DNA of 60,710 nucleotides, the filler included. It is 3 parts of 3 records of this genome, joined end to end, with 100 filler letters (N's around TTAATTAATTAA, not from the genome) between each part and the next. Parts side by side here need not be neighbours in the genome. Positions count along the whole stretch, not along the records: positions 23,573 to 49,321 come from DRR378314_2544; 2 more parts are not named here. One strand, given 5' to 3'. Under the pieces are notes generated by a model. It saw only the letters and a program-made list of their open reading frames with translations, was not told where the DNA came from and searched no databases. This document shows, one piece after another, positions 1-60,710 of the stretch. The position numbers were made by a program, and so were the translations under genes. Position 1 is the first letter of the stretch. Every line of letters begins with the position of its first letter.

Positions 1-2
1 AA

Positions 3-1733
3 GTAAAAGTAGTCGTAAATCCACAAAAAATTAAAGAGGAAACTATTACTTATCAAATCCCTGCTATTGTACCAGGTACTTATGCTATGAGCAATTATGG
101 AAAATTTGTTTCTGATTTTAAAGCATTTGATTATAAAGGAAATGAACTTACTGTTGAAAAATTAGATGACAATTCTTGGCAAGTAAACAATGCTAAACAA
201 TTAGATAAGGTTTCATATTGGGTTGATGATACATTTGACTCAAAAGAGAAACATGGTATTTATGTTATGGCAGGAACAAATATTGAAGAAGGAAAAAACT
301 TCTTTTTAAACCTTCCTGGATTTATAGGTTATTTTAAAGGAAAGAAAGAGTTACCTTATCAAATTTCAGTAACACACCCAGCAAACTTATACGAAACTTC
401 ATCACTTATTAATAAGAACACAACCAAAACAGACAATACTAAAGATGTCTTTGTTGCTTCTCGTTATGATGAAATTTCTGACAATCCAATTATGTACGCT
501 CCATTAAACTCTGTAAGCTTTACAGTAAACGGAATTGAAGTAAATTTTGCGGTTTATTCTCCAAATGGAAAACATTCTGCAAAAGACATGGAAGCTGATT
601 TAAAGAAAATGGTAGAAGCACAAACCAATTTTTTAAAAGGGTTTAAAACAACCAACGAATACAATATTTTATTATACCTTTTCGATTCTAAAGTATATAA
701 ATGGAATAGTTTTGGTGCTTTAGAACACTTATCTTCTACTACCGTAGTTTATCCAGAAAGTTATTCGAAAGAACAGCTGGCAGAAGGAATGATTAACGGA
801 ACCGTTTCTCATGAGTTTTTTCATATTGTAACTCCGTTATCTGTACACTCAGAAGAAATTCACTCTTTTGACTTCAACAAACCTAATATGTCTAAGCATT
901 TATGGATGTATGAAGGAATTACAGAATATTTTGCAAACTTATTTCAAGTAAATCAGGGTTTAATTTCTGAACAGAAATTCATCAATGAAATGCAAGGGAA
1001 AATCACTTCATCTAAACGATATGATGATACCATGCCTTTTACAGAAATGAGTAAAAACATTTTAGATAAAAAATATGCTAAAAATTATGGTAATGTATAT
1101 CAAAAAGGAGCATTAATTGGAATGTGTTTAGATATTCTTCTTAGAGAAGAAAGTAAAGGTACTTATGGTGTTAGAAACTTAATGTTAGATTTATCTAAGA
1201 AATATGGATCAAAAAATGCTTTTAAAGATGATGAAATTATAGCAGAAATTACTAAGATGACATATCCATCTGTTGGAGAGTTTTTCAAAAATCATGTAGA
1301 AGGTAAAACACCTATTAACTACAATGATTTTTTTAAGAAAACTGGAATTGTCAAAAAAATGCAAACGGTAGACTCTAGGTATTTTGTTGATTTTACAAAC
1401 AGACCATTTATTGCTGTAAACAAAAAAAGAGAAATTCATTTTACAAAAAGAACAAACACTGGTTTAGTTGCATTAGGTGTAAAAGAAAATGATGTTATTA
1501 AAAGTGTAAACGGAGAAGCTTTAACTTTACAAAATGCCAATACTATTTTAGTAAAAACGTTTAGCTGGAAACCTGGAGACCAAATTAGTTTAGAAGTTAT
1601 TAGAGATGGTAAAATAATGAAACTAGAAGGTATTGCAATTCTTCCAAAAATAGATCAAGAAGGATATGGAATTGAAGATACCACTGCTAATAATGCAGCT
1701 TCAAAGTTAAGAAACGCTTGGTTTAAAGGATAA
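3..1733 (+). CDS. M61-family glycyl aminopeptidase with C-terminal PDZ domain (5'-partial)
   Basis: Frame is open from nt 3 (VKVVVNPQKIKEETITYQIPAIVPGTY, an M61 N-terminal motif), so the true start lies outside the window. GALEH and HEFFH...WMYEG zinc motifs; PDZ-like C-terminus (GVKENDVIKSVNG...IRDG). Confidence 0.88.
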   Translation, partial: VKVVVNPQKIKEETITYQIPAIVPGTYAMSNYGKFVSDFKAFDYKGNELTVEKLDDNSWQVNNAKQLDKVSYWVDDTFDSKEKHGIYVMAGTNIEEGKNFFLNLPGFIGYFKGKKELPYQISVTHPANLYETSSLINKNTTKTDNTKDVFVASRYDEISDNPIMYAPLNSVSFTVNGIEVNFAVYSPNGKHSAKDMEADLKKMVEAQTNFLKGFKTTNEYNILLYLFDSKVYKWNSFGALEHLSSTTVVYPESYSKEQLAEGMINGTVSHEFFHIVTPLSVHSEEIHSFDFNKPNMSKHLWMYEGITEYFANLFQVNQGLISEQKFINEMQGKITSSKRYDDTMPFTEMSKNILDKKYAKNYGNVYQKGALIGMCLDILLREESKGTYGVRNLMLDLSKKYGSKNAFKDDEIIAEITKMTYPSVGEFFKNHVEGKTPINYNDFFKKTGIVKKMQTVDSRYFVDFTNRPFIAVNKKREIHFTKRTNTGLVALGVKENDVIKSVNGEALTLQNANTILVKTFSWKPGDQISLEVIRDGKIMKLEGIAILPKIDQEGYGIEDTTANNAASKLRNAWFKG

Positions 1734-1744
1734 TTCAAAGTGTT

Positions 1745-1786
1745 TTATAAAAAAAGGCTACCAAAAAGGTAGCTTTTTTTTTATAA
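1745..1786. terminator. Bidirectional intrinsic terminator
   Basis: A-tract, GCTACC-AAAAA-GGTAGC hairpin, T-tract, between convergent genes. Confidence 0.8.
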
Positions 1787-2527
1787 TTATTTCACTATCA
1801 AATGAGGCACCTCTTCTAATTTCCAGTCAATTACCAAACCACCAGCTAATTGTTGTGCTATTTTTTTACCATATAAATACTCACATAAATATAATGCAGC
1901 TTCAAATGATTTTGCTCCTCCTGCAGATGTAATGTATTTACCATCGTGAACAAATAACACTTTCTTTCTGATATCTAAATCAGTAAACATTTCTCTCATT
2001 TTATCTACATCACTAGGAAAAGTTGTTGAGACTTTATCTTTTAAAACTCCTGCTTTAGCTAATACAAAAGCACCATCACAATGCGAAGTAACAAACTTAG
2101 CTTCCATATCAACTTTCTTTATAAAATTAATCATCGCTGTGTCTTCTATATCCGAATCTAAATGATGCTCAGCACTTGGCACAACCAAAATATCAATTTT
2201 TGGAAGAGAATCTCTTAAATAATTAAAATCTGGCAGTATTCGCATACCTTCAAAAGTTGTTATTGCATTATCTGTATTTGCAACGGTAAAAACATTCATC
2301 GCTTTAATTCCGTCTCTAAAAACAGTATGCTGAAAAATATCAAAAGGTGCTGTTAACTCGGTATTAAAAGTGCCATCCATAATTAAAAAAGCCACGTTAT
2401 ATCTGTCTTTTTCTAGTTTTGGAAACTGTTTTACAGATTTCTCATTTTTATCAGCCAAAACACTTTCTTTAGCGTTACCACAACCAATAATTAAAAACGC
2501 AAGTAATAAATAAACACAATTCTTCAT
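1787..2527 (-). CDS. DJ-1/PfpI family lipoprotein
   Basis: Lipobox-like IIGC; ELTAPFDIF, DILVVPS, SHCDGAFVLA (nucleophile Cys), DGKYITSAG. Confidence 0.85.
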   Translation of the reverse strand: MKNCVYLLLAFLIIGCGNAKESVLADKNEKSVKQFPKLEKDRYNVAFLIMDGTFNTELTAPFDIFQHTVFRDGIKAMNVFTVANTDNAITTFEGMRILPDFNYLRDSLPKIDILVVPSAEHHLDSDIEDTAMINFIKKVDMEAKFVTSHCDGAFVLAKAGVLKDKVSTTFPSDVDKMREMFTDLDIRKKVLFVHDGKYITSAGGAKSFEAALYLCEYLYGKKIAQQLAGGLVIDWKLEEVPHLIVK

Positions 2528-2643
2528 TTAGTAATTTTAATTTAATTTTTAATAAAAGTATTAAATTTCATTTTAACACTTTTGAAACCTAATAAAATGT
2601 TTTTTCTTTTGTAGATTTACCTTTAAATCAACACACTAACACA

Positions 2644-4584
2644 ATGAAAAAACAGGTTCTTTTTGCTTTTATAGCAATCTTTCTTTCAATACTCTTTTAC
2701 AATTGTAACAACAGCGAAGAAGTAATTTCACAAAAACCAAACACTTACGTTCAAGATAATTTCACAAAAAAGGAAGTTACAATAGAAATGCGTGATGGTA
2801 TAAAATTGCATACAGTAATTTACACCCCAAAAGATCAAAGTAAGACATACCCTATTCTATTACAGAGAACACCTTACAGTTGTGCTCCTTATGGAGATGG
2901 AAAATTTAAAACTCGTATTGGCCCTAATACACAGCTAATGAAAGAAGGAAACATTGTTGTATATCAAGATGTTCGTGGTCGGTGGATGAGTGAAGGAGTT
3001 TATGACAATATGAGAGCTTATATTCCAAATAAGAAAGACAATCAAACAGATGAAACAACAGATACTTATGACACAATTGATTGGTTGGTAAAAAACGTAG
3101 AAAATAATAACGGAAATGTTGGTACTTGGGGAATTTCATATCCTGGTCATTATGCAACTGTATCTGCAATAGATGCACATCCTGCATTAAAAGCTGCTTC
3201 TCCACAAGCTTGTATAGGCGATTTCTTTTTTGATGACTTTCATCATAATGGAGCTTTCTTATTAAGTTACTTCAGAGCAATCTCTTTATTTGGAGCATAT
3301 AAAGATCAACCAACAGACACTGCTTGGTATTCATTTCCTAAAATGAACACTCAAGATCAGTACCAATTCTTTTTAGATGCTGGACCTTTAAAAAACTTAA
3401 ACAAGTATTTTAGAAACGAAACTGTAGATAATGGCTCTCCGCAAAATAATGATAGAATTGATGATTTCTTTTGGAAAGAAATTACAGAACATCCTAATTA
3501 TGATGAAGTTTGGCAAAGTAAAGGAATTATTCAACACATGAATAAAGTACCTTCTACAGTAGCTACAATGATTGTCGGTGGAGAGTTTGATGCAGAAGAT
3601 TTATATGGTCCTTTAGAGACATACAAGGGTATAGAAAAACACGGTAAAGAAAATTATAACACTTTAGTCTTTGGCCCTTGGGATCATGGTGGTTGGGCAA
3701 GAAGCAGTGTTAAAAATACTGTCGGTAATTATTACTTTGGAGATTCTATTTCAATAAAATTCCAAAAGGAAATTGAATCTAAGTTCTTTAATCATTTCTT
3801 AAAAGGAAACGGAGATAAAAACTCTGGATTACCAGAAGCTTATGTTTATGATTCTGGTAAAAAAGAATGGAATTCTTATGATGTTTGGCCACCAAAAAAT
3901 ACAGTTAAAGAAAACTGGTTTTTAACTGATAATCAAAAATTAACTATTGCTCCTCCTGTGCATAAAAAATATATAAAACAAATAAAATTTATTAGCGACA
4001 TTAAACGTCCTGTCCCTTATTCAGAAGATATTAAAACGGTGTTTACTCCAAGAAAATATATGACGGATGATCAGCGTTTTGCTGCTCGTAGACCAGATGT
4101 TTTAGTATTTGAAACCGATGTTTTAACTGAAGATTTTACCTTAGCTGGTGATATTTTAGCCAAATTAAAAGTAGCAACAACAGGTACCGCTGCAGATTGG
4201 ATTGTGAAAGTGATTGATGTACATCCTGCTGATACTAAGAGCAATAATAAAAATATGCAAAACCATTTAAAAATGAGCAACTATCATTTAATGGTTAGAA
4301 GTGAAGTCATGAGAGGTCGATTTAGAAATAGTTTTTCTAAACCAGAACCTTTTAAGCCCAATAAGAAAACAAATGTAAACCTGAAGTTACAAGACGTTCA
4401 TCATACATTTAAAAAAGGACATAAATTACAAATACAAGTTCAAAGTACCTGGTTTCCTTTAATAGATTTAAATCCGCAAACTTATGTAGACAATATATTT
4501 AAAGCCGATGAAAAAGATTTTAAAACGCAAACACATACTGTCTTTACAGATTCTTCAATTGAATTTACCGTTTTAAAAAATTAA
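2644..4584 (+). CDS. CocE/NonD-family (S15) hydrolase, alpha-amino-acid ester hydrolase-like, probable lipoprotein
   Basis: MRDGIKL, RTPY, QDVRG, GISYPG nucleophile elbow, GPWDHG; N-terminal signal with Cys. Confidence 0.88.
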   Translation: MKKQVLFAFIAIFLSILFYNCNNSEEVISQKPNTYVQDNFTKKEVTIEMRDGIKLHTVIYTPKDQSKTYPILLQRTPYSCAPYGDGKFKTRIGPNTQLMKEGNIVVYQDVRGRWMSEGVYDNMRAYIPNKKDNQTDETTDTYDTIDWLVKNVENNNGNVGTWGISYPGHYATVSAIDAHPALKAASPQACIGDFFFDDFHHNGAFLLSYFRAISLFGAYKDQPTDTAWYSFPKMNTQDQYQFFLDAGPLKNLNKYFRNETVDNGSPQNNDRIDDFFWKEITEHPNYDEVWQSKGIIQHMNKVPSTVATMIVGGEFDAEDLYGPLETYKGIEKHGKENYNTLVFGPWDHGGWARSSVKNTVGNYYFGDSISIKFQKEIESKFFNHFLKGNGDKNSGLPEAYVYDSGKKEWNSYDVWPPKNTVKENWFLTDNQKLTIAPPVHKKYIKQIKFISDIKRPVPYSEDIKTVFTPRKYMTDDQRFAARRPDVLVFETDVLTEDFTLAGDILAKLKVATTGTAADWIVKVIDVHPADTKSNNKNMQNHLKMSNYHLMVRSEVMRGRFRNSFSKPEPFKPNKKTNVNLKLQDVHHTFKKGHKLQIQVQSTWFPLIDLNPQTYVDNIFKADEKDFKTQTHTVFTDSSIEFTVLKN

Positions 4585-4587
4585 GCC

Positions 4588-6774
4588 ATGAAAAGATTTT
4601 ATATTCTTGTTGTAGTTGCTTTTGTAAGCTGCTCAACAAACAAAGAATTGAGCGAACAAGAACGTTGGGAGTTACATGCAAAAAACACAGAAATTATTAG
4701 AGATGATTTTGGAGTTCCTCATATTTATGGAAAAACAGATGCAGATGCCGTTTTTGGATTACTTTATGCACAAGCAGAAGATGATTTTAACAGAATTGAA
4801 CGCAATTACATTTGGGCAATTGGAAGATTAGCTGAAATTGAAGGAGAAAAATCTTTATACAGTGATTTACGCGCTAGGCTATACATGACTAAAGAAGAAG
4901 CTCAAAAGCATTTTGAAGAAAGCCCGGCTTGGTTGCAGAAATTATGCATTGCTTTTGCTGATGGATTAAATTATTATTTGAAGACACATCCAGAAGTAAA
5001 ACCTAAATTAATTACCCACTTTGAACCTTGGATGCCAATGTATTTTAGCGAAGGTTCTATAGGTGGAGATATTGAAAGAGTATCTACTCGAAAAATTAAA
5101 AACTTTTACGATAAATCAAATAAAAAAATAGCAATCTCTGACGGTTTAATTAGATTACAAGATGATGAACCAAGAGGCTCTAATGGATTTGCAATTGCAG
5201 GTTCAAAAACCAAATCTGGAAATGCCATGTTATTAATTAACCCTCATACTTCATTCTTTTTTAGAGGAGAAGTACATGTTGTTAGTGAAGAAGGGCTAAA
5301 CGCATACGGAGCTGTAACTTGGGGACAGTTTTTTGTTTATCAAGGATTCAATGAAAAAACAGGTTGGATGCACACATCTACAGGAACAGATATTATTGAT
5401 GAGTTTGAAGAAACAATTGTAAAAGATGGATCGAAATCCTCATATAAATATGGTGAGGAAACTCGTCCTTTGGATTCTATTAAAGTGAATTTAAAATACA
5501 AATCTGCAGAAGGAATAAAAGAAAAATCATTTATGACTTATAGAACGCATCATGGACCAATCACACATGCAAACGGAGATAAATGGGTAACAACGGCATT
5601 AATGTGGAGCCCTGTAAAAGCGTTGATTCAATCCTTTACAAGAACAAAGAAATCAAATCATAAAGAGTTTTATGAAATGATGGATATAAGAACCAATTCT
5701 TCTAACAATACGGTTTATGCAGATGCTGATGGCACAATTGCTTATTATCATGGAAACTTTATTCCAAAAAGAAATAAAAATTTTGATTACACCAAACCTG
5801 TAGATGGCAGTAATCCTAAAACAGATTGGCAAGGACTACATCCTCTAGAAGATAATATTTTAGTATTAAACCCACCTAATGGATGGATTCAAAATTGCAA
5901 TTCTACTCCGTTTACAAGTGCCTTAGAATACAGCCCTAAAAAAGAAGATTACCCTGCATATATGTATTCTTTTCCTGAAAATTTTAGAGGAATACACGCA
6001 ATTCCATTATTAACAAAAGCAAAAGATTTAACTTTAGATTTGCTAATTGATTTATCATATGACACATATTTACCAGGTGCAGAAGTTTTAATCAATGGGG
6101 TGTTAGATGCTGCAAAAAAATCACCAGTAAGAAACAAAGAAGCTAAAGAAGCAATTGCTTTATTAAGAAAATGGGATTTTAGAGTTTCGGTTGATGCTAT
6201 TGAAATGACCATAACTCAATATTATATAAATGCCTATTATAAATCTGGAAAAATTCCTCGAAATAAAGGAAATAAACGAATGAATAGATTGTCTCGTTTT
6301 AATTACATGAGTAAAACCTCTAGTCCAACAGAAAGACTTATGGTTTTTCAGAAAGCCATCAATAAACTAAAAGCAGATTTTGGAACTTGGAAAACTCCAT
6401 GGGGAGAGTTTAACCGCTATCAAAGAAATGATGGGGAAATTAAACAAGATTTCGACGACACTAAACCAAGCATTCCAGTTGGAATGGCTTCTGGTCGTTG
6501 GGGAGCTTTGGCATCATATGGAACTCGTTTTGGTAAAGACACAAAGAGACAATACGGAACTTCTGGTAATAGTTTTGTTGCTGTTGTAGAATTTGGAGAT
6601 AAAGTTACTGCTAAAACAATGTTAGCTGGTGGGCAAAGCGGAAATCCTGACTCTCCACACTTTGCAGATCAAGCACAAAGATATGCAGACAAGCAATTTA
6701 AAGATGTAGCTTACTATAAAGAAGATGTTTTAAAAAGAGCAAAAAAAACTTATCATCCTGGAAATAAAAACTAA
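4588..6774 (+). CDS. Penicillin acylase family (S45, Ntn-hydrolase) lipoprotein
   Basis: IIRDDFGVPHIYG, GSNGFAI (beta-subunit N-terminal Ser), LLINPH, GGQSGNPDSPHFADQA. Confidence 0.9.
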   Translation: MKRFYILVVVAFVSCSTNKELSEQERWELHAKNTEIIRDDFGVPHIYGKTDADAVFGLLYAQAEDDFNRIERNYIWAIGRLAEIEGEKSLYSDLRARLYMTKEEAQKHFEESPAWLQKLCIAFADGLNYYLKTHPEVKPKLITHFEPWMPMYFSEGSIGGDIERVSTRKIKNFYDKSNKKIAISDGLIRLQDDEPRGSNGFAIAGSKTKSGNAMLLINPHTSFFFRGEVHVVSEEGLNAYGAVTWGQFFVYQGFNEKTGWMHTSTGTDIIDEFEETIVKDGSKSSYKYGEETRPLDSIKVNLKYKSAEGIKEKSFMTYRTHHGPITHANGDKWVTTALMWSPVKALIQSFTRTKKSNHKEFYEMMDIRTNSSNNTVYADADGTIAYYHGNFIPKRNKNFDYTKPVDGSNPKTDWQGLHPLEDNILVLNPPNGWIQNCNSTPFTSALEYSPKKEDYPAYMYSFPENFRGIHAIPLLTKAKDLTLDLLIDLSYDTYLPGAEVLINGVLDAAKKSPVRNKEAKEAIALLRKWDFRVSVDAIEMTITQYYINAYYKSGKIPRNKGNKRMNRLSRFNYMSKTSSPTERLMVFQKAINKLKADFGTWKTPWGEFNRYQRNDGEIKQDFDDTKPSIPVGMASGRWGALASYGTRFGKDTKRQYGTSGNSFVAVVEFGDKVTAKTMLAGGQSGNPDSPHFADQAQRYADKQFKDVAYYKEDVLKRAKKTYHPGNKN

Positions 6775-6783
6775 ATCAATATT

Positions 6784-8661
6784 ATGAAAAAACAACTAAC
6801 ATGGCTATTACTGTTTACCTTATTTTTATCAGTATCAGCTCAAGAAAAAGCAACTCCAATTTTTAAGGATGGAGAAGCACAAATTGTAGAAGCTTTTAAA
6901 GATCCTAAAAATTGGATAAGACACGATCTTTGGGTTGAAACTACTTTTGATACAGACGGAGATGGAAAATTAGATAGAATGCATGTTGCTGTAACAAGAC
7001 CCAAACAAACAGACACCGAAGGACTAAAACTTCCGGTAGTATATGAATCTAGTCCATATTATGCAGGTACTGCAGGTTTTGCAGAAGGTTTATTTTGGAA
7101 TGTAAAACAAGAATTAGGAGAAACACCAAAACCAAGAACTCATGTAGAAGTACAAAGAAGAGGAAAGAGACCTATTATATCTAACTCTCAAATTAGAACT
7201 TGGGTACCTAGAGGCTATATTGTTGTTCATTCTTCTTCACCTGGAACAGGGTTATCTGACGGTGCTCCTACCGTTGGTGGAAAAAATGAATCTTTAGCAC
7301 CTAAAGCAGTTATAGATTGGTTATGCGGAAGAGCAAAAGGGTTTAAAAGCAGAACTGGAAATGAAATTGTTAATGCTTTTTGGTCTACAGGTAAAGTAGG
7401 AATGACCGGTACTTCTTATAATGGAACAATTCCTTTAGCAGCAGCTACAACAGGAGTTAAAGGATTAGAAGCAATTATCCCAATAGCACCAAATACTTCA
7501 TATTATCACTATTATAGATCTAACGGATTGGTAAGATCTCCTGGTGGATATTTGGGTGAAGATATTGATGTTTTATATGATTTTATTCATAGTGGTGGTG
7601 AAGATTTAATTCCTAATCCTAATTACTTTAAAGACACCAAAGGTTCTAAAAAATTTATTAGAAAAAGAGATTATAATAATGCCAAAGTTCGCGATACAGA
7701 AATGGCTAAAGGAATGGACAGAGCTACTGGAGATTATAATGATTTTTGGGCAGGAAGAGATTATTTGAATCAAATGAAGCCCATGAAGGCTGCACTTTTA
7801 ATGTCTCATGGATTTAATGACTGGAATGTAATGCCAGAACATAGTTATAGGATCTACAAACGTGCTAAAGAAATGGGAATTCCTTCTCAGATTTATTACC
7901 ATCAAAATGGGCATGGCGGACCACCACCAATGACAATGATGAATCGTTGGTTTACTCGTTATTTACACGGGATTGAGAATAATGTTGAAAATGATGCAAA
8001 AGCATGGATTGTAAGAGAAAACGATAAACAAAAAAAACCTACTTCATATAAGGATTACCCTAACCCTGCAGCAATTCCTGTTACTTTTTACTTAAATGCA
8101 GGTGCTCCTGAAGTTGGTAGTTTAACAACTACTAAAACAATTCAAAATAAAAGAGAAACCTTAGTAGATAATTATTCATTTTCTGGTGAAGCTTTGGCAC
8201 AAGCAGACAATACAAACCATAGATTGCTTTATGTTTCACCTACTTTAAAAGAAGATCTACACATTTCTGGTTTAGCTAATATTTCTGTAAAAATTGCAAG
8301 TAATAAACCAGCAGCAAACTTATCTGTTTGGTTGGTTTCTTTACCTTGGACAAAAGGAAGAAGAGTTAAAATTACCGATAATATTATTACTAGAGGATGG
8401 GCAGATTTACAAAATTATAAATCATTAAGAAAAAGTAAACCTTTAAAAAAAGGTAAGTATTATGAAATGTCATTTGATTTACAACCAGATGATCAAGTAA
8501 TAAAGAAAGGGCAACAAATTGGTTTGATGATTTTTTCAAGTGATAATAACTATACTCTTTTACCTAAACCTGGAACTGAATTAACTGTTGATTTAAACGG
8601 AACTTCAATAACAATTCCTATTGTTGGCGGAAAAGCATCTTTCGATAAAGCAACAAAATAA
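6784..8661 (+). CDS. Xaa-Pro dipeptidyl-peptidase (S15, PepX-like), secreted
   Basis: DTDGDGKLD, ESSPYYAG, GTGLSDG, GTSYNG catalytic Ser, HGFNDWNV; signal peptide. Confidence 0.88.
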   Translation: MKKQLTWLLLFTLFLSVSAQEKATPIFKDGEAQIVEAFKDPKNWIRHDLWVETTFDTDGDGKLDRMHVAVTRPKQTDTEGLKLPVVYESSPYYAGTAGFAEGLFWNVKQELGETPKPRTHVEVQRRGKRPIISNSQIRTWVPRGYIVVHSSSPGTGLSDGAPTVGGKNESLAPKAVIDWLCGRAKGFKSRTGNEIVNAFWSTGKVGMTGTSYNGTIPLAAATTGVKGLEAIIPIAPNTSYYHYYRSNGLVRSPGGYLGEDIDVLYDFIHSGGEDLIPNPNYFKDTKGSKKFIRKRDYNNAKVRDTEMAKGMDRATGDYNDFWAGRDYLNQMKPMKAALLMSHGFNDWNVMPEHSYRIYKRAKEMGIPSQIYYHQNGHGGPPPMTMMNRWFTRYLHGIENNVENDAKAWIVRENDKQKKPTSYKDYPNPAAIPVTFYLNAGAPEVGSLTTTKTIQNKRETLVDNYSFSGEALAQADNTNHRLLYVSPTLKEDLHISGLANISVKIASNKPAANLSVWLVSLPWTKGRRVKITDNIITRGWADLQNYKSLRKSKPLKKGKYYEMSFDLQPDDQVIKKGQQIGLMIFSSDNNYTLLPKPGTELTVDLNGTSITIPIVGGKASFDKATK

Positions 8662-8680
8662 TATATAATAATTAAAGTCT

Positions 8681-8716
8681 AAAAATCCGTCAAATATAAT
8701 TTTGACGGATTTTTTT
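8681..8716 (+). terminator. Intrinsic terminator
   Basis: AAAAATCCGTCAAA-TATAAT-TTTGACGGATTTTTTT. Confidence 0.85.
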
Positions 8717-8817
8717 CGGGTAAAAACACCTGTTTTATACTTGATTCAGCAAATAAAATTATAAAGATTATGAAAAGATATTTAGCTTTTTATACTTTAG
8801 AAAAAAAGCGCTCAAAA

Positions 8818-9405
8818 ATGACATCTACAGAATTTATATATAGAGATCGAGTTAAACTTCCATTTATTTTTGATACTCAAAAAATGCTTCAAGAATTTGA
8901 AACTTTACAACTTAACAGCTTTGAGTATTATAATGTAATTCCATTAAGATCTCCAGCTCACTTAGTAGATTCAACAACACCATTTCCACCTCCAGCAGAA
9001 GATTATGCGGATGGTTCTTGGTGTGATTGGCTTAATACCAATGCACTAGAAAGATCTCCATATTTAAAGAGTATTATTGAGAAGTTTCAAGAAAACACAA
9101 CAGTTACTTTAGTCCGTTTATTACGCTTAGCACCTCAATCTACAGTTAAAGAACACCAAGATGCAACTTTAGGTTTAGAAGTTGAAAAATCGGTAATAAG
9201 GCTTACAATCCCTATCCTAAATAAGGAAGAAATTGAATTTTATTTAAACAATTCTATTGTTAATATGAAACCAGGAGAGTGTTGGTATATGCGATTAACA
9301 GATCCTCATCGCGTTATTAATAATGGAAATACAGAAAGGGTAAATTTAACTATAGATATGATTCCAAATAAATGGTTAAGAAACCTAATAGCGAAAAATC
9401 AATAA
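8818..9405 (+). CDS. Aspartyl/asparaginyl beta-hydroxylase-domain (2OG-Fe(II)) protein
   Basis: RLLRLAP...EHQD (HxD)...RLTIPI...GECW...PHRVIN (distal His)...RVNL. Start placed at MTSTEF; the ORF track opens at 8770. Confidence 0.8.
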   Translation: MTSTEFIYRDRVKLPFIFDTQKMLQEFETLQLNSFEYYNVIPLRSPAHLVDSTTPFPPPAEDYADGSWCDWLNTNALERSPYLKSIIEKFQENTTVTLVRLLRLAPQSTVKEHQDATLGLEVEKSVIRLTIPILNKEEIEFYLNNSIVNMKPGECWYMRLTDPHRVINNGNTERVNLTIDMIPNKWLRNLIAKNQ

Positions 9406-9406
9406 A

Positions 9407-9781
9407 TTAAATTCGCCATGGCGGGTTTTTTCGATTATCACCTCCAAAAAATAAAATTATTTTATTTCCATCTGGATCTAATACATGTGCTTCTCTCCAT
9501 AACCAACGTTGATCTGTTGGAAGTAACGAAAACTCTATTTCTTTCTTTTGTAAATCTAAAACTAATTCATCTAAACTATCATCTTCAAAATAAATAGTTA
9601 TTCCATCTCCTATAGGTAATTTTTCTACCAAATGGATAGAAAAAGTTGCTTCACCGTCTGGCAATTCAAAACGAACATATCTTGGCAATGCATCAACAAT
9701 TAAAAGCATACCCAATTTCTTATAAAACTGAACCGATCTCTCTACGTTTAAAGATGGTATTGTAATTTGATTTAATCTCAT
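9407..9781 (-). CDS. VOC/glyoxalase family protein
   Basis: LNQITI, SVQFYKKLG, WLWREAHVLDPDGN. Confidence 0.88.
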   Translation of the reverse strand: MRLNQITIPSLNVERSVQFYKKLGMLLIVDALPRYVRFELPDGEATFSIHLVEKLPIGDGITIYFEDDSLDELVLDLQKKEIEFSLLPTDQRWLWREAHVLDPDGNKIILFFGGDNRKNPPWRI

Positions 9782-10986
9782 ACTCTTTTTTCTTTTTTTA
9801 TCATTTGCATAAGTATCCAGAGAAATAACAATCCAACAATAGATACACCGGTAATAATATACCAGGTTTTATCAAACCCTAATGAATTAATCATTTGTAA
9901 CCCTGAATTATGTCCAAATATATGTGCAATTGAAAATGCAATACTATAATATCCCATATACTCGCCTTGATTTCCATTTTTAGCTCGTTCAATTACAAAA
10001 GCATTCGAAAATGGAAATGCAATCATTTCTCCAATGGTCATCAAAAACATACCGACTACTAATATTCCAGACCATGAAAATAAATTAAGAACTAAAAAAC
10101 TAAGTCCAGTAAGAAGCAGACCGAAAAAGATCAAGAATTCTTTTGAATATTTACTATCTTCTAACCATTTTATCAATGGCATTTCTAATGCAAAAATTAA
10201 AAAACCATTAAACCCTAATAAAAGACCGATCTGTAATTCACTCATTACATGAATTTCTTTATAATATAAAGGCATAGACGAGAAGTATTGCAAGAAGGTA
10301 ACACCAAAAATAATCATAGCTACAAAAAACACCCAAAAAGCTTTATCAGAGAAAATTGAAACAGGATTTTCTATTTTAGTTTCATCAACAACTCTTGCTT
10401 TTTTAGGATGTAACACTACAGATAATAATATTGCTGCTAACGTACAAGTAATCCCATCTACCCAAAACAATCCATTATAACTTAAATAGGTTATAATTAA
10501 ACCTCCTATTGCTGGTCCTGCAGAAAAGCCTAAGTTAATGGCTAATCTTATTAAAGTTACAGAGCGAGTTTTATTTTCTGGTTTACTGTATGCACTTAAA
10601 GCCACAAACATTGCGGGTCTAAAAGCATCTGCTATTAACATTACTAAAAAAATACCTGTACAAAATTCTATAAAAGTTGAAGCAAACTGAAGCAATACAA
10701 ATGCTAGCCCAGTTAAAAAAAGGCTTATTTTCATAACTTTAAATGAACCAATTCTATCAGTTAATTTTCCTCCAATCCAAGAACCTGCAACAGAACCTAA
10801 CCCGAAGAAAGACATAATCCAAGCAACATTAGTTATGGTAAATTCTAAACTATCTGTAAGGTAAATTGATAAAAAAGGCAATACCATCGTTCCAGCTCGA
10901 TTTATGAGAGTAACTAATGCTAACCACCAAACTTCTTTAGATAGTCCTTTGAATGTTCCTAGATAATTTAAATATAATTTTTTCAT
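9778..10986 (-). CDS. MFS transporter
   Basis: About 12 hydrophobic segments; motif A GGKLTDRIG; NLGFSAGPAIGG; stop overlaps the VOC start. Confidence 0.9.
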   Translation of the reverse strand: MKKLYLNYLGTFKGLSKEVWWLALVTLINRAGTMVLPFLSIYLTDSLEFTITNVAWIMSFFGLGSVAGSWIGGKLTDRIGSFKVMKISLFLTGLAFVLLQFASTFIEFCTGIFLVMLIADAFRPAMFVALSAYSKPENKTRSVTLIRLAINLGFSAGPAIGGLIITYLSYNGLFWVDGITCTLAAILLSVVLHPKKARVVDETKIENPVSIFSDKAFWVFFVAMIIFGVTFLQYFSSMPLYYKEIHVMSELQIGLLLGFNGFLIFALEMPLIKWLEDSKYSKEFLIFFGLLLTGLSFLVLNLFSWSGILVVGMFLMTIGEMIAFPFSNAFVIERAKNGNQGEYMGYYSIAFSIAHIFGHNSGLQMINSLGFDKTWYIITGVSIVGLLFLWILMQMIKKEKRV

Positions 10987-11004
10987 GATTTTGGTTGATG
11001 TTAT

Positions 11005-11036
11005 AAAAATAAAAAGTCCGACTGTGAAGTCGGACT
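11005..11036 (-). terminator. Intrinsic terminator in the 5' leader of the MFS gene (putative attenuator)
   Basis: Minus strand AGTCCGACT-TCAC-AGTCGGACT then TTTTATTTTT, ending about 20 nt before the MFS ATG. Confidence 0.75.
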
Positions 11037-11068
11037 CTTAATAATAGTAATATTTTATATGGATATAA

Positions 11069-11143
11069 TTACAATACATAAGATATGCGACCGATTCGAT
11101 TTTTAATCGACTGTTTACATGTATATATATTGACTATCCTCAT
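11069..11143 (-). CDS. Putative leader peptide MRIVNIYTCKQSIKNRIGRISYVL (24 aa)
   Basis: Manual translation; A-rich context before the ATG; lies between a promoter motif and the terminator. Confidence 0.5.
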   Translation of the reverse strand: MRIVNIYTCKQSIKNRIGRISYVL

Positions 11144-11162
11144 TTTTGTTTTTTTGATGGGT

Positions 11163-11170
11163 CAAAGCTA
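11163..11170 (-). promoter_or_regulatory. Bacteroidota sigma-A -7 element (TAGCTTTG)
   Basis: Matches the TAnnTTTG consensus about 20 nt upstream of the leader ATG. Confidence 0.65.
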
Positions 11171-11217
11171 TAAAAATATTTCGGAATGTTGTACTTTTAT
11201 TTTTTTAAATTATTATC

Positions 11218-11829
11218 ATGAAAAATACTTTCCTTTTAATATTAATGTTTGTTAGCTTAATCATTAATGCTCAAAATAATTTTATTAAAAACGTTAAGGA
11301 TTATCAGTACAAACAAAATTTAAAATTTCACAATTCAAAAACATCACCATTAACTGCTAAAGACATCAAAACTTTTGAAGCTTTAGAGTTTTATAAAATT
11401 GATAAGAAATTCGAAGTTATAGCTACATTAGTTAAAGAAAAAGATCCTGTTATTTTTGAAATGCCAACAACTACTGATAGGAAACCTTTATACGTTAAAT
11501 ACGGTACTTTAACTTTCTCTATTGATGGTAAACAACACACATTAAATATTTACCAAAATAAAGATTTTGGAAGAGCTCCTCAATATAGAAATTATTTATT
11601 TTTACCTTTTGCAGACACAACAAATGGTAATGGATCTTATGGTGGTGGACGCTATGTTGATGTTTTAACAACAGATGAAAAACCTGACGGAACTATTACC
11701 ATCAACTTTAATAAATCTTACAATCCATATTGCGCATATAATAGCATTTATTCTTGTCCATTAATACCGGAAGAAAACACCTTATCTATTGCAATAAAAG
11801 CAGGTGTAAAGAATTATAAAAAACATTAG
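11218..11829 (+). CDS. DUF1684 family exported protein
   Basis: LFLPFAD, SYGGGRY, FNKSYNPYCAY...CP motifs; signal peptide. Confidence 0.88.
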   Translation: MKNTFLLILMFVSLIINAQNNFIKNVKDYQYKQNLKFHNSKTSPLTAKDIKTFEALEFYKIDKKFEVIATLVKEKDPVIFEMPTTTDRKPLYVKYGTLTFSIDGKQHTLNIYQNKDFGRAPQYRNYLFLPFADTTNGNGSYGGGRYVDVLTTDEKPDGTITINFNKSYNPYCAYNSIYSCPLIPEENTLSIAIKAGVKNYKKH

Positions 11830-12527
11830 GGATTTATAGAAATATCTTCTTTCAAATCTAATTCAATTGCTTTTTCTAATTGAATTAAATGTGGTTTCCT
11901 TACTTTAATTTTAGTTTCTGCGTGTGCTTTCCCATTTAATTTAGAAAACATTGTTGCAATTTTAGTGGTCATGCTTTCTAGTTGATCTTGTGTAACAATA
12001 ACATCTAAAAAACCTGCTTTTAAAGCTTGTTTAGGATCGAAAATTTCTGAATTATTTACACTTCTATCTAAATAGGTATGAGCTAATTTTGCTCTTGCAA
12101 TAGCAATTCCAGCATGATGCATAGTCATACCAATCATTACTTCATTTAACCCTATTTTAAAATCTCCTTCCACTCCTATTCTATAATCTGCAGATAGTAA
12201 TAAAAAACCACCTTTTGCAATGGCATGTCCTGTACATGCTATAATAATTGGCTTTGGAAAAGATAACATTCTTAATGATAATTTAGAGCCTTCTGTTACC
12301 AATTTCTTGGCTGATTCTGGACTTGCTGTCATCACTTTTAAATCAAATCCTGCTGAAAAAATTCCAGACTGACCTGTTACAACAACAACCTTATCTTCTT
12401 TCAAAGCTTTATCTAAGCTATCGTTTAACCCTTCAATTACTTCATGAGAAATTGCATTGGCTTTTCCATTTGAAATCGTAATAATTACATGGTCTTCTTT
12501 ACTTTGATATTTTACCACTTTGTTCAT
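11826..12527 (-). CDS. Enoyl-CoA hydratase/isomerase (crotonase) family
   Basis: NGKANAI, FSAGFDL, GHAIAKG, GLNEV. Confidence 0.9.
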   Translation of the reverse strand: MNKVVKYQSKEDHVIITISNGKANAISHEVIEGLNDSLDKALKEDKVVVVTGQSGIFSAGFDLKVMTASPESAKKLVTEGSKLSLRMLSFPKPIIIACTGHAIAKGGFLLLSADYRIGVEGDFKIGLNEVMIGMTMHHAGIAIARAKLAHTYLDRSVNNSEIFDPKQALKAGFLDVIVTQDQLESMTTKIATMFSKLNGKAHAETKIKVRKPHLIQLEKAIELDLKEDISINP

Positions 12528-12534
12528 TATATTA

Positions 12535-12900
12535 TTATTTTATAAGATATATCCCAGCAAAAACAGCTAAAAACCCAATAATAAAACTGGCAACGGTATA
12601 CAAAGCAAAACTCAAAAAATCTCCAGATTTTAAAAACACATGGTTTTCATAAGCAAATGTAGAAAAAGTTGTAAATCCACCACAAAACCCTGTAGCTAAC
12701 AACAATGTATGGTTTTCTGTTAATGCTTCATTTTTTGTAGCTAAACCAAGAATAATCCCAATTAATAAGCTTCCTAAAATGTTTGCAGCAAAAGTCCCGA
12801 ATGGGATCCCTGTTTCTGGGTTGTTTAAGTATTTTCCAATAATATAGCGTAACACACTACCAAATCCTCCTCCAACAAATACCAAAAACAACTGTTTCAT
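12535..12900 (-). CDS. crcB: Fluoride channel CrcB/FluC
   Basis: GGGFGSVLRY, GTFAANILG, GFCGGFTTFSTF. Confidence 0.95.
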   Translation of the reverse strand: MKQLFLVFVGGGFGSVLRYIIGKYLNNPETGIPFGTFAANILGSLLIGIILGLATKNEALTENHTLLLATGFCGGFTTFSTFAYENHVFLKSGDFLSFALYTVASFIIGFLAVFAGIYLIK

Positions 12901-12901
12901 A

Positions 12902-13864
12902 TTACAGTTTTATTTTATCTATGTCAGACCAATTCCATTTTCCTGTAATAGTTCCTTTTTTTAACATCATTAACCCTGGATTGGCTCTAACCATTGTTTT
13001 TAAAGTTGTTCCATCACAGAATAAAAAATCAAATGGTAATTGATATTTTTCTTTGGCTAATAATAACTCATCTGTAAATGAAGCTGAGGCACCATAAACT
13101 GTATATCCTGCTTTAATTGCTTTTTCAGTAATCTCTTTAATCGATTTAAACCCATTAGCATCTGCTTTTTGCAAATCATATACTAACACTAAAAGCACTT
13201 TTTCTTTTTCCAAAATTTCTGGTGCTAAATCACTTTGAGCATCTTCTAAATAGAAATCATGAATAGGAGGAATTTCTCCATCTCCTTTATACTTCATTCC
13301 TTCTTGTATATTATTACCAATAGCATAAGGTCTAAAATCTATAATTGGTAAATGCAACAACACATGATATGTAATGTATAAAAAAGAGAAAAATGACAGT
13401 AAGGTTAAAGCTTGAGAAACTTTAATCGGAAAAATATTTTTGATGTCTTTTATTCTAATCAACATAAATAGTATGAATACAATTAAAAGTACGTTTTTAT
13501 AAAATGTTTCCCAAGGTGTTAGTTTTATAGCATCTCCAAAACATCCACAATCTGTAACTTTGTTATAATAGGCAGAATACCATGTTAAGAATAAGAAAAC
13601 GGTAGTTAATATAAATAAACTCCATAACGTTGCTTTGGGTTTACAACCTAATAACAAAATTACTCCCAACATAATTTCTGCTAAGATTAAAATTATTGAA
13701 AATGCTAGTGCATACGGAATCATTGATTCCATATTTAACACACTTTCGCTAAAATACTCTTCAAACTTAAACTGAGAACCAATAGGATCAACTAACTTAA
13801 CAAAACCAGAAAAGATAAACATGGCTCCAACAAAAATTCTTGAAAAGTGTACTAATAATTTCAT
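12902..13864 (-). CDS. DoxX/MauE-like (BT_3928 family) membrane protein
   Basis: SGFVKLVDP, DCGCFGD, DFRPYAIG, RANPG. Confidence 0.8.
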   Translation of the reverse strand: MKLLVHFSRIFVGAMFIFSGFVKLVDPIGSQFKFEEYFSESVLNMESMIPYALAFSIILILAEIMLGVILLLGCKPKATLWSLFILTTVFLFLTWYSAYYNKVTDCGCFGDAIKLTPWETFYKNVLLIVFILFMLIRIKDIKNIFPIKVSQALTLLSFFSFLYITYHVLLHLPIIDFRPYAIGNNIQEGMKYKGDGEIPPIHDFYLEDAQSDLAPEILEKEKVLLVLVYDLQKADANGFKSIKEITEKAIKAGYTVYGASASFTDELLLAKEKYQLPFDFLFCDGTTLKTMVRANPGLMMLKKGTITGKWNWSDIDKIKL

Positions 13865-13878
13865 TGTTTTCTTTTTAG

Positions 13879-14412
13879 TTAATTCATATGAATCATTGCA
13901 AAAACTGCATAATTAATCATGTCTTGATAATTTGCATCAATTCCTTCTGAAACGATTGTTTTTCCTTTATTATCTTCAATTTGTTTAACACGTAACAACT
14001 TTTGCAAAATTAAATCTGTTAAACTAGAAATTCTCATATCACGCCATGCTTCACCATAATCATGGTTTTTATTTTCCATTAATTCTTTGGTAATAGCAAT
14101 GTGTTTATCATATAATTCTGTTGCTTCTTTTGTTGTTAAATCTGGGTTTTCTACAACACCTAACTCTAGTTGAACTAGTGCCATAATAGAATAATTGATA
14201 ATACCAATAAACTCAGATTTCTCTCCTTCATCAACCTTTCTTACAGAGTTTTCTTGCAATTGTCTAATACGTTGTGCTTTTATAAAAATTTGATCTGTTA
14301 AAGAAGGTAAACGTAAAATTCTCCACGCACTACCATAATCGCTCATTTTTTTAATAAATAAACTTCTACATTCTTCTACTACCGCATTATATTGCTCTGA
14401 TGTATTCTGCAT
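13879..14412 (-). CDS. DUF1599 domain protein
   Basis: Duplicated KxxDYGxAWR motif (KMSDYGSAWR, KNHDYGEAWR). Confidence 0.85.
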   Translation of the reverse strand: MQNTSEQYNAVVEECRSLFIKKMSDYGSAWRILRLPSLTDQIFIKAQRIRQLQENSVRKVDEGEKSEFIGIINYSIMALVQLELGVVENPDLTTKEATELYDKHIAITKELMENKNHDYGEAWRDMRISSLTDLILQKLLRVKQIEDNKGKTIVSEGIDANYQDMINYAVFAMIHMN

Positions 14413-14501
14413 TTTTTCAATTTAAAACTTATCTTTCAAAAATAGTAAAACTTAAAAGCTTTTCATTTATTTTTACTGAAGAAATTTCGAATTCCTTTTA
14501 T

Positions 14502-15083
14502 ATGAATAAAATAGTTGTTTTTTGTGGATCTAGTATTGGTTTTAATTCAGCTTACAAAGAAGCTGCAATTGAATTAGGAAACTATTTTTCGAGCAATGAA
14601 ATAGCATTAGTCTATGGAGGTGGAAAGATTGGAGTGATGGGAGTTATTGCTGATACAATTCTAGAAAAAAAAGGAGAAGTGATTGGAGTTATTCCGAAAT
14701 TATTAGAAAAAGAAGAAGTTGTTCATAGAGAAGTTACCGAATTGATAATTACTAAAAAAATGAGTGACCGTAAGGTGATCATGAGTAAACTAATTGATGG
14801 CTATATAACCTTACCTGGAGGGTTTGGAACTTTAGATGAATTATTTGAAGCACTAACCTTAAATCAGTTACAAATAGAACAAAAACCTATTGGCTTATTA
14901 AATGTAAATGGTTTTTTTGATCACACTTTACAGCAATTAGATGTTATGGTTAAAGAAGGCTATTTAAAGCAATTTAATAGAGATTTATTGATCATAGATA
15001 CTACCGTTTCTGGTTTGATGGAAAAAATGCAGAACTATAAAGCACCAGAAAAATCACATATAATTAATAAAGTAGTACGCTAA
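14502..15083 (+). CDS. LOG family (TIGR00730) nucleotide monophosphate nucleosidase
   Basis: VFCGSS, LVYGGG, PGGFGTLDE. Start reassigned to MNKIVV because the ORF-track start overlaps the divergent gene. Confidence 0.9.
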   Translation: MNKIVVFCGSSIGFNSAYKEAAIELGNYFSSNEIALVYGGGKIGVMGVIADTILEKKGEVIGVIPKLLEKEEVVHREVTELIITKKMSDRKVIMSKLIDGYITLPGGFGTLDELFEALTLNQLQIEQKPIGLLNVNGFFDHTLQQLDVMVKEGYLKQFNRDLLIIDTTVSGLMEKMQNYKAPEKSHIINKVVR

Positions 15084-15907
15084 TGAAAACCATTAATTGT
15101 AAAGGCAAATTAATTGATATATCTACTCCTAAAGTAATGGGAATTTTAAATATCACTCCAGATTCATTTTTTGATGGCGGAAAGTATAAAAAAGAATCAG
15201 AGATTATTAGTCAAGTCGACAAAATGTTATCAGAAGGAGCAACATTTATTGATGTTGGTGCGTATTCTTCTAGACCTGGAGCCACTCATATTTCTGAAAC
15301 CGAAGAGTTAAATCGAATAATCCCAATTGTAAAACTATTGGCACATCACTTCCCTAATATTACTATTTCTATTGACACTTTTAGAAGTAAAGTTGCCAAA
15401 GAATCTATTAATTCAGGAGCTTCAATTATCAATGATATTTCTGGTGGTAAAATGGATGAAGATATGTTTTCTACTGTAGCAAAACTACAAGTGCCTTATA
15501 TTATGATGCACATGCTTAGAACTCCCCAAAACATGCAGCAGAATCCTTCATATGTTGATGTTACCAAAGAAGTGATTACTTTTTTTGCTAATCAATTATT
15601 TAAACTGCATCAATTACAGGTAAATGACGTAATTATTGATGTTGGTTTTGGTTTTGGAAAAACTATAGAACATAATTATGAACTTTTAAAAAACCTGCAA
15701 TTATTCGAAAGTTTAGATGCTCCAATATTAGCTGGTATATCTAGAAAATCAATGTTATATAAACCCTTAAAAACTACTCCAAACATGTCATTAAATGCTA
15801 CAACTTCTGCTAATACAATTGCATTGCTTAACGGTGCTAATATTTTACGAGTTCATGATGTGAAAGAAGCAATTGAGGCTATAAAAATTGTAGCGCAACT
15901 GTCTTAA
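15083..15907 (+). CDS. folP: Dihydropteroate synthase
   Basis: MGILNITPDSF, DVGAYSSRPG, SRKS, LRVHDV. Confidence 0.96.
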   Translation: MKTINCKGKLIDISTPKVMGILNITPDSFFDGGKYKKESEIISQVDKMLSEGATFIDVGAYSSRPGATHISETEELNRIIPIVKLLAHHFPNITISIDTFRSKVAKESINSGASIINDISGGKMDEDMFSTVAKLQVPYIMMHMLRTPQNMQQNPSYVDVTKEVITFFANQLFKLHQLQVNDVIIDVGFGFGKTIEHNYELLKNLQLFESLDAPILAGISRKSMLYKPLKTTPNMSLNATTSANTIALLNGANILRVHDVKEAIEAIKIVAQLS

Positions 15908-15942
15908 AATTTCTGTACATTTACAACATCAGCAAATAATCT

Positions 15943-16716
15943 ATGTTCGACTTTATTGATTTTTCTGTTTTAGACATTCTAGACATTGTTTTAGTAGCTG
16001 TATTGCTATACTACATATATAAACTTTTGAAAGGAACAGTTGCGATAAACATTTTCTTAGGAATTGCTTTTATATTCTTAATCTGGAAAATTACACAAGC
16101 ATTAAAAATGGAAATGCTTAGCGGTATACTTGGTTATCTTTTAAGTGGTGGAGTAATAGCTTTAATTATTGTTTTTCAGCAAGAAATTAGAAAGTTTTTA
16201 TTAATGATAGGAACTACAAACTTTTCAACAAAAAGGAGTTTTTTAAAACAATTAAAATTTTTACAAACAGAAAACATATCTGAAGTTGATGTTGAAACAC
16301 TAATAAACTCTTGTATAAAACTATCAAAAAGTAAAACAGGAGCTTTAATAGTTTTAGAACGAACTAATAATTTGGATTTTTTAATTAATTCTGGTGATAC
16401 TATGAATGCTTCTTTAAATGAAGCCATTTTAGAAAGTATCTTTTACAAAAACAGCCCGCTACATGATGGAGCAACGATAATTAGAGAAAACTTTATTGTT
16501 GCAACTAGAGTTGTTTTACCATTATCTAATGAAAAAATTCCAGCTAGATTTGGCTTAAGGCATAAAGCCGCAATTGGTGTTACTGAAAAAACAGATGCTT
16601 TGTGTTTACTAGTTTCTGAAGAAACTGGAGAAATCTCTTATATTAAAGACGGTGCTTTTGAATTGTATGTAGATTACAATGAATTAAAAGAGAAATTAAA
16701 AGACGACTTAAACTAA
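15943..16716 (+). CDS. cdaA: Diadenylate cyclase CdaA/DacA
   Basis: Three N-terminal TM helices, FQQEIR, PLHDGA, GLRHKAA, VSEETG. Confidence 0.92.
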   Translation: MFDFIDFSVLDILDIVLVAVLLYYIYKLLKGTVAINIFLGIAFIFLIWKITQALKMEMLSGILGYLLSGGVIALIIVFQQEIRKFLLMIGTTNFSTKRSFLKQLKFLQTENISEVDVETLINSCIKLSKSKTGALIVLERTNNLDFLINSGDTMNASLNEAILESIFYKNSPLHDGATIIRENFIVATRVVLPLSNEKIPARFGLRHKAAIGVTEKTDALCLLVSEETGEISYIKDGAFELYVDYNELKEKLKDDLN

Positions 16717-18489
16717 TTAAATCGCAACTTCTGTACTGCTAAACTGTTTGTCGTAAAGATTTTTGTAATACCCATTTTCTTTCACTAAAAGTTCTTTATG
16801 TGATCCTTCTTCTACAATTAAGCCTTTATCCATAACAATAATTTTATCAGCTTTTTTAATTGTAGCTAACCTATGAGCAATAACAATAGAAGTTCTTCCT
16901 TTAGTAATAGTATCAGTTGCAAACTGAATCATTTGCTCTGAATGAGAATCTACTGAAGACGTTGCTTCATCTAAAATTAGTATACTTGGCTTACTTACAT
17001 AAGCTCTTAAAAATGCAATTAATTGTCGTTGACCAGAAGATAACATCGCTCCTCTTTCTTTAACATTGTAGTGATATCCATTTGGTAAACTCATAATAAA
17101 ATCATGAATTCCAATCTGTTTAGCAGCTTGCTGAACTTCTTCTAGGGAAATATTGTCATTTTTTAAAGTAATATTATTTAAAATAGAATCAGAAAACAAA
17201 AAAACATCTTGTAAAACAACTGCTACTTGCTTTCGTAACGATAACAACTGATATTTATCTACAGAAATTTCATCAACACAAATTTGACCTGAATCAATCT
17301 CGTAAAATCGATTGATTAAATTAATAATAGTTGATTTCCCTGCTCCTGTAGACCCAACAATTGCTATAGTTTGCCCTTTATTAACTTTAAAAGAGATTCC
17401 TTTTAATACTTCTTCATCCTTAATGTAACTAAATCTTACATCTTTAAACTCAATCTCCCCTTTTAAATCTTCAGCAAAAACATCTCCAACTTTGTCAATA
17501 CTACTTTCTGTATCTATTATACCAAAAACACGTTCTCCAGAAACAATTCCCATTTGAAGTGTATTAAACTTATCTGCAATTTGACGCAGTGGTCTAAATA
17601 ACATTTGAGTCATCATGATAAAACTCATAATATCACCTGGTTGAACATCTACATTATTTACTGATTGCAAACCACCAAACCACACTAATAAACCAATGGC
17701 TATTGAAGATAATATTTCTGCTATTGGAAAGAAAATAGAATAATACCAAACTGCTTTAACATGTGCCTTTTTATGTTTGTCATTTATTGCAACAAAATTT
17801 TCATATTCTATTTTTTCTCTACTAAATAACTGAACAATTTTCATTCCTGTAACCCGCTCTTGAACAAATCCATTAAGATTAGCAACTTGAGTTCTTACTT
17901 CTTGAAATGTAGCCTTAATAGCAATTTGAAATAATTTTGTTGCGTAAATAAGAATAGGCAAAACAGCTAAAGCTATTAATGCTAATTTCCAATTAATAAA
18001 TAACATGAAGACTGTTACTACCAACATTTTTAATATATCGCTAATAATCATAAAAAGCCCCTGACTAAAAGAACTTGCTATTGTTTCAATATCAGAAACT
18101 ACTCTAGTTACTAATTTACCTACAGAAGTAGTATCAAAATATGCCATTTTAAAATCTAAAATATGTCTAAATATTTTAGATCTAATATCTCTAATTATAT
18201 GTTGGCCAATCCAGTTAGCAAAATAAATAAACAATACTTGTAAAATCACTTCTGCTATTAAAACAGCAAACATTAATAAAGTATAATCTAAAAGAGTTGC
18301 TTCATTTTTATGCACAGTAAAATCATTAACCGCTTCTTTTAACAAATAAGGTCTGTAAGCAGATAATAAGGCAGTAATTATTACAGCCAAAGTAGCTGTT
18401 ATAAAATGAGTATTATAGTTTTTTGCAAAACTTAAAATCCTCATAAATATTTTTGCGTCAAATGCTTTTCCCGACTCTTTTTTACTCAT
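16717..18489 (-). CDS. ABC exporter, fused permease + ATPase
   Basis: N-terminal TM domain; GSTGAGKS, LSSGQRQ, ILDEATS, IAHRL. Confidence 0.93.
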   Translation of the reverse strand: MSKKESGKAFDAKIFMRILSFAKNYNTHFITATLAVIITALLSAYRPYLLKEAVNDFTVHKNEATLLDYTLLMFAVLIAEVILQVLFIYFANWIGQHIIRDIRSKIFRHILDFKMAYFDTTSVGKLVTRVVSDIETIASSFSQGLFMIISDILKMLVVTVFMLFINWKLALIALAVLPILIYATKLFQIAIKATFQEVRTQVANLNGFVQERVTGMKIVQLFSREKIEYENFVAINDKHKKAHVKAVWYYSIFFPIAEILSSIAIGLLVWFGGLQSVNNVDVQPGDIMSFIMMTQMLFRPLRQIADKFNTLQMGIVSGERVFGIIDTESSIDKVGDVFAEDLKGEIEFKDVRFSYIKDEEVLKGISFKVNKGQTIAIVGSTGAGKSTIINLINRFYEIDSGQICVDEISVDKYQLLSLRKQVAVVLQDVFLFSDSILNNITLKNDNISLEEVQQAAKQIGIHDFIMSLPNGYHYNVKERGAMLSSGQRQLIAFLRAYVSKPSILILDEATSSVDSHSEQMIQFATDTITKGRTSIVIAHRLATIKKADKIIVMDKGLIVEEGSHKELLVKENGYYKNLYDKQFSSTEVAI

Positions 18490-19214
18490 TAATAAGTGAT
18501 CTTTGTTAAAAACAATCCTTTTGCCGGAACTGAAAGCCCTGCATTAGATCTATCTCTACTAATAATAATATTCCTAAATTCTTCTTTGGTTATTTTATGT
18601 TTTCCAACATCTACTAAAGTACCTACGATAGCTCTCACCATATTTCTTAAAAATCTGTTTGCAGAAATATGAAATGTTAATTCATTACCATTTTGAATCC
18701 ATTTGGCTTCTGTTACATCGCAATTAAAAGTCCTTACTTCTGTTTTAACTTTAGAAAAAGCTTGAAAATTCTCAAATTCTAATAAAACTTTCGCTGCTTC
18801 ATTCATGGCAATAATGTCTAACTTTTTATGATAAAACTGCCAAGTAACATCTAATTTAAAAGGATTACGACCTAACCAAATTTTATATTCATAACTTCTA
18901 GAAAGCGCATCAAATCGCGCATGCATTTCATCTGCTACTTTGTTAATTTTATAAATAACTATGTCTTCTGGCAAAACCGAATTTAACTTAAAAACATAAT
19001 TATCGTTTAATTCTTTATTTGTATCAAAATGAGCAAACATTTGAGATGCATGTACTCCGGTATCAGTTCTACCAGCTCCCATTACAACAATCTTTTCTTG
19101 TAAAACAATGCTTACAGCCTTATTTATTTCTTCTTGAACTGAATTTGCATCTGGTTGAGACTGCCAACCATGATACTTTTTCCCATGATATGAAAGTTCT
19201 ATAAAATATCTCAA
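18489..19214 (-). CDS. truA: tRNA pseudouridine(38-40) synthase
   Basis: YHGWQ, AGRTDTGVHA, HARFDA, FLRNMVR. Confidence 0.95.
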   Translation of the reverse strand: MRYFIELSYHGKKYHGWQSQPDANSVQEEINKAVSIVLQEKIVVMGAGRTDTGVHASQMFAHFDTNKELNDNYVFKLNSVLPEDIVIYKINKVADEMHARFDALSRSYEYKIWLGRNPFKLDVTWQFYHKKLDIIAMNEAAKVLLEFENFQAFSKVKTEVRTFNCDVTEAKWIQNGNELTFHISANRFLRNMVRAIVGTLVDVGKHKITKEEFRNIIISRDRSNAGLSVPAKGLFLTKITY

Positions 19215-19278
19215 AAAACTAGTACTTTTGTAAGTATCAAAACTACATAAATTAATTGGGTTTAAGTCTTAATAACAA

Positions 19279-19776
19279 GTGAAAAAGATTCTACTACTTT
19301 CAGATACGCATAGCTATATTGATGATCAGATATTAAAATTTGTAAAACTTGCTGATGAAGTTTGGCATGTTGGTGATATTGGTGATTTAAGAGTTACTGA
19401 TACTATTAAAAAACTTAAACCATTACGGGCTGTTTATGGAAACATTGATGATAGTGATGCACGTTTAGAATTTCCTTTAGATAATAAATTTACTATTGAA
19501 GAAACTACCGTTTGGATGACACATATTGGTGGGTATCCAAATAAATACAATCAAAGGATTAGAGAAGAAATACGGTTAAATTCTCCTAAAATATTTATTA
19601 GTGGACATTCTCATATTTTAAAAGTACAATTTGATAAAAAACTAAATTTGCTACATTTAAATCCCGGTGCTGCTGGTAATCATGGGTTTCATAAAGTTAG
19701 AACCATGTTGCGTTTTGAGATAGATAAAGATCAAATAAAAAACTTAGAAATTATAGAGTTAGCTAAGCGCGGATAA
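19279..19776 (+). CDS. Metallophosphoesterase (YfcE/MJ0936-like)
   Basis: SDTH, GDIG, GNID, GHSH, NPG. Confidence 0.9.
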   Translation: MKKILLLSDTHSYIDDQILKFVKLADEVWHVGDIGDLRVTDTIKKLKPLRAVYGNIDDSDARLEFPLDNKFTIEETTVWMTHIGGYPNKYNQRIREEIRLNSPKIFISGHSHILKVQFDKKLNLLHLNPGAAGNHGFHKVRTMLRFEIDKDQIKNLEIIELAKRG

Positions 19777-21580
19777 TCGTTTCTCTTTCTAATACAGGTA
19801 AAACAATATCTATTTTTGTTCCGTTATCAGAATTTGATTCAATATGAAAATCACCTTTCATCATTTGTATTCTAGCATCAATTTGATTGATTCCAAGTCC
19901 ATCTTTTTCAGGAATTTTAGTTTTATCAAATCCAGAACCATTATCTTGAATATGGATTAATAATTTGCCATCAACATCTTTTATCTTTACTAAGGCTTTT
20001 GTTGCATTACTATGTTTTAAAATATTATTTACAAATTCTTGAATAATATTATTCACTTTTATTTCAAAACCTTGATGGTATCTTCTAACATTTTCAATAT
20101 CTGTATCAAAAGTAATTTGAGAATTTGAAAACTTATCTGCCATGTCTATAATAGCATATTTTAATCCAAATTTCAACAATACAGATGATACTAACGTATG
20201 AGATAAATCTCTAATAGTTTGTGAAGCTTCTACAATAATTTTTTGAGTCTTATCAACTTCTATAGGCGTATCTCCATTAAACTGCATTTTAGTTGCCTGT
20301 AAATGTAAGTTTGCTGAAGACAGTAAAGAACTTACACTATCGTGTAACGTTTCTGCAATTTGTTTCCGTTCTGCCTCTTTACCATCTAAAGTAGCATTTA
20401 AAATACGGACTTGAGATTCTGATTTTAATTTCTCTAACTTATTTTTTTGTGCTAATTCTGTTTGGTCTAGTTTTAACTTTAAGTTGTTTTGGCGGAGTTT
20501 GTAGTTGTATAAAATTACTCCTGAACTAACTAGAACCAGAAAAATTAAAATTGTAAAAAATATAGTCGTTTTCTTTTCTTCTAATTCTTTTAATTTGACA
20601 TTTGCTTCAGCTTTATCTGCTTGTTTTTTTGCTATATCTGCTTGGTATTTTTCATATACTTGTTGGACTATATGTTCAAACTCTGCATTACGCAAACTAT
20701 CTTTTATAAGATATGATTTTTCTTGATAATTATAAGCTGTAAAATCTTCTAGATTGTATAAAGCCCAAGCCAAATTATAATACAAGTTTTCTTTATATCT
20801 TATTGCTTTACTACTTTTATTAAATTCAATAAGTGTAATTGCTTTTTTATAGATTTCTTTTGCTTTAATATAATCTTTTTCAAGAACATGAATATTGGCT
20901 AAATTACTTAAAGCAATAGCTTCAGAAACTTTATTGTTGTTTTTTCTTCTAATTTCAACCGCTTTTAATGCATAATTCTTAGCAAGAACATAACTTGAAT
21001 CTTTTATATAAAGTCCAGATAAATTATTAAATGCTGATGCTTTGTATGGGAGGACTTTTTTTCCAAATGAATTAATTCCAATTACTCCTTGATAATAAAA
21101 AACAGCACTATCTTTTTTCTCTGCTCTTGCATATAAAGTCCCTAATCTTAATAAATTTCTAGCTTTTAACTCATGAAAAACATTTATTTCACCATAAGTA
21201 GGATTTTCTTCTTTAAATAAAAACAGATTAGATTCCAATAAAAAGAGTGATCTCTTAAAATATTTGACAGCTTTATCTTTCTCTTTCATTTTCAAAAAAC
21301 AATCACCTATCAGAAAATTACAAAGATATTTCAATTCATAAAAATTAGTTTTTTTTAACTCAGCTAATAAAACTAGTCCTTTTTCTAATGAGTTTGAATA
21401 ATCTTCCTCATTTAATAATTTTAAAGCTTCTTTATATTTTATAAGTAAAGAGTCTTTTTTTTGTATTACAAATAAAGCAGAGGCTAATGAATTATTAGCT
21501 TCTGCTTTATTTGGTTTTGCTATTAATTTTCCATGAATGAAAAAAATCATAGCAAAATAAAATATATATTTTATTTTCAA
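19763..21580 (-). CDS. TPR-repeat sensor histidine kinase (HisKA_3 type)
   Basis: Signal peptide, TPR-like repeats, one TM helix, ERKQIAETLHD H-box, QEFVNNILKHS, DNGSGF, GLG. Confidence 0.9.
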   Translation of the reverse strand: MKIKYIFYFAMIFFIHGKLIAKPNKAEANNSLASALFVIQKKDSLLIKYKEALKLLNEEDYSNSLEKGLVLLAELKKTNFYELKYLCNFLIGDCFLKMKEKDKAVKYFKRSLFLLESNLFLFKEENPTYGEINVFHELKARNLLRLGTLYARAEKKDSAVFYYQGVIGINSFGKKVLPYKASAFNNLSGLYIKDSSYVLAKNYALKAVEIRRKNNNKVSEAIALSNLANIHVLEKDYIKAKEIYKKAITLIEFNKSSKAIRYKENLYYNLAWALYNLEDFTAYNYQEKSYLIKDSLRNAEFEHIVQQVYEKYQADIAKKQADKAEANVKLKELEEKKTTIFFTILIFLVLVSSGVILYNYKLRQNNLKLKLDQTELAQKNKLEKLKSESQVRILNATLDGKEAERKQIAETLHDSVSSLLSSANLHLQATKMQFNGDTPIEVDKTQKIIVEASQTIRDLSHTLVSSVLLKFGLKYAIIDMADKFSNSQITFDTDIENVRRYHQGFEIKVNNIIQEFVNNILKHSNATKALVKIKDVDGKLLIHIQDNGSGFDKTKIPEKDGLGINQIDARIQMMKGDFHIESNSDNGTKIDIVLPVLERETIIRA

Positions 21581-21595
21581 TTTTGTTTATTATAT

Positions 21596-22273
21596 TTAGT
21601 TTGCGATTCCGTCCTCTTCAAAGATAATTACAGGGTGTCTTTCTAAACTTGTAGTTAAAGATTTTCCTAAGTATTTATGATTCACAAAATCAAGTTTTAA
21701 AATTCCAGAATCAGGAATAGTTAAAGATCTAGAAAATACTTTATCTGTACTAGTTCCTTTACGTAAATGTACTTCATGAATTGCTAATTCTTCATTGTAC
21801 ACAAACTCAGTTTGCACATTATTATTTACCTCAAAATCTAACTGAATGGTACCATCATCATTTGTAGTTAAACCATACGTCTTTAAGAATTTTGTAGAAT
21901 TCCCTTTTGCTAAGGTAATGTTTTCATCTTCAATTGTCAATTTCATACTTTTTCCAGTTTCATTATCAAAGAAACCTATACGTAATTTATTGTCATTTAA
22001 AGTTAAATCTTCTCTGTACTGATCTTTAGTATCATGAGCTACTTTTGATAAGTGAAACTCATTAGTTAAAGAATTTAAATCTTTACGTACATCTGAAACT
22101 GTTTTATCAGCAACTACATAATCTACTGAATAAGCTCCTGAAGCATCTCTTTTTAATTGAGCTTTCTTTAATAATGGTTCTTGTGGAGTATCAAAATCTG
22201 TTTCGCTAGTTGAACAAGATGTAAAACTGAATGCTAACACAACGGCTAAAAAGCCAACATATAGTTTTTTCAT
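21596..22273 (-). CDS. Hypothetical lipoprotein
   Basis: Lipobox FTSC followed by acidic residues; predicted beta-rich; no family recognised. Confidence 0.75.
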   Translation of the reverse strand: MKKLYVGFLAVVLAFSFTSCSTSETDFDTPQEPLLKKAQLKRDASGAYSVDYVVADKTVSDVRKDLNSLTNEFHLSKVAHDTKDQYREDLTLNDNKLRIGFFDNETGKSMKLTIEDENITLAKGNSTKFLKTYGLTTNDDGTIQLDFEVNNNVQTEFVYNEELAIHEVHLRKGTSTDKVFSRSLTIPDSGILKLDFVNHKYLGKSLTTSLERHPVIIFEEDGIAN

Positions 22274-22429
22274 GGTAAAGGTGTTTTATTGGATTAAGTT
22301 ATTTAATATTTAAAAAAATGAGTGGTAAGCAATACCGCTAACAAAAATTATAGGTATTGGGGAATCTTTAATATTGGGGGATTAATCAATAATGATTATT
22401 AAAGAAATCTCTATTTAGGGGGATAGAAA

Positions 22430-23089
22430 TTAAATAATTTTATGTTTAACGGCATACATTGCTAAACCCACTGCATTTTTTACATTTAATTTTTTTAATA
22501 ATTTTTTTCTATACGTATCTACCGTATTGGTACTTATTAATAATTTGTCTGCTATTTCTTGTGTACTACATTGCTGTGCCACAAGCTTTAAGACATCTAA
22601 TTCTCGATCTGTTAAACTATTGGTAGCTTTTGGATCTGGTCTAGAACCATCTACTACTTTATGACCAATTGCCAAATTGAATAGTCCTTCTTTGATATCA
22701 TCACTAAAATAAGGCTCATTATTATAAACAGATTTAATTGCTTTTATAATATGTTCTCCTGCACTTGTCTTAGAGATAAAACCATCAGCTCCAAAGGTTG
22801 TTAGTTCCTTTACTAGCTTTACATCATCATAACTTGATAACATAATGATTTTTTGATGCGACTTTTTCTTGTTGAGTCTTTTTAATACCTCTATTCCATC
22901 TAACTCAGGCATATTTATATCTAACACCAAAACATCTGCAGTATTGGCTTCAAACCATTTCATTACCTGCATACCAGTCAATGAATGTCCAACAACTTCA
23001 ATATCTTTGTCAATATTTAGCATCGCAACAATCCCTTCAATCAAAATCATATGATCATCTGCGACGTGAACTTTTATTTTTTCTTTCAT
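22430..23089 (-). CDS. NarL/FixJ-family response regulator (REC + LuxR HTH)
   Basis: ADDH, LDINMP, LTDRELDVL...EIADKLLIS.NTV. Confidence 0.93.
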   Translation of the reverse strand: MKEKIKVHVADDHMILIEGIVAMLNIDKDIEVVGHSLTGMQVMKWFEANTADVLVLDINMPELDGIEVLKRLNKKKSHQKIIMLSSYDDVKLVKELTTFGADGFISKTSAGEHIIKAIKSVYNNEPYFSDDIKEGLFNLAIGHKVVDGSRPDPKATNSLTDRELDVLKLVAQQCSTQEIADKLLISTNTVDTYRKKLLKKLNVKNAVGLAMYAVKHKII

Positions 23090-23134
23090 AATTAATTACT
23101 CTACAAATTTATATAGCTTTTACAGTTTACACAA

Positions 23135-23223
23135 TACCTATTTTTGGGGTTTTTTTGACTCACTATTTTTAGTGAAGTCCATCACCATTTATAGTGAAAT
23201 ACTATTATCACCATTTATAGTGA
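23135..23223. promoter_or_regulatory. Array of 16-bp 7-2-7 palindromes (candidate operators)
   Basis: TCAC-N8-GTGA at 23160-23175, 23182-23197 and 23208-23223 (last two identical), plus a degenerate copy at 23135-23150. Confidence 0.6.
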
Positions 23224-23368
23224 ACTTACTAAATAACTCATTTATTTACAGCTGCTTAGGTTTAATTTCTCACAGAAATCAATTAAGAATTCAAATCTAC
23301 GAAATATAATTTCTAACTATTATGAATTATTATTTAGATTTTTAAAAAGCAGGAATAGTACAAAAATT

Positions 23369-23399
23369 AAAAAACCGAGGATAATTCCTCGGTTTTTTT
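23369..23399. terminator. Intrinsic terminator
   Basis: AAAAAACCGAGGA-TAAT-TCCTCGGTTTTTT. Confidence 0.8.
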
Positions 23400-23426
23400 C
23401 GCACTAAATATACTAAGATGTTAGGC

Positions 23427-23472
23427 TTACCTTAATCTGTCTACAGATTTTACAAGATCTTCATCCTTTTTT
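23427..23472 (-). CDS. 3' end of a probable DUF4293-family protein (contig edge)
   Basis: Manual translation KKDEDLVKSVDRLR*, which I recall as the C-terminus of Bacteroidota DUF4293 proteins. Confidence 0.65.
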
Positions 23473-23572
23473 NNNNNNNNNNNNNNNNNNNNNNNNNNNN
23501 NNNNNNNNNNNNNNNNTTAATTAATTAANNNNNNNNNNNNNNNNNNNNNNNNNNNNNNNNNNNNNNNNNNNN
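23473..23572. other. Artificial contig spacer
   Basis: N44-TTAATTAATTAA-N44 (six-frame stop linker); GC content and taxon change across it. Confidence 0.97.
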
Positions 23573-25585
23573 CCCGTCCTGATGCACGCCGACGTCGACA
23601 AACGCACCGAAGGCGGCGACGTTGGTCACGGTCCCCTCCAGCACCATGCCGGGTTTCAGGTCTGTGATTTCTTCAACGCCGTCGGTGAATGACGCGGTTT
23701 TGAAACTTGGGCGCGGGTCTCGGCCCGGCTTTTCCAGTTCGGCAAAGATGTCCCGGACCGTTGGCAGGCCGAATGTGTCATTCACAAACTGCTCGGCATT
23801 CAGCCCCTTTAACGCGCCCTCGTGACCCATGATTTGGCGGATGTCGCGCCCACAAGCCGCTACCACCCGGCGGGCAACCTCATAGGCCTCTGGGTGAACC
23901 GAGGATACATCCAGCGGTTCTGCCCCATCGCGAACACGCAGAAAGCCCGCGCATTGTTCGAAAGCGCGCGGACCAAGGCGGGCCACCTTCAACAGATCGT
24001 TACGAGATGCAAAGGCACCATTGATATCGCGATGGGTGACAATTGCCTCGGCCAGACCCGGCCCAAGGCCCGAGACATGCGAGAGGAGGGGGGCCGAGGC
24101 CGTATTCAGGTCAACCCCCACCGCATTCACCACGTCTTCGATCACGGATTCCAGTGATTGTGACAGGCGGTGCTGGTCCACATCGTGCTGATACTGGCCA
24201 ACGCCGATGCTTTTGGGCTCGATCTTGACCAGTTCGGCTAGCGGGTCCTGCAGGCGGCGGGCAATCGAAACCGCCCCGCGTAGCGAGACATCAAGATCGG
24301 GAAACTCGCGCGCGGCAAGTTCGGATGCGGAATAGACCGAAGCCCCGGCCTCGGACACAACGACCTTGGTGGGTGTTTTGGCGGTCGTGGGCAGCAAGGC
24401 CAGCGTGTCAGTCACCAGCCGCTCAGTCTCACGGCTGGCAGTGCCATTCCCGATGGCGATTAGTTCGATCTTGTGGTTCGAGATCAGATTCAGGATCGCT
24501 GCTTGAGCACCGCGCAGATCGTTCTTGGGCTGAAAGGGATAGAGCGTTTCCGTCGCAATCACTTTGCCCGTTGCATCTACAACTGCCGCTTTGACACCGG
24601 TGCGAATGCCCGGGTCCAGCCCCAGTGTCGCACGCGCACCCGCCGGAGCCGCAAACAGCAGGTCTTTCAGATTGCGCGAGAACACCTTGATCGCGTCGTC
24701 CTGCGCGCGACTGCGCAGATCGGCCATCAACTCGACCATCATCGATAGCGACAGCTTTACCCGCCACGTCCAGCCCGCAACCTTGCGCAACCACTTGTCA
24801 CCAGGCGCATCGCTCCGGGTGTTCAGATGCGCCGCGACCATCGCCTCGGCCCTTGCCGCACCGGCCTCGGGTTCAGGGGCTATGTCGAGTGTCACGACAC
24901 CTTCCTTCGACGCGCGCAACATGGCCAGTGCCCGATGTGACGGAGTTTTGGACCAAAGCTCTGAATGATCAAAGTAATCGCTGAACTTGGCGCCTTCTTG
25001 TTCCATGCCTTCAACAACCTTCGCGCGCAGCAGCGCCTCGCGTTGCATGAAGCTGCGCAACTCCCCCAGCAGGGCAGCATTTTCGGTCAGCCTTTCAGTG
25101 ATGATGTCGCGCGCGCCATTCAGCGCGTCTTTGACAGTTGGAACGGCTTCTTTCAAATATCCCTCGGCCAGACCCTCTGGTTCCACAGACCGGTTGGACA
25201 GAATGGCGTCGGCCAGAGGCTCCAGACCATTTTCGCGGGCAATCATCGCCTTGGTCCGACGCTTGGGTTTATAGGGCAGATAAATGTCTTCCAACTGCGC
25301 TTTGGTGCTTACCTGAGCAATCGATTTCACCAGATCTTCCGTCAGCTTTCCCTGATCCTTGATCGAGGCCAGAATCGCCTCGCGCCGGGCCTCAAGCTCG
25401 CGCAGATAAGCCAGGCGATCAGATAGGGTGCGTAATTGCGTATCGTCCAGACCACCCGTCACTTCCTTGCGATAACGGGCCACAAAAGGCACCGTCGCGC
25501 CTTCGTCCAACAATCTGACGGCTGCACCAACCTGTTCCGGGCGGGCATTAATCTCGGTGGCGATGGTACGAGCGATACGGTCCAA
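23573..25585 (-). CDS. tex: Tex family RNA-binding transcriptional accessory protein (3'-truncated by contig end)
   Basis: GATVPFVARYRKEVTG, LGLDPGIRTG, AIGNGTASRET, SIGVGQYQHD, start of S1 domain (FGAFVDVGVHQDG). Confidence 0.95.
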
Positions 25586-25672
25586 AGGGGCCTCCTGACT
25601 TGCGGTTGGAAAATCGTCTTAGCCACCGACACGTGCAAGGGAAAGAGGCCTTTTGGCCATGAACCGCAACTC

Positions 25673-25711
25673 TGCACAAAAACTGCACGACTGCTACGCA
25701 GCGATCTGCAC
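25673..25711 (+). promoter_or_regulatory. Direct repeat TGCAC-N6-TGCAC (candidate OmpR/CreB-type box)
   Basis: TGCAC at 25673, 25684 (11-bp period) and 25707, upstream of the DUF4153-regulator-kinase operon. Confidence 0.45.
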
Positions 25712-25754
25712 CAGCGCAGCCGAAACAAGACTTGCATAAAGAAGGAGCGGGTTT

Positions 25755-27221
25755 ATGGGACAGTTCATAGTGCGCGGGATTCCCGCGTCGGTTTTGCAGG
25801 ATAGCTGGTGGCTGGATACCCCAGACAGGCACCAAAACGGAGATGGCGGCATGACAGGGCCAGGCAAGCGCCATGCTGCCGTGGGTTTGGTCGTTCTGAT
25901 CGCGTTGGCTGATGTGCTATTTTTCGACCATCCGCCCGGTCTTTCCCTGGCGATTTTTACACTGTCCATCGCTTTCGTTGTACGGGTATTGCTGGGTCGC
26001 AATGCAGACCTGGCGGGACCCGCGATCCTACTGACGCTCAGCATACTGCCCGTGGTAGAATATGTTCAGGCCTTGTCAGTGGCCTTCCTGATTTGCGGCT
26101 CGATCACAGCGCTGTGTTGGGCTGTTTTGGGGCAACGAGACGGTGCCTCAATTCGCCGGTTCATATCGCTGCTTCCCGTATTAGCAATCCGGCACGGGAT
26201 TGAGGCAGCGCGGCACAGCCATTCTGCTGCCCGTACAGATGGGGTGGCACTTCGTGTTCTGCGCGAATGGAGTTTCCCCGCAGGCGGCGCATTGATTTTG
26301 GGTGCCCTCATGATCTCGGCCAATCCCGTCCTTTCTGATTGGATCGATCGGTTCTGGCACATTGATCTTAGGTTTGACCGGCTGTTGTTCTGGCTTGGAA
26401 CCGCGATAGTAATCTGGCCTTTTCTTGCTGTTCCATTGCAACCAGAATTGCTCGCCCCTCGGTTTGGACCCAAGCTGAAACGCAACTTACCAGCCTTTGG
26501 GGTTAATGCCCAATCCGTCGCTAACGCGCTGATCGTGTTTAACTTGCTTCTGGCGGTGCAAACCGGGTTAGACATGGTGTTCCTCTGGGGGAATGCCGAG
26601 TTGCCCGACGGGATGAGCTTCGCTGAATACGCCCATCGCGGGGCCTATCCGTTGCTTGCAACCGCGTTGCTGGCAGGCGCGTTCGCGCTGGTTGCACGGC
26701 CCTATCTGAACGAACGGCAGGGGCTGAAAAAATGGATGATGCTGTGGTTGGTGCAAAACGTGCTGCTGGTGATCTCATCGCTGATGCGCCTGTCGCTATA
26801 TGTAGAATCCTATGGCCTGACTTATCTGCGCATCCACGCTGCGATCTGGATGGCGCTAGTCGCGGTTGGGTTGTGCCTGACGGGTTGGCAAATTCTGCGC
26901 GGCAAATCGAACCGGTGGCTGCTGCTGCGATCCGCGGTTCTGGGGTTCGGTGTGCTCTATGCCTGTTGCTTTATTAATTTCGCAGCCCTGATCGCCCGCT
27001 GGAACATAGAGCACCCGGTGCGGTTGGACATGTATTATGCCTGCCAGCTTAACCAAATGGCTGCGGCCGAATTGATGAAAGACAAACAACTGCGCACTTG
27101 CGCAACGCCTCCAGTCATCGAGAATTGGAGGGATTGGGGCTTTCGCGCAGATCGGGTGATCCGTAGTCTGGCTGTCGAACCTATACCGGAGAAGGTTGAT
27201 GAAAATCCTCGTCGTGGATGA
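25755..27221 (+). CDS. DUF4153/DUF4173 multi-pass membrane protein
   Basis: AAGGAG RBS; many TM helices; SANP, YAHRGAYPL, RLSLYVESYGLTYLR. Confidence 0.85.
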   Translation: MGQFIVRGIPASVLQDSWWLDTPDRHQNGDGGMTGPGKRHAAVGLVVLIALADVLFFDHPPGLSLAIFTLSIAFVVRVLLGRNADLAGPAILLTLSILPVVEYVQALSVAFLICGSITALCWAVLGQRDGASIRRFISLLPVLAIRHGIEAARHSHSAARTDGVALRVLREWSFPAGGALILGALMISANPVLSDWIDRFWHIDLRFDRLLFWLGTAIVIWPFLAVPLQPELLAPRFGPKLKRNLPAFGVNAQSVANALIVFNLLLAVQTGLDMVFLWGNAELPDGMSFAEYAHRGAYPLLATALLAGAFALVARPYLNERQGLKKWMMLWLVQNVLLVISSLMRLSLYVESYGLTYLRIHAAIWMALVAVGLCLTGWQILRGKSNRWLLLRSAVLGFGVLYACCFINFAALIARWNIEHPVRLDMYYACQLNQMAAAELMKDKQLRTCATPPVIENWRDWGFRADRVIRSLAVEPIPEKVDENPRRG

Positions 27222-27876
27222 TGATCCGCGCTTGCGAGAGCTGGTCTCGATCACACTGGAACGCGCGGGCTTCCAAACGCTCACCGCCCGCGATGGTCAG
27301 ATGGCGCTAACCCACGCATTGCGCGAGGCACCCGATCTGGTCGTACTGGATGTCGGCCTGCCCGAGATCGACGGGCTTGAGGTCTGCCGTCGCTTGCGGG
27401 CGCGGTCGGACGTCCCGATCCTGTTCCTGACCGCGCGCGACGATGAGATCGACCGGATTCTAGGCCTTGAGCTGGGGGCAGACGATTACGTCACCAAACC
27501 CTTCAGCCCGCGTGAGTTGGTGGCGCGGATCAAGGCCATTCTGAAACGCAGCACTGCCCAAGGTGCGAAAGCGGTTCTGCGGCATGGTCCGGTCGAGCTG
27601 GATGTCTCGGGTCATTCGGTCTGGGTTGATGGGGCAACGCTTGCCCTAACCGCAACCGAATTGTCGATTTTGCGCCGATTGATGCAGACACCCGAGGCCA
27701 TCGTCTCGCGTCCTCAACTCATTGATGCGATTTATGGTTCGGGCAGCGCAGTTGCCGACCGTACGCTGGACAGTCATCTGCGCAACCTGCGTCGCAAACT
27801 GGGGGATCAAGGCTGGATCGGTGCCATCGAAACCGTACACGGAATCGGGTTGCGGATGGGTGCATGGCCGGGCTGA
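27199..27876 (+). CDS. OmpR-family response regulator (CreB-like)
   Basis: ILVVDDD, LDVGLP, GADDYVTKPF, winged-helix C-terminus (IETVHGIG). Confidence 0.92.
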   Translation: MKILVVDDDPRLRELVSITLERAGFQTLTARDGQMALTHALREAPDLVVLDVGLPEIDGLEVCRRLRARSDVPILFLTARDDEIDRILGLELGADDYVTKPFSPRELVARIKAILKRSTAQGAKAVLRHGPVELDVSGHSVWVDGATLALTATELSILRRLMQTPEAIVSRPQLIDAIYGSGSAVADRTLDSHLRNLRRKLGDQGWIGAIETVHGIGLRMGAWPG

Positions 27877-28829
27877 GACGCAAATGGCGCCCTTCTTTGG
27901 CGTTTGTTCTTGGGGGAGGGCTTGCTGGAACGCTCGTCCTGTCTTTGCTTGGCCTGATTGCGCTGCGGTATCTTGGGCCAGAGATAGGGTTTCGCAATGC
28001 GGCGGGCCTTCTGGCGGTCCTGATCGGGTGCGCAACCGGGTTATTGGGATACTTGATGGTTCGGCTTTTGCTCCGCCCTATATCGGCTCTGGCTGCCTAT
28101 TCAGGTGCCATAGAACAAGGGCAACGCGCTGATCCGCCCGATCACTATGGAACGCAGGAATTGTCACGGCTTGCTGGCTCGGTGCTGGGCATGGCCGAAA
28201 CCCTGCAGCGACGCGAGGCGTCGATCCGTGTGTTTGCGGATCACGTCACTCATGAGCTGAAAACCCCTGTCACAGCGATCCGCGCAGCAGGAGAGTTGCT
28301 GGCAGAGACCGAAACGCTTTTGGATCAGGACCGCGCGTTGTTACATCAAATATTGGGCGCAAGCGATCAGATGCAGACACAGCTGAGCGCACTTAATAGC
28401 GTTGCAAAGGCGAGGGTGCCCGAACATCACGGAACAGTAGCGCTCAATGATATCGCCAATGAGATAAGCGTATCGTTCCCCGAACTGAACCTCAGCATCG
28501 AAGGAGGCGATCAGACGCTACCGCTCGCAGCCTCGGGCCTGAGGATCGTCCTGAAACAACTTCTGGACAACGCGCGCCGACACGGGGCAGGGCGCGTATA
28601 TCTGTCGGCAGAACCCGGACGGCTGAATGTTCAAGACGATGGACCGGGAATATCTGGCGGAAACCGGGATCAAATTTTCGACCCGTTCTTCACGACAACG
28701 CGCGAGCAGGGAGGGACCGGCATGGGTCTCACCATTGCTGCAAATCTTCTGGCCGCACATGGTGGGCAGATTTCGCTGGAGCATTCCGAAACTGGAACAC
28801 GATTTGAGGTTTTATTTCCAAGGTGTTGA
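27864..28829 (+). CDS. Sensor histidine kinase (2 TM, HAMP, HisKA, HATPase)
   Basis: HELKTP, LLDNA, DDGPGI, FFTT, GTGMGL. Confidence 0.92.
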   Translation: MAGLRRKWRPSLAFVLGGGLAGTLVLSLLGLIALRYLGPEIGFRNAAGLLAVLIGCATGLLGYLMVRLLLRPISALAAYSGAIEQGQRADPPDHYGTQELSRLAGSVLGMAETLQRREASIRVFADHVTHELKTPVTAIRAAGELLAETETLLDQDRALLHQILGASDQMQTQLSALNSVAKARVPEHHGTVALNDIANEISVSFPELNLSIEGGDQTLPLAASGLRIVLKQLLDNARRHGAGRVYLSAEPGRLNVQDDGPGISGGNRDQIFDPFFTTTREQGGTGMGLTIAANLLAAHGGQISLEHSETGTRFEVLFPRC

Positions 28830-28904
28830 GCGATTTCGTTCACTTGTAAAGCGTCATAAGAAATACTACCTTTAGATGAGTTGATTGAACCCAAGGGAGT
28901 GTAG

Positions 28905-30035
28905 ATGAAGGTTCGCATTGCCGCGTTGCTAACAATATGTGCTGCCACATTTCTTTGGTTCGCGGAACCACTCAAATCCAAGGATATTGAGAGCGTTTGC
29001 ATCAACAAATCAGCCAAATTAACAGACGTAATTGCCGCATGCACAACCATGCTTGAGGCTGGCGACCAACCAGCAGAGCACATATATCTATTCTATGCTC
29101 GACGCGCAGAGGCTCACTATTGCTTGGGTGAGTACAGCAGAGCAATTCACGACGCTAATAGGGCTTTGCACTATGCCCCATCAAGCGCTCGAATGTTAGT
29201 CTGGCGGGCATATGCAGAAAACGCGTTAGATGACCGCGCGGCTTCTGATGCGGATTTTGAACGTGCGTTACAGCTCAATACTCAAAATGCGTACGTCCTT
29301 TATAACAGGGCAAAGCTGTATCGTATGCGTGGTGAATTCGGGGCAGCAAAGCTTGATTACGAAGCGGTGCTACAGATTGCACCATATCATCAGGATGCTA
29401 TGACGCAATTGATAGACCTGCTTCTCATTGAAGACAATCATGACGAGGTCCAGAGATTACTGGATCATTCGCGTCTGACATGGCCGGAAGAGGAATGGGT
29501 CTACACCAGTCAAATGTTCCAAAGTCTTGGGCACTCGGGTGACATGAAACGCGCATTAGCCGCAGCTGAAACCTATGAAGATTTATTTCCTAACTCGCCA
29601 GATGGCACGTTTTACCTGGCCCTCGTGAGTTTTCGACTTGGTCGTGATGACAACGGAATTGCGTATGTCGAAAGGTATCTCGATCTTTTGACCGAAGAAG
29701 AAACTACATTCCTCGGTTATACCAAAGGGATGTACAATAGGGCTCTTAGTTGGATTGGTCTCCGACAAGACGCAAGATGGCTGCAGCGCGTTTTCTTCTA
29801 TGCAGGTATCGGAAAAACTGACCTCGCCAAAAATGAAATCAAAGAATTTTGGGACGATACAGGGTCCAATGGAAGGAAGTTGCTTATTGGCGCTATCGAA
29901 AAGGAAGGGATAGCGATCAATCAAGAAGCGCGTAGTGGTATAGCGGAGCATTTGGATGAAGCAATCGAAGCATACGTTTTGCACAAACAGGAACAAATCG
30001 GGTTAAGCCACTATGTTTCGCCTATGACACCGTAA
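28905..30035 (+). CDS. Exported tetratricopeptide-repeat protein
   Basis: Signal peptide; TPR patterns (ADFERALQLN, DYEAVLQIAP). Confidence 0.8.
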   Translation: MKVRIAALLTICAATFLWFAEPLKSKDIESVCINKSAKLTDVIAACTTMLEAGDQPAEHIYLFYARRAEAHYCLGEYSRAIHDANRALHYAPSSARMLVWRAYAENALDDRAASDADFERALQLNTQNAYVLYNRAKLYRMRGEFGAAKLDYEAVLQIAPYHQDAMTQLIDLLLIEDNHDEVQRLLDHSRLTWPEEEWVYTSQMFQSLGHSGDMKRALAAAETYEDLFPNSPDGTFYLALVSFRLGRDDNGIAYVERYLDLLTEEETTFLGYTKGMYNRALSWIGLRQDARWLQRVFFYAGIGKTDLAKNEIKEFWDDTGSNGRKLLIGAIEKEGIAINQEARSGIAEHLDEAIEAYVLHKQEQIGLSHYVSPMTP

Positions 30036-30226
30036 GCCTGCTGACCCGTGTCAATTCGCGCCGCTCAATACGATTGATCCCAGCCCAATCCTCATTTAAG
30101 GGAGACACTGTCAAATCAGAGTCACCCGTGGGGCCGTCGCGTCCCCTCACGGCTCGGTGCCAATATCACAGCGGCACATACTCTTGGATCGCACGCCCCT
30201 GAAAGGCTTAAAAAAGGTAAGGGAAA

Positions 30227-32440
30227 ATGGCAGAAAAATCGAACTTCGACGTATTGTATACCATTGTAGACGAAGCGCCTGAATTGGCGAGCGCCTCGTT
30301 CCTGCCCATCATTCGCAAGTTTGCTTCGGCCGCTGGTATCAGTGTCGGAACCAAGGATATTTCGCTGGCTGGACGTATTATTGCGACCTTCCCCGAGAAC
30401 CTGACCGACGAACAGCGCATCACCGATGATCTGGCGGCACTGGGTGAGTTGGTGAAGACCCCGGATGCGAATGTCATCAAACTGCCCAATATCTCTGCCT
30501 CGGTTCCGCAGCTAGTGGCAGCCATCGAAGAGTTGCAGTCGCAGGGTTATGACATTCCGAACTACCCGGAGGAACCTGCGACCGACGAAGAAAAAGCGAT
30601 CCGGGCGCGGTATGACACGCTCAAGGGTTCAGCAGTGAACCCGGTCCTGCGCGAGGGCAACAGTGACCGTCGCGCAGCCCGTGCCGTGAAGAGCTATGCA
30701 CAGAAGAATCCGCATTCGATGGGTGAATGGAGCGCGGACAGCAAGACAAAAGTGTCTTCAATGTCGGGCAATGACTTCTACGCCAATGAGAAATCGGCGA
30801 CGATCACCGCTGCTCAGGCAGGGGATGCCAAGATTGAATTCGTCGGAAAGGACGGCAGCGTCACAGTTCTGAAAGATGGTTGGCCGCTGGTCGAAGGCAC
30901 CGTTGCGGATGCAACCTTCATGTCGGTCAAGGCGCTATCATCCTTCCTGGCGGAAGCCATCGAAGATACCAAAAACGACGGCACCATGTTCTCGCTGCAC
31001 CTGAAGGCGACAATGATGAAGGTCAGTGATCCAATCATCTTTGGCTATGCCGTCAAAGCATGGTTAGCCCCAGTGTTTGATAAATTTGGCGCGGAACTGG
31101 ACGCGCTGGGTGTAAACCCGAACTCTGGGCTTGGGGACTTACTTGAACGGGTTCAGAGCAATGCAGACATCGTAGCCGCAATCGACGCGATCAAAGGTGA
31201 TCGCCCTTCGATGTACATGGTGGACTCGGATCGCGGCATTACCAACCTGCATGTCCCGTCGGATGTGATCATCGACGCCTCGATGCCCGCCGTAATTCGC
31301 GCTGGCGGCAAAGGCTGGGATGAAACAGGAGCCAAAGGCGACGCAAACTGTGTGATCCCGGATCGCTGCTATGCATCGATTTATGATGAAGCGATAAACT
31401 TCTTTAAAGCCAATGGTGCGCTGAACCCAGCGACTGCTGGTGCCGTGGCAAATGTCGGCCTGATGGCACAGAAGGCCGAGGAGTACGGATCTCACCCCAC
31501 CACATTCCAGGCTCCAGCCGATGGAACCATTCGCATTGTTCTGGCAAACGGTGACGTGCTGCATTCTCACAACGTCGAAGCGGGGGATATCTGGCGGGCC
31601 TGCACCGTCAAGAAAGCGCCGATTGAGAACTGGATTCAGTTGGCGATGGACCGTCAACGTCTGACCGGTTCCGAAGCAATCTTTTGGCTGGATGCAAACC
31701 GTGCCCATGACGCCGAACTGATCAAATACGTCAAACCGGCGCTTGAAGCTGCGGGCGTTGCCGGCAATTTTCAGATCATGGCTCCGCGCGAAGCGACCCG
31801 CCAATCACTAGAGACCATAACGGCCGGAAAAGATAGCATCGCCATCACGGGCAACGTGCTGCGGGATTACCTGACCGACCTGTTCCCGATCCTAGAACTC
31901 GGAACATCGGCTAAGATGTTGTCGATCGTCAAGCTGATGAATGGTGGCGGATTGTTTGAAACCGGCGCGGGTGGTTCGGCGCCCAAGCACGTGCAGCAGC
32001 TGGTCGAAGAAAACCATCTGCGTTGGGACTCCATGGGTGAGTTCTGTGCGTTGGGTGAATCCCTGAACTTTGTCGCCGACAGCAAAGGCAATGCCAAAGC
32101 GGGTGTGCTGGGTGCTGCTGCCGAAGCCGCGACGCAGGGTATCTTGGACAACAACAAGTCGCCCAGTCGAAAGGTCGGCCAGCCAGACAACCGCGATAGC
32201 CACTATTGGTTCGCACGCTATTGGGCCGAGGCACTGGCTGCGCAATCCGATGATGCTGATCTTGCCGCCGAGTTTGCTCCGCTTGCGAAAGAGCTGGCAG
32301 AAAAGGAAGGACAGATTTTGGCAGAGTTGGCAGCGGCCCAAGGCGCGCCTGCAGACTTGGGCGGGTACTACCACACTGATTCTGCCAAAGCGGCAGCCGT
32401 GATGCGCCCGAGTGCGACGCTGAATGCGCTAATCGGCTAA
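30227..32440 (+). CDS. icd: Monomeric NADP-dependent isocitrate dehydrogenase
   Basis: 737 aa; [56 protein letters not shown]. Confidence 0.97.
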
Positions 32441-32468
32441 GCCACGCCTTAGGAAAAACATAAAAAAG

Positions 32469-32496
32469 AAACCGGCCCCTTCGCGGGCCGGTTTTT
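32469..32496 (+). terminator. icd intrinsic terminator
   Basis: AAACCGGCCC-CTTCGC-GGGCCGGTTTTT. Confidence 0.85.
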
Positions 32497-32510
32497 CCAT
32501 TCTCAGAATT

Positions 32511-32640
32511 AGAAAAGGGCCGACCCCCATAGCCAGCCCCTTTCTGAGTGAGTGGTGGGGCTTACGCCTCACCGGTGCAGTTAAGTTTATCCTACGCTTA
32601 TTGCTCATGCTGAATATTGGGGGATTCCCGTAGGACAGCT
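32511..32640 (-). ncRNA. Candidate structured small RNA
   Basis: Three successive stem-loops; the last is a terminator-like stem whose G-U pairs work only on the minus strand. Confidence 0.35.
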
Positions 32641-32769
32641 GCTTTTTTTAACGTTTAGTAATAATTTTGAGCATTATGTATGCGCAAAAGAGCCCATACA
32701 TTGATCTAGAGGCCCGTGCGCCCAGGTCTGGTGGTGCGAGCCATCCAAGGTAGATTACGAAATTCAGAC

Positions 32770-32798
32770 AAAAAAAGACCGGTCCTGAGACCGGCCTT
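32770..32798 (-). terminator. Terminator closing the kinase/LysM transcription unit
   Basis: Minus strand AAGGCCGGTC-TCAG-GACCGGTCTTTTTTT. Confidence 0.8.
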
Positions 32799-32824
32799 GA
32801 GGAATGGTCGTATCGACCGAGGGA

Positions 32825-33931
32825 TTAGTTGGATGCTGCGTTCAGCTTTTCATTTTGTTCGCGCAGCGTGTCCGAAATAATGGCGTACCATTCGCCGGAT
32901 TCACGCATTTCTATAAGACCCTTATTCATCATCGCGATGTATTCACGCGCGAATGGATTGGTACGATGGGCGAGGAAACTCATCGACGACAAAGTAGATA
33001 CATACGGGTTCTCAACGATGTCAGCCGAGGTCAAACCCATGTCTTTCATGGTCGAGGCAAATAGATCAACTTCGAATGCCGCGACATCCGCAGTACCGGT
33101 CAAAACAGCATCAAGGCATTCACGAGCTGAATTTGGTTGGACTACGGTTGTGTTCTGTCGATTCAGCCCTTGTTCTTCAAGCACCACCATGCTCCAGCCT
33201 GCCATACGACAAACGGTTGAGCCTTCGAGGTCCGTGAAATCTGTCGCTTTTGCGTATTCGCTATCGGGCAGAGTAAAGAAACCACCGACGATATCGTATA
33301 CTGGAACGGAAGCAACAAACTGAGTGCAACGCGCTTCGGTTTCTGCAGACCACTCATACGAGCGGTTGGTACAATCAGGGACGGTCCAGGCGATCGAAAT
33401 ATCAAACGCGCCAAGTGGCAGGAGGGTATCCAGATGCGAGCTCCAGTCATCCACGAAGCTGACTGAATAGTCTCGGCTGTTGCCGGCACGCTGAAGGCTT
33501 GTTGTTGCCAGACGTGTCATGATACCGCCGCCAATCAGCGATTCAGTTGTAAACGGCTCCCATCCGTTTCCTGCAACCATCTTGATCGGTGGCGCATAAA
33601 CATTTGAGCGTTTGACGCTCGCCGCGCGCTTTTCTTCTGCTGCAATCAGTTCCTGCGCGCTCTGGCCGTTGGCCAGGCTGCCATCCTCACAGGGCAGGGC
33701 CAGGACCAGGCCAGTTTCAAGCGAGCCAGGGTTCGTGATCGCGTTGCGGTTCGCATTGAAGATCGGCTGATAATTCGAGGTGCCGTAGGCGGCGATGGCG
33801 ATGGTTGCCAGGGTGTCGCCATCCTGCACTGTATAGTTAGAGCAAGCCTCTTGCGCGGCGGCAGCGCCTGCGCTCAGGGCGGTGAGAGCTGATGCCGACA
33901 GCACTGCTTTCCTCAGTTTCTTGTTAATCAT
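32825..33931 (-). CDS. Periplasmic LysM + solute-binding (family 3-like) domain protein
   Basis: Signal peptide (AAA-QEAC); LysM YTVQDGDTLATIA; SBP-like GNGWEPFT...ECLDAVLTGTADVA...NKGLIEMRESGEW; GGAGG RBS 8 nt before the ATG at 33931. Confidence 0.8.
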   Translation of the reverse strand: MINKKLRKAVLSASALTALSAGAAAAQEACSNYTVQDGDTLATIAIAAYGTSNYQPIFNANRNAITNPGSLETGLVLALPCEDGSLANGQSAQELIAAEEKRAASVKRSNVYAPPIKMVAGNGWEPFTTESLIGGGIMTRLATTSLQRAGNSRDYSVSFVDDWSSHLDTLLPLGAFDISIAWTVPDCTNRSYEWSAETEARCTQFVASVPVYDIVGGFFTLPDSEYAKATDFTDLEGSTVCRMAGWSMVVLEEQGLNRQNTTVVQPNSARECLDAVLTGTADVAAFEVDLFASTMKDMGLTSADIVENPYVSTLSSMSFLAHRTNPFAREYIAMMNKGLIEMRESGEWYAIISDTLREQNEKLNAASN

Positions 33932-33975
33932 GTCCACTTCCTCCAGTGTTTTGTTTTGTCAGGCCAGCTGGGGCC

Positions 33976-35238
33976 TTAGCCATTTTCCATTTGATAGCGC
34001 AGGGCGGTCGAAACGATATCGCGCCACTCGCCAGATTGCTGCATGATCGCCAGACCCTGGTTCAGCGTTTCAAGAACTGCTTCCCCATCAGGACTGTCCT
34101 TGTGCGTCATGACGTTGAGCGATTTGATCGCCGCCAGGTTGGGGTTTTCGATGATCTGATGCTCGTAACCCAAGCGTCCGATTGCCTCGACGGCCAGATG
34201 CGCCTCGATCGCGGCGATATCGGCCGTGCCATCCATGACCGCGTGAAAGCAGTCATCTGGCGAAACAGGGCGCATCAGTGTGATAGCCGGTTCATACAGG
34301 CCAACCGCATCCATATGTGACAGCGACCATCCTTCCGGCCGACAGATCGTGGTGTCGGCGAAATCTGAGTAGGTCAGCGTCTGCTCGTAACCCGATCCGT
34401 CCTTTGCAAAAAACGTGTCTACGACCTCATAAAAAGGGTTTGAGAAGTTGTATGTTTCGCAACGGTTGCGATCGCTTTCAGACAGGCCCTCAGGCTCTTC
34501 GCAATTCGGGCGCGACCAAGGGAATGTTGCGTCAAAGGCTAGGGTCGGCATTAGCAGATCAAGATGCGAAGACCAGTCATTTACGAACTGGATTTTATAT
34601 GGTTGCTCGGGTGCCGCGCGCAGCATCGCTGTTTCGACGAGGTCCGTATAAAGCCCGCGATTTGGCAAAGCCTCATCTGTGAACGGCGCATAGTTGCCAC
34701 CCGTGATCATCAAGATTTGACGGTCACGAATTTCCAGTCGTTCACCACCAGTGGCATCACGGATCAGTGCCGCACCTTCGGCGCGGGCGGCTTCGATCTC
34801 TTTTCGAGCCTCTGCTTTTGCCGCAATCACCGCATCTTCGTTTGCCTTCAGGGCTTCTGCCTCGGCCGCTGCGACGCGGGCCTCAGCCTCGGCAATGGCT
34901 CTCTCGGCGCGCGCTTCGGCGGCCTTAACCAGCTCGGATGCCATTTCAGTCGCCATGCGACCAGCCTCGGTATCCGGTATCAGCGCTACGCGGCCGATAT
35001 CTTCAAGGCAAGGAAATGTTAAGATATCTCCTACACGAATGATATTCGGGTTCGAACCGATGACATCGCGATTTATATCGTAGATCAGCCGGTAGTCCTC
35101 AGTCGCGTAGACTGCGATTGCCAGCTCTCGCAGGCTGTCGCCGCGCTGAATCTCGTAGGTTGAACAGGCCTCTTGCGCCGAAGCCGCGCCTGTTGCAGCT
35201 GCAAGAGCCAGGCTGGATATGATAAGATGGGTTCTCAT
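33976..35238 (-). CDS. Periplasmic LysM + coiled-coil + solute-binding domain protein (paralogue)
   Basis: Signal peptide (ASA-QEAC); LysM YEIQRGDSLRELA; Ala/Glu-rich helical insert; GGNYAPFT...NQGLAIMQQSGEW. Confidence 0.8.
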   Translation of the reverse strand: MRTHLIISSLALAAATGAASAQEACSTYEIQRGDSLRELAIAVYATEDYRLIYDINRDVIGSNPNIIRVGDILTFPCLEDIGRVALIPDTEAGRMATEMASELVKAAEARAERAIAEAEARVAAAEAEALKANEDAVIAAKAEARKEIEAARAEGAALIRDATGGERLEIRDRQILMITGGNYAPFTDEALPNRGLYTDLVETAMLRAAPEQPYKIQFVNDWSSHLDLLMPTLAFDATFPWSRPNCEEPEGLSESDRNRCETYNFSNPFYEVVDTFFAKDGSGYEQTLTYSDFADTTICRPEGWSLSHMDAVGLYEPAITLMRPVSPDDCFHAVMDGTADIAAIEAHLAVEAIGRLGYEHQIIENPNLAAIKSLNVMTHKDSPDGEAVLETLNQGLAIMQQSGEWRDIVSTALRYQMENG

Positions 35239-35261
35239 TGTGTCCTGTTTCTCTGCCTTGT

Positions 35262-36041
35262 TCATGTCTTTGCCGGTTTCACGACAGCGATCGAAATGTT
35301 GTCCTGATCGGGATCAGCCTTGGCGTGCAGTGCTTGAAGAAGCGCGTCAGCAATATCGCGGGCCGGGGATTGATGATGGGTGCGCAGCAAAGTTTCGATC
35401 TCGGAATTGTCGAGATACTGCAGGCCATCGCTACCAAGGATCAGAATATCCGCCAAAACAAGCTCCAGTGGTTGTTCCGGACAATCCACTTTCGGGATCG
35501 CGGCACCCATAATGACCGAAGTCAGCTGATTGCGATCTGGATGCCTCTGCGCTTCATCTGCGCTCAGCAAACCCTGCTCCATCTGCGCGTCGATCATCGG
35601 GGCCATCGAATGATCCTCGTTGATCTGCGACAATGTATCGTCACGAAACAGGTACAACGGGCTGTCACCGATCGAGATCCAGAAGATCTGCTGATCCAGC
35701 ATCAGCATGCCCAGAAGGGTAGAGCCCAAGTTGACCTTGTTTTCCTCGCTATGGCTTCCCATCGCGGCGTTGGCCTGCATCGCGGCCATCGGCAGAGCGT
35801 CGAGCAGAGCGCTCTGGGCAAGGTCGGGCCCATCCAACTGGGCATCCATTGCGTCGCACCATGCAGAAATGACCAGCTGCGAAGCCACATCACCCGCATC
35901 ATGGCCTCCCATACCGTCGGCGACGACGACATATCCCGCGTCCGCAGCGTCAGAGACCCGTGCGGCAATCGCATCTTCCTGCGAGTCGCGCCGACCCTGA
36001 TGCAGGATCAGCGCAATATCATATGCAGGGGTTGCCAGCAT
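35262..36041 (-). CDS. PP2C/PPM-family Ser/Thr phosphatase
   Basis: GRRDSQED, VADGMGGH, GSTL, IGDS, DHS, SDGL, DNIS; start overlaps the FHA stop (TAATG). Confidence 0.93.
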   Translation of the reverse strand: MLATPAYDIALILHQGRRDSQEDAIAARVSDAADAGYVVVADGMGGHDAGDVASQLVISAWCDAMDAQLDGPDLAQSALLDALPMAAMQANAAMGSHSEENKVNLGSTLLGMLMLDQQIFWISIGDSPLYLFRDDTLSQINEDHSMAPMIDAQMEQGLLSADEAQRHPDRNQLTSVIMGAAIPKVDCPEQPLELVLADILILGSDGLQYLDNSEIETLLRTHHQSPARDIADALLQALHAKADPDQDNISIAVVKPAKT

Positions 36042-36991
36042 TAATCGGCATCCCGCCAGTCAAAACCATCATCGCAGAAGGACATGAAACGGATCGACGT
36101 TTCGCTGATGCGGATCAGGTCACCGTTTGACAGGGCGATGGTGCTCAGCACCGGTTTGCCATTCAGACGCACCAAGTTGGCTTTGCCGCCATGACCCAAA
36201 TAGCATTTCCGGTCCTCCGGATCATAAGCGATGACCGCATGGTTGCTGCGCGAGATTCCGGTATCGCCGAAATCCAGCTGAATCGCTTGATCGTCGTTTC
36301 GGCCAATCTGCATCAGCCCTTCGGTCAATGTAACCGCAGCGCCACGGCCCGGACCGGCGGTAACAACCAACCAGCCAACGGGGAAGGTCTGTTGCACAGC
36401 CTCTGCTTTTGCGACGGGTTCTGCGGTTTCGATCAATTCCTGAACGTGGGTGTCAGCCCTTTCAAAGCCCAAGAATGTGGTCTTCACGCGCGAGCGCCGG
36501 TCTTCCACGGGAGCGGCCGGAGCTGTAGGCTCTGGGATCTCCTCGACTATCGCAGGCTCTGGTTCCTGCGCAGGCTCTGCAACAATTTCTACCTCGGCCG
36601 GCGCTTCGGAGACTTCTTCAGGCTCTGTAGTCGCTATTTCAGCCACCGCGGCCAGTGTCTTTTCGTCGTCGTCTTCATCCTCAACATTCAAATGAAGCGT
36701 AACAATCTGCTCGTCTTCTTCTTCAGCTTCTTGTGCTTCAGACGCTTCTTCTTCAACGATCTGATCTTCTTCTTCGAACTCCGGCATAGGGCCTTCGGGG
36801 ATCAATTCGTCGGATTCTTCATAGCTGTCCGAACTCACATTGCCACCCGCTAATGCAGCACGCAGCGCATTAAAGTCGGCAATCGGTTCAGGCTTTTCGT
36901 CCTGTACCGCTCCGGTTTCTACCGCTTCATCTTCTTTCGGTTTGCCGGCACCTTCGAGAAGCCGGCTGAGAGGGCTTTTGTATTTGAACAT
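36041..36991 (-). CDS. FHA domain protein with long acidic disordered N-terminus
   Basis: PVGWLVV..GPGRG, IGR, ISRSNH, N motif (KANLVRLNG). Start reassigned to MFKYK (AAGAAGG RBS). Confidence 0.9.
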   Translation of the reverse strand: MFKYKSPLSRLLEGAGKPKEDEAVETGAVQDEKPEPIADFNALRAALAGGNVSSDSYEESDELIPEGPMPEFEEEDQIVEEEASEAQEAEEEDEQIVTLHLNVEDEDDDEKTLAAVAEIATTEPEEVSEAPAEVEIVAEPAQEPEPAIVEEIPEPTAPAAPVEDRRSRVKTTFLGFERADTHVQELIETAEPVAKAEAVQQTFPVGWLVVTAGPGRGAAVTLTEGLMQIGRNDDQAIQLDFGDTGISRSNHAVIAYDPEDRKCYLGHGGKANLVRLNGKPVLSTIALSNGDLIRISETSIRFMSFCDDGFDWRDAD

Positions 36992-37189
36992 GGTGACGAC
37001 ACCTTCTTTGATTTCTGGTGCGGGACTTACCGCACGGGTCTGCGACAAACCGCTGCCCAAAGGGCAGGGGCACTTATGAATAGGAAACAAGGAAACTCAT
37101 ACTTCGCGACGGGCCGGTTCCCGACGGGGCAACGATGTTGAGGTCGCCCCCAGTACACACACTGGCGATTTTCACTTAAACCGGTGTAA

Positions 37190-39430
37190 TTACTCCTGCG
37201 TTAGCTGCATAACCGCAGTGGCTTCGCCGCCATTGCGCAGTATGTTCAAGCGCGCCTGGGGCTGCTTATCCGAAACAAGTTTTGAGAGCGCGCCATCAAG
37301 GCTTTCCGGCTGATTAATCGCGGTACCAGTCTGTTCTTCGCGCAGCAGCACGTCACCGATCTGCAGGTCGCCCGCGCTGTTTTCCGGGATCGTTGCGACC
37401 ACGGTTTGCCAACCGGCATCTCCAGCATGATGAACATCGAAAGTGTATCCGTTCTGCAGTCCGAACACGCGATGAGCAGGCAGTGCCAGTAACCCGTTTT
37501 GCGCGCGTGTCTGCCCCAATTCACGATAGCGGGCTGCCACACGGATATAGCCATCCGGATCGACCGAGAAATCACTCAGAACCTGCGAGACCAAAGTTGC
37601 ATCCGGGCGGACCGGCTCGCCATTAAGCCTATAAATCGTTGTTCCACGCTTAACCCAATCGCCAATAATTGACATATCGAGATTTGCGTTGACACCATTG
37701 ATCGCAATGACGCTGCCCGTCGCGCTGCGACGCTTGGAGATGTCAAAGGGTACTTCGATATCCCAATGCCCAAAGGCCACCTGATTGCCGGCCAGATTTA
37801 CAGGTGCCGACGAGGGCGTAACTTCGACCTCGTAAACTGCATTTGCGGTCTCGTTCAGCGTGATCTGTGGCTGCAAAGCTTCGGGCTCAACGGAAGCCTC
37901 TGGTTGAGTATCAGCTGTTGCTGGCTCTTCTGACGCAACTTGTGCTTGCTCGACAGGTTCTTCCTGCGTCGTTTCTGTTTGTTTTTCCGGGTTCACCGCT
38001 GTTTCCGGTTCTGCCGCAACCACCTTGGGTTCTTCTTCCAATGCAATCTCAGCTTGTTGTGTCCCGTTGGCGGTTTCAGCGGTCTGCTCGACCGGTTCCG
38101 GTTCTGCATCTTGAGGTGCCTGCGTGATCGGAGCCTGTGCAGTAACCGTACTTGCCTCAGGCGCTGATTTGTCGCCCGACATAATCAAAAACCCACCCGC
38201 TGCGAGCGCCGCCAATACAACCACTGCACCGGCAATTGCCTTGCCGCTGCCACCTGAGCCGCTTTTGACAACGGTATCGACAGCGGCCACGGCTTCGTCC
38301 TTGGGGGCGAACTTGGCAAGATCGTTTTCGGGCTTTTCCTCATTTCCAAGGGCCAGATCGGTGTTCCCGGCTAACAGCGCGGTCACGACGGCCTCGGCAT
38401 TTTCGCTTTCGGCTTTGACCCGTTCTTTTTCTGCCTGCTCGTCCTTGCGGTCCATCCCAACGATCACTGAAACCGGACGGTACGCAAAGCTGTCAAACAT
38501 CACACCCGGACCACGGAACATGCGCAACCAATCCAACGCAGTTTGCAACCGGTCAGTGGTGTGAACCTCCATCGCCTTGTCAATCGCCTCAAGGAACCCG
38601 TCCGGGTACCCTTTGAAACGTCCTGCCAGCGGTGTATATGGATCAGGCTGATCATTGTTGAACGCGTTCAGACGCGTCTGACCATCGATCGGGCGCTCGC
38701 CACTTATGGCGTGATACAAAGTTGCGGCGAGTACATACAGGTCACTACTTGGTCCCTGATCCGCGCCACGCACATAGAACTCGTGCGGGGAATAGCCATC
38801 CTTGATCACCCGCAACGTCAACAGCGCAGCCGACTTGTTTGCCGCTTGTTCACGGGCTGCGCCGAAATCAATCAAGATTGGCTCACCATTCTCATCAATC
38901 AGAATATTGTCGGGCGAGATGTCGCGGTGCAGCATACCGCTTTGGTGTATGAACGACACCGCTGACAGCATCTTTTCAGTGACCTGAACAATGAAGTTCG
39001 GTCCGCTTTGGTTTTCAGGGTTTTCGACATAATCCAGCAGATCGCAACCGCGGATCAGGTCCATCGCGATATAGGCGGTGTTGTTGTCTTCGAACACCTG
39101 ATGCACGTCGACGATATTTGGGTGAACCAACCGCGCATGATTGCGGGCTTCCTGAATGAACAGATCGATAATCGAGCGCAGATCATCCTTGTGATCGGGG
39201 TTGGAAGGCTCGACCAGATCGCCGTTCCGCTGACACAGTGCGCCTGGATAGCATTCTTTAATAACCACATCACGGTCCAGGCTATCGCGGGCCAGATAGG
39301 TTATTCCAAACCCGCCATTGCTGAGAAACCGGAGGATCTCATACTGACCGCGCAAAAGCTTTGCGCCTGGCTGCAGTCCTTCAATCTGAGGTTCGTCGTG
39401 CGTTGCACCGACCGCCTGGTTGTGGCTCAT
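37190..39430 (-). CDS. Membrane Hanks-type Ser/Thr kinase with C-terminal PDZ-like domains
   Basis: GGFGITY, VVIKE, HRDISPDN, DFG, GYSPHE, SDLY; one TM helix (AIAGAVVVLAALAAGGFLIM); acidic linker; PDZ-like GDLQIGDVL...ILRNG. Confidence 0.92.
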   Translation of the reverse strand: MSHNQAVGATHDEPQIEGLQPGAKLLRGQYEILRFLSNGGFGITYLARDSLDRDVVIKECYPGALCQRNGDLVEPSNPDHKDDLRSIIDLFIQEARNHARLVHPNIVDVHQVFEDNNTAYIAMDLIRGCDLLDYVENPENQSGPNFIVQVTEKMLSAVSFIHQSGMLHRDISPDNILIDENGEPILIDFGAAREQAANKSAALLTLRVIKDGYSPHEFYVRGADQGPSSDLYVLAATLYHAISGERPIDGQTRLNAFNNDQPDPYTPLAGRFKGYPDGFLEAIDKAMEVHTTDRLQTALDWLRMFRGPGVMFDSFAYRPVSVIVGMDRKDEQAEKERVKAESENAEAVVTALLAGNTDLALGNEEKPENDLAKFAPKDEAVAAVDTVVKSGSGGSGKAIAGAVVVLAALAAGGFLIMSGDKSAPEASTVTAQAPITQAPQDAEPEPVEQTAETANGTQQAEIALEEEPKVVAAEPETAVNPEKQTETTQEEPVEQAQVASEEPATADTQPEASVEPEALQPQITLNETANAVYEVEVTPSSAPVNLAGNQVAFGHWDIEVPFDISKRRSATGSVIAINGVNANLDMSIIGDWVKRGTTIYRLNGEPVRPDATLVSQVLSDFSVDPDGYIRVAARYRELGQTRAQNGLLALPAHRVFGLQNGYTFDVHHAGDAGWQTVVATIPENSAGDLQIGDVLLREEQTGTAINQPESLDGALSKLVSDKQPQARLNILRNGGEATAVMQLTQE

Positions 39431-39770
39431 TTCTTCCCGCCCATTCTACTCGTTTTTCTGCGGCACAAATTACCAGGGCTTCAGCCCGCGAACTCACAAC
39501 CAAACACAACCGCAGGACACTTGAGACGGTTAGACGTTTCAAATTTGACTTTATTTGGGCCGCCTGATGGCTTCAGTATGGATCAGGAGAAGTCAAATCG
39601 CCTATATTGTATGACATGGACGCTACAATACCAGATGTTGTAATTTAGCGATGAGTTTATTGGATTCTATATCGCTGAAATAGACGCTTGGTCCACGGAT
39701 TCGAAACAATAGGGGCGTGATTCCAACCGCTTCGAATCGCTGCATTGCGGCTCAATTGTTGCGGGAAAAC

Positions 39771-41060
39771 CTACGTGCCGGTTCTGGGATGCGCCGAAGC
39801 CACTGTACTTCCGGCCCATGCCAAGTTGTCGCTGAGTTGCGCGAGGATGCTTATCGCATCCTTCAGCGGTGCGTCGCCGCTTTCGAATTGAAGCAAAAGC
39901 AGCAAATCGGTCGCCTTTTCGAACTCGGCCGGAATCCAGTCGGCTTCAGGATCGATTTCTGAGCCTGATTCCAACCTTTCGGCAAAGTCTTCGACAATTT
40001 CCTGACAGCTTTGCAAGAAGGTTGCAGGCTCAATATCTGAGCTTTCGCGCAGGTCGTTGTAGATACTTGCAATTGCAGCAAGCCAATCCTCAAGGATAGG
40101 ATTGTCTAGAGGGGGCAGGGCGGTTTCCAAGCTTGCTTGGACCGCATTGCCATCCGCCTCAACATCAACGGCCACAGCTGAACCAGTGAGCTGCTCCAGA
40201 TAAGGCATAAACTCTGCAGCCAGATCTTTTTGTGCGGCTTCCAGATCGTGGCGACGGTAATCAGACGCAAGACGTAACACCTGTTCTGCCAGATTTTGAC
40301 CGCCGCAGGTCTCCCACAGATCAAAATCAGGTTCGGGCTCCTGTTCCATCGCGCGCACGGCAACCGGAGTTCCAATTGGCACGACGGCCTTGAACAGATC
40401 ACCTTTTTCCTTGTTCAAACGGGCCACAACCCGATCCAGCGAATCCCGCACTGGGGGCAAATCAGCATGTGTTACGGCCAACAGGCTGTTGTCGCGCAGT
40501 TTTTGCGGGACTTGTGACCATAGGTGGCGCTCGGTCTCACGCCAGGCGTTGGTGCCGTTGGTACACCAAATCGCGCAGTCCACATATTCCAGCAAACTCA
40601 GGGTCTGCTTGTATGTATCGTCCAGCGCACCGGCACCGGGTAGATCAAACAGCGAAATCTCTTGCAGGGCAGGCGTGTTCAACCCGACCGAGATGAAATC
40701 CGGTTCGTCCGCCGCCGCCTTTTCCAGCGCAATTCCGGAATAAACCTTGGGTTCCTTGTTCCACCAGCCAACTGTTGTTTCTGGTGTTTCAGAAAAGGCC
40801 ACAATGACCAAAGGCAGCTTCAGATGCTGCGGCCCAGTGGGCAGAATGTCAGCCCCTGCCAGCATGTTTGCAAGGCTGGACTTGCCAGCACCAAATTCCC
40901 CTGCAAAACCGATTGATACCGCGTTCGAAAGCCGCTCGGCATGGGCCAACGCGCGGGCGCGCATGTCATCCAGCTCTGCCGAAGAGGGTGCGTTTTCGGT
41001 GGCGGTCAGGAAACGCTCCAACTGGCGCACTTCCTTCTCGGTTCCGGGGAAATCAATCAT
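39771..41060 (-). CDS. Dynamin-like GTPase, type B copy 2
   Basis: G1 GEFGAGKS, G3 DLPG, G4 THAD; WCT...AWRETER shared with 44467-46101; ATGA overlap with the upstream gene. Confidence 0.85.
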   Translation of the reverse strand: MIDFPGTEKEVRQLERFLTATENAPSSAELDDMRARALAHAERLSNAVSIGFAGEFGAGKSSLANMLAGADILPTGPQHLKLPLVIVAFSETPETTVGWWNKEPKVYSGIALEKAAADEPDFISVGLNTPALQEISLFDLPGAGALDDTYKQTLSLLEYVDCAIWCTNGTNAWRETERHLWSQVPQKLRDNSLLAVTHADLPPVRDSLDRVVARLNKEKGDLFKAVVPIGTPVAVRAMEQEPEPDFDLWETCGGQNLAEQVLRLASDYRRHDLEAAQKDLAAEFMPYLEQLTGSAVAVDVEADGNAVQASLETALPPLDNPILEDWLAAIASIYNDLRESSDIEPATFLQSCQEIVEDFAERLESGSEIDPEADWIPAEFEKATDLLLLLQFESGDAPLKDAISILAQLSDNLAWAGSTVASAHPRTGT

Positions 41061-43099
41061 TCTGCGGCCTCTGCCTGTCGCGTGTCCATGGGTGCGGCTC
41101 CATGTACCGCACTCAGTTCATCGCCGATGCGCCGGGCTTGGTCAACCGCACGTTGCGCATCGGTGCGCGCATTGGTGCCATCAGGACCCGCACGGTGTTC
41201 CAGATGACCGGCAAGAAGCGCCAGATAGTGATCCAGGACAGTTTTCATCCGTTCGATCAGATCACTTCTGGCGGTATCGACCAGATCGTCGCCGATCATC
41301 TCGAACTCTTGAACGATCATCTTTTCTGCACGGTTCAGTACACTGCGGCGTGAAATCAGCCGCGACAGCCATGTCACACGCAGCTCGACCGTAATACCAC
41401 GCGTTAGCGCGCTGGTGTCCGGACGGAACCAACGCACAGCGCTAGTGTTCATGCGGTTATCAACCGGTTCCTGCCAGCCGGGCAGGGCACGCAGGGAGGC
41501 GTTGCTTTGCATGTCGATCGCATAAAGCTCGCTGAGCATCCGCTGACGAACTACCTGGGTTGCACCCTGAACCAATTCACGCATTCGTTCACGCAGTGGT
41601 GTAAAGTTCAGCTCGGTGTCACCATCCTTGGCCAACAGAGGGGATTGACCATCCGGGCCACGGACAACAATCGAAACAGCCTCGGACACCGTGTCATCCA
41701 TCACGCCCCGTAAATTGGCCAGTACATCGTCCATATCGTTGGTAATGGCTTCAGATTTCTCGGCAATCAAGGCGCGCAGGTCCGCAAGCGTCTTGTTGTT
41801 TTCTTCTATATCGGCTGTGTCTGGCCCATCTTGATCCTCGATCGCGCGCAGCCGTGCTGAGCTACGCTCAAGCTCACCCTGGGCAAAGCTGTTTAGATGC
41901 TGCCACGCCATATTGAGCTGTTCTTGGCGTGGACCTTCGGTCAGGGCTTTGGTCACATGGCGGCGCAGATCAGGCAACCCAGATGCGATCATGGCAGCAA
42001 AGCGCAATACACCCTCACGACTGATAGGGCCGGGGCCTTGTTTGATCTCTTCAACACCATCTAGATATTGCTTCATCTGCTGAGGATGGGCGCGAAGCCA
42101 TGCGAGAATCTGATCATGATCAATTCCCGTTTCATCACCGGTCAGGGCGTAATGCGCCCATTGAGCGCTGCCCATAAGGACATTGATGTCCGAATTCCCG
42201 AGGGCCTGCTCAAGCCCGTCCATCACGTCGGCACGGACCTTTGTGGCATCGTCAGCGCCGCCGCCCAATTCGTCCACACGGTTAATGAAGACCACGATCT
42301 GGCCAAGTTCCAAAGCCTGCATCAAGCGGAACAGTTTCAGGTCGGCGCGCGACAACGCCTGATGCGCCGACAGAACTACAACAAAGAAATCTGACTCTTT
42401 TAAGTATTGCCGCGAGATCTCTTCACGTATCAACAGCGGGTCATTGACGCCGGGCGTATCGGTGACTGTTATAGGATAAGGAAAATGGCCGATGTCGAAA
42501 TAGACCTCGGCTTTGCGTGTGATATCGCTGTAAAGACCCCGATCAGAACCGGGGTCATACTGATCACCATCCGTCGGATCATCCCCCGCACAGACATAGC
42601 GTGCAAGATCATCCGAATTCAGTTCATCCAGATCGTGATGCTGACCCAGCAGGTGTTTATAGCTTTCGCCCAGACGCAGCTTGGCGCGGGTTTTCATCGC
42701 CTCGACCTGCTCTTCGATCATTTCACGCTTATAGCTGTCCTCCTCATCGGGGAACATATTGCGCAGCTCTTCACCCTCGGCGATCAGTGCTTGCCATTGG
42801 CGATTGTCGAAGAAACGAAACTCGGCACCCGACGACCGGCCGGACGGATGACCAAAATGCATGTCGGTTATAACTGTGGTCCAGGGATTTACATCCGAAG
42901 GCAGAAACTCTGCCTGCCCGGTGAACCCATTGATCAGTCGGGACTTACCGGCCTTAATCTGGCCTACGAACGCAATCGAAGGTTTGAGGTTCGATAGATC
43001 GTCAATGATGCGCGAGATGAAGTGACGTGTTTCGTCATTGCTCATCCCGTTCATGTCTTCTGCGATGCGAATAAGCTCGCGGCGGCTCAACTCACTCAT
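41057..43099 (-). CDS. Dynamin-like GTPase, type A copy 2
   Basis: G1 GQIKAGKS, LPSDVNPWT, G3 DTPGVND, G4 NRVD; helical C-terminal stalk. Confidence 0.88.
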   Translation of the reverse strand: MSELSRRELIRIAEDMNGMSNDETRHFISRIIDDLSNLKPSIAFVGQIKAGKSRLINGFTGQAEFLPSDVNPWTTVITDMHFGHPSGRSSGAEFRFFDNRQWQALIAEGEELRNMFPDEEDSYKREMIEEQVEAMKTRAKLRLGESYKHLLGQHHDLDELNSDDLARYVCAGDDPTDGDQYDPGSDRGLYSDITRKAEVYFDIGHFPYPITVTDTPGVNDPLLIREEISRQYLKESDFFVVVLSAHQALSRADLKLFRLMQALELGQIVVFINRVDELGGGADDATKVRADVMDGLEQALGNSDINVLMGSAQWAHYALTGDETGIDHDQILAWLRAHPQQMKQYLDGVEEIKQGPGPISREGVLRFAAMIASGLPDLRRHVTKALTEGPRQEQLNMAWQHLNSFAQGELERSSARLRAIEDQDGPDTADIEENNKTLADLRALIAEKSEAITNDMDDVLANLRGVMDDTVSEAVSIVVRGPDGQSPLLAKDGDTELNFTPLRERMRELVQGATQVVRQRMLSELYAIDMQSNASLRALPGWQEPVDNRMNTSAVRWFRPDTSALTRGITVELRVTWLSRLISRRSVLNRAEKMIVQEFEMIGDDLVDTARSDLIERMKTVLDHYLALLAGHLEHRAGPDGTNARTDAQRAVDQARRIGDELSAVHGAAPMDTRQAEAAE

Positions 43100-43169
43100 A
43101 AGATTTACCCTGGTAACTCGTATTATATATCTAGTTTTGCAAAATGGACACTATTGGGCAGGAACGCGG

Positions 43170-44015
43170 TCATTCAACGGCGCTTTTTAGGGACTTCCAA
43201 AGGTTGACGACGGCACCCAGTTTGCGGGCGTCATGAAAAGCGGCTGCAACCTCGGCATCGTCGTGAACGATCGCAAGGCCAACGCCTTGCCCTCCGGATG
43301 GGCGCATAACGATAAGTTGTGGTTGCGATAAAGTATCAGACCCATCGACTTGCCAGCTGGACAAATCTTGGGTGAGCCGAGCCAATAGATCTTTGTCGGG
43401 ATTTGCTTTCTGACCTTCGGCACAAAGCCCGTCAAGCTTGGCTTCTTCGTTCTGTTCTTCAATCAGAAAACGCCCCAGCGCAAAGCGATCGGCACCGTCA
43501 TAGAACGCTTCGGCAACACCTGATGGGCCCCGAGACGTTGGTTCTGGTACAGCATCCGGGACCACAGACATCCGTGGTTCTTCCGGCAAATCAATTCTGG
43601 CGCAGGCTGCTTCTACCTCGGAAAAGGTTATACCGACATCATCCGCTTCAAGCGCCGTATCGGGCCTGAGCGAAACCAATTCCAACGGACCGGGCGCAAC
43701 GGCGATATCTGACACTAGACGGGCCAGCTGATCGGTCAGGTGCTCACGTGCCTCGGTTTCGAAATCTGGCAGGGGGCCTTCGACACATCGGAAAACATCG
43801 GTAATCCGTGAGCTGTTCACCTCAACAGCAAGCATGCCACCGTCTGCCGCCATGAATTCCAACCTCCGAGGCAGGATTGTCCTGCGGATTGCAGTCAATA
43901 CCTCATCACGCCTTGCCTGCGCCGTATCACCAGACAGACAAACCGTCGGAGACAATCGCGCGACCGAGGATCGTCCGATATCTTCGAGCAATTCCAGTAT
44001 TTCGCTATCCATCAT
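43170..44015 (-). CDS. Hypothetical protein, possibly with a C-terminal roadblock-like domain
   Basis: Co-oriented within the operon, GGGG RBS; fold suggested from secondary-structure pattern only. Confidence 0.7.
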   Translation of the reverse strand: MMDSEILELLEDIGRSSVARLSPTVCLSGDTAQARRDEVLTAIRRTILPRRLEFMAADGGMLAVEVNSSRITDVFRCVEGPLPDFETEAREHLTDQLARLVSDIAVAPGPLELVSLRPDTALEADDVGITFSEVEAACARIDLPEEPRMSVVPDAVPEPTSRGPSGVAEAFYDGADRFALGRFLIEEQNEEAKLDGLCAEGQKANPDKDLLARLTQDLSSWQVDGSDTLSQPQLIVMRPSGGQGVGLAIVHDDAEVAAAFHDARKLGAVVNLWKSLKSAVE

Positions 44016-44039
44016 GCCGTGAACCCCCTCTGGTCCAGT

Positions 44040-44441
44040 CTAAACTGCGGCAGCCACCGTGCCGAGGCTGAGATGTGATTTTGTAAGTGCATGCCCAATA
44101 TTTGCGCTGTCATGACAGATATAACAGACAACGTGATCCGGGTATTTCGGTGTTCTCAGAAAGATGTGCAAACGATCATTGGCAAACACCGCGATTTCCC
44201 CAAATCCAGGGTGTTCCGTTTCGCCTATCTCTGCATTGCGCAACAGCTCCTCAAAGCCTTTTGCACCCCGTCCTTGAAACAGATTGGCAACCGAAAGCGC
44301 AAGATTCTCAAGTGCATCAGAGCTTTCGCGGTCTGATGCCTCAACTCCCAGCAACATTCCAGTTTCCATATCAACATACCCGGCTGCGATGCAGTCGGGT
44401 ATGGTCTCGATGGCCGAGGTCAGGGCGGATTCTATCGACAT
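44040..44441 (-). CDS. Roadblock/LC7 (MglB-like) domain protein
   Basis: 133 aa; IPDCIAAGYVDMETGMLL...FGEI...HIFLR...ANIGHAL fits the roadblock pattern. Confidence 0.72.
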   Translation of the reverse strand: MSIESALTSAIETIPDCIAAGYVDMETGMLLGVEASDRESSDALENLALSVANLFQGRGAKGFEELLRNAEIGETEHPGFGEIAVFANDRLHIFLRTPKYPDHVVCYICHDSANIGHALTKSHLSLGTVAAAV

Positions 44442-44466
44442 TCAGGTGCCCGCCTTTAATTGCATG

Positions 44467-46101
44467 TCAGATCGCATGCCACTCCGCTCCACTCGTTTTG
44501 TTGGCATCCGGAACTGCCCGCAGCGCCGCTTTGGAATTGCGGGTGATCTGCTCCTGCGCAATCTGATCATACTCGGACAGAAACGCTGCAAAGGCGCTTT
44601 TCAGGCCCTGCGCATCGTCTGGCAGGCTTTCGCGGGCTACGATTTCGCTCCACATTTCTGAGGCGCTGAGGGGCGATTCCACAGGATTGCCCACTTGGTC
44701 TTCAGAGGCCGCTCCATTGATCACGGTTTCTCCGTTCAACTCAACCACCTGACCCGGCGTGAGCGAATTGGACTCTGGTTCCGGCTCGTATTCGTCAGTC
44801 GATTCCTCAGGCTGCTCCGCAAGCAAAGACGTAATCGATGAGACTGATACTTCGAGCTCCGATGCTTCACCCTCGTCATCGGTCGAATTTTCATCCGACG
44901 CCGATGCTTCAACCGTTGCTTCTTGGCCATCCTCGGGGGCCAGAACGATCAACTCGGCGTCTTCCTGATCCTCCTCCTCATCATCCATGAAGGCGAACTC
45001 ATCCACATCATGTGCAGGGTTCGCCAGAATGTTCAGATCCAACGGATCTTCGGATTGGTCCGAGAACAGGGCGCGCAGATCTTCCTCAGCCGGTTCCGCC
45101 TCAGATACCATTTCGGCGCGCATTCGTTCAGCTTCGTCCACATCAATCCGAGCGCGTTCAACATCTTCCGTACGTCGTTCCACGCGGGCAGGGCGTACCG
45201 GGAAGCTGGTGACAACATCAGTGTTCTGATCGGATGAACCCTCAGCCAGAGGATCATGCATCGTCAATGGAACATCTTCGGTGCGACTTTCCGGGCGCAA
45301 GGGGCTTACCTTGGGCGCATCAGACAAAGACTTATCAATTTGATATCTGGCCAGCATATCGGCACGGTTGTCCATGATCTGCTCGGTGATCTCCAGAAAA
45401 CTGTCGACCATCTTGCCACCGCCGCTGCGCGACCAAAGTTCGGCGTCACCCGTTTTGTCACGGGCCATAATGGCATCACGCGCCGAAAACAGGACTGTGC
45501 GATTGAACAGATGACCTGCTTCTCGGTTCACGCGACGCAGAACCTTTTGCCGGTCTTTCTGACCCAAAGCATCTGCACGCGTGACCAGCAAAATTGATTT
45601 GTTTTGCAGACGTTCAGGAAGCGAGACCCAAGTTGCACGCTCGGTCTCACGCCAGGCTTGGGTCGAGTGCGTGCACCATAATACACCATTGGCTTGACCA
45701 ACTGCGCGTTGCCAGACATCGGTCGAGATCTTTGGATCCGAGATGCCGGGGGTGTCGATCAGATCAACGGCCTCAAGAATATCGGCTTCCAGGAAGATAC
45801 GAACAAACTGTGCGTCGTTGACACCAACCTGTTCAAGTTCATCAAGCTCGATATTCTGCGTGCTTCCATCGTGCCGCTTAATATAGGCTGGCCGATTGCC
45901 CCAACTGAACCAAACTGGCGGCAGCTGAGTTGCCGTGACCTGTGTGGGCAAGGCCTGTTTTCGCAGCAAGAAGTTCATCAAAGTCGACTTGCCTGCACTG
46001 AATTCTCCCATAAGCGCAAACACAGGCTTGCGGCGGGACCACTGCTCGATGCGGTTCCAGGCCTTGGGAGAGACGAAGCGGGTTTGTGATTTATTTACCA
46101 T
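44467..46101 (-). CDS. Dynamin-like GTPase, type B copy 1, with long acidic C-terminal region
   Basis: G1 GEFSAGKS, LPTQVTAT, G3 DTPG, G4 TRAD; D/E/S-rich tail. Confidence 0.88.
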   Translation of the reverse strand: MVNKSQTRFVSPKAWNRIEQWSRRKPVFALMGEFSAGKSTLMNFLLRKQALPTQVTATQLPPVWFSWGNRPAYIKRHDGSTQNIELDELEQVGVNDAQFVRIFLEADILEAVDLIDTPGISDPKISTDVWQRAVGQANGVLWCTHSTQAWRETERATWVSLPERLQNKSILLVTRADALGQKDRQKVLRRVNREAGHLFNRTVLFSARDAIMARDKTGDAELWSRSGGGKMVDSFLEITEQIMDNRADMLARYQIDKSLSDAPKVSPLRPESRTEDVPLTMHDPLAEGSSDQNTDVVTSFPVRPARVERRTEDVERARIDVDEAERMRAEMVSEAEPAEEDLRALFSDQSEDPLDLNILANPAHDVDEFAFMDDEEEDQEDAELIVLAPEDGQEATVEASASDENSTDDEGEASELEVSVSSITSLLAEQPEESTDEYEPEPESNSLTPGQVVELNGETVINGAASEDQVGNPVESPLSASEMWSEIVARESLPDDAQGLKSAFAAFLSEYDQIAQEQITRNSKAALRAVPDANKTSGAEWHAI

Positions 46102-46109
46102 AACTCTTC

Positions 46110-48110
46110 TTATGCTGCTTCGTTACTAAGATCTTTCAGGATGTCACCCAGAATGTCGTCACGCGATTTCTGTGGTTTCTGCTCGGCGATCTGCGCTGCA
46201 GCCCTGTCAGGTGAATGCGAGATGCTGAGTAACGTGTCTTTCTGCTCGGCCATGAAATCAGTCAGCGTGGCGCGCACGTTTTCCAAGACGGCGGCAATCT
46301 GATTTTCCTCGATGTCCTTGGTGATCGAGTTTGCCTCGGACGCAATCAGACGTGTGTAGTCTGCGGCGTAGGCCTCGAAGCCTTTTCGGCGCTGCCACCA
46401 ACGACGCCACCATGTGCTTTGCAGGTCAAGCGCGATGGTGCGCCCAATCCCCAAAGGCGGTGGCACGCGCGGCACAATTGGGGCTTCGATGTTGAATTCA
46501 CCTAGATGGTTGCCCAACAGTTTCTGGTATAACGCTTCTACATCCGCTGCGGCGGACGCATATAGCACCCCGGCATCCTTGCGCATCGAACGCGCAAAGC
46601 TGAAGTAAGCGGCCTTTTGCAAGGTCCGTAGCCCAGCCGGGTCGTATTGCCACGTGCCCTGCTCACCGTTTTGTTCCAGATGTGAGATCAGCGAATCCGT
46701 CGCGCGCTTGACAAAGTTTGCCTCGGCCGAGGCCAGCCTCTCCAACACTTTATCGCGCAGTTTGGTTGTCAGTTCCGAGGTCTTCTTTTCGTACTCGGCT
46801 GAAACTTTCGCGATCGCTTCATCGGGCGATGCACCATCCAAATCCCGGACGATCCCGTCCGAATTTGACAGCGTTTTGGCCACGGCCGTCGCTCGAATTT
46901 GGCTGGCAATGTTGCGCGCACGATGGCGTACGCGATCCAGTAGACGTGTTCCTGCACCCTCGGCAATGCGCTCATTCATTGCGAGCAGCAAATCAGGCAA
47001 TCCTGAAAGCGCCCAGATCTTGTCCAGCGAGGCAGCTTGATCACCAAAACCGGCAGCCAGATAAAAAGTGTTTAGCGCGTCACGCGATTCTTCGGTCAGG
47101 ATGTCCGGATTTCCGGTAATCGCTGCCTCAGCCCAAAGCGCGCTGCCAAAGACAACGCTGGTACTTGCGTCAATGTTGTTCTGCTTCAGTGTGTCCTGAA
47201 TACGATCCCGAATCTCTGGGACCTGATTGACCGGGTCCGACAGCTCGTCGATGCGATTCACAAACAGAATGATCTGGCGATTTTCGAACTGAGCGATAAT
47301 CCGCATCAGCGCCATATCCATTGTGGTCAGCGCCTGACTGGCGGCCAGAACGACGATACACACCTCTGACCCGCGAAGGCTGCGCAACGTGATCTGCTCA
47401 CGTACCATGAAGGTATCGTTTACGCCGGGCGTATCGCAAAGTTTGAGCGATATCGGATATTGAGGGATATCCATATAAAGCTCTGCTGATTTGGTCACAT
47501 CGGCAAAACGGCCTGTCTTAGGGTCAATATCCGGATCGTCTTCGTCCCCAAGGCAAACATACCGCTGCACCAATTCGTCATCGAAGTAATCGTACTGGTG
47601 GCTTTGTCCAAGAATCAGGTCGAAATGCTTGCCCAGCCGTTCTTCTGACTTGGCCTTCATTTCGCCAATTTGACGACGGATGTCATCCATCTCATCATCC
47701 GCACCAGCGCGGTTGGCCAGCTCGCCCAGGCGCCCGCCCCCAACCATCAGATTGTCCCATTCTTCCTGTTCGAAGAAGGTGAATTTTGACCTGGTGTCCC
47801 CTTCCGTCCGGGTGTTGATGTTCAGCGTGGTAACTACTGATGTCCACGGGTTCACATCTGACGGCAACAGGTTTGGCCGCCCCGCCAGAATGTTCACGAT
47901 CGAAGATTTCCCGGCCTTCACCTGCCCCACCATTGTGACGCTTGCCGAGAAGTTTTCCATCTTGGTCTTGAGCGCAGCCAGCCGCGCGGATGAACGCGCA
48001 TCCGCCACCTCTGTCAGTTGATCGATCTGTGTCGTCAGCGAGGTCATTGTCTCTGTCATCTCGGACAGAGCCTCGTTTCCTACAGACAGAAGGTGGTCGT
48101 TACGCGCCAT
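46110..48110 (-). CDS. Dynamin-like GTPase, type A copy 1
   Basis: G1 GQVKAGKS, LPSDVNPWT, G3 DTPGVND, G4 NRID; helical stalk with STWWRRWWQRRK; GGAGG RBS. Confidence 0.9.
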   Translation of the reverse strand: MARNDHLLSVGNEALSEMTETMTSLTTQIDQLTEVADARSSARLAALKTKMENFSASVTMVGQVKAGKSSIVNILAGRPNLLPSDVNPWTSVVTTLNINTRTEGDTRSKFTFFEQEEWDNLMVGGGRLGELANRAGADDEMDDIRRQIGEMKAKSEERLGKHFDLILGQSHQYDYFDDELVQRYVCLGDEDDPDIDPKTGRFADVTKSAELYMDIPQYPISLKLCDTPGVNDTFMVREQITLRSLRGSEVCIVVLAASQALTTMDMALMRIIAQFENRQIILFVNRIDELSDPVNQVPEIRDRIQDTLKQNNIDASTSVVFGSALWAEAAITGNPDILTEESRDALNTFYLAAGFGDQAASLDKIWALSGLPDLLLAMNERIAEGAGTRLLDRVRHRARNIASQIRATAVAKTLSNSDGIVRDLDGASPDEAIAKVSAEYEKKTSELTTKLRDKVLERLASAEANFVKRATDSLISHLEQNGEQGTWQYDPAGLRTLQKAAYFSFARSMRKDAGVLYASAAADVEALYQKLLGNHLGEFNIEAPIVPRVPPPLGIGRTIALDLQSTWWRRWWQRRKGFEAYAADYTRLIASEANSITKDIEENQIAAVLENVRATLTDFMAEQKDTLLSISHSPDRAAAQIAEQKPQKSRDDILGDILKDLSNEAA

Positions 48111-48112
48111 GG

Positions 48113-48526
48113 TCAGCCTCCGGTACCAGTTGCAGCGAATTGGTTCCCTGCCCCGTCGGGCAAGCTCGCAAGCGTGTCGATGCGTGCGATCAGGTCCAAT
48201 GCGTTACCGAGGATCACAGCCTCGGTTTGCGGTGAAATTGATTCGTATGCGAAAGAATCAGCCAAAACCTCGATGGAACTGAAACCTTCACCATTCTCCA
48301 GACAGGCGACACGTCGCCCCGTTGGAAAATCATCTGACTTGTGAGCAGGCAATGGCATGCGGGCATTGGCCAGCAAATAGCGATTGCCTGCATGAGTTCT
48401 TAGTGCGACGCCGAAACCTGTGCCAGGGTGCTGGCGGTTCAGGGTTTTCAGCTCGCCGATGAAACTATCACGAGCAAGACTTACAACGTCATGCTCGGAA
48501 GCAGCGGATTTGATCTGGTTGGTCAC
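48113..48526 (-). CDS. Hypothetical protein, first gene of the dynamin operon
   Basis: Ends 2 nt before the first dynamin ATG. Probable GTG start at 48526 after AAGGG; the ORF track extends to 48607. Confidence 0.6.
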   Translation of the reverse strand: MTNQIKSAASEHDVVSLARDSFIGELKTLNRQHPGTGFGVALRTHAGNRYLLANARMPLPAHKSDDFPTGRRVACLENGEGFSSIEVLADSFAYESISPQTEAVILGNALDLIARIDTLASLPDGAGNQFAATGTGG

Positions 48527-49278
48527 GACAGAGACCCTTATTCTGGAGTTGAGCAGAAACTCGCACGGCGCCCGAAGGCAAAAAGACTCATTAACTCCTG
48601 CGCCCAATCAATTACGATTACCGCGGTGTTATTTTGACGCGAATAGGATATTTTGGCGTTTGAAATGTGGCACAATTATGATTGCCACTCAATCTTAAGT
48701 AGAAAGCTTCAATTTACCTGCTTGCCGTGCCAGCGATTACCGGTGTCGTGGACAGAGCGAAACAAGAGGTAAATGCCGGGCTTGTTAACTTTAAAATTAG
48801 AATATAACATATTGTTTGCAATATTTAATTATTAGATACATGATGTCAGTTCAGGGCTCGATGTATTTGGGCTGAGGTTGCATATACTCTATTCTGAAAC
48901 TCCTGCGGAATTACCAACACCCCAACGATGTCCGTCTCACTCAACGTATGCGAGATAATTTTTTACCCCTCAAACGGTCGCAATGTCCCCTAATTAGAAA
49001 CAAAAAATTGTCGAATATTTTCCACCTTGATCGAGTCATCAAGCGAGTGGTTACACCCTGCGCCCCTTGCTTTCATAGGCGGTTTAAGCACCATGCAAGC
49101 ATCATATTTTGCTGTCATGCATCTGTGTTCCGCTCAAATAGAGCCCGGTGAAAAACAATTTGTCACTTCTTTGTTTCCATAGACGCAATAATAATCTTGT
49201 GTTTTGCGCGACTTTACCTCTCGCACTCACGCAAAAGCTTTGCTATTCAGCGCCTCGTCGATGCTTCGGCATCAGGTT

Positions 49279-49321
49279 GCGGGTGTGGCGAAATTGGTAG
49301 ACGCACCAGATTTAGGTTCTG
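49279..49321 (+). tRNA. tRNA-Leu(TAG), 5' portion only (contig end)
   Basis: GCGGGTG TGGCGAAATTGGTAGACGC A CCAGA TTTAGGT TCTG: acceptor 5' strand, D-arm and anticodon arm with TAG. Confidence 0.9.
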
Positions 49322-49421
49322 NNNNNNNNNNNNNNNNNNNNNNNNNNNNNNNNNNNNNNNNNNNNTTAATTAATTAANNNNNNNNNNNNNNNNNNNNNNN
49401 NNNNNNNNNNNNNNNNNNNNN
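49322..49421. other. Artificial contig spacer
   Basis: N44-TTAATTAATTAA-N44. Confidence 0.97.
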
Positions 49422-49856
49422 GATGTTGAAATAGAAATAGCTGCCCATGCCGCAGCCCGCATAGACACCGACCTGACCCTTCAGGCTTTCGGGCGTGTGG
49501 CCGGCATCCTCCATCGCACCCCAGGCGACCTCGAGGAATTTGCGGTGCTGGGGGTCGAGGATGGAGGCTTCCTTGGGGGAGAAGCCGAAGAACTCCGCGT
49601 CGAACGTGTCAAACCCCTGTAGCGGAGCCGCAGAGGGCACGTAGTTTGGATCGCGCAGCACTTCGGCACGTTCACCGGCGGCCAGCAAGCTGTCTTCGTC
49701 CTGGATCTCGATGGATTCTATGCCGTCGCGTAGATTGGTCCAGAAGGCACGGATGGAGTCGGCCCCGGGTAGGGCAACGGACATGCCGACCACGGCGATA
49801 TCGTCGGTGCTGTAGCGGTCCCGCTGTTCCGATTCATATTTTGTCATATTGCCCAT
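49422..49856 (-). CDS. Type I polyketide synthase, N-terminal ketosynthase fragment (truncated by contig end)
   Basis: DIAVVGM...PGA...FWTNLRDG...FDAEFFGFSPKEA..LDPQHRKFLE...VGVYAG. Confidence 0.9.
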
Positions 49857-50054
49857 CGTTCCCCAAGTTCGGCCTTATGCCTAACCCACTCTTTAGTACC
49901 CACTGGATGAACGCTCCCCACGTCCTGACGGTGTATCCCATGCGGACCGTATTTCACACCGTCGCACCCCAGGGCGAGTATTGCGAAACATCTTTGGCAG
50001 CGTCGGGGTTTGAATATGGCCAAATTGAGATCCTTGGCCGCGCCTTTCTCTCCC

Positions 50055-51521
50055 CTAGTCCATCACAGGTTTCAGCCGCTTTTGTCGTGGCGGCATATCA
50101 ATCTCTTGGCGGCCGCCGAATAGCGCTTTTCTAGGGGCGAAGATGCCAGGGTAAAGCTGGCGCTCCGCATAGCCCAAAAGCGCCCCGGCGCACATCCAGG
50201 TCACCGGCACCAACGTATCATTCAGCAACATGTCCATCAGGGTCGCGCCCAGAATGAGCGCGATGCAGGACACGGTTGGCGAAATTTCCCGCTCTGGCAT
50301 CTTGCGCAGCGCTAGGTAGAGTAACGCGAGCGCACCGGTCAGCAGGCCCATTTCGGCGAGATAGCCGACCCAACCGAAGCTGCCAAAGGCAATGATCCAG
50401 TGACCATCGGGGATCGACAGGATGCGACCGGTTTCGGCATCCCTGATCAGATTCCTGCCCCAGCCGCCCCAACCGAACATGGGTTTCTCTGCTGCACGCT
50501 CCAACAGAATTTCTTCGTTTTCAAACCTGTACCCCAGTGACTGTGCCCGCTCAGGGCTCAATGCTTCAACCTGCGCGAGGATGGTGTCGAGTGGAATTAC
50601 ATGCGCGTTTCGCAACACCGGGTAAATGCAACCGATCAAGGCTATGACAAGCGCAAGCCTAACCTGCACCCGATAAGACGCCAGAGCGACAACCGGTGTA
50701 AAAGCCATACCATAGGCGAGAGACGCCATGCTTTTGCAAAGGACCAGCATGCCAAAAAGGTATACGGCCGCAAAAGCAAAACGCACTTTGTTGGGTCTGG
50801 TGGCTGTACGGGCCAGCGCAATCGCCGCCAGCATTGCGCTGAACATGAACAGGGCAAGCCAAAGTGCATGTGGAAGAAACACGATGGGGCGATACCCCCC
50901 CCGTCGCACCATCTGAGCGAAGTCATGCTGGAAAAACCCATAAATCCAGATATTCATCTGCGGGCTGAACCTGATTTCGATCAGCGAGGGCACCGTGTAG
51001 ATGAGGCCGGCAATGCAGAATGCCAACAACAGGTCCCGATGCGCCTCAGGAGTGGAGAGATGGCGACGCGCGATGAAAAAGGGGATCAGCACGATGATCT
51101 GCCCGATCACCACGGAGCCAAGGTCTCTCAAGCGAAGCCCCGGCAGTTCCGAATGAAAGAACACGATCGGAGCAGAGTGCGGCACCGCCTCAAACACAAT
51201 CCGGTCAGCGTTGGTCAGCACCGTCGGAACGGCGGAGAGGACAAAGACCGCGGTTAAGACACGAAGCACCCAGGATCGCGGCATCATCGGTACTGGCTGC
51301 TTTGCGACAAACACACAGCCCGCCAGCGCCATGAGCGAGCTGATCGAGAATTTGTCCAGGTCGGGAACAAGAGGCAGGTCGAAGGCTGCAACCGGCGGCA
51401 GCAGAAGGTATCCGCCGATCAGGCATAGCAGGATGGCGCGGTGCAGGGGCAGGCGCTGAAAGAACACCAACGCCGCGACTGGCCACACCAGCAACATCAT
51501 CGTCGCAATCGCGTTAGGCAC
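50055..51521 (-). CDS. O-antigen ligase/Wzy-like multi-pass membrane protein
   Basis: About 12 TM helices; YRP..FLPHAL, SLGYRF.NE, KPMFGWGGWGR, DGHWI; GAGG RBS with GTG start. Confidence 0.7.
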   Translation of the reverse strand: MPNAIATMMLLVWPVAALVFFQRLPLHRAILLCLIGGYLLLPPVAAFDLPLVPDLDKFSISSLMALAGCVFVAKQPVPMMPRSWVLRVLTAVFVLSAVPTVLTNADRIVFEAVPHSAPIVFFHSELPGLRLRDLGSVVIGQIIVLIPFFIARRHLSTPEAHRDLLLAFCIAGLIYTVPSLIEIRFSPQMNIWIYGFFQHDFAQMVRRGGYRPIVFLPHALWLALFMFSAMLAAIALARTATRPNKVRFAFAAVYLFGMLVLCKSMASLAYGMAFTPVVALASYRVQVRLALVIALIGCIYPVLRNAHVIPLDTILAQVEALSPERAQSLGYRFENEEILLERAAEKPMFGWGGWGRNLIRDAETGRILSIPDGHWIIAFGSFGWVGYLAEMGLLTGALALLYLALRKMPEREISPTVSCIALILGATLMDMLLNDTLVPVTWMCAGALLGYAERQLYPGIFAPRKALFGGRQEIDMPPRQKRLKPVMD

Positions 51522-51639
51522 CTAATCTCGCCTCACTTAGACCTAAATCCGAGGGTAGCAGTATATGACAGCTCTGCCATATGTACCCTGCAAGAAACAA
51601 TATTTACTAACCAGCCGATGAAAAATGATCTGATGCGCC

Positions 51640-52416
51640 ATGCACTTTCTGTTTAACAATCAGCATATTGTGGTCAATGTCCCAGATGCGCGCAAGTTCT
51701 CCGTTGAAATAACGAATAGATTTCAGTGCGCTGAAGGGTTTGCGCTGGCGACCGTCAACCTCGATCACCTGGTCAAGCTGTCACGCGATGACGTGTTTCT
51801 GCGCGCCTATCAGGCGCAGGATTTCATCGTCGCGGATGGTCGCCCGATTGTCTGGCTTTCGCGGATTGCGAACCGGCCTGTTGAGCTGATGCCCGGATCT
51901 GATCTGGTCACGCCCCTATGCAAAATGGCGGCGCAGAGCGGCGTCAAGGTGGCATTGGTGGGGTCAACGGAGCCAGTTCTTGAAGAGGCGCGCACCGCCT
52001 TAATGCACTGGGTGCCGGGACTGGAGATCACCTATGTGCAGGCGCCCAGCAGGAATTTTGATCCCGAGGGGGCCGAATCTCGTCAGATCTTGACGGAATT
52101 GGCAGAGCAGAAGGTGGGCATGTGCTTTATCGCGCTTGGTGCTCCGAAGCAGGAACGCTTTGCCGCACTGGGGCGGCAATTGGCACCGCAGGTCGGGTTT
52201 GCATCAATCGGCGCGGGGCTCGATTTCGTGACCGGGGCGCAACGACGTGCGCCGCTGTGGATGCGTAGACTGGCGTTGGAGTGGTTGTGGCGCATGTTGA
52301 GCAGCCCGGCCCGCCTCGTGCCGCGTTATGCGCAGTGTTTCGCGATCCTGCCGAGACAGGTCACGCAAGCCCTGCGGATCCGGCGACAGAGGGGCGCGCG
52401 CGCTCAGGACAGCTGA
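51640..52416 (+). CDS. WecB/TagA/CpsF family glycosyltransferase (GT26)
   Basis: TVNLDH, ADGRPIVW, GSDL, LGAPKQE, GAGLDF, RAP.W...LEWLWR. Confidence 0.93.
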   Translation: MHFLFNNQHIVVNVPDARKFSVEITNRFQCAEGFALATVNLDHLVKLSRDDVFLRAYQAQDFIVADGRPIVWLSRIANRPVELMPGSDLVTPLCKMAAQSGVKVALVGSTEPVLEEARTALMHWVPGLEITYVQAPSRNFDPEGAESRQILTELAEQKVGMCFIALGAPKQERFAALGRQLAPQVGFASIGAGLDFVTGAQRRAPLWMRRLALEWLWRMLSSPARLVPRYAQCFAILPRQVTQALRIRRQRGARAQDS

Positions 52417-52424
52417 CGTGGGCT

Positions 52425-53411
52425 CTACTTGTACTCGATCAGGGCGCGATGCTTGCCGCGCGAGCGGTTGAGGTGAAACTCCACGACGCCCTGTGCCTCG
52501 GCAAACTTGCCCAGCATGCTATACCACGCCCGCCGTGGGCCATCGCGTCGGGACAGGCGCAGAAACTGCAGTGGGTAGATCAAGCTGAGCACGCCGCCAA
52601 GAAGGGGAAGCAGGGGCAATGTCAGTGCAATGAGGCCCGGCAAGACCGCCCCCCAGACCATGGCCCGCCTCGTTTCGGTGACCCAATGACACTCTGGCGG
52701 CGCACCATGCAAGTGGGCGCCCTCCGCAAAGGCATGACCTGCCCGTCGCGCCCGTTTCCACCATTGCGAAAACCGTGTCATCTGAGCATCGTGACGGGTC
52801 ATTTCCTCATCTAGTCGCCAGATTTTCCACCCCGCCTTGCGCAACCGCACACAAAGCTCAGGCTCTTCGCCCGCGATCAAGGTGTCGCGGTACCCGCCAA
52901 CCTGAAGGATCGCATCGCGGCGCATCAAAGCATCGCCGCCGCAGGCCTTGGCCTCACCGATGGGCGTATCCCACTCCAAGTCACACAGCCGATTGTAGAT
53001 GCTGCCGCTTGGGTTTTGTTCCCGTCGCCGCCCGCAAGCGACGGCGACATCTGGATGCTGTGCTAAAAAATCCGCGCCTTGCCGCAGCCAGCCAGGGTCA
53101 AGACTACAGTCGCCATCCAGAAATTGGACCAACCCGCCGCTGGTATTTGCAGACAACCGATCCAGTCCTGCGTTGCGGGCCCGCGCCGCGGTGAAAGGGC
53201 GTGACATATCAAGCGAGACGACCTCCGCCCCGCGGGCTTTTGCGGCTGCAACAGATCCGTCGCTGGAGCCGCTGTCGACATAGATGATACGCCTGACCTG
53301 TCCTGCAAGGCTGTCGAGGCAGGCCAGCAGGCGTTCGCCTTCATTGCGACCGATCACAACCGCGTCGATCTGCAGTTGCGGCGCGTCAGGGGGCGGGGGG
53401 ACGGTGCTCAT
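52425..53411 (-). CDS. Glycosyltransferase family 2
   Basis: IGRNEG, YVDSGSSDGS, ARARNAG, FLDGD, GEEPEL. Confidence 0.92.
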   Translation of the reverse strand: MSTVPPPPDAPQLQIDAVVIGRNEGERLLACLDSLAGQVRRIIYVDSGSSDGSVAAAKARGAEVVSLDMSRPFTAARARNAGLDRLSANTSGGLVQFLDGDCSLDPGWLRQGADFLAQHPDVAVACGRRREQNPSGSIYNRLCDLEWDTPIGEAKACGGDALMRRDAILQVGGYRDTLIAGEEPELCVRLRKAGWKIWRLDEEMTRHDAQMTRFSQWWKRARRAGHAFAEGAHLHGAPPECHWVTETRRAMVWGAVLPGLIALTLPLLPLLGGVLSLIYPLQFLRLSRRDGPRRAWYSMLGKFAEAQGVVEFHLNRSRGKHRALIEYK

Positions 53412-53480
53412 GACATGCGGCCTCTGTGGTGCCTTTCGGCCACCCGCACCGTCGTCAGCCTATATGGACGAAATCGCAGC

Positions 53481-56400
53481 TCAATAATCCCGCTTGAAGA
53501 AAACACCAAGCCCGGTTTCGCCCTCGCTATCGGCTTTGCCTGTGACGGTCAGGGATTTGGTAAGATCCAGGTTGATGGTCAGCTCGCTATCGCCTTCGGA
53601 CGTGATGTTGAGGTCGGTGTAGACGTTGTCTGCGAGATAGCCGCCCAGCCCGAGTTGCCCAATCCCGAGGTTATCGGCCCCGAAGTCCACGTTGTCGGCG
53701 CCGGTACTGTCCCGCAGGGCCTTCTGCGCGCCTCCTCCGCGACCGCTGAGCGTCAGGGCGGAGCTTGCCAGTCGGGCCAGAGCGAGCGGCGAGATATCCT
53801 GAATATTGTCCCCGAACAAAAGCAGGGCCAATGCTTCTTCGCTGGGGCGCGGAGGGTCGGATGTGACCTTGATTTGTGGGCTGTCCACCTGACCGGAAAT
53901 CGACAGGGTCGCGGTGCCCTGTTCCGTGTTCGCGGTGGAGGTGAACTCCAGATAGGGCTTCAGGTCTCCAAGCAGAGTGATGCGCCCTTCGTCGAGGTTC
54001 AGCCTACGGCCAAGGATGTCGAAGGTGCCGCGGATCAGGCCAATCTGTCCCGAGGGCGCCAGATTTGACGTTGTGCCCCGCACCGTGATTGCGCCGCCAA
54101 GCTCTGCATTGAGGCCGCGGCCTCGGGCAAAGATACGGTTGGGGGCGCTGATCAGCACATTGAGCGCGATATTGGTCTTGCTGCCACCGCCACCGGACCC
54201 GGTCTCGATCAGCCCGGCCCGTGCTCTGGTGGTGATCTGTGCCCTCGATTGGCCGCGATGCCGGATGGGTGGGATCGGGGCAGCAGAAACGGCACCACCT
54301 GCGGTGTTGAGGTTGATATTTGTCTCACCGACATCGATGCGCCCACCAAGGCTGCTGTTGCCGGCCAGCGCTCCGGACAGACGCAAATCGCCGCCCAACG
54401 AGGTCTTGTAGGAGAGATTGTCGGTCAAGACGACCTCTGCCAAGGAGATCTGCAAATTGCCGTTGTAAGGCGCATTGAGCGAGACCGGCCCGCTGACTTG
54501 AATTTGTCCGCCATCGCGCGGGCGCGCGCTGAGCGACAGCGTGGCAGAGCCATTGCTGAGCGAGACGCGGGTGGTGATACCATCTATTGCTTGGGCCGCT
54601 TGCGGCAGGACCAGCTGCGCGTCTGCGGTCGTCACGGTTCCGCTGACGGAGCTGAGTTGTGCCGGTCCGCGCAGGGCCAGATCGAACCGTGCCAGCCCCT
54701 TTAGCAGGTTCGGCTTCAGAAAGGCATTGGCGCCTTCAAGGCGCAGCGAGCCTTTGGCGGTGATATCCGCAACCGCCTGTGCTTCGTCCCATGTGCCCGC
54801 AATGCGAGAGTCGATCCCAAGTGGGCCATCCGCTGTGGTTTCGATGCTCCAGACGCCATTCTCTCGGCTGGCGTCGCCCTTTGCGGTGAGGACACCATCG
54901 AGGCCGGGTATCACCTGCTGCAGTTGCCGCACCATCGCATCGAAATTGATACGGGCTGATCCATCGTTCTCATTGAACTGCCCGTCCAGCGTCGCAGAAG
55001 CCCCTGCTGGCCCCGTGACATCGCCGCCGCCGTTCCACTCTCCAGTGCGGCGGGTGGCCGTGATATCTGCGGAGGCGGAACCTCCCAGGCTGGCGGTGAA
55101 AGCGCGTACATTTGCGACCTCGGCTTTCAAGCTCAGATCGACATCGCCGGAGGCTTCGGTAAATGATCCATCAAAGCGCGCCGTGCTGTCGCCGGGAGCG
55201 GTCAGATCACCTTCGGCCTGCCATTCACCGTTGCGGCGTGTGGCTGTCAGCTTGGTGGTGGCCTGCCCTTTGATAGAGGGGGCAAATTGTTCGATGCGCG
55301 CAATCAAGGCTGAGAGATCCAGATCCACAGCGCCCTGTGCTTCGTCAAACACGCCCTTGATGCGGGCCTGTGCGCCGCCGGTTGCACTGAGATCGGTCTG
55401 TGCGGTCCAGCGCCCGTCGCGGCGGGTGGCGGTGCCCTTTGCAACCAGCGGGGCTCCGGCCAGTTGCGGGGCAAAGGCCTCTGGTGCAGCGACGAAGGCG
55501 TCAAACGCAAAATCCGCCGCGCCTTCGAGGGTGAAGCTACCGTCCAGATCCATCGACGTCTCTCGCGGGCCGCGTAACTCCGCTGTCCCATCCAGCCGGT
55601 CACCTGTGCGGTCAAAATTCGCAGATAGGGTCAGGGGGCCGGGCAGTTCCGGGACGAAACGATCAAGCCGCGCGAGCCGTGCGTCCAGGCGCAAGGCGCC
55701 TTCGCCACTGTCCAGGGTGCCCTGGCCGGTGGCACTGATCTCGGTCGCCTGCAGGTCAAACTGGTCGATCCGCACACCGGATGTGTCGCGCGCGGCCACC
55801 AGTTTCAACGTGCTCTCGCCGGTCAACAAGGGGTCGATATCGGCGATCCCGGTGCCCAGGTCCTGTCCGGTCAATGCCAGATCCACACCAAAGGCGCCGC
55901 TCAGCGGTTGGAAATGGCCTGTTATATCGGCGATTGCTGACCCGGACAGCGACAGCCCGGCAATCTCGGAAAAACGTTTCAGGTCGTCGGCGGTCAGCTC
56001 AAGCTCGGTTGCAATGCGAAGGTCATTCTCGACGCCATTGAAGCGCACATCGCCGCGCGCCGCGTAGCTCTCGCCCTGTACGTCCAGATCGCGGATCAGG
56101 AAATCGGCACCCTCTTTGGTGGTCAGGCGAGCGCTCAGGCTAAGGTCGCTGCCAGTGGCGCCGGCAAGGGCGGGATCTGCCAGAACAAACCCGTTCAACC
56201 GCGCATCAATGGCCCCGTCAAGCGCAAAGCCTGCGCTTTGATCCAATGCGCCAGCCGCGTTGATGACGGCGCGGGAAATGGCCATGTCGGGTGTTCGCAG
56301 TTGGTCCAGCTCACCGTTGATCTGCCAGTTCTCGTCCGCCGGTTTCTGCAGGGTTAGGGAGACACCGGCAACAGTTGTTTCTGCACCGGGCACCGGCAAT

Positions 56401-57491
56401 ATGACAGCAGCCTGACCGTCAGGTGGCGTGATCGCAGCCTTCAGGTTTGCGGTCTGCAGGTTCCCCGCCTCCAGGGAGAGTGCTCCGGTCAGTTGCAGGG
56501 CGCGGGTGCGCAGCGCAAGGCTCTCCAGCTCCACGCCGCCGCTCGGCAAGGTGCGCCCTTTCAGATTGGCCCGCAGGCCCGGACCGAAGAACGGACGATA
56601 GGTCGGCCGTAAAAGCGGATCGATATTGCCACCCAGATCGGCAGCAAATGCCAGACCTGCGTCCGCGCCGCCGGCAACATCCGCAAGCCCGGTAAGGCTG
56701 ACAGTTCCGCTGATCCGGTCGTTGCCATTGGTCGCAAATCCAATGTCTGCGGTGAAATCCTCAAGCGGACCCGCGCCTTTGATCGCGAGGCTCAGATCCG
56801 GACGTCCGGGAATGTCCATCACATCGGACAGCAAGCCACCGGAGGCCTCTTTCAATGCAAGGTCCAGCGCCAGTTGCTCTGTCGCGTTTGAGAACGATGC
56901 CGCCAGAGAGAGTGCGTCGCCGCGCCGGTCGAGACGGGCCACACGCAGAGTGGTGTCCAGCGCACCGTCCGCAAGAGACAGGGCGCCGGTCACGGAGAGG
57001 GAGGCTTCTTGCCCTGCAAGCTCCTCGCCCAAAAGGATTTCATTTGCGGCGATTTCGCCGATCTCTAACGCAACGGGCAGGTCCGGCAGCGAGAAGGGCG
57101 TCGCCTCAGGTGTTGGCAGGTCCGGATCGGCAGGCAGGGATTTGGGGCTGCGTTCGACGATGATACGATCTGCTTTGAGGCGGTTGACCGAAAACCGCCC
57201 TCGTACCAGCGCCAACCGGTTCCAGTCGAGTTCAGCGCCTTCGACGGTCAGCCAGACGCCGTCCTCGTCCGACACTGTCAGACGGGCAATCTTGGCCTGT
57301 GAGGAGAATGCCCCTTCGAGCCCCTGCACGTTTATGGAGCGGCTGTCGCCTGATAGCGTGTCTTCCAGAAAAGAAACCAGCAACCCGCCGGATTCCGAGG
57401 CGTCTTGCTGCGCAACTGCAGACAAAGGCGTCAGGGCGGTGCAGGTGGCTAGGCCGGTGACGGTGACGAGGGTACGAACGGTATGTTTCAA
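53481..57491 (-). CDS. tamB: Translocation/assembly module TamB
   Basis: 1336 aa beta-rich; DUF490-type C-terminus (RGRGLNAELGG...GLGVFFKRDY); ATGA overlap with tamA. Confidence 0.9.
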   Translation of the reverse strand: MKHTVRTLVTVTGLATCTALTPLSAVAQQDASESGGLLVSFLEDTLSGDSRSINVQGLEGAFSSQAKIARLTVSDEDGVWLTVEGAELDWNRLALVRGRFSVNRLKADRIIVERSPKSLPADPDLPTPEATPFSLPDLPVALEIGEIAANEILLGEELAGQEASLSVTGALSLADGALDTTLRVARLDRRGDALSLAASFSNATEQLALDLALKEASGGLLSDVMDIPGRPDLSLAIKGAGPLEDFTADIGFATNGNDRISGTVSLTGLADVAGGADAGLAFAADLGGNIDPLLRPTYRPFFGPGLRANLKGRTLPSGGVELESLALRTRALQLTGALSLEAGNLQTANLKAAITPPDGQAAVILPVPGAETTVAGVSLTLQKPADENWQINGELDQLRTPDMAISRAVINAAGALDQSAGFALDGAIDARLNGFVLADPALAGATGSDLSLSARLTTKEGADFLIRDLDVQGESYAARGDVRFNGVENDLRIATELELTADDLKRFSEIAGLSLSGSAIADITGHFQPLSGAFGVDLALTGQDLGTGIADIDPLLTGESTLKLVAARDTSGVRIDQFDLQATEISATGQGTLDSGEGALRLDARLARLDRFVPELPGPLTLSANFDRTGDRLDGTAELRGPRETSMDLDGSFTLEGAADFAFDAFVAAPEAFAPQLAGAPLVAKGTATRRDGRWTAQTDLSATGGAQARIKGVFDEAQGAVDLDLSALIARIEQFAPSIKGQATTKLTATRRNGEWQAEGDLTAPGDSTARFDGSFTEASGDVDLSLKAEVANVRAFTASLGGSASADITATRRTGEWNGGGDVTGPAGASATLDGQFNENDGSARINFDAMVRQLQQVIPGLDGVLTAKGDASRENGVWSIETTADGPLGIDSRIAGTWDEAQAVADITAKGSLRLEGANAFLKPNLLKGLARFDLALRGPAQLSSVSGTVTTADAQLVLPQAAQAIDGITTRVSLSNGSATLSLSARPRDGGQIQVSGPVSLNAPYNGNLQISLAEVVLTDNLSYKTSLGGDLRLSGALAGNSSLGGRIDVGETNINLNTAGGAVSAAPIPPIRHRGQSRAQITTRARAGLIETGSGGGGSKTNIALNVLISAPNRIFARGRGLNAELGGAITVRGTTSNLAPSGQIGLIRGTFDILGRRLNLDEGRITLLGDLKPYLEFTSTANTEQGTATLSISGQVDSPQIKVTSDPPRPSEEALALLLFGDNIQDISPLALARLASSALTLSGRGGGAQKALRDSTGADNVDFGADNLGIGQLGLGGYLADNVYTDLNITSEGDSELTINLDLTKSLTVTGKADSEGETGLGVFFKRDY

Positions 57492-59320
57492 AACGCCTGT
57501 CCTATGCCGATGTAAAACTGCAGCCCGTCCTCGGTATCACCTGAAACAGGCATCGCCAGATCAAGGCGGATCGGACCGATCCCGGTTACATTATACCGCA
57601 CGCCGAGGCCCGCGCCTGCGTGGAATTCGCTGTCACCGCTGACAAAGCTGTCCTGGTCCACAAAGCCTGCGTCGTAGAACCCGACGAGCGAAATCGTGTC
57701 GGTGATCCGGCCACGCACCTCGCCTGACAGCGCGAGGTATCCGCGCCCGCCTGCTGTCTTGCCGCCGACGTCGATGCCGAGGGATTGGAACTCCTGCCCC
57801 CGCACGGAACCGGCCCCGCCAGAAAAATAGAGCAATGTGGGTGAGACGTTATTCTGGTCGGGCCCGATCAGGGAGCCCAGCTGAACACGTCCGGCCAATA
57901 CGATGCGACCAGAACTGCCGAGCGATTTATATCCACGGGCGTCGATGTTGATCTGCACGCCGGGGTCGCCGCCCCCCAAACCGACGAAGGGCACGATCTC
58001 GCCATCAAGATAATAGCCGGCGGACGGATCGGTCTTGACGTTGCGTTTGTCCTTTTCGCCCCTCAGGCGCCCGGCAAAATACTTGAATTCCCGGTTGTCG
58101 CCAAAGGCATCATCGGCTTTGACATAGCGCAGTCCCAAAGCGCCCTCGACAAATGTGGTATCAGAGACGATGCGCCGAACCCCGATGGCAGCCGTGGCGC
58201 TTCTGGCGGTGTAATGCTCTTCCTGCAATTGCTCCAGCGCGGCGAGGTAGAACAGCGTTCTGTCCGTGCCAAGGGCCGCAGGGCGGTCCAGACGCGCCGA
58301 GACGCTTCCGTCGAGTTCGCTGGTGCCAAGGCCGCTGACAGACAGGTCGATCTTCAATCGCTCTGCCGCGCCGAAGAGATTGCGGTGCATCCAGCTGCTG
58401 CTGAGTTTCACCGCTTCGGATGAAGACACCTCAACGCCGAAGGTAAAACGGCGCTTGGGCTGGTCTTCCACCTCGGCGATGAAATCAAGCGTACCGTCCG
58501 GGTTTGGTGTCTCTGCCTGCTTTACAGTCACGGTTGAAAATGCGCCGGTGCGGCGCAGGCGGGTGGCGGATTTCGACACCAGATCCGGGTGGTAGGTTTG
58601 CCCCGTTGCAAACCCTGCAATGCGCTGTATCGCTTCCCGCCTCACGTCGGACTGTCCGGTGATCCGCAGATTGCCCAGCTGCAGCCGGGGCCCCGGCGCG
58701 ATCTGTAGGTCCGCATCGAGGCGCTGTTTGACTGCATCGGCGGTGATGGACTGATTTGACAGTTCTGCCTTGGCGTGGCCCGCGCGGTCCCATGCGCCCA
58801 GTCCTGCAGTTGCCGCCTGTTGAATGACACCCGTGCTTGCAGGGCGCCCGGATGCAAAATCCGCTGGCAGATCGGCAGGTTCATTGGCTGGCAGAGGCCT
58901 GACTACGGCACGACCGAAGGTGAAGGCGGGGCCGGGATCAACCGAGATGTCGATCTTGTCCACTGATCTCGGCGGGTTCAGCAAATTGATTGCCGCGGCT
59001 TCGCGCCCATCGAGACGAATGTTCACGACCGGTGCAAAATATCCGGCGTCATAGAGCACCTGCACCAAAGTACGGTAGTCGGACAGCGCGGCTGCAATGA
59101 TTTCCTGCAGCTCTGCACCGTCGCCGAGGATCAGCGCGGCGCTGGCGCCCTCCAGCTTGTCGGTGAGCTCCTCCGGTGCTTTGGGTGCGGAGAGGTTTGC
59201 CTCAAGCGCATGAAGCGCGGCCCCCGGAAGCGCCACGCCAAAGCCGATAGCCAGAGACAGGGGCCGCAGGGCGCGAAGAAGGCGGCGCGCGGTCGGGCGC
59301 GGGTGGCGAAAGCTGATCAT
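57488..59320 (-). CDS. tamA: Omp85-family translocation/assembly module TamA
   Basis: POTRA-like N-terminus, HRNLFG, GGAGSVRG, GPIRLD, FYIGIGQAF. Start reassigned to MISFR (GGAG RBS). Confidence 0.9.
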   Translation of the reverse strand: MISFRHPRPTARRLLRALRPLSLAIGFGVALPGAALHALEANLSAPKAPEELTDKLEGASAALILGDGAELQEIIAAALSDYRTLVQVLYDAGYFAPVVNIRLDGREAAAINLLNPPRSVDKIDISVDPGPAFTFGRAVVRPLPANEPADLPADFASGRPASTGVIQQAATAGLGAWDRAGHAKAELSNQSITADAVKQRLDADLQIAPGPRLQLGNLRITGQSDVRREAIQRIAGFATGQTYHPDLVSKSATRLRRTGAFSTVTVKQAETPNPDGTLDFIAEVEDQPKRRFTFGVEVSSSEAVKLSSSWMHRNLFGAAERLKIDLSVSGLGTSELDGSVSARLDRPAALGTDRTLFYLAALEQLQEEHYTARSATAAIGVRRIVSDTTFVEGALGLRYVKADDAFGDNREFKYFAGRLRGEKDKRNVKTDPSAGYYLDGEIVPFVGLGGGDPGVQINIDARGYKSLGSSGRIVLAGRVQLGSLIGPDQNNVSPTLLYFSGGAGSVRGQEFQSLGIDVGGKTAGGRGYLALSGEVRGRITDTISLVGFYDAGFVDQDSFVSGDSEFHAGAGLGVRYNVTGIGPIRLDLAMPVSGDTEDGLQFYIGIGQAF

Positions 59321-59485
59321 TGTGTCTCCGGCAGCGAGCAATCGGTTTTCTTGTTGTCCGAGGCAGGTAGGCCGGCGGAACATTATGTCGACGCTACACG
59401 CTTGACGAACGTCAGAAAACCTTCGCGCAAGATACAGCTCTACGTGGAGTTGCAGTTGTGGCGCTAGGCGGCGGAAACCTGCCGA

Positions 59486-60475
59486 CTACTCAGGCGCCGT
59501 CATGGCCCGTGCAACATCGAGCATCCGAGCCGAAAATCCCCATTCATTGTCATACCAGCCAAAGACCCGCAGTTGCTGGCCCTCCACCATGCGGGTCTCA
59601 GGGGCCGCCAAAATCAGCGATTCCGGGCGTGCACGCAGATCGGAGGACACCAATGGTTGATCGGTCCAGCCAAGAATGGGGGACTGCGAAGCCGCCGCTT
59701 TCAGTGCCGCGAGGAGATCGCCTTCATCCCACGTGCTGCTGAGGCGCGCGACCAGGTCCACGGCAGAAACGCTCGCGGTCGGAATGCGGACGGCGGCGCC
59801 GGAAATCCGGCCTTTGAGGTGCGGCAGGACGACATCTATCAGGTGCATCGCCGATGTGGTGGTCGGCACCATCGACTGCGCGCCGCCGCGTGACCGGGCA
59901 AAGTCACCACGGGGGGTGTCCACCATCGGCTGCGAATTTGTGTAGCAATGAATGGTGGTCATGTGACCGGTCTCAATGCCCGCCACTTGATCCACCAGCT
60001 GCACCAGGCCCGCAACGGCGTTGGTTGTGCAGGAGGCATTGGACACGATTTTCGCGCCCGCCAGATCGGCCTGATTGACGCCATAGACGACGGTGACTTC
60101 AGCCGCAGGGGACGGGCCAGAGATCAGCACTTTGCTCGCACCGGCACTCAGGCCGCGTTCTGCCAGGTCGGTGGTGCGCGCGATCCCCGTGCAATCCAGC
60201 AGGATATCGATCTCTGACAAATCGAGATTGGTGATATTTGCCTGTTGATGAAGCGGGATGCAGCGGTTGTCGACGCACAGCGTGCCGTCGCCCAGCGAGA
60301 CCGAGCCGGGGTAGGGGCCGAAGGTGCTGTCATACTGAAACAGATAGGCACACATCTCCGGATCGGCGATGTCGTTGATGCAGGCGATCTCGATCTCCGA
60401 ACCGCGCGGGCTGCTCAGGATCTGACGCAAAATCGTGCGGCCAATGCGGCCGAATCCATTTATTGCTATCTTCAT
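59486..60475 (-). CDS. gap: Type I glyceraldehyde-3-phosphate dehydrogenase family, divergent paralogue
   Basis: MKIAINGFGRIGR, YDST, SNASCTTN, WYDNEWGF; start reassigned to MKIAING. Confidence 0.88.
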   Translation of the reverse strand: MKIAINGFGRIGRTILRQILSSPRGSEIEIACINDIADPEMCAYLFQYDSTFGPYPGSVSLGDGTLCVDNRCIPLHQQANITNLDLSEIDILLDCTGIARTTDLAERGLSAGASKVLISGPSPAAEVTVVYGVNQADLAGAKIVSNASCTTNAVAGLVQLVDQVAGIETGHMTTIHCYTNSQPMVDTPRGDFARSRGGAQSMVPTTTSAMHLIDVVLPHLKGRISGAAVRIPTASVSAVDLVARLSSTWDEGDLLAALKAAASQSPILGWTDQPLVSSDLRARPESLILAAPETRMVEGQQLRVFGWYDNEWGFSARMLDVARAMTAPE

Positions 60476-60710
60476 GGGCAAAGCTATGGCAGCGGTTCTC
60501 GGCTCCGGCAATCCACCCGCACAATAATGGACGGCCTTGATACAATCGCAGTCCGGCGCGAATTCATCACCATTTGCGACAGGATAGGTACGGATTCCGT
60601 CTTGCGCCAGCCCATTGGCGCTGGTAGCTTCCGCCGCAGCACATGGGAGAACCGATCCGGGCGAAAGCGCGTGAACTCGGTGCCGAAGGAGCAACCGCCC
60701 CGGAAACTCT

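Follow-up and report, generated by a model that had tools for sequence, protein, structure and literature searches.

A doubled pair of dynamin-like GTPases with attached Roadblock-type and kinase genes in a marine Ruegeria bacterium

Described relatives and the Ruegeria locus

Campylobacter jejuni encodes the operon-paired dynamin-like GTPases DLP1 and DLP2 (PDB 5owv), which both possess a neck and a trunk and whose hetero-oligomer is required for GTPase activity and lipid binding, according to excerpts of PMC6104087. In ETEC the dynamin-like protein (DLP) genes LeoA, LeoB and LeoC also stand in tandem, one partner being non-canonical, and LeoC and LeoB are described in parts of PMC4159319 as jointly rebuilding one complete DLP with trunk. 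A dynamin homologue can also belong to a regulatory circuit, as with RdcA (YjdA/CrfC), RdcB and DgcE of E. coli, where, in excerpts of PMC13463826, the DLP stands alone and the output enzyme is defined. Outside the dynamins, GTPases are coupled to Roadblock proteins in Myxococcus MglA/MglB and in Rag/Ragulator, and Roadblock complexes act as GAP/GEF (PMC9481161).

The locus described here belongs to a marine Ruegeria bacterium and lies in record DRR378314_2544, which occupies positions 23,573-49,321 of the window, that is, of the whole joined stretch of 60,710 nt that was analysed (Table 1). A sequence-only reading had placed four dynamin open reading frames, A1, B1, A2 and B2, in this record, and all four were found where it put them, on the minus strand; all pass the Pfam Dynamin_N model (39.8-54.1 bits, cut-off 27). 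The Campylobacter structure 5owv is the best PDB sequence match of A1 (E 2e-8) and also among its top fold matches (Z 21.8), and from that system we borrow the model of activation by a hetero-oligomer. In Ruegeria, however, there are two pairs, the B proteins look trunkless and one of them is degenerate, and the locus also includes Roadblock and kinase genes. A search of mainly openly available articles, in their main text, found no publication on the locus.

Table 1. Genes of the dynamin locus, with positions along the window
Gene	Product	Position	Strand	Basis or remark
U164	small conserved protein, no assigned family	48113..48607	-	opens the unit in Ruegeria-type loci
A1	full-length BDLP-type dynamin, 666 aa	46110..48110	-	Pfam Dynamin_N and AlphaFold2 model
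B1	dynamin-family G domain with acidic variable tail, 544 aa	44467..46101	-	Pfam Dynamin_N
RB	probable Roadblock/LC7-type protein	44040..44441	-	weak, converging sequence matches
U281	two domains, the C-terminal one (about 160-281) with predicted Roadblock fold	43170..44015	-	model and fold search
A2	second full-length BDLP-type paralogue, 680 aa	41057..43099	-	Dynamin_N; fold by homology to A1
B2	apparently trunkless dynamin-family G domain, candidate pseudo-GTPase, 429 aa	39771..41060	-	motif comparison
Kinase	Ser/Thr (Hanks) kinase	37190..39430	-	Pfam Pkinase, 98.6 bits
FHA	FHA protein with long acidic linker	36041..37090	-	Pfam FHA
PP2C	PP2C-type Ser/Thr phosphatase	35262..36041	-	Pfam PP2C_2; NCBIfam Stp1 134 bits, below cut-off
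LysM 1	LysM and solute-binding-domain protein 1, secreted, accessory	33976..35265	-	weak SBP_bac_3 and LysM matches
LysM 2	LysM and solute-binding-domain protein 2, secreted	32825..33937	-	31% identical to protein 1

The gap between U164 and A1 is 2 nt, and U164 precedes A1 in 66/70 loci; its true start may lie downstream (one relative is annotated at 137 aa), and it has no match in Pfam, NCBIfam or PADLOC. B2 overlaps the stop of A2 by 4 nt, and LysM protein 1, present in 4/120 loci, overlaps the stop of PP2C. The spacing of 340 nt between B2 and the kinase counts against assuming one transcript for the unit. Promoter and terminator scans of the locus gave results at chance level; terminator-like hairpins lie at 32798 and 32494, past LysM protein 2.

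Duplication and distribution of the A/B pair

A1 and A2 are 28% identical over 619 columns (E 3e-64) and B1 and B2 29% identical over 218 columns (E 5e-26), the latter in the G domain only, and comparisons of A with B reached E 0.001 or weaker. The six motifs claimed for the A proteins are all present in A1 and A2, as is GEF[SG]AGKS in B1 and B2; the WCT...AWRETER motif is visible in both B proteins too, but with a spacing of four residues instead of three, which is why a search with the literal pattern failed. The C-terminal halves had been called diverged, which is true of the B proteins, where they are unrelated, but not of A1 and A2, which align over most of their length. What the copies still share at the DNA level is limited to short matches, the best being 26 nt (92%) and 49 nt (76%), which excludes a recent copy and an assembly duplicate alike, as the sequence-only reading had held; trees and AU tests likewise rule out a recent tandem copy.

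In the phylogenies A1 and A2 fall in a single A clade and B1 and B2 in a single B clade, each divided into mirrored subclades. Sister placement of the locus's own two copies is rejected for A (p-AU 3e-9) and for B (p-AU 5e-5), and across 133 pairs the A distances correlate with the B distances (rho 0.91). Mirrored subclades, AU tests and distance correlation thus agree with the ancient duplication first proposed: the A/B pair was duplicated before the surveyed loci diversified, and the two partners have evolved together ever since. It should be noted that 19 loci were left out of the FastTree trees for speed, and that the quick IQ-TREE tree (LG+G4) comprised 24 family loci and 7 outgroup rows, for which we claim no root because the outgroup was not monophyletic; one B' protein (L099), misplaced in this tree through a short extract, was dropped from the AU tests.

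Both A genes occur in 63/63 Ruegeria genomes searched, and roughly one in four members of the Rhodobacteraceae sample carry the locus. Class by class, an A gene is directly followed by a B gene in 134/138 cases, so that by gene order and distance correlation A and B form an adjacent, co-evolving pair like heterotypic DLP pairs of the DLP1/DLP2 type. Two complete pairs of different classes were found in 16 loci, in at least two gene orders; in 75/120 loci a single A gene is accompanied by two B genes, and 25/120 hold one pair only. In most relatives A2 is missing and a more decayed B2 is retained (77 cases). The four-GTPase form is probably ancestral, and loss of A2 from the loci with orphan B2 is favoured but not proven, since the AU test did not reject B1 as the source of these orphan genes (p-AU 0.11).

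These counts bear on the suggestion that A1, B1, A2 and B2 form one obligate four-subunit assembly, which would suit the 16 loci with two complete pairs and the constancy of both A genes in Ruegeria; yet, because A2 is so often missing while the decayed B2 stays, and with most loci having either one A and two B genes or a single pair, we regard this as the most improbable of the alternatives considered. The B2-type genes have other companions: U281 is present in 87/92 loci with them against 1/28 without, and FHA plus PP2C in 81/92 against 0/28, counts that come from related and not independent genomes. B2 is therefore inherited together with U281 and the kinase trio, and kinase, FHA and PP2C are part of one conserved unit with the dynamin pairs.

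The distribution matters also for a role as an anti-phage membrane guard, akin to Eleos (LeoA/LeoBC) or to Bacillus subtilis DynA. All four GTPases are matched by the PADLOC LeoA or LeoBC models, and DynA, which is reported to protect against phage lysis (PMC8844932), offers a precedent. However, the matches are weak (19-35 bits) and mostly limited to the G domain, and a B without trunk does not appear to correspond to the Eleos architecture of LeoA with a complete LeoBC. Typical defence islands are patchy in distribution, whereas here, besides the presence in every genome of the genus searched, gene order is fixed in 62/70 loci and the surroundings are housekeeping genes. We therefore find a defence function very unlikely.

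Full-length A proteins and apparently trunkless B proteins

The AlphaFold2 model of A1 (pLDDT 91.4) is that of a complete BDLP fold, with a G domain bearing a long insert, a neck and a trunk. Its Foldseek top match is Nostoc BDLP (2j69, E 4e-14), with which VIA aligned 548 residues (Z 18.4, rmsd 5.9); the whole-length likeness extends to the second Nostoc structure (2j68) and to Mycobacterium smegmatis IniA (6j72, 495 residues), but identity to A1 is only 13-15%, and we know of no Roadblock or phospho-switch partners of Nostoc BDLP or IniA. A W/R-rich tip near residues 562-575, conserved in 92/109 A1 proteins and located where a membrane tip would be expected, is a putative paddle; that of A2 differs in wording, and by homology A2 should have a helical neck and trunk like A1. 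G1-G4 are intact in both (G1-G3 in 84/84 A proteins, NRxD in 82/84). By G domain and modelled neck and trunk the A proteins are thus bacterial dynamin-like proteins with a putative lipid-binding tip. E. coli RdcA lies outside both the A and B clades (CrfC model 18 bits, cut-off 1146).

The B proteins look different. After G4 there are 387 residues in A (median; 357-434) and 166 in B1 (83-626); B orthologues can be as short as about 270-300 aa. The B1 tail is acidic (30-38% D/E in residues 301-450), without any invariant column past residue 304. Unlike the canonical BDLP architecture, therefore, B1 and B2 appear by sequence to be trunkless. A search of the atlas with the C-terminal region of B2 returned only scores of 0.80 or less. 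The Leo genes resemble the locus through weak profile matches, but a split gene of the LeoB/LeoC type was ruled out, because B is followed by Roadblock-type genes and not by one encoding a trunk. A complex prediction of full-length A1 with B1 residues 1-325, run without alignments or controls, scored 0.00 and speaks neither for nor against an interaction.

B1 and B2 also differ within the G domain. All four G motifs are kept in 107/110 B1 proteins, but are intact in 1/13 B2, 0/77 orphan B2 and 0/13 B'. The switch-I (G2) Thr, found in 107/110 B1, occurs in 1/13 B2 and 5/77 orphan B2; the B2 of this locus and its Ruegeria orthologues lack it, and the B2 of this locus keeps G1, G3 and G4. The site that reads LPTQVTATQLP in 67/68 B1 reads LPTGPQHLKLP in 55/64 B2 orthologues. 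By its motifs B2 is a candidate pseudo-GTPase, which would make pair 2 a regulatory arm.

The two pairs are thus not equivalent, and the term sub-functionalised, used in the sequence-only reading, applies in the specific sense that B2 lacks switch I while B1 keeps it. That they nevertheless form two independent, equivalent membrane complexes in one operon, used under different conditions, would accord with the strict cognate pairing and co-evolution, and with several genomes in which A2-B2 lies apart from A1-B1 (L083, L087, L088, L145-L147). Switch I, however, is absent from 12/13 B2, and the B2-type genes that persist without A2 in front indicate a job of B2 independent of A2; we consider equivalence unlikely.

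Roadblock and phosphorylation genes and a proposed mechanism

RB and U281 are situated between the two dynamin pairs, and the kinase, FHA and PP2C genes come after the second pair. The C-terminal domain of U281 is, in the model (pLDDT 86.2), a Roadblock fold nearest to MglB of M. xanthus, its best fold match (Z 8.4, rmsd 4.1, 112 residues aligned) and also rank 1 in Foldseek (E 2.5e-3); the top 20 fold rows are mostly Roadblock or profilin-type, and Rag CTD chains are among the matches. Scanning 36 relatives of U281 against Pfam yielded nothing beyond scattered weak matches. For the N-terminal domain, atlas leads (0.84-0.87) pointed to PatA_N/DUF4388 and profile comparisons gave no support.

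RB is a probable Roadblock/LC7-type protein: 3/35 family members match Robl_LC7 weakly (best E 0.0017), close relatives carry Roadblock-type database names, and its profile aligns to a conserved Roadblock subfamily at E 0.0047 (probability 3%). RB itself has no Pfam match, and a PDB sequence search with its alignment found nothing credible (phospholipase A2, E 0.2-0.8).

Among the 120 longer proteins listed, Roadblock is fused to B-type GTPases in 44 and to the same kinase family in 30, and five fusions were observed in their gene neighbourhood, downstream of an A gene. The fused domains nearly all belong to a sister subfamily that aligns only weakly to the RB of the locus; one fusion (L100) carries the RB subfamily itself. 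One protein resembling an RB-U281 fusion (P0383) reads as a frameshift artefact and was left uncounted. Rag GTPases consist of a G domain with a C-terminal Roadblock domain, a layout that the B-Roadblock fusions repeat. In this locus, however, the GTPases are of the dynamin family and not Ras-like, and any GAP/GEF role is putative; judging from the Dynamin_N assignment of all four, it does not look like an MglA/MglB polarity module with a Ras-like small GTPase, and no other recurrent GTPase family was found in the surveyed loci.

In the phosphorylation trio, the kinase is predicted to contain a single transmembrane helix around residue 399 (hydropathy 2.49), so that its C-terminal region is presumably periplasmic. 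A general envelope-sensing input is weakened, because the helix is absent from 55/75 kinases of the surveyed loci. The FHA phospho-binding residues are present in 72/83 relatives, and a conserved Thr-containing motif precedes the FHA domain in 70/83.

The reading we prefer, with about as much doubt as confidence, is that of a resident Rhodobacteraceae BDLP machine, regulated by phosphorylation and by Roadblock proteins and possessing a pseudo-GTPase arm, its output being a prediction. The A proteins would attach to the inner membrane with their W/R-rich trunk tip, and form polymers or act as tethers. B1, itself not membrane-shaping, would activate A1 through a G-G heterodimer, by analogy with the Campylobacter pair, and B2 may work as scaffold, nucleotide sensor or competitor. 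RB and the U281 C-terminal domain may dimerise into a GAP or docking platform, similar to MglB or Ragulator, that links kinase and GTPases. Kinase, FHA and PP2C would switch the machine upon an envelope signal, and the output would be local membrane remodelling or repair.

The same neighbourhoods, dominated by Roadblock, kinase, FHA, PP2C, dual-specificity phosphatase and response regulator genes, could instead mean that there is no membrane machine but a signalling GTPase switch, in which A goes to the membrane according to the GTP level and relays a signal, like E. coli RdcA or MglA/MglB, the circuit being made up of the Roadblock proteins and the kinase trio. The fusion-type Roadblock subfamily is fused elsewhere to receiver and PatA_N domains, and RdcA is reported, in excerpts of PMC13463826, as a GTP sensor. 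But A1 matches BDLP over its whole length and keeps the trunk and the conserved W/R tip, and no conserved output enzyme was found in 120 loci, so we hold this switch to be doubtful.

A tentative proposal, somewhat unlikely in our view, is a convergent GTPase-Roadblock hub built from dynamins: an RB-U281 heterodimer would hold the trunkless B1 (active) and B2 (pseudo-GTPase) in a manner similar to Rag/Ragulator, Ser/Thr phosphorylation would act via the FHA adaptor, and these would be on/off subunits for the membrane-remodelling dynamins. If true, this would be the first case, within the searches made, of Roadblock GAP/GEF and pseudo-GTPase control of a dynamin.

Paired bacterial dynamins are known, and by gene order and recurrent fusion the locus supplies candidate regulators that may switch them on: partners consisting of an apparently trunkless G domain, a candidate pseudo-GTPase, Roadblock proteins, and the trio of kinase, FHA protein and phosphatase. 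The hosts are marine bacteria that are abundant and can be cultivated, and most of the components are soluble and of a size that permits direct reconstitution. The four-GTPase form would account for the puzzling third GTPase in the more common three-GTPase operon, which would be a remnant of a second pair. If Roadblock proteins do regulate a dynamin G domain, the theme of MglA/MglB and Rag/Ragulator would reach a second class of GTPases.

Four GTPase genes within a longer conserved unit

The sequence-only reading had described four open reading frames with A-type and B-type motifs; all four were confirmed in the window, as were the motifs and their Dynamin_N status. A1 and A2 are 28% identical over 619 columns, B1 and B2 are 29% identical and alignable in the G domain only, and A and B proteins are barely alignable with each other. 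DNA-level likeness between the copies is confined to short stretches, and the copy is therefore old. The predicted model of A1 (pLDDT 91.4) finds fold matches in BDLP, SynDLP, C. jejuni DLP1, IniA and mitofusins. Beyond the G4 motif, A proteins have 357-434 residues and B1 proteins 83-626 (median 166), many B1 orthologues being merely about 270-330 aa long; the B1 tail is acidic in the window copy, and the invariant columns of the alignment end at residue 304. From these sequences we take B to be a G domain that lacks both trunk and paddle. A W/R-rich trunk-tip motif is present in 92 of 109 A1 and 11 of 14 A2 proteins, and was not found with the same pattern in 13 A' proteins (A'/B' being another paired class). 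Within the otherwise variable tail of window B1, residues about 302-307 form a short V-x-P-x-R-V motif, which recurs in 82/110 B1 proteins with P304 invariant in the alignment and is a candidate docking motif.

Features of the dynamin locus, in gene order
Feature	Position	Strand	Description	Gap to next gene (nt)
U164	48113-48607	-	small first gene	2
A1	46110-48110	-	full-length BDLP-type dynamin	8
B1	44467-46101	-	short dynamin-family partner	25
RB	44040-44441	-	probable Roadblock/LC7-type protein	24
U281	43170-44015	-	two-domain protein between the pairs	70
A2	41057-43099	-	full-length BDLP-type dynamin	-4
B2	39771-41060	-	short dynamin-family partner	340
Kinase	37190-39430	-	Ser/Thr kinase	99
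FHA	36041-37090	-	FHA protein	-1
PP2C	35262-36041	-	phosphatase	-4
LysM1		-	LysM-solute-binding protein	38
LysM2		-	LysM-solute-binding protein	

The conserved unit extends beyond the four dynamin genes. In a genome scan the order from A1 to the kinase was conserved in 62 of 70 loci, the eight deviating ones being contig ends, one insertion case, one locus without an RB match and two without A2. On a complete R. conchae replicon housekeeping genes surround the unit; that it serves as an anti-phage system seems improbable to us. Individual irregularities were also seen: an insertion breaks A1 (L063:7766-11191), ~4.3 kb separates A1 from B1 (L048:3742-8087), A1 is split over two frames (L111) and B genes are fragmented (L118).

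Pairing, phylogeny and the fate of A2

Among 120 annotated family loci, each up to about 20 kb, a B gene directly follows an A gene in 134 of 138 cases (A1-B1 107, A2-B2 12, A'-B' 13, with 2 more from a deep-branching genome). Of the remaining four A genes, two sit at contig ends, one reflects an artefact of ORF order and one is a degenerate third A. A tree of G domains (76 rows, SH-aLRT support) puts all 31 A rows into a single group (99) and 37 of the 38 B rows into a second one (88); an A1 subclade (98) is mirrored by a B1 subclade (93), and A' is mirrored by B'. A-only and B-only trees are in agreement with this. The predicted grouping of A1 with A2 and of B1 with B2 holds at this level, as one A group and one B group with mirrored subclades. 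Window-type A1 and A2 as sisters were rejected (p-AU 3e-9), as were window-type B1 and B2 (p-AU 5e-5). The distances among A proteins and those among B proteins have a correlation of 0.91 over 133 adjacent pairs (permutation maximum 0.19), with a contribution from shared ancestry. A Calditerrivibrio plasmid bears a tandem array of three dynamin-family genes belonging to other lineages (L223:3132-8968), which was used as outgroup.

Of the 120 loci, 75 combine a single A gene with two B genes, which is the commonest arrangement; 25 have a single pair and 16 two complete pairs of different classes. Orphan B2 genes, which have no A2 in front, cluster with B2 in the G-domain tree (SH-aLRT 91), and their grouping with B1 instead is allowed by the AU test (p-AU 0.11). 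A four-GTPase ancestor that subsequently lost A2 is favoured, because of this tree placement and because four loci (L069, L070, L072, L073) keep the window's gene order with A2 alone missing. An obligate four-subunit complex appears very improbable.

All of G1-G4 are intact in 107/110 B1 proteins. B2 keeps G1, G3 and G4 in 13/13 and the switch-I Thr (G2) in 1/13, none of 77 orphan B2 has all four motifs (G3 occurs in 3), and neither does any of 13 B'. Given with these counts, the reading of the pairs as two equivalent, independent A/B complexes is an unlikely one. U281 is found in 87/92 loci with a B2-type gene versus 1/28 without, and FHA plus PP2C in 81/92 versus 0/28, in both cases as window-limited counts from related, non-independent genomes; the occurrence of B2 therefore follows that of the regulatory genes and not that of A2.

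In two loci A1-B1-RB-U-A2-B2 is followed by a third A-type dynamin, degenerate and lacking the family P-loop (L075:15745-17454, plus strand; L076:4014-5999, minus strand), which brings the dynamin-like genes of each locus to five. The three-GTPase form is carried by Leisingera plasmids of 33-179 kb (L132, H6-H17), in one strain by two of them.

Probable Roadblock proteins and a proposed phospho-switch

RB is, by weak sequence evidence, probably a Roadblock protein, and it or its sister subfamily is present in 107/120 loci. MglB ranks first in both fold searches with the predicted model of the U281 C-domain (Z 8.4); for the N-domain, a PatA_N identity found no support in profile comparisons. 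PMC9481161 describes MglB as a Roadblock GAP and Roadblock complexes as often GAP or GEF. Longer proteins were searched with the combined Roadblock alignment, and the best 120 of 129 matches were listed. Among these listed matches at least 44 proteins join a B-type G domain to Roadblock (40 B1, 4 B') and at least 30 join Roadblock to a kinase that shares 44-54% identity with the window kinase, the Roadblock domain of both being of the sister subfamily; the 40 listed fusions scoring >100 bits on the B1 profile retain G1 in 38, G2 in 35 and G3 in 38. In genomic context, fusions stand behind an A gene at L143, L144, L152 and L153, and at L100:6247-8094 (minus strand) a single 615-aa ORF unites B' with a dual-specificity phosphatase and a domain of the RB subfamily. 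Fusion of Roadblock to both GTPase and kinase indicates shared complexes, which is distinct from proof of GAP activity. In place of the kinase trio, the module at L100, L083, L088, L145 and L146 has an ABC-ATPase-like protein along with a dual-specificity phosphatase.

FHA relatives retain the binding residues in 72/83 cases and have a Thr-containing motif ahead of the FHA domain in 70/83, an arrangement that we take to resemble GarA/OdhI; the OdhI model scores 23.9 bits on the window protein versus 200. The window kinase has a predicted membrane helix, and 55/75 relatives are without one. In a minority of loci periplasmic binding proteins of differing kinds follow the module, suggesting exchangeable inputs. 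Seven loci (L086, L103, L110, L112, L113, L121, L179) have, after the module and instead of the LysM-binding proteins, a large secreted protein of putative solute-binding type and paired secreted proteins of putative helical sensor-like type.

Distribution and proposed working of the locus

The window joins three separate, unrelated pieces by N-TTAATTAATTAA-N linkers (N44 each side) at 23473-23572 and 49322-49421, and GC changes from ~30% to ~55% across the first. The dynamin piece (23573-49321) has gene matches to Ruegeria records up to 96-100% (L001). Bases 1-23472, at ~30% GC, have the look of a different organism and encode peptidases, penicillin amidase and diadenylate cyclase. On the third piece a polyketide-synthase start, truncated at the linker (49422-49856, minus strand), lies beside polysaccharide biosynthesis-type genes (50055-53411), both unrelated to the dynamin locus.

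Both A genes are present in 63/63 Ruegeria genomes, and A1 relatives in 104/401 genomes of a family-level sample. The B1 profile matched 2/401 genomes class-wide, both already within the family set, and the A1 profile 14/401 phylum-wide (10 at E < 1e-100, 4 near 1e-9). A restriction to Rhodobacteraceae is suggested. No published description was found in the literature searched, and 10.1101/2022.06.24.497576 concerns other taxa. The locus is real and conserved, apparently undescribed in print, and its kind is that of paired bacterial dynamins.

Among known systems, GTPase activity and lipid binding of the C. jejuni DLP pair require hetero-oligomerisation (PMC6104087), LeoB and LeoC are one split DLP (PMC4159319), and RdcA is a GTP-sensing switch (PMC13463826). 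A signalling switch of the last sort, without membrane remodelling, is a possible though doubtful reading of the locus. To the following reading as a whole we give an even chance: A1-B1 would be a working G-G heterodimer engine on the membrane, A2-B2, B2 above all, would act as a regulatory arm, Roadblock proteins would dock on the G domains and tune them, and the kinase/FHA/PP2C trio may gate the dynamin machine.
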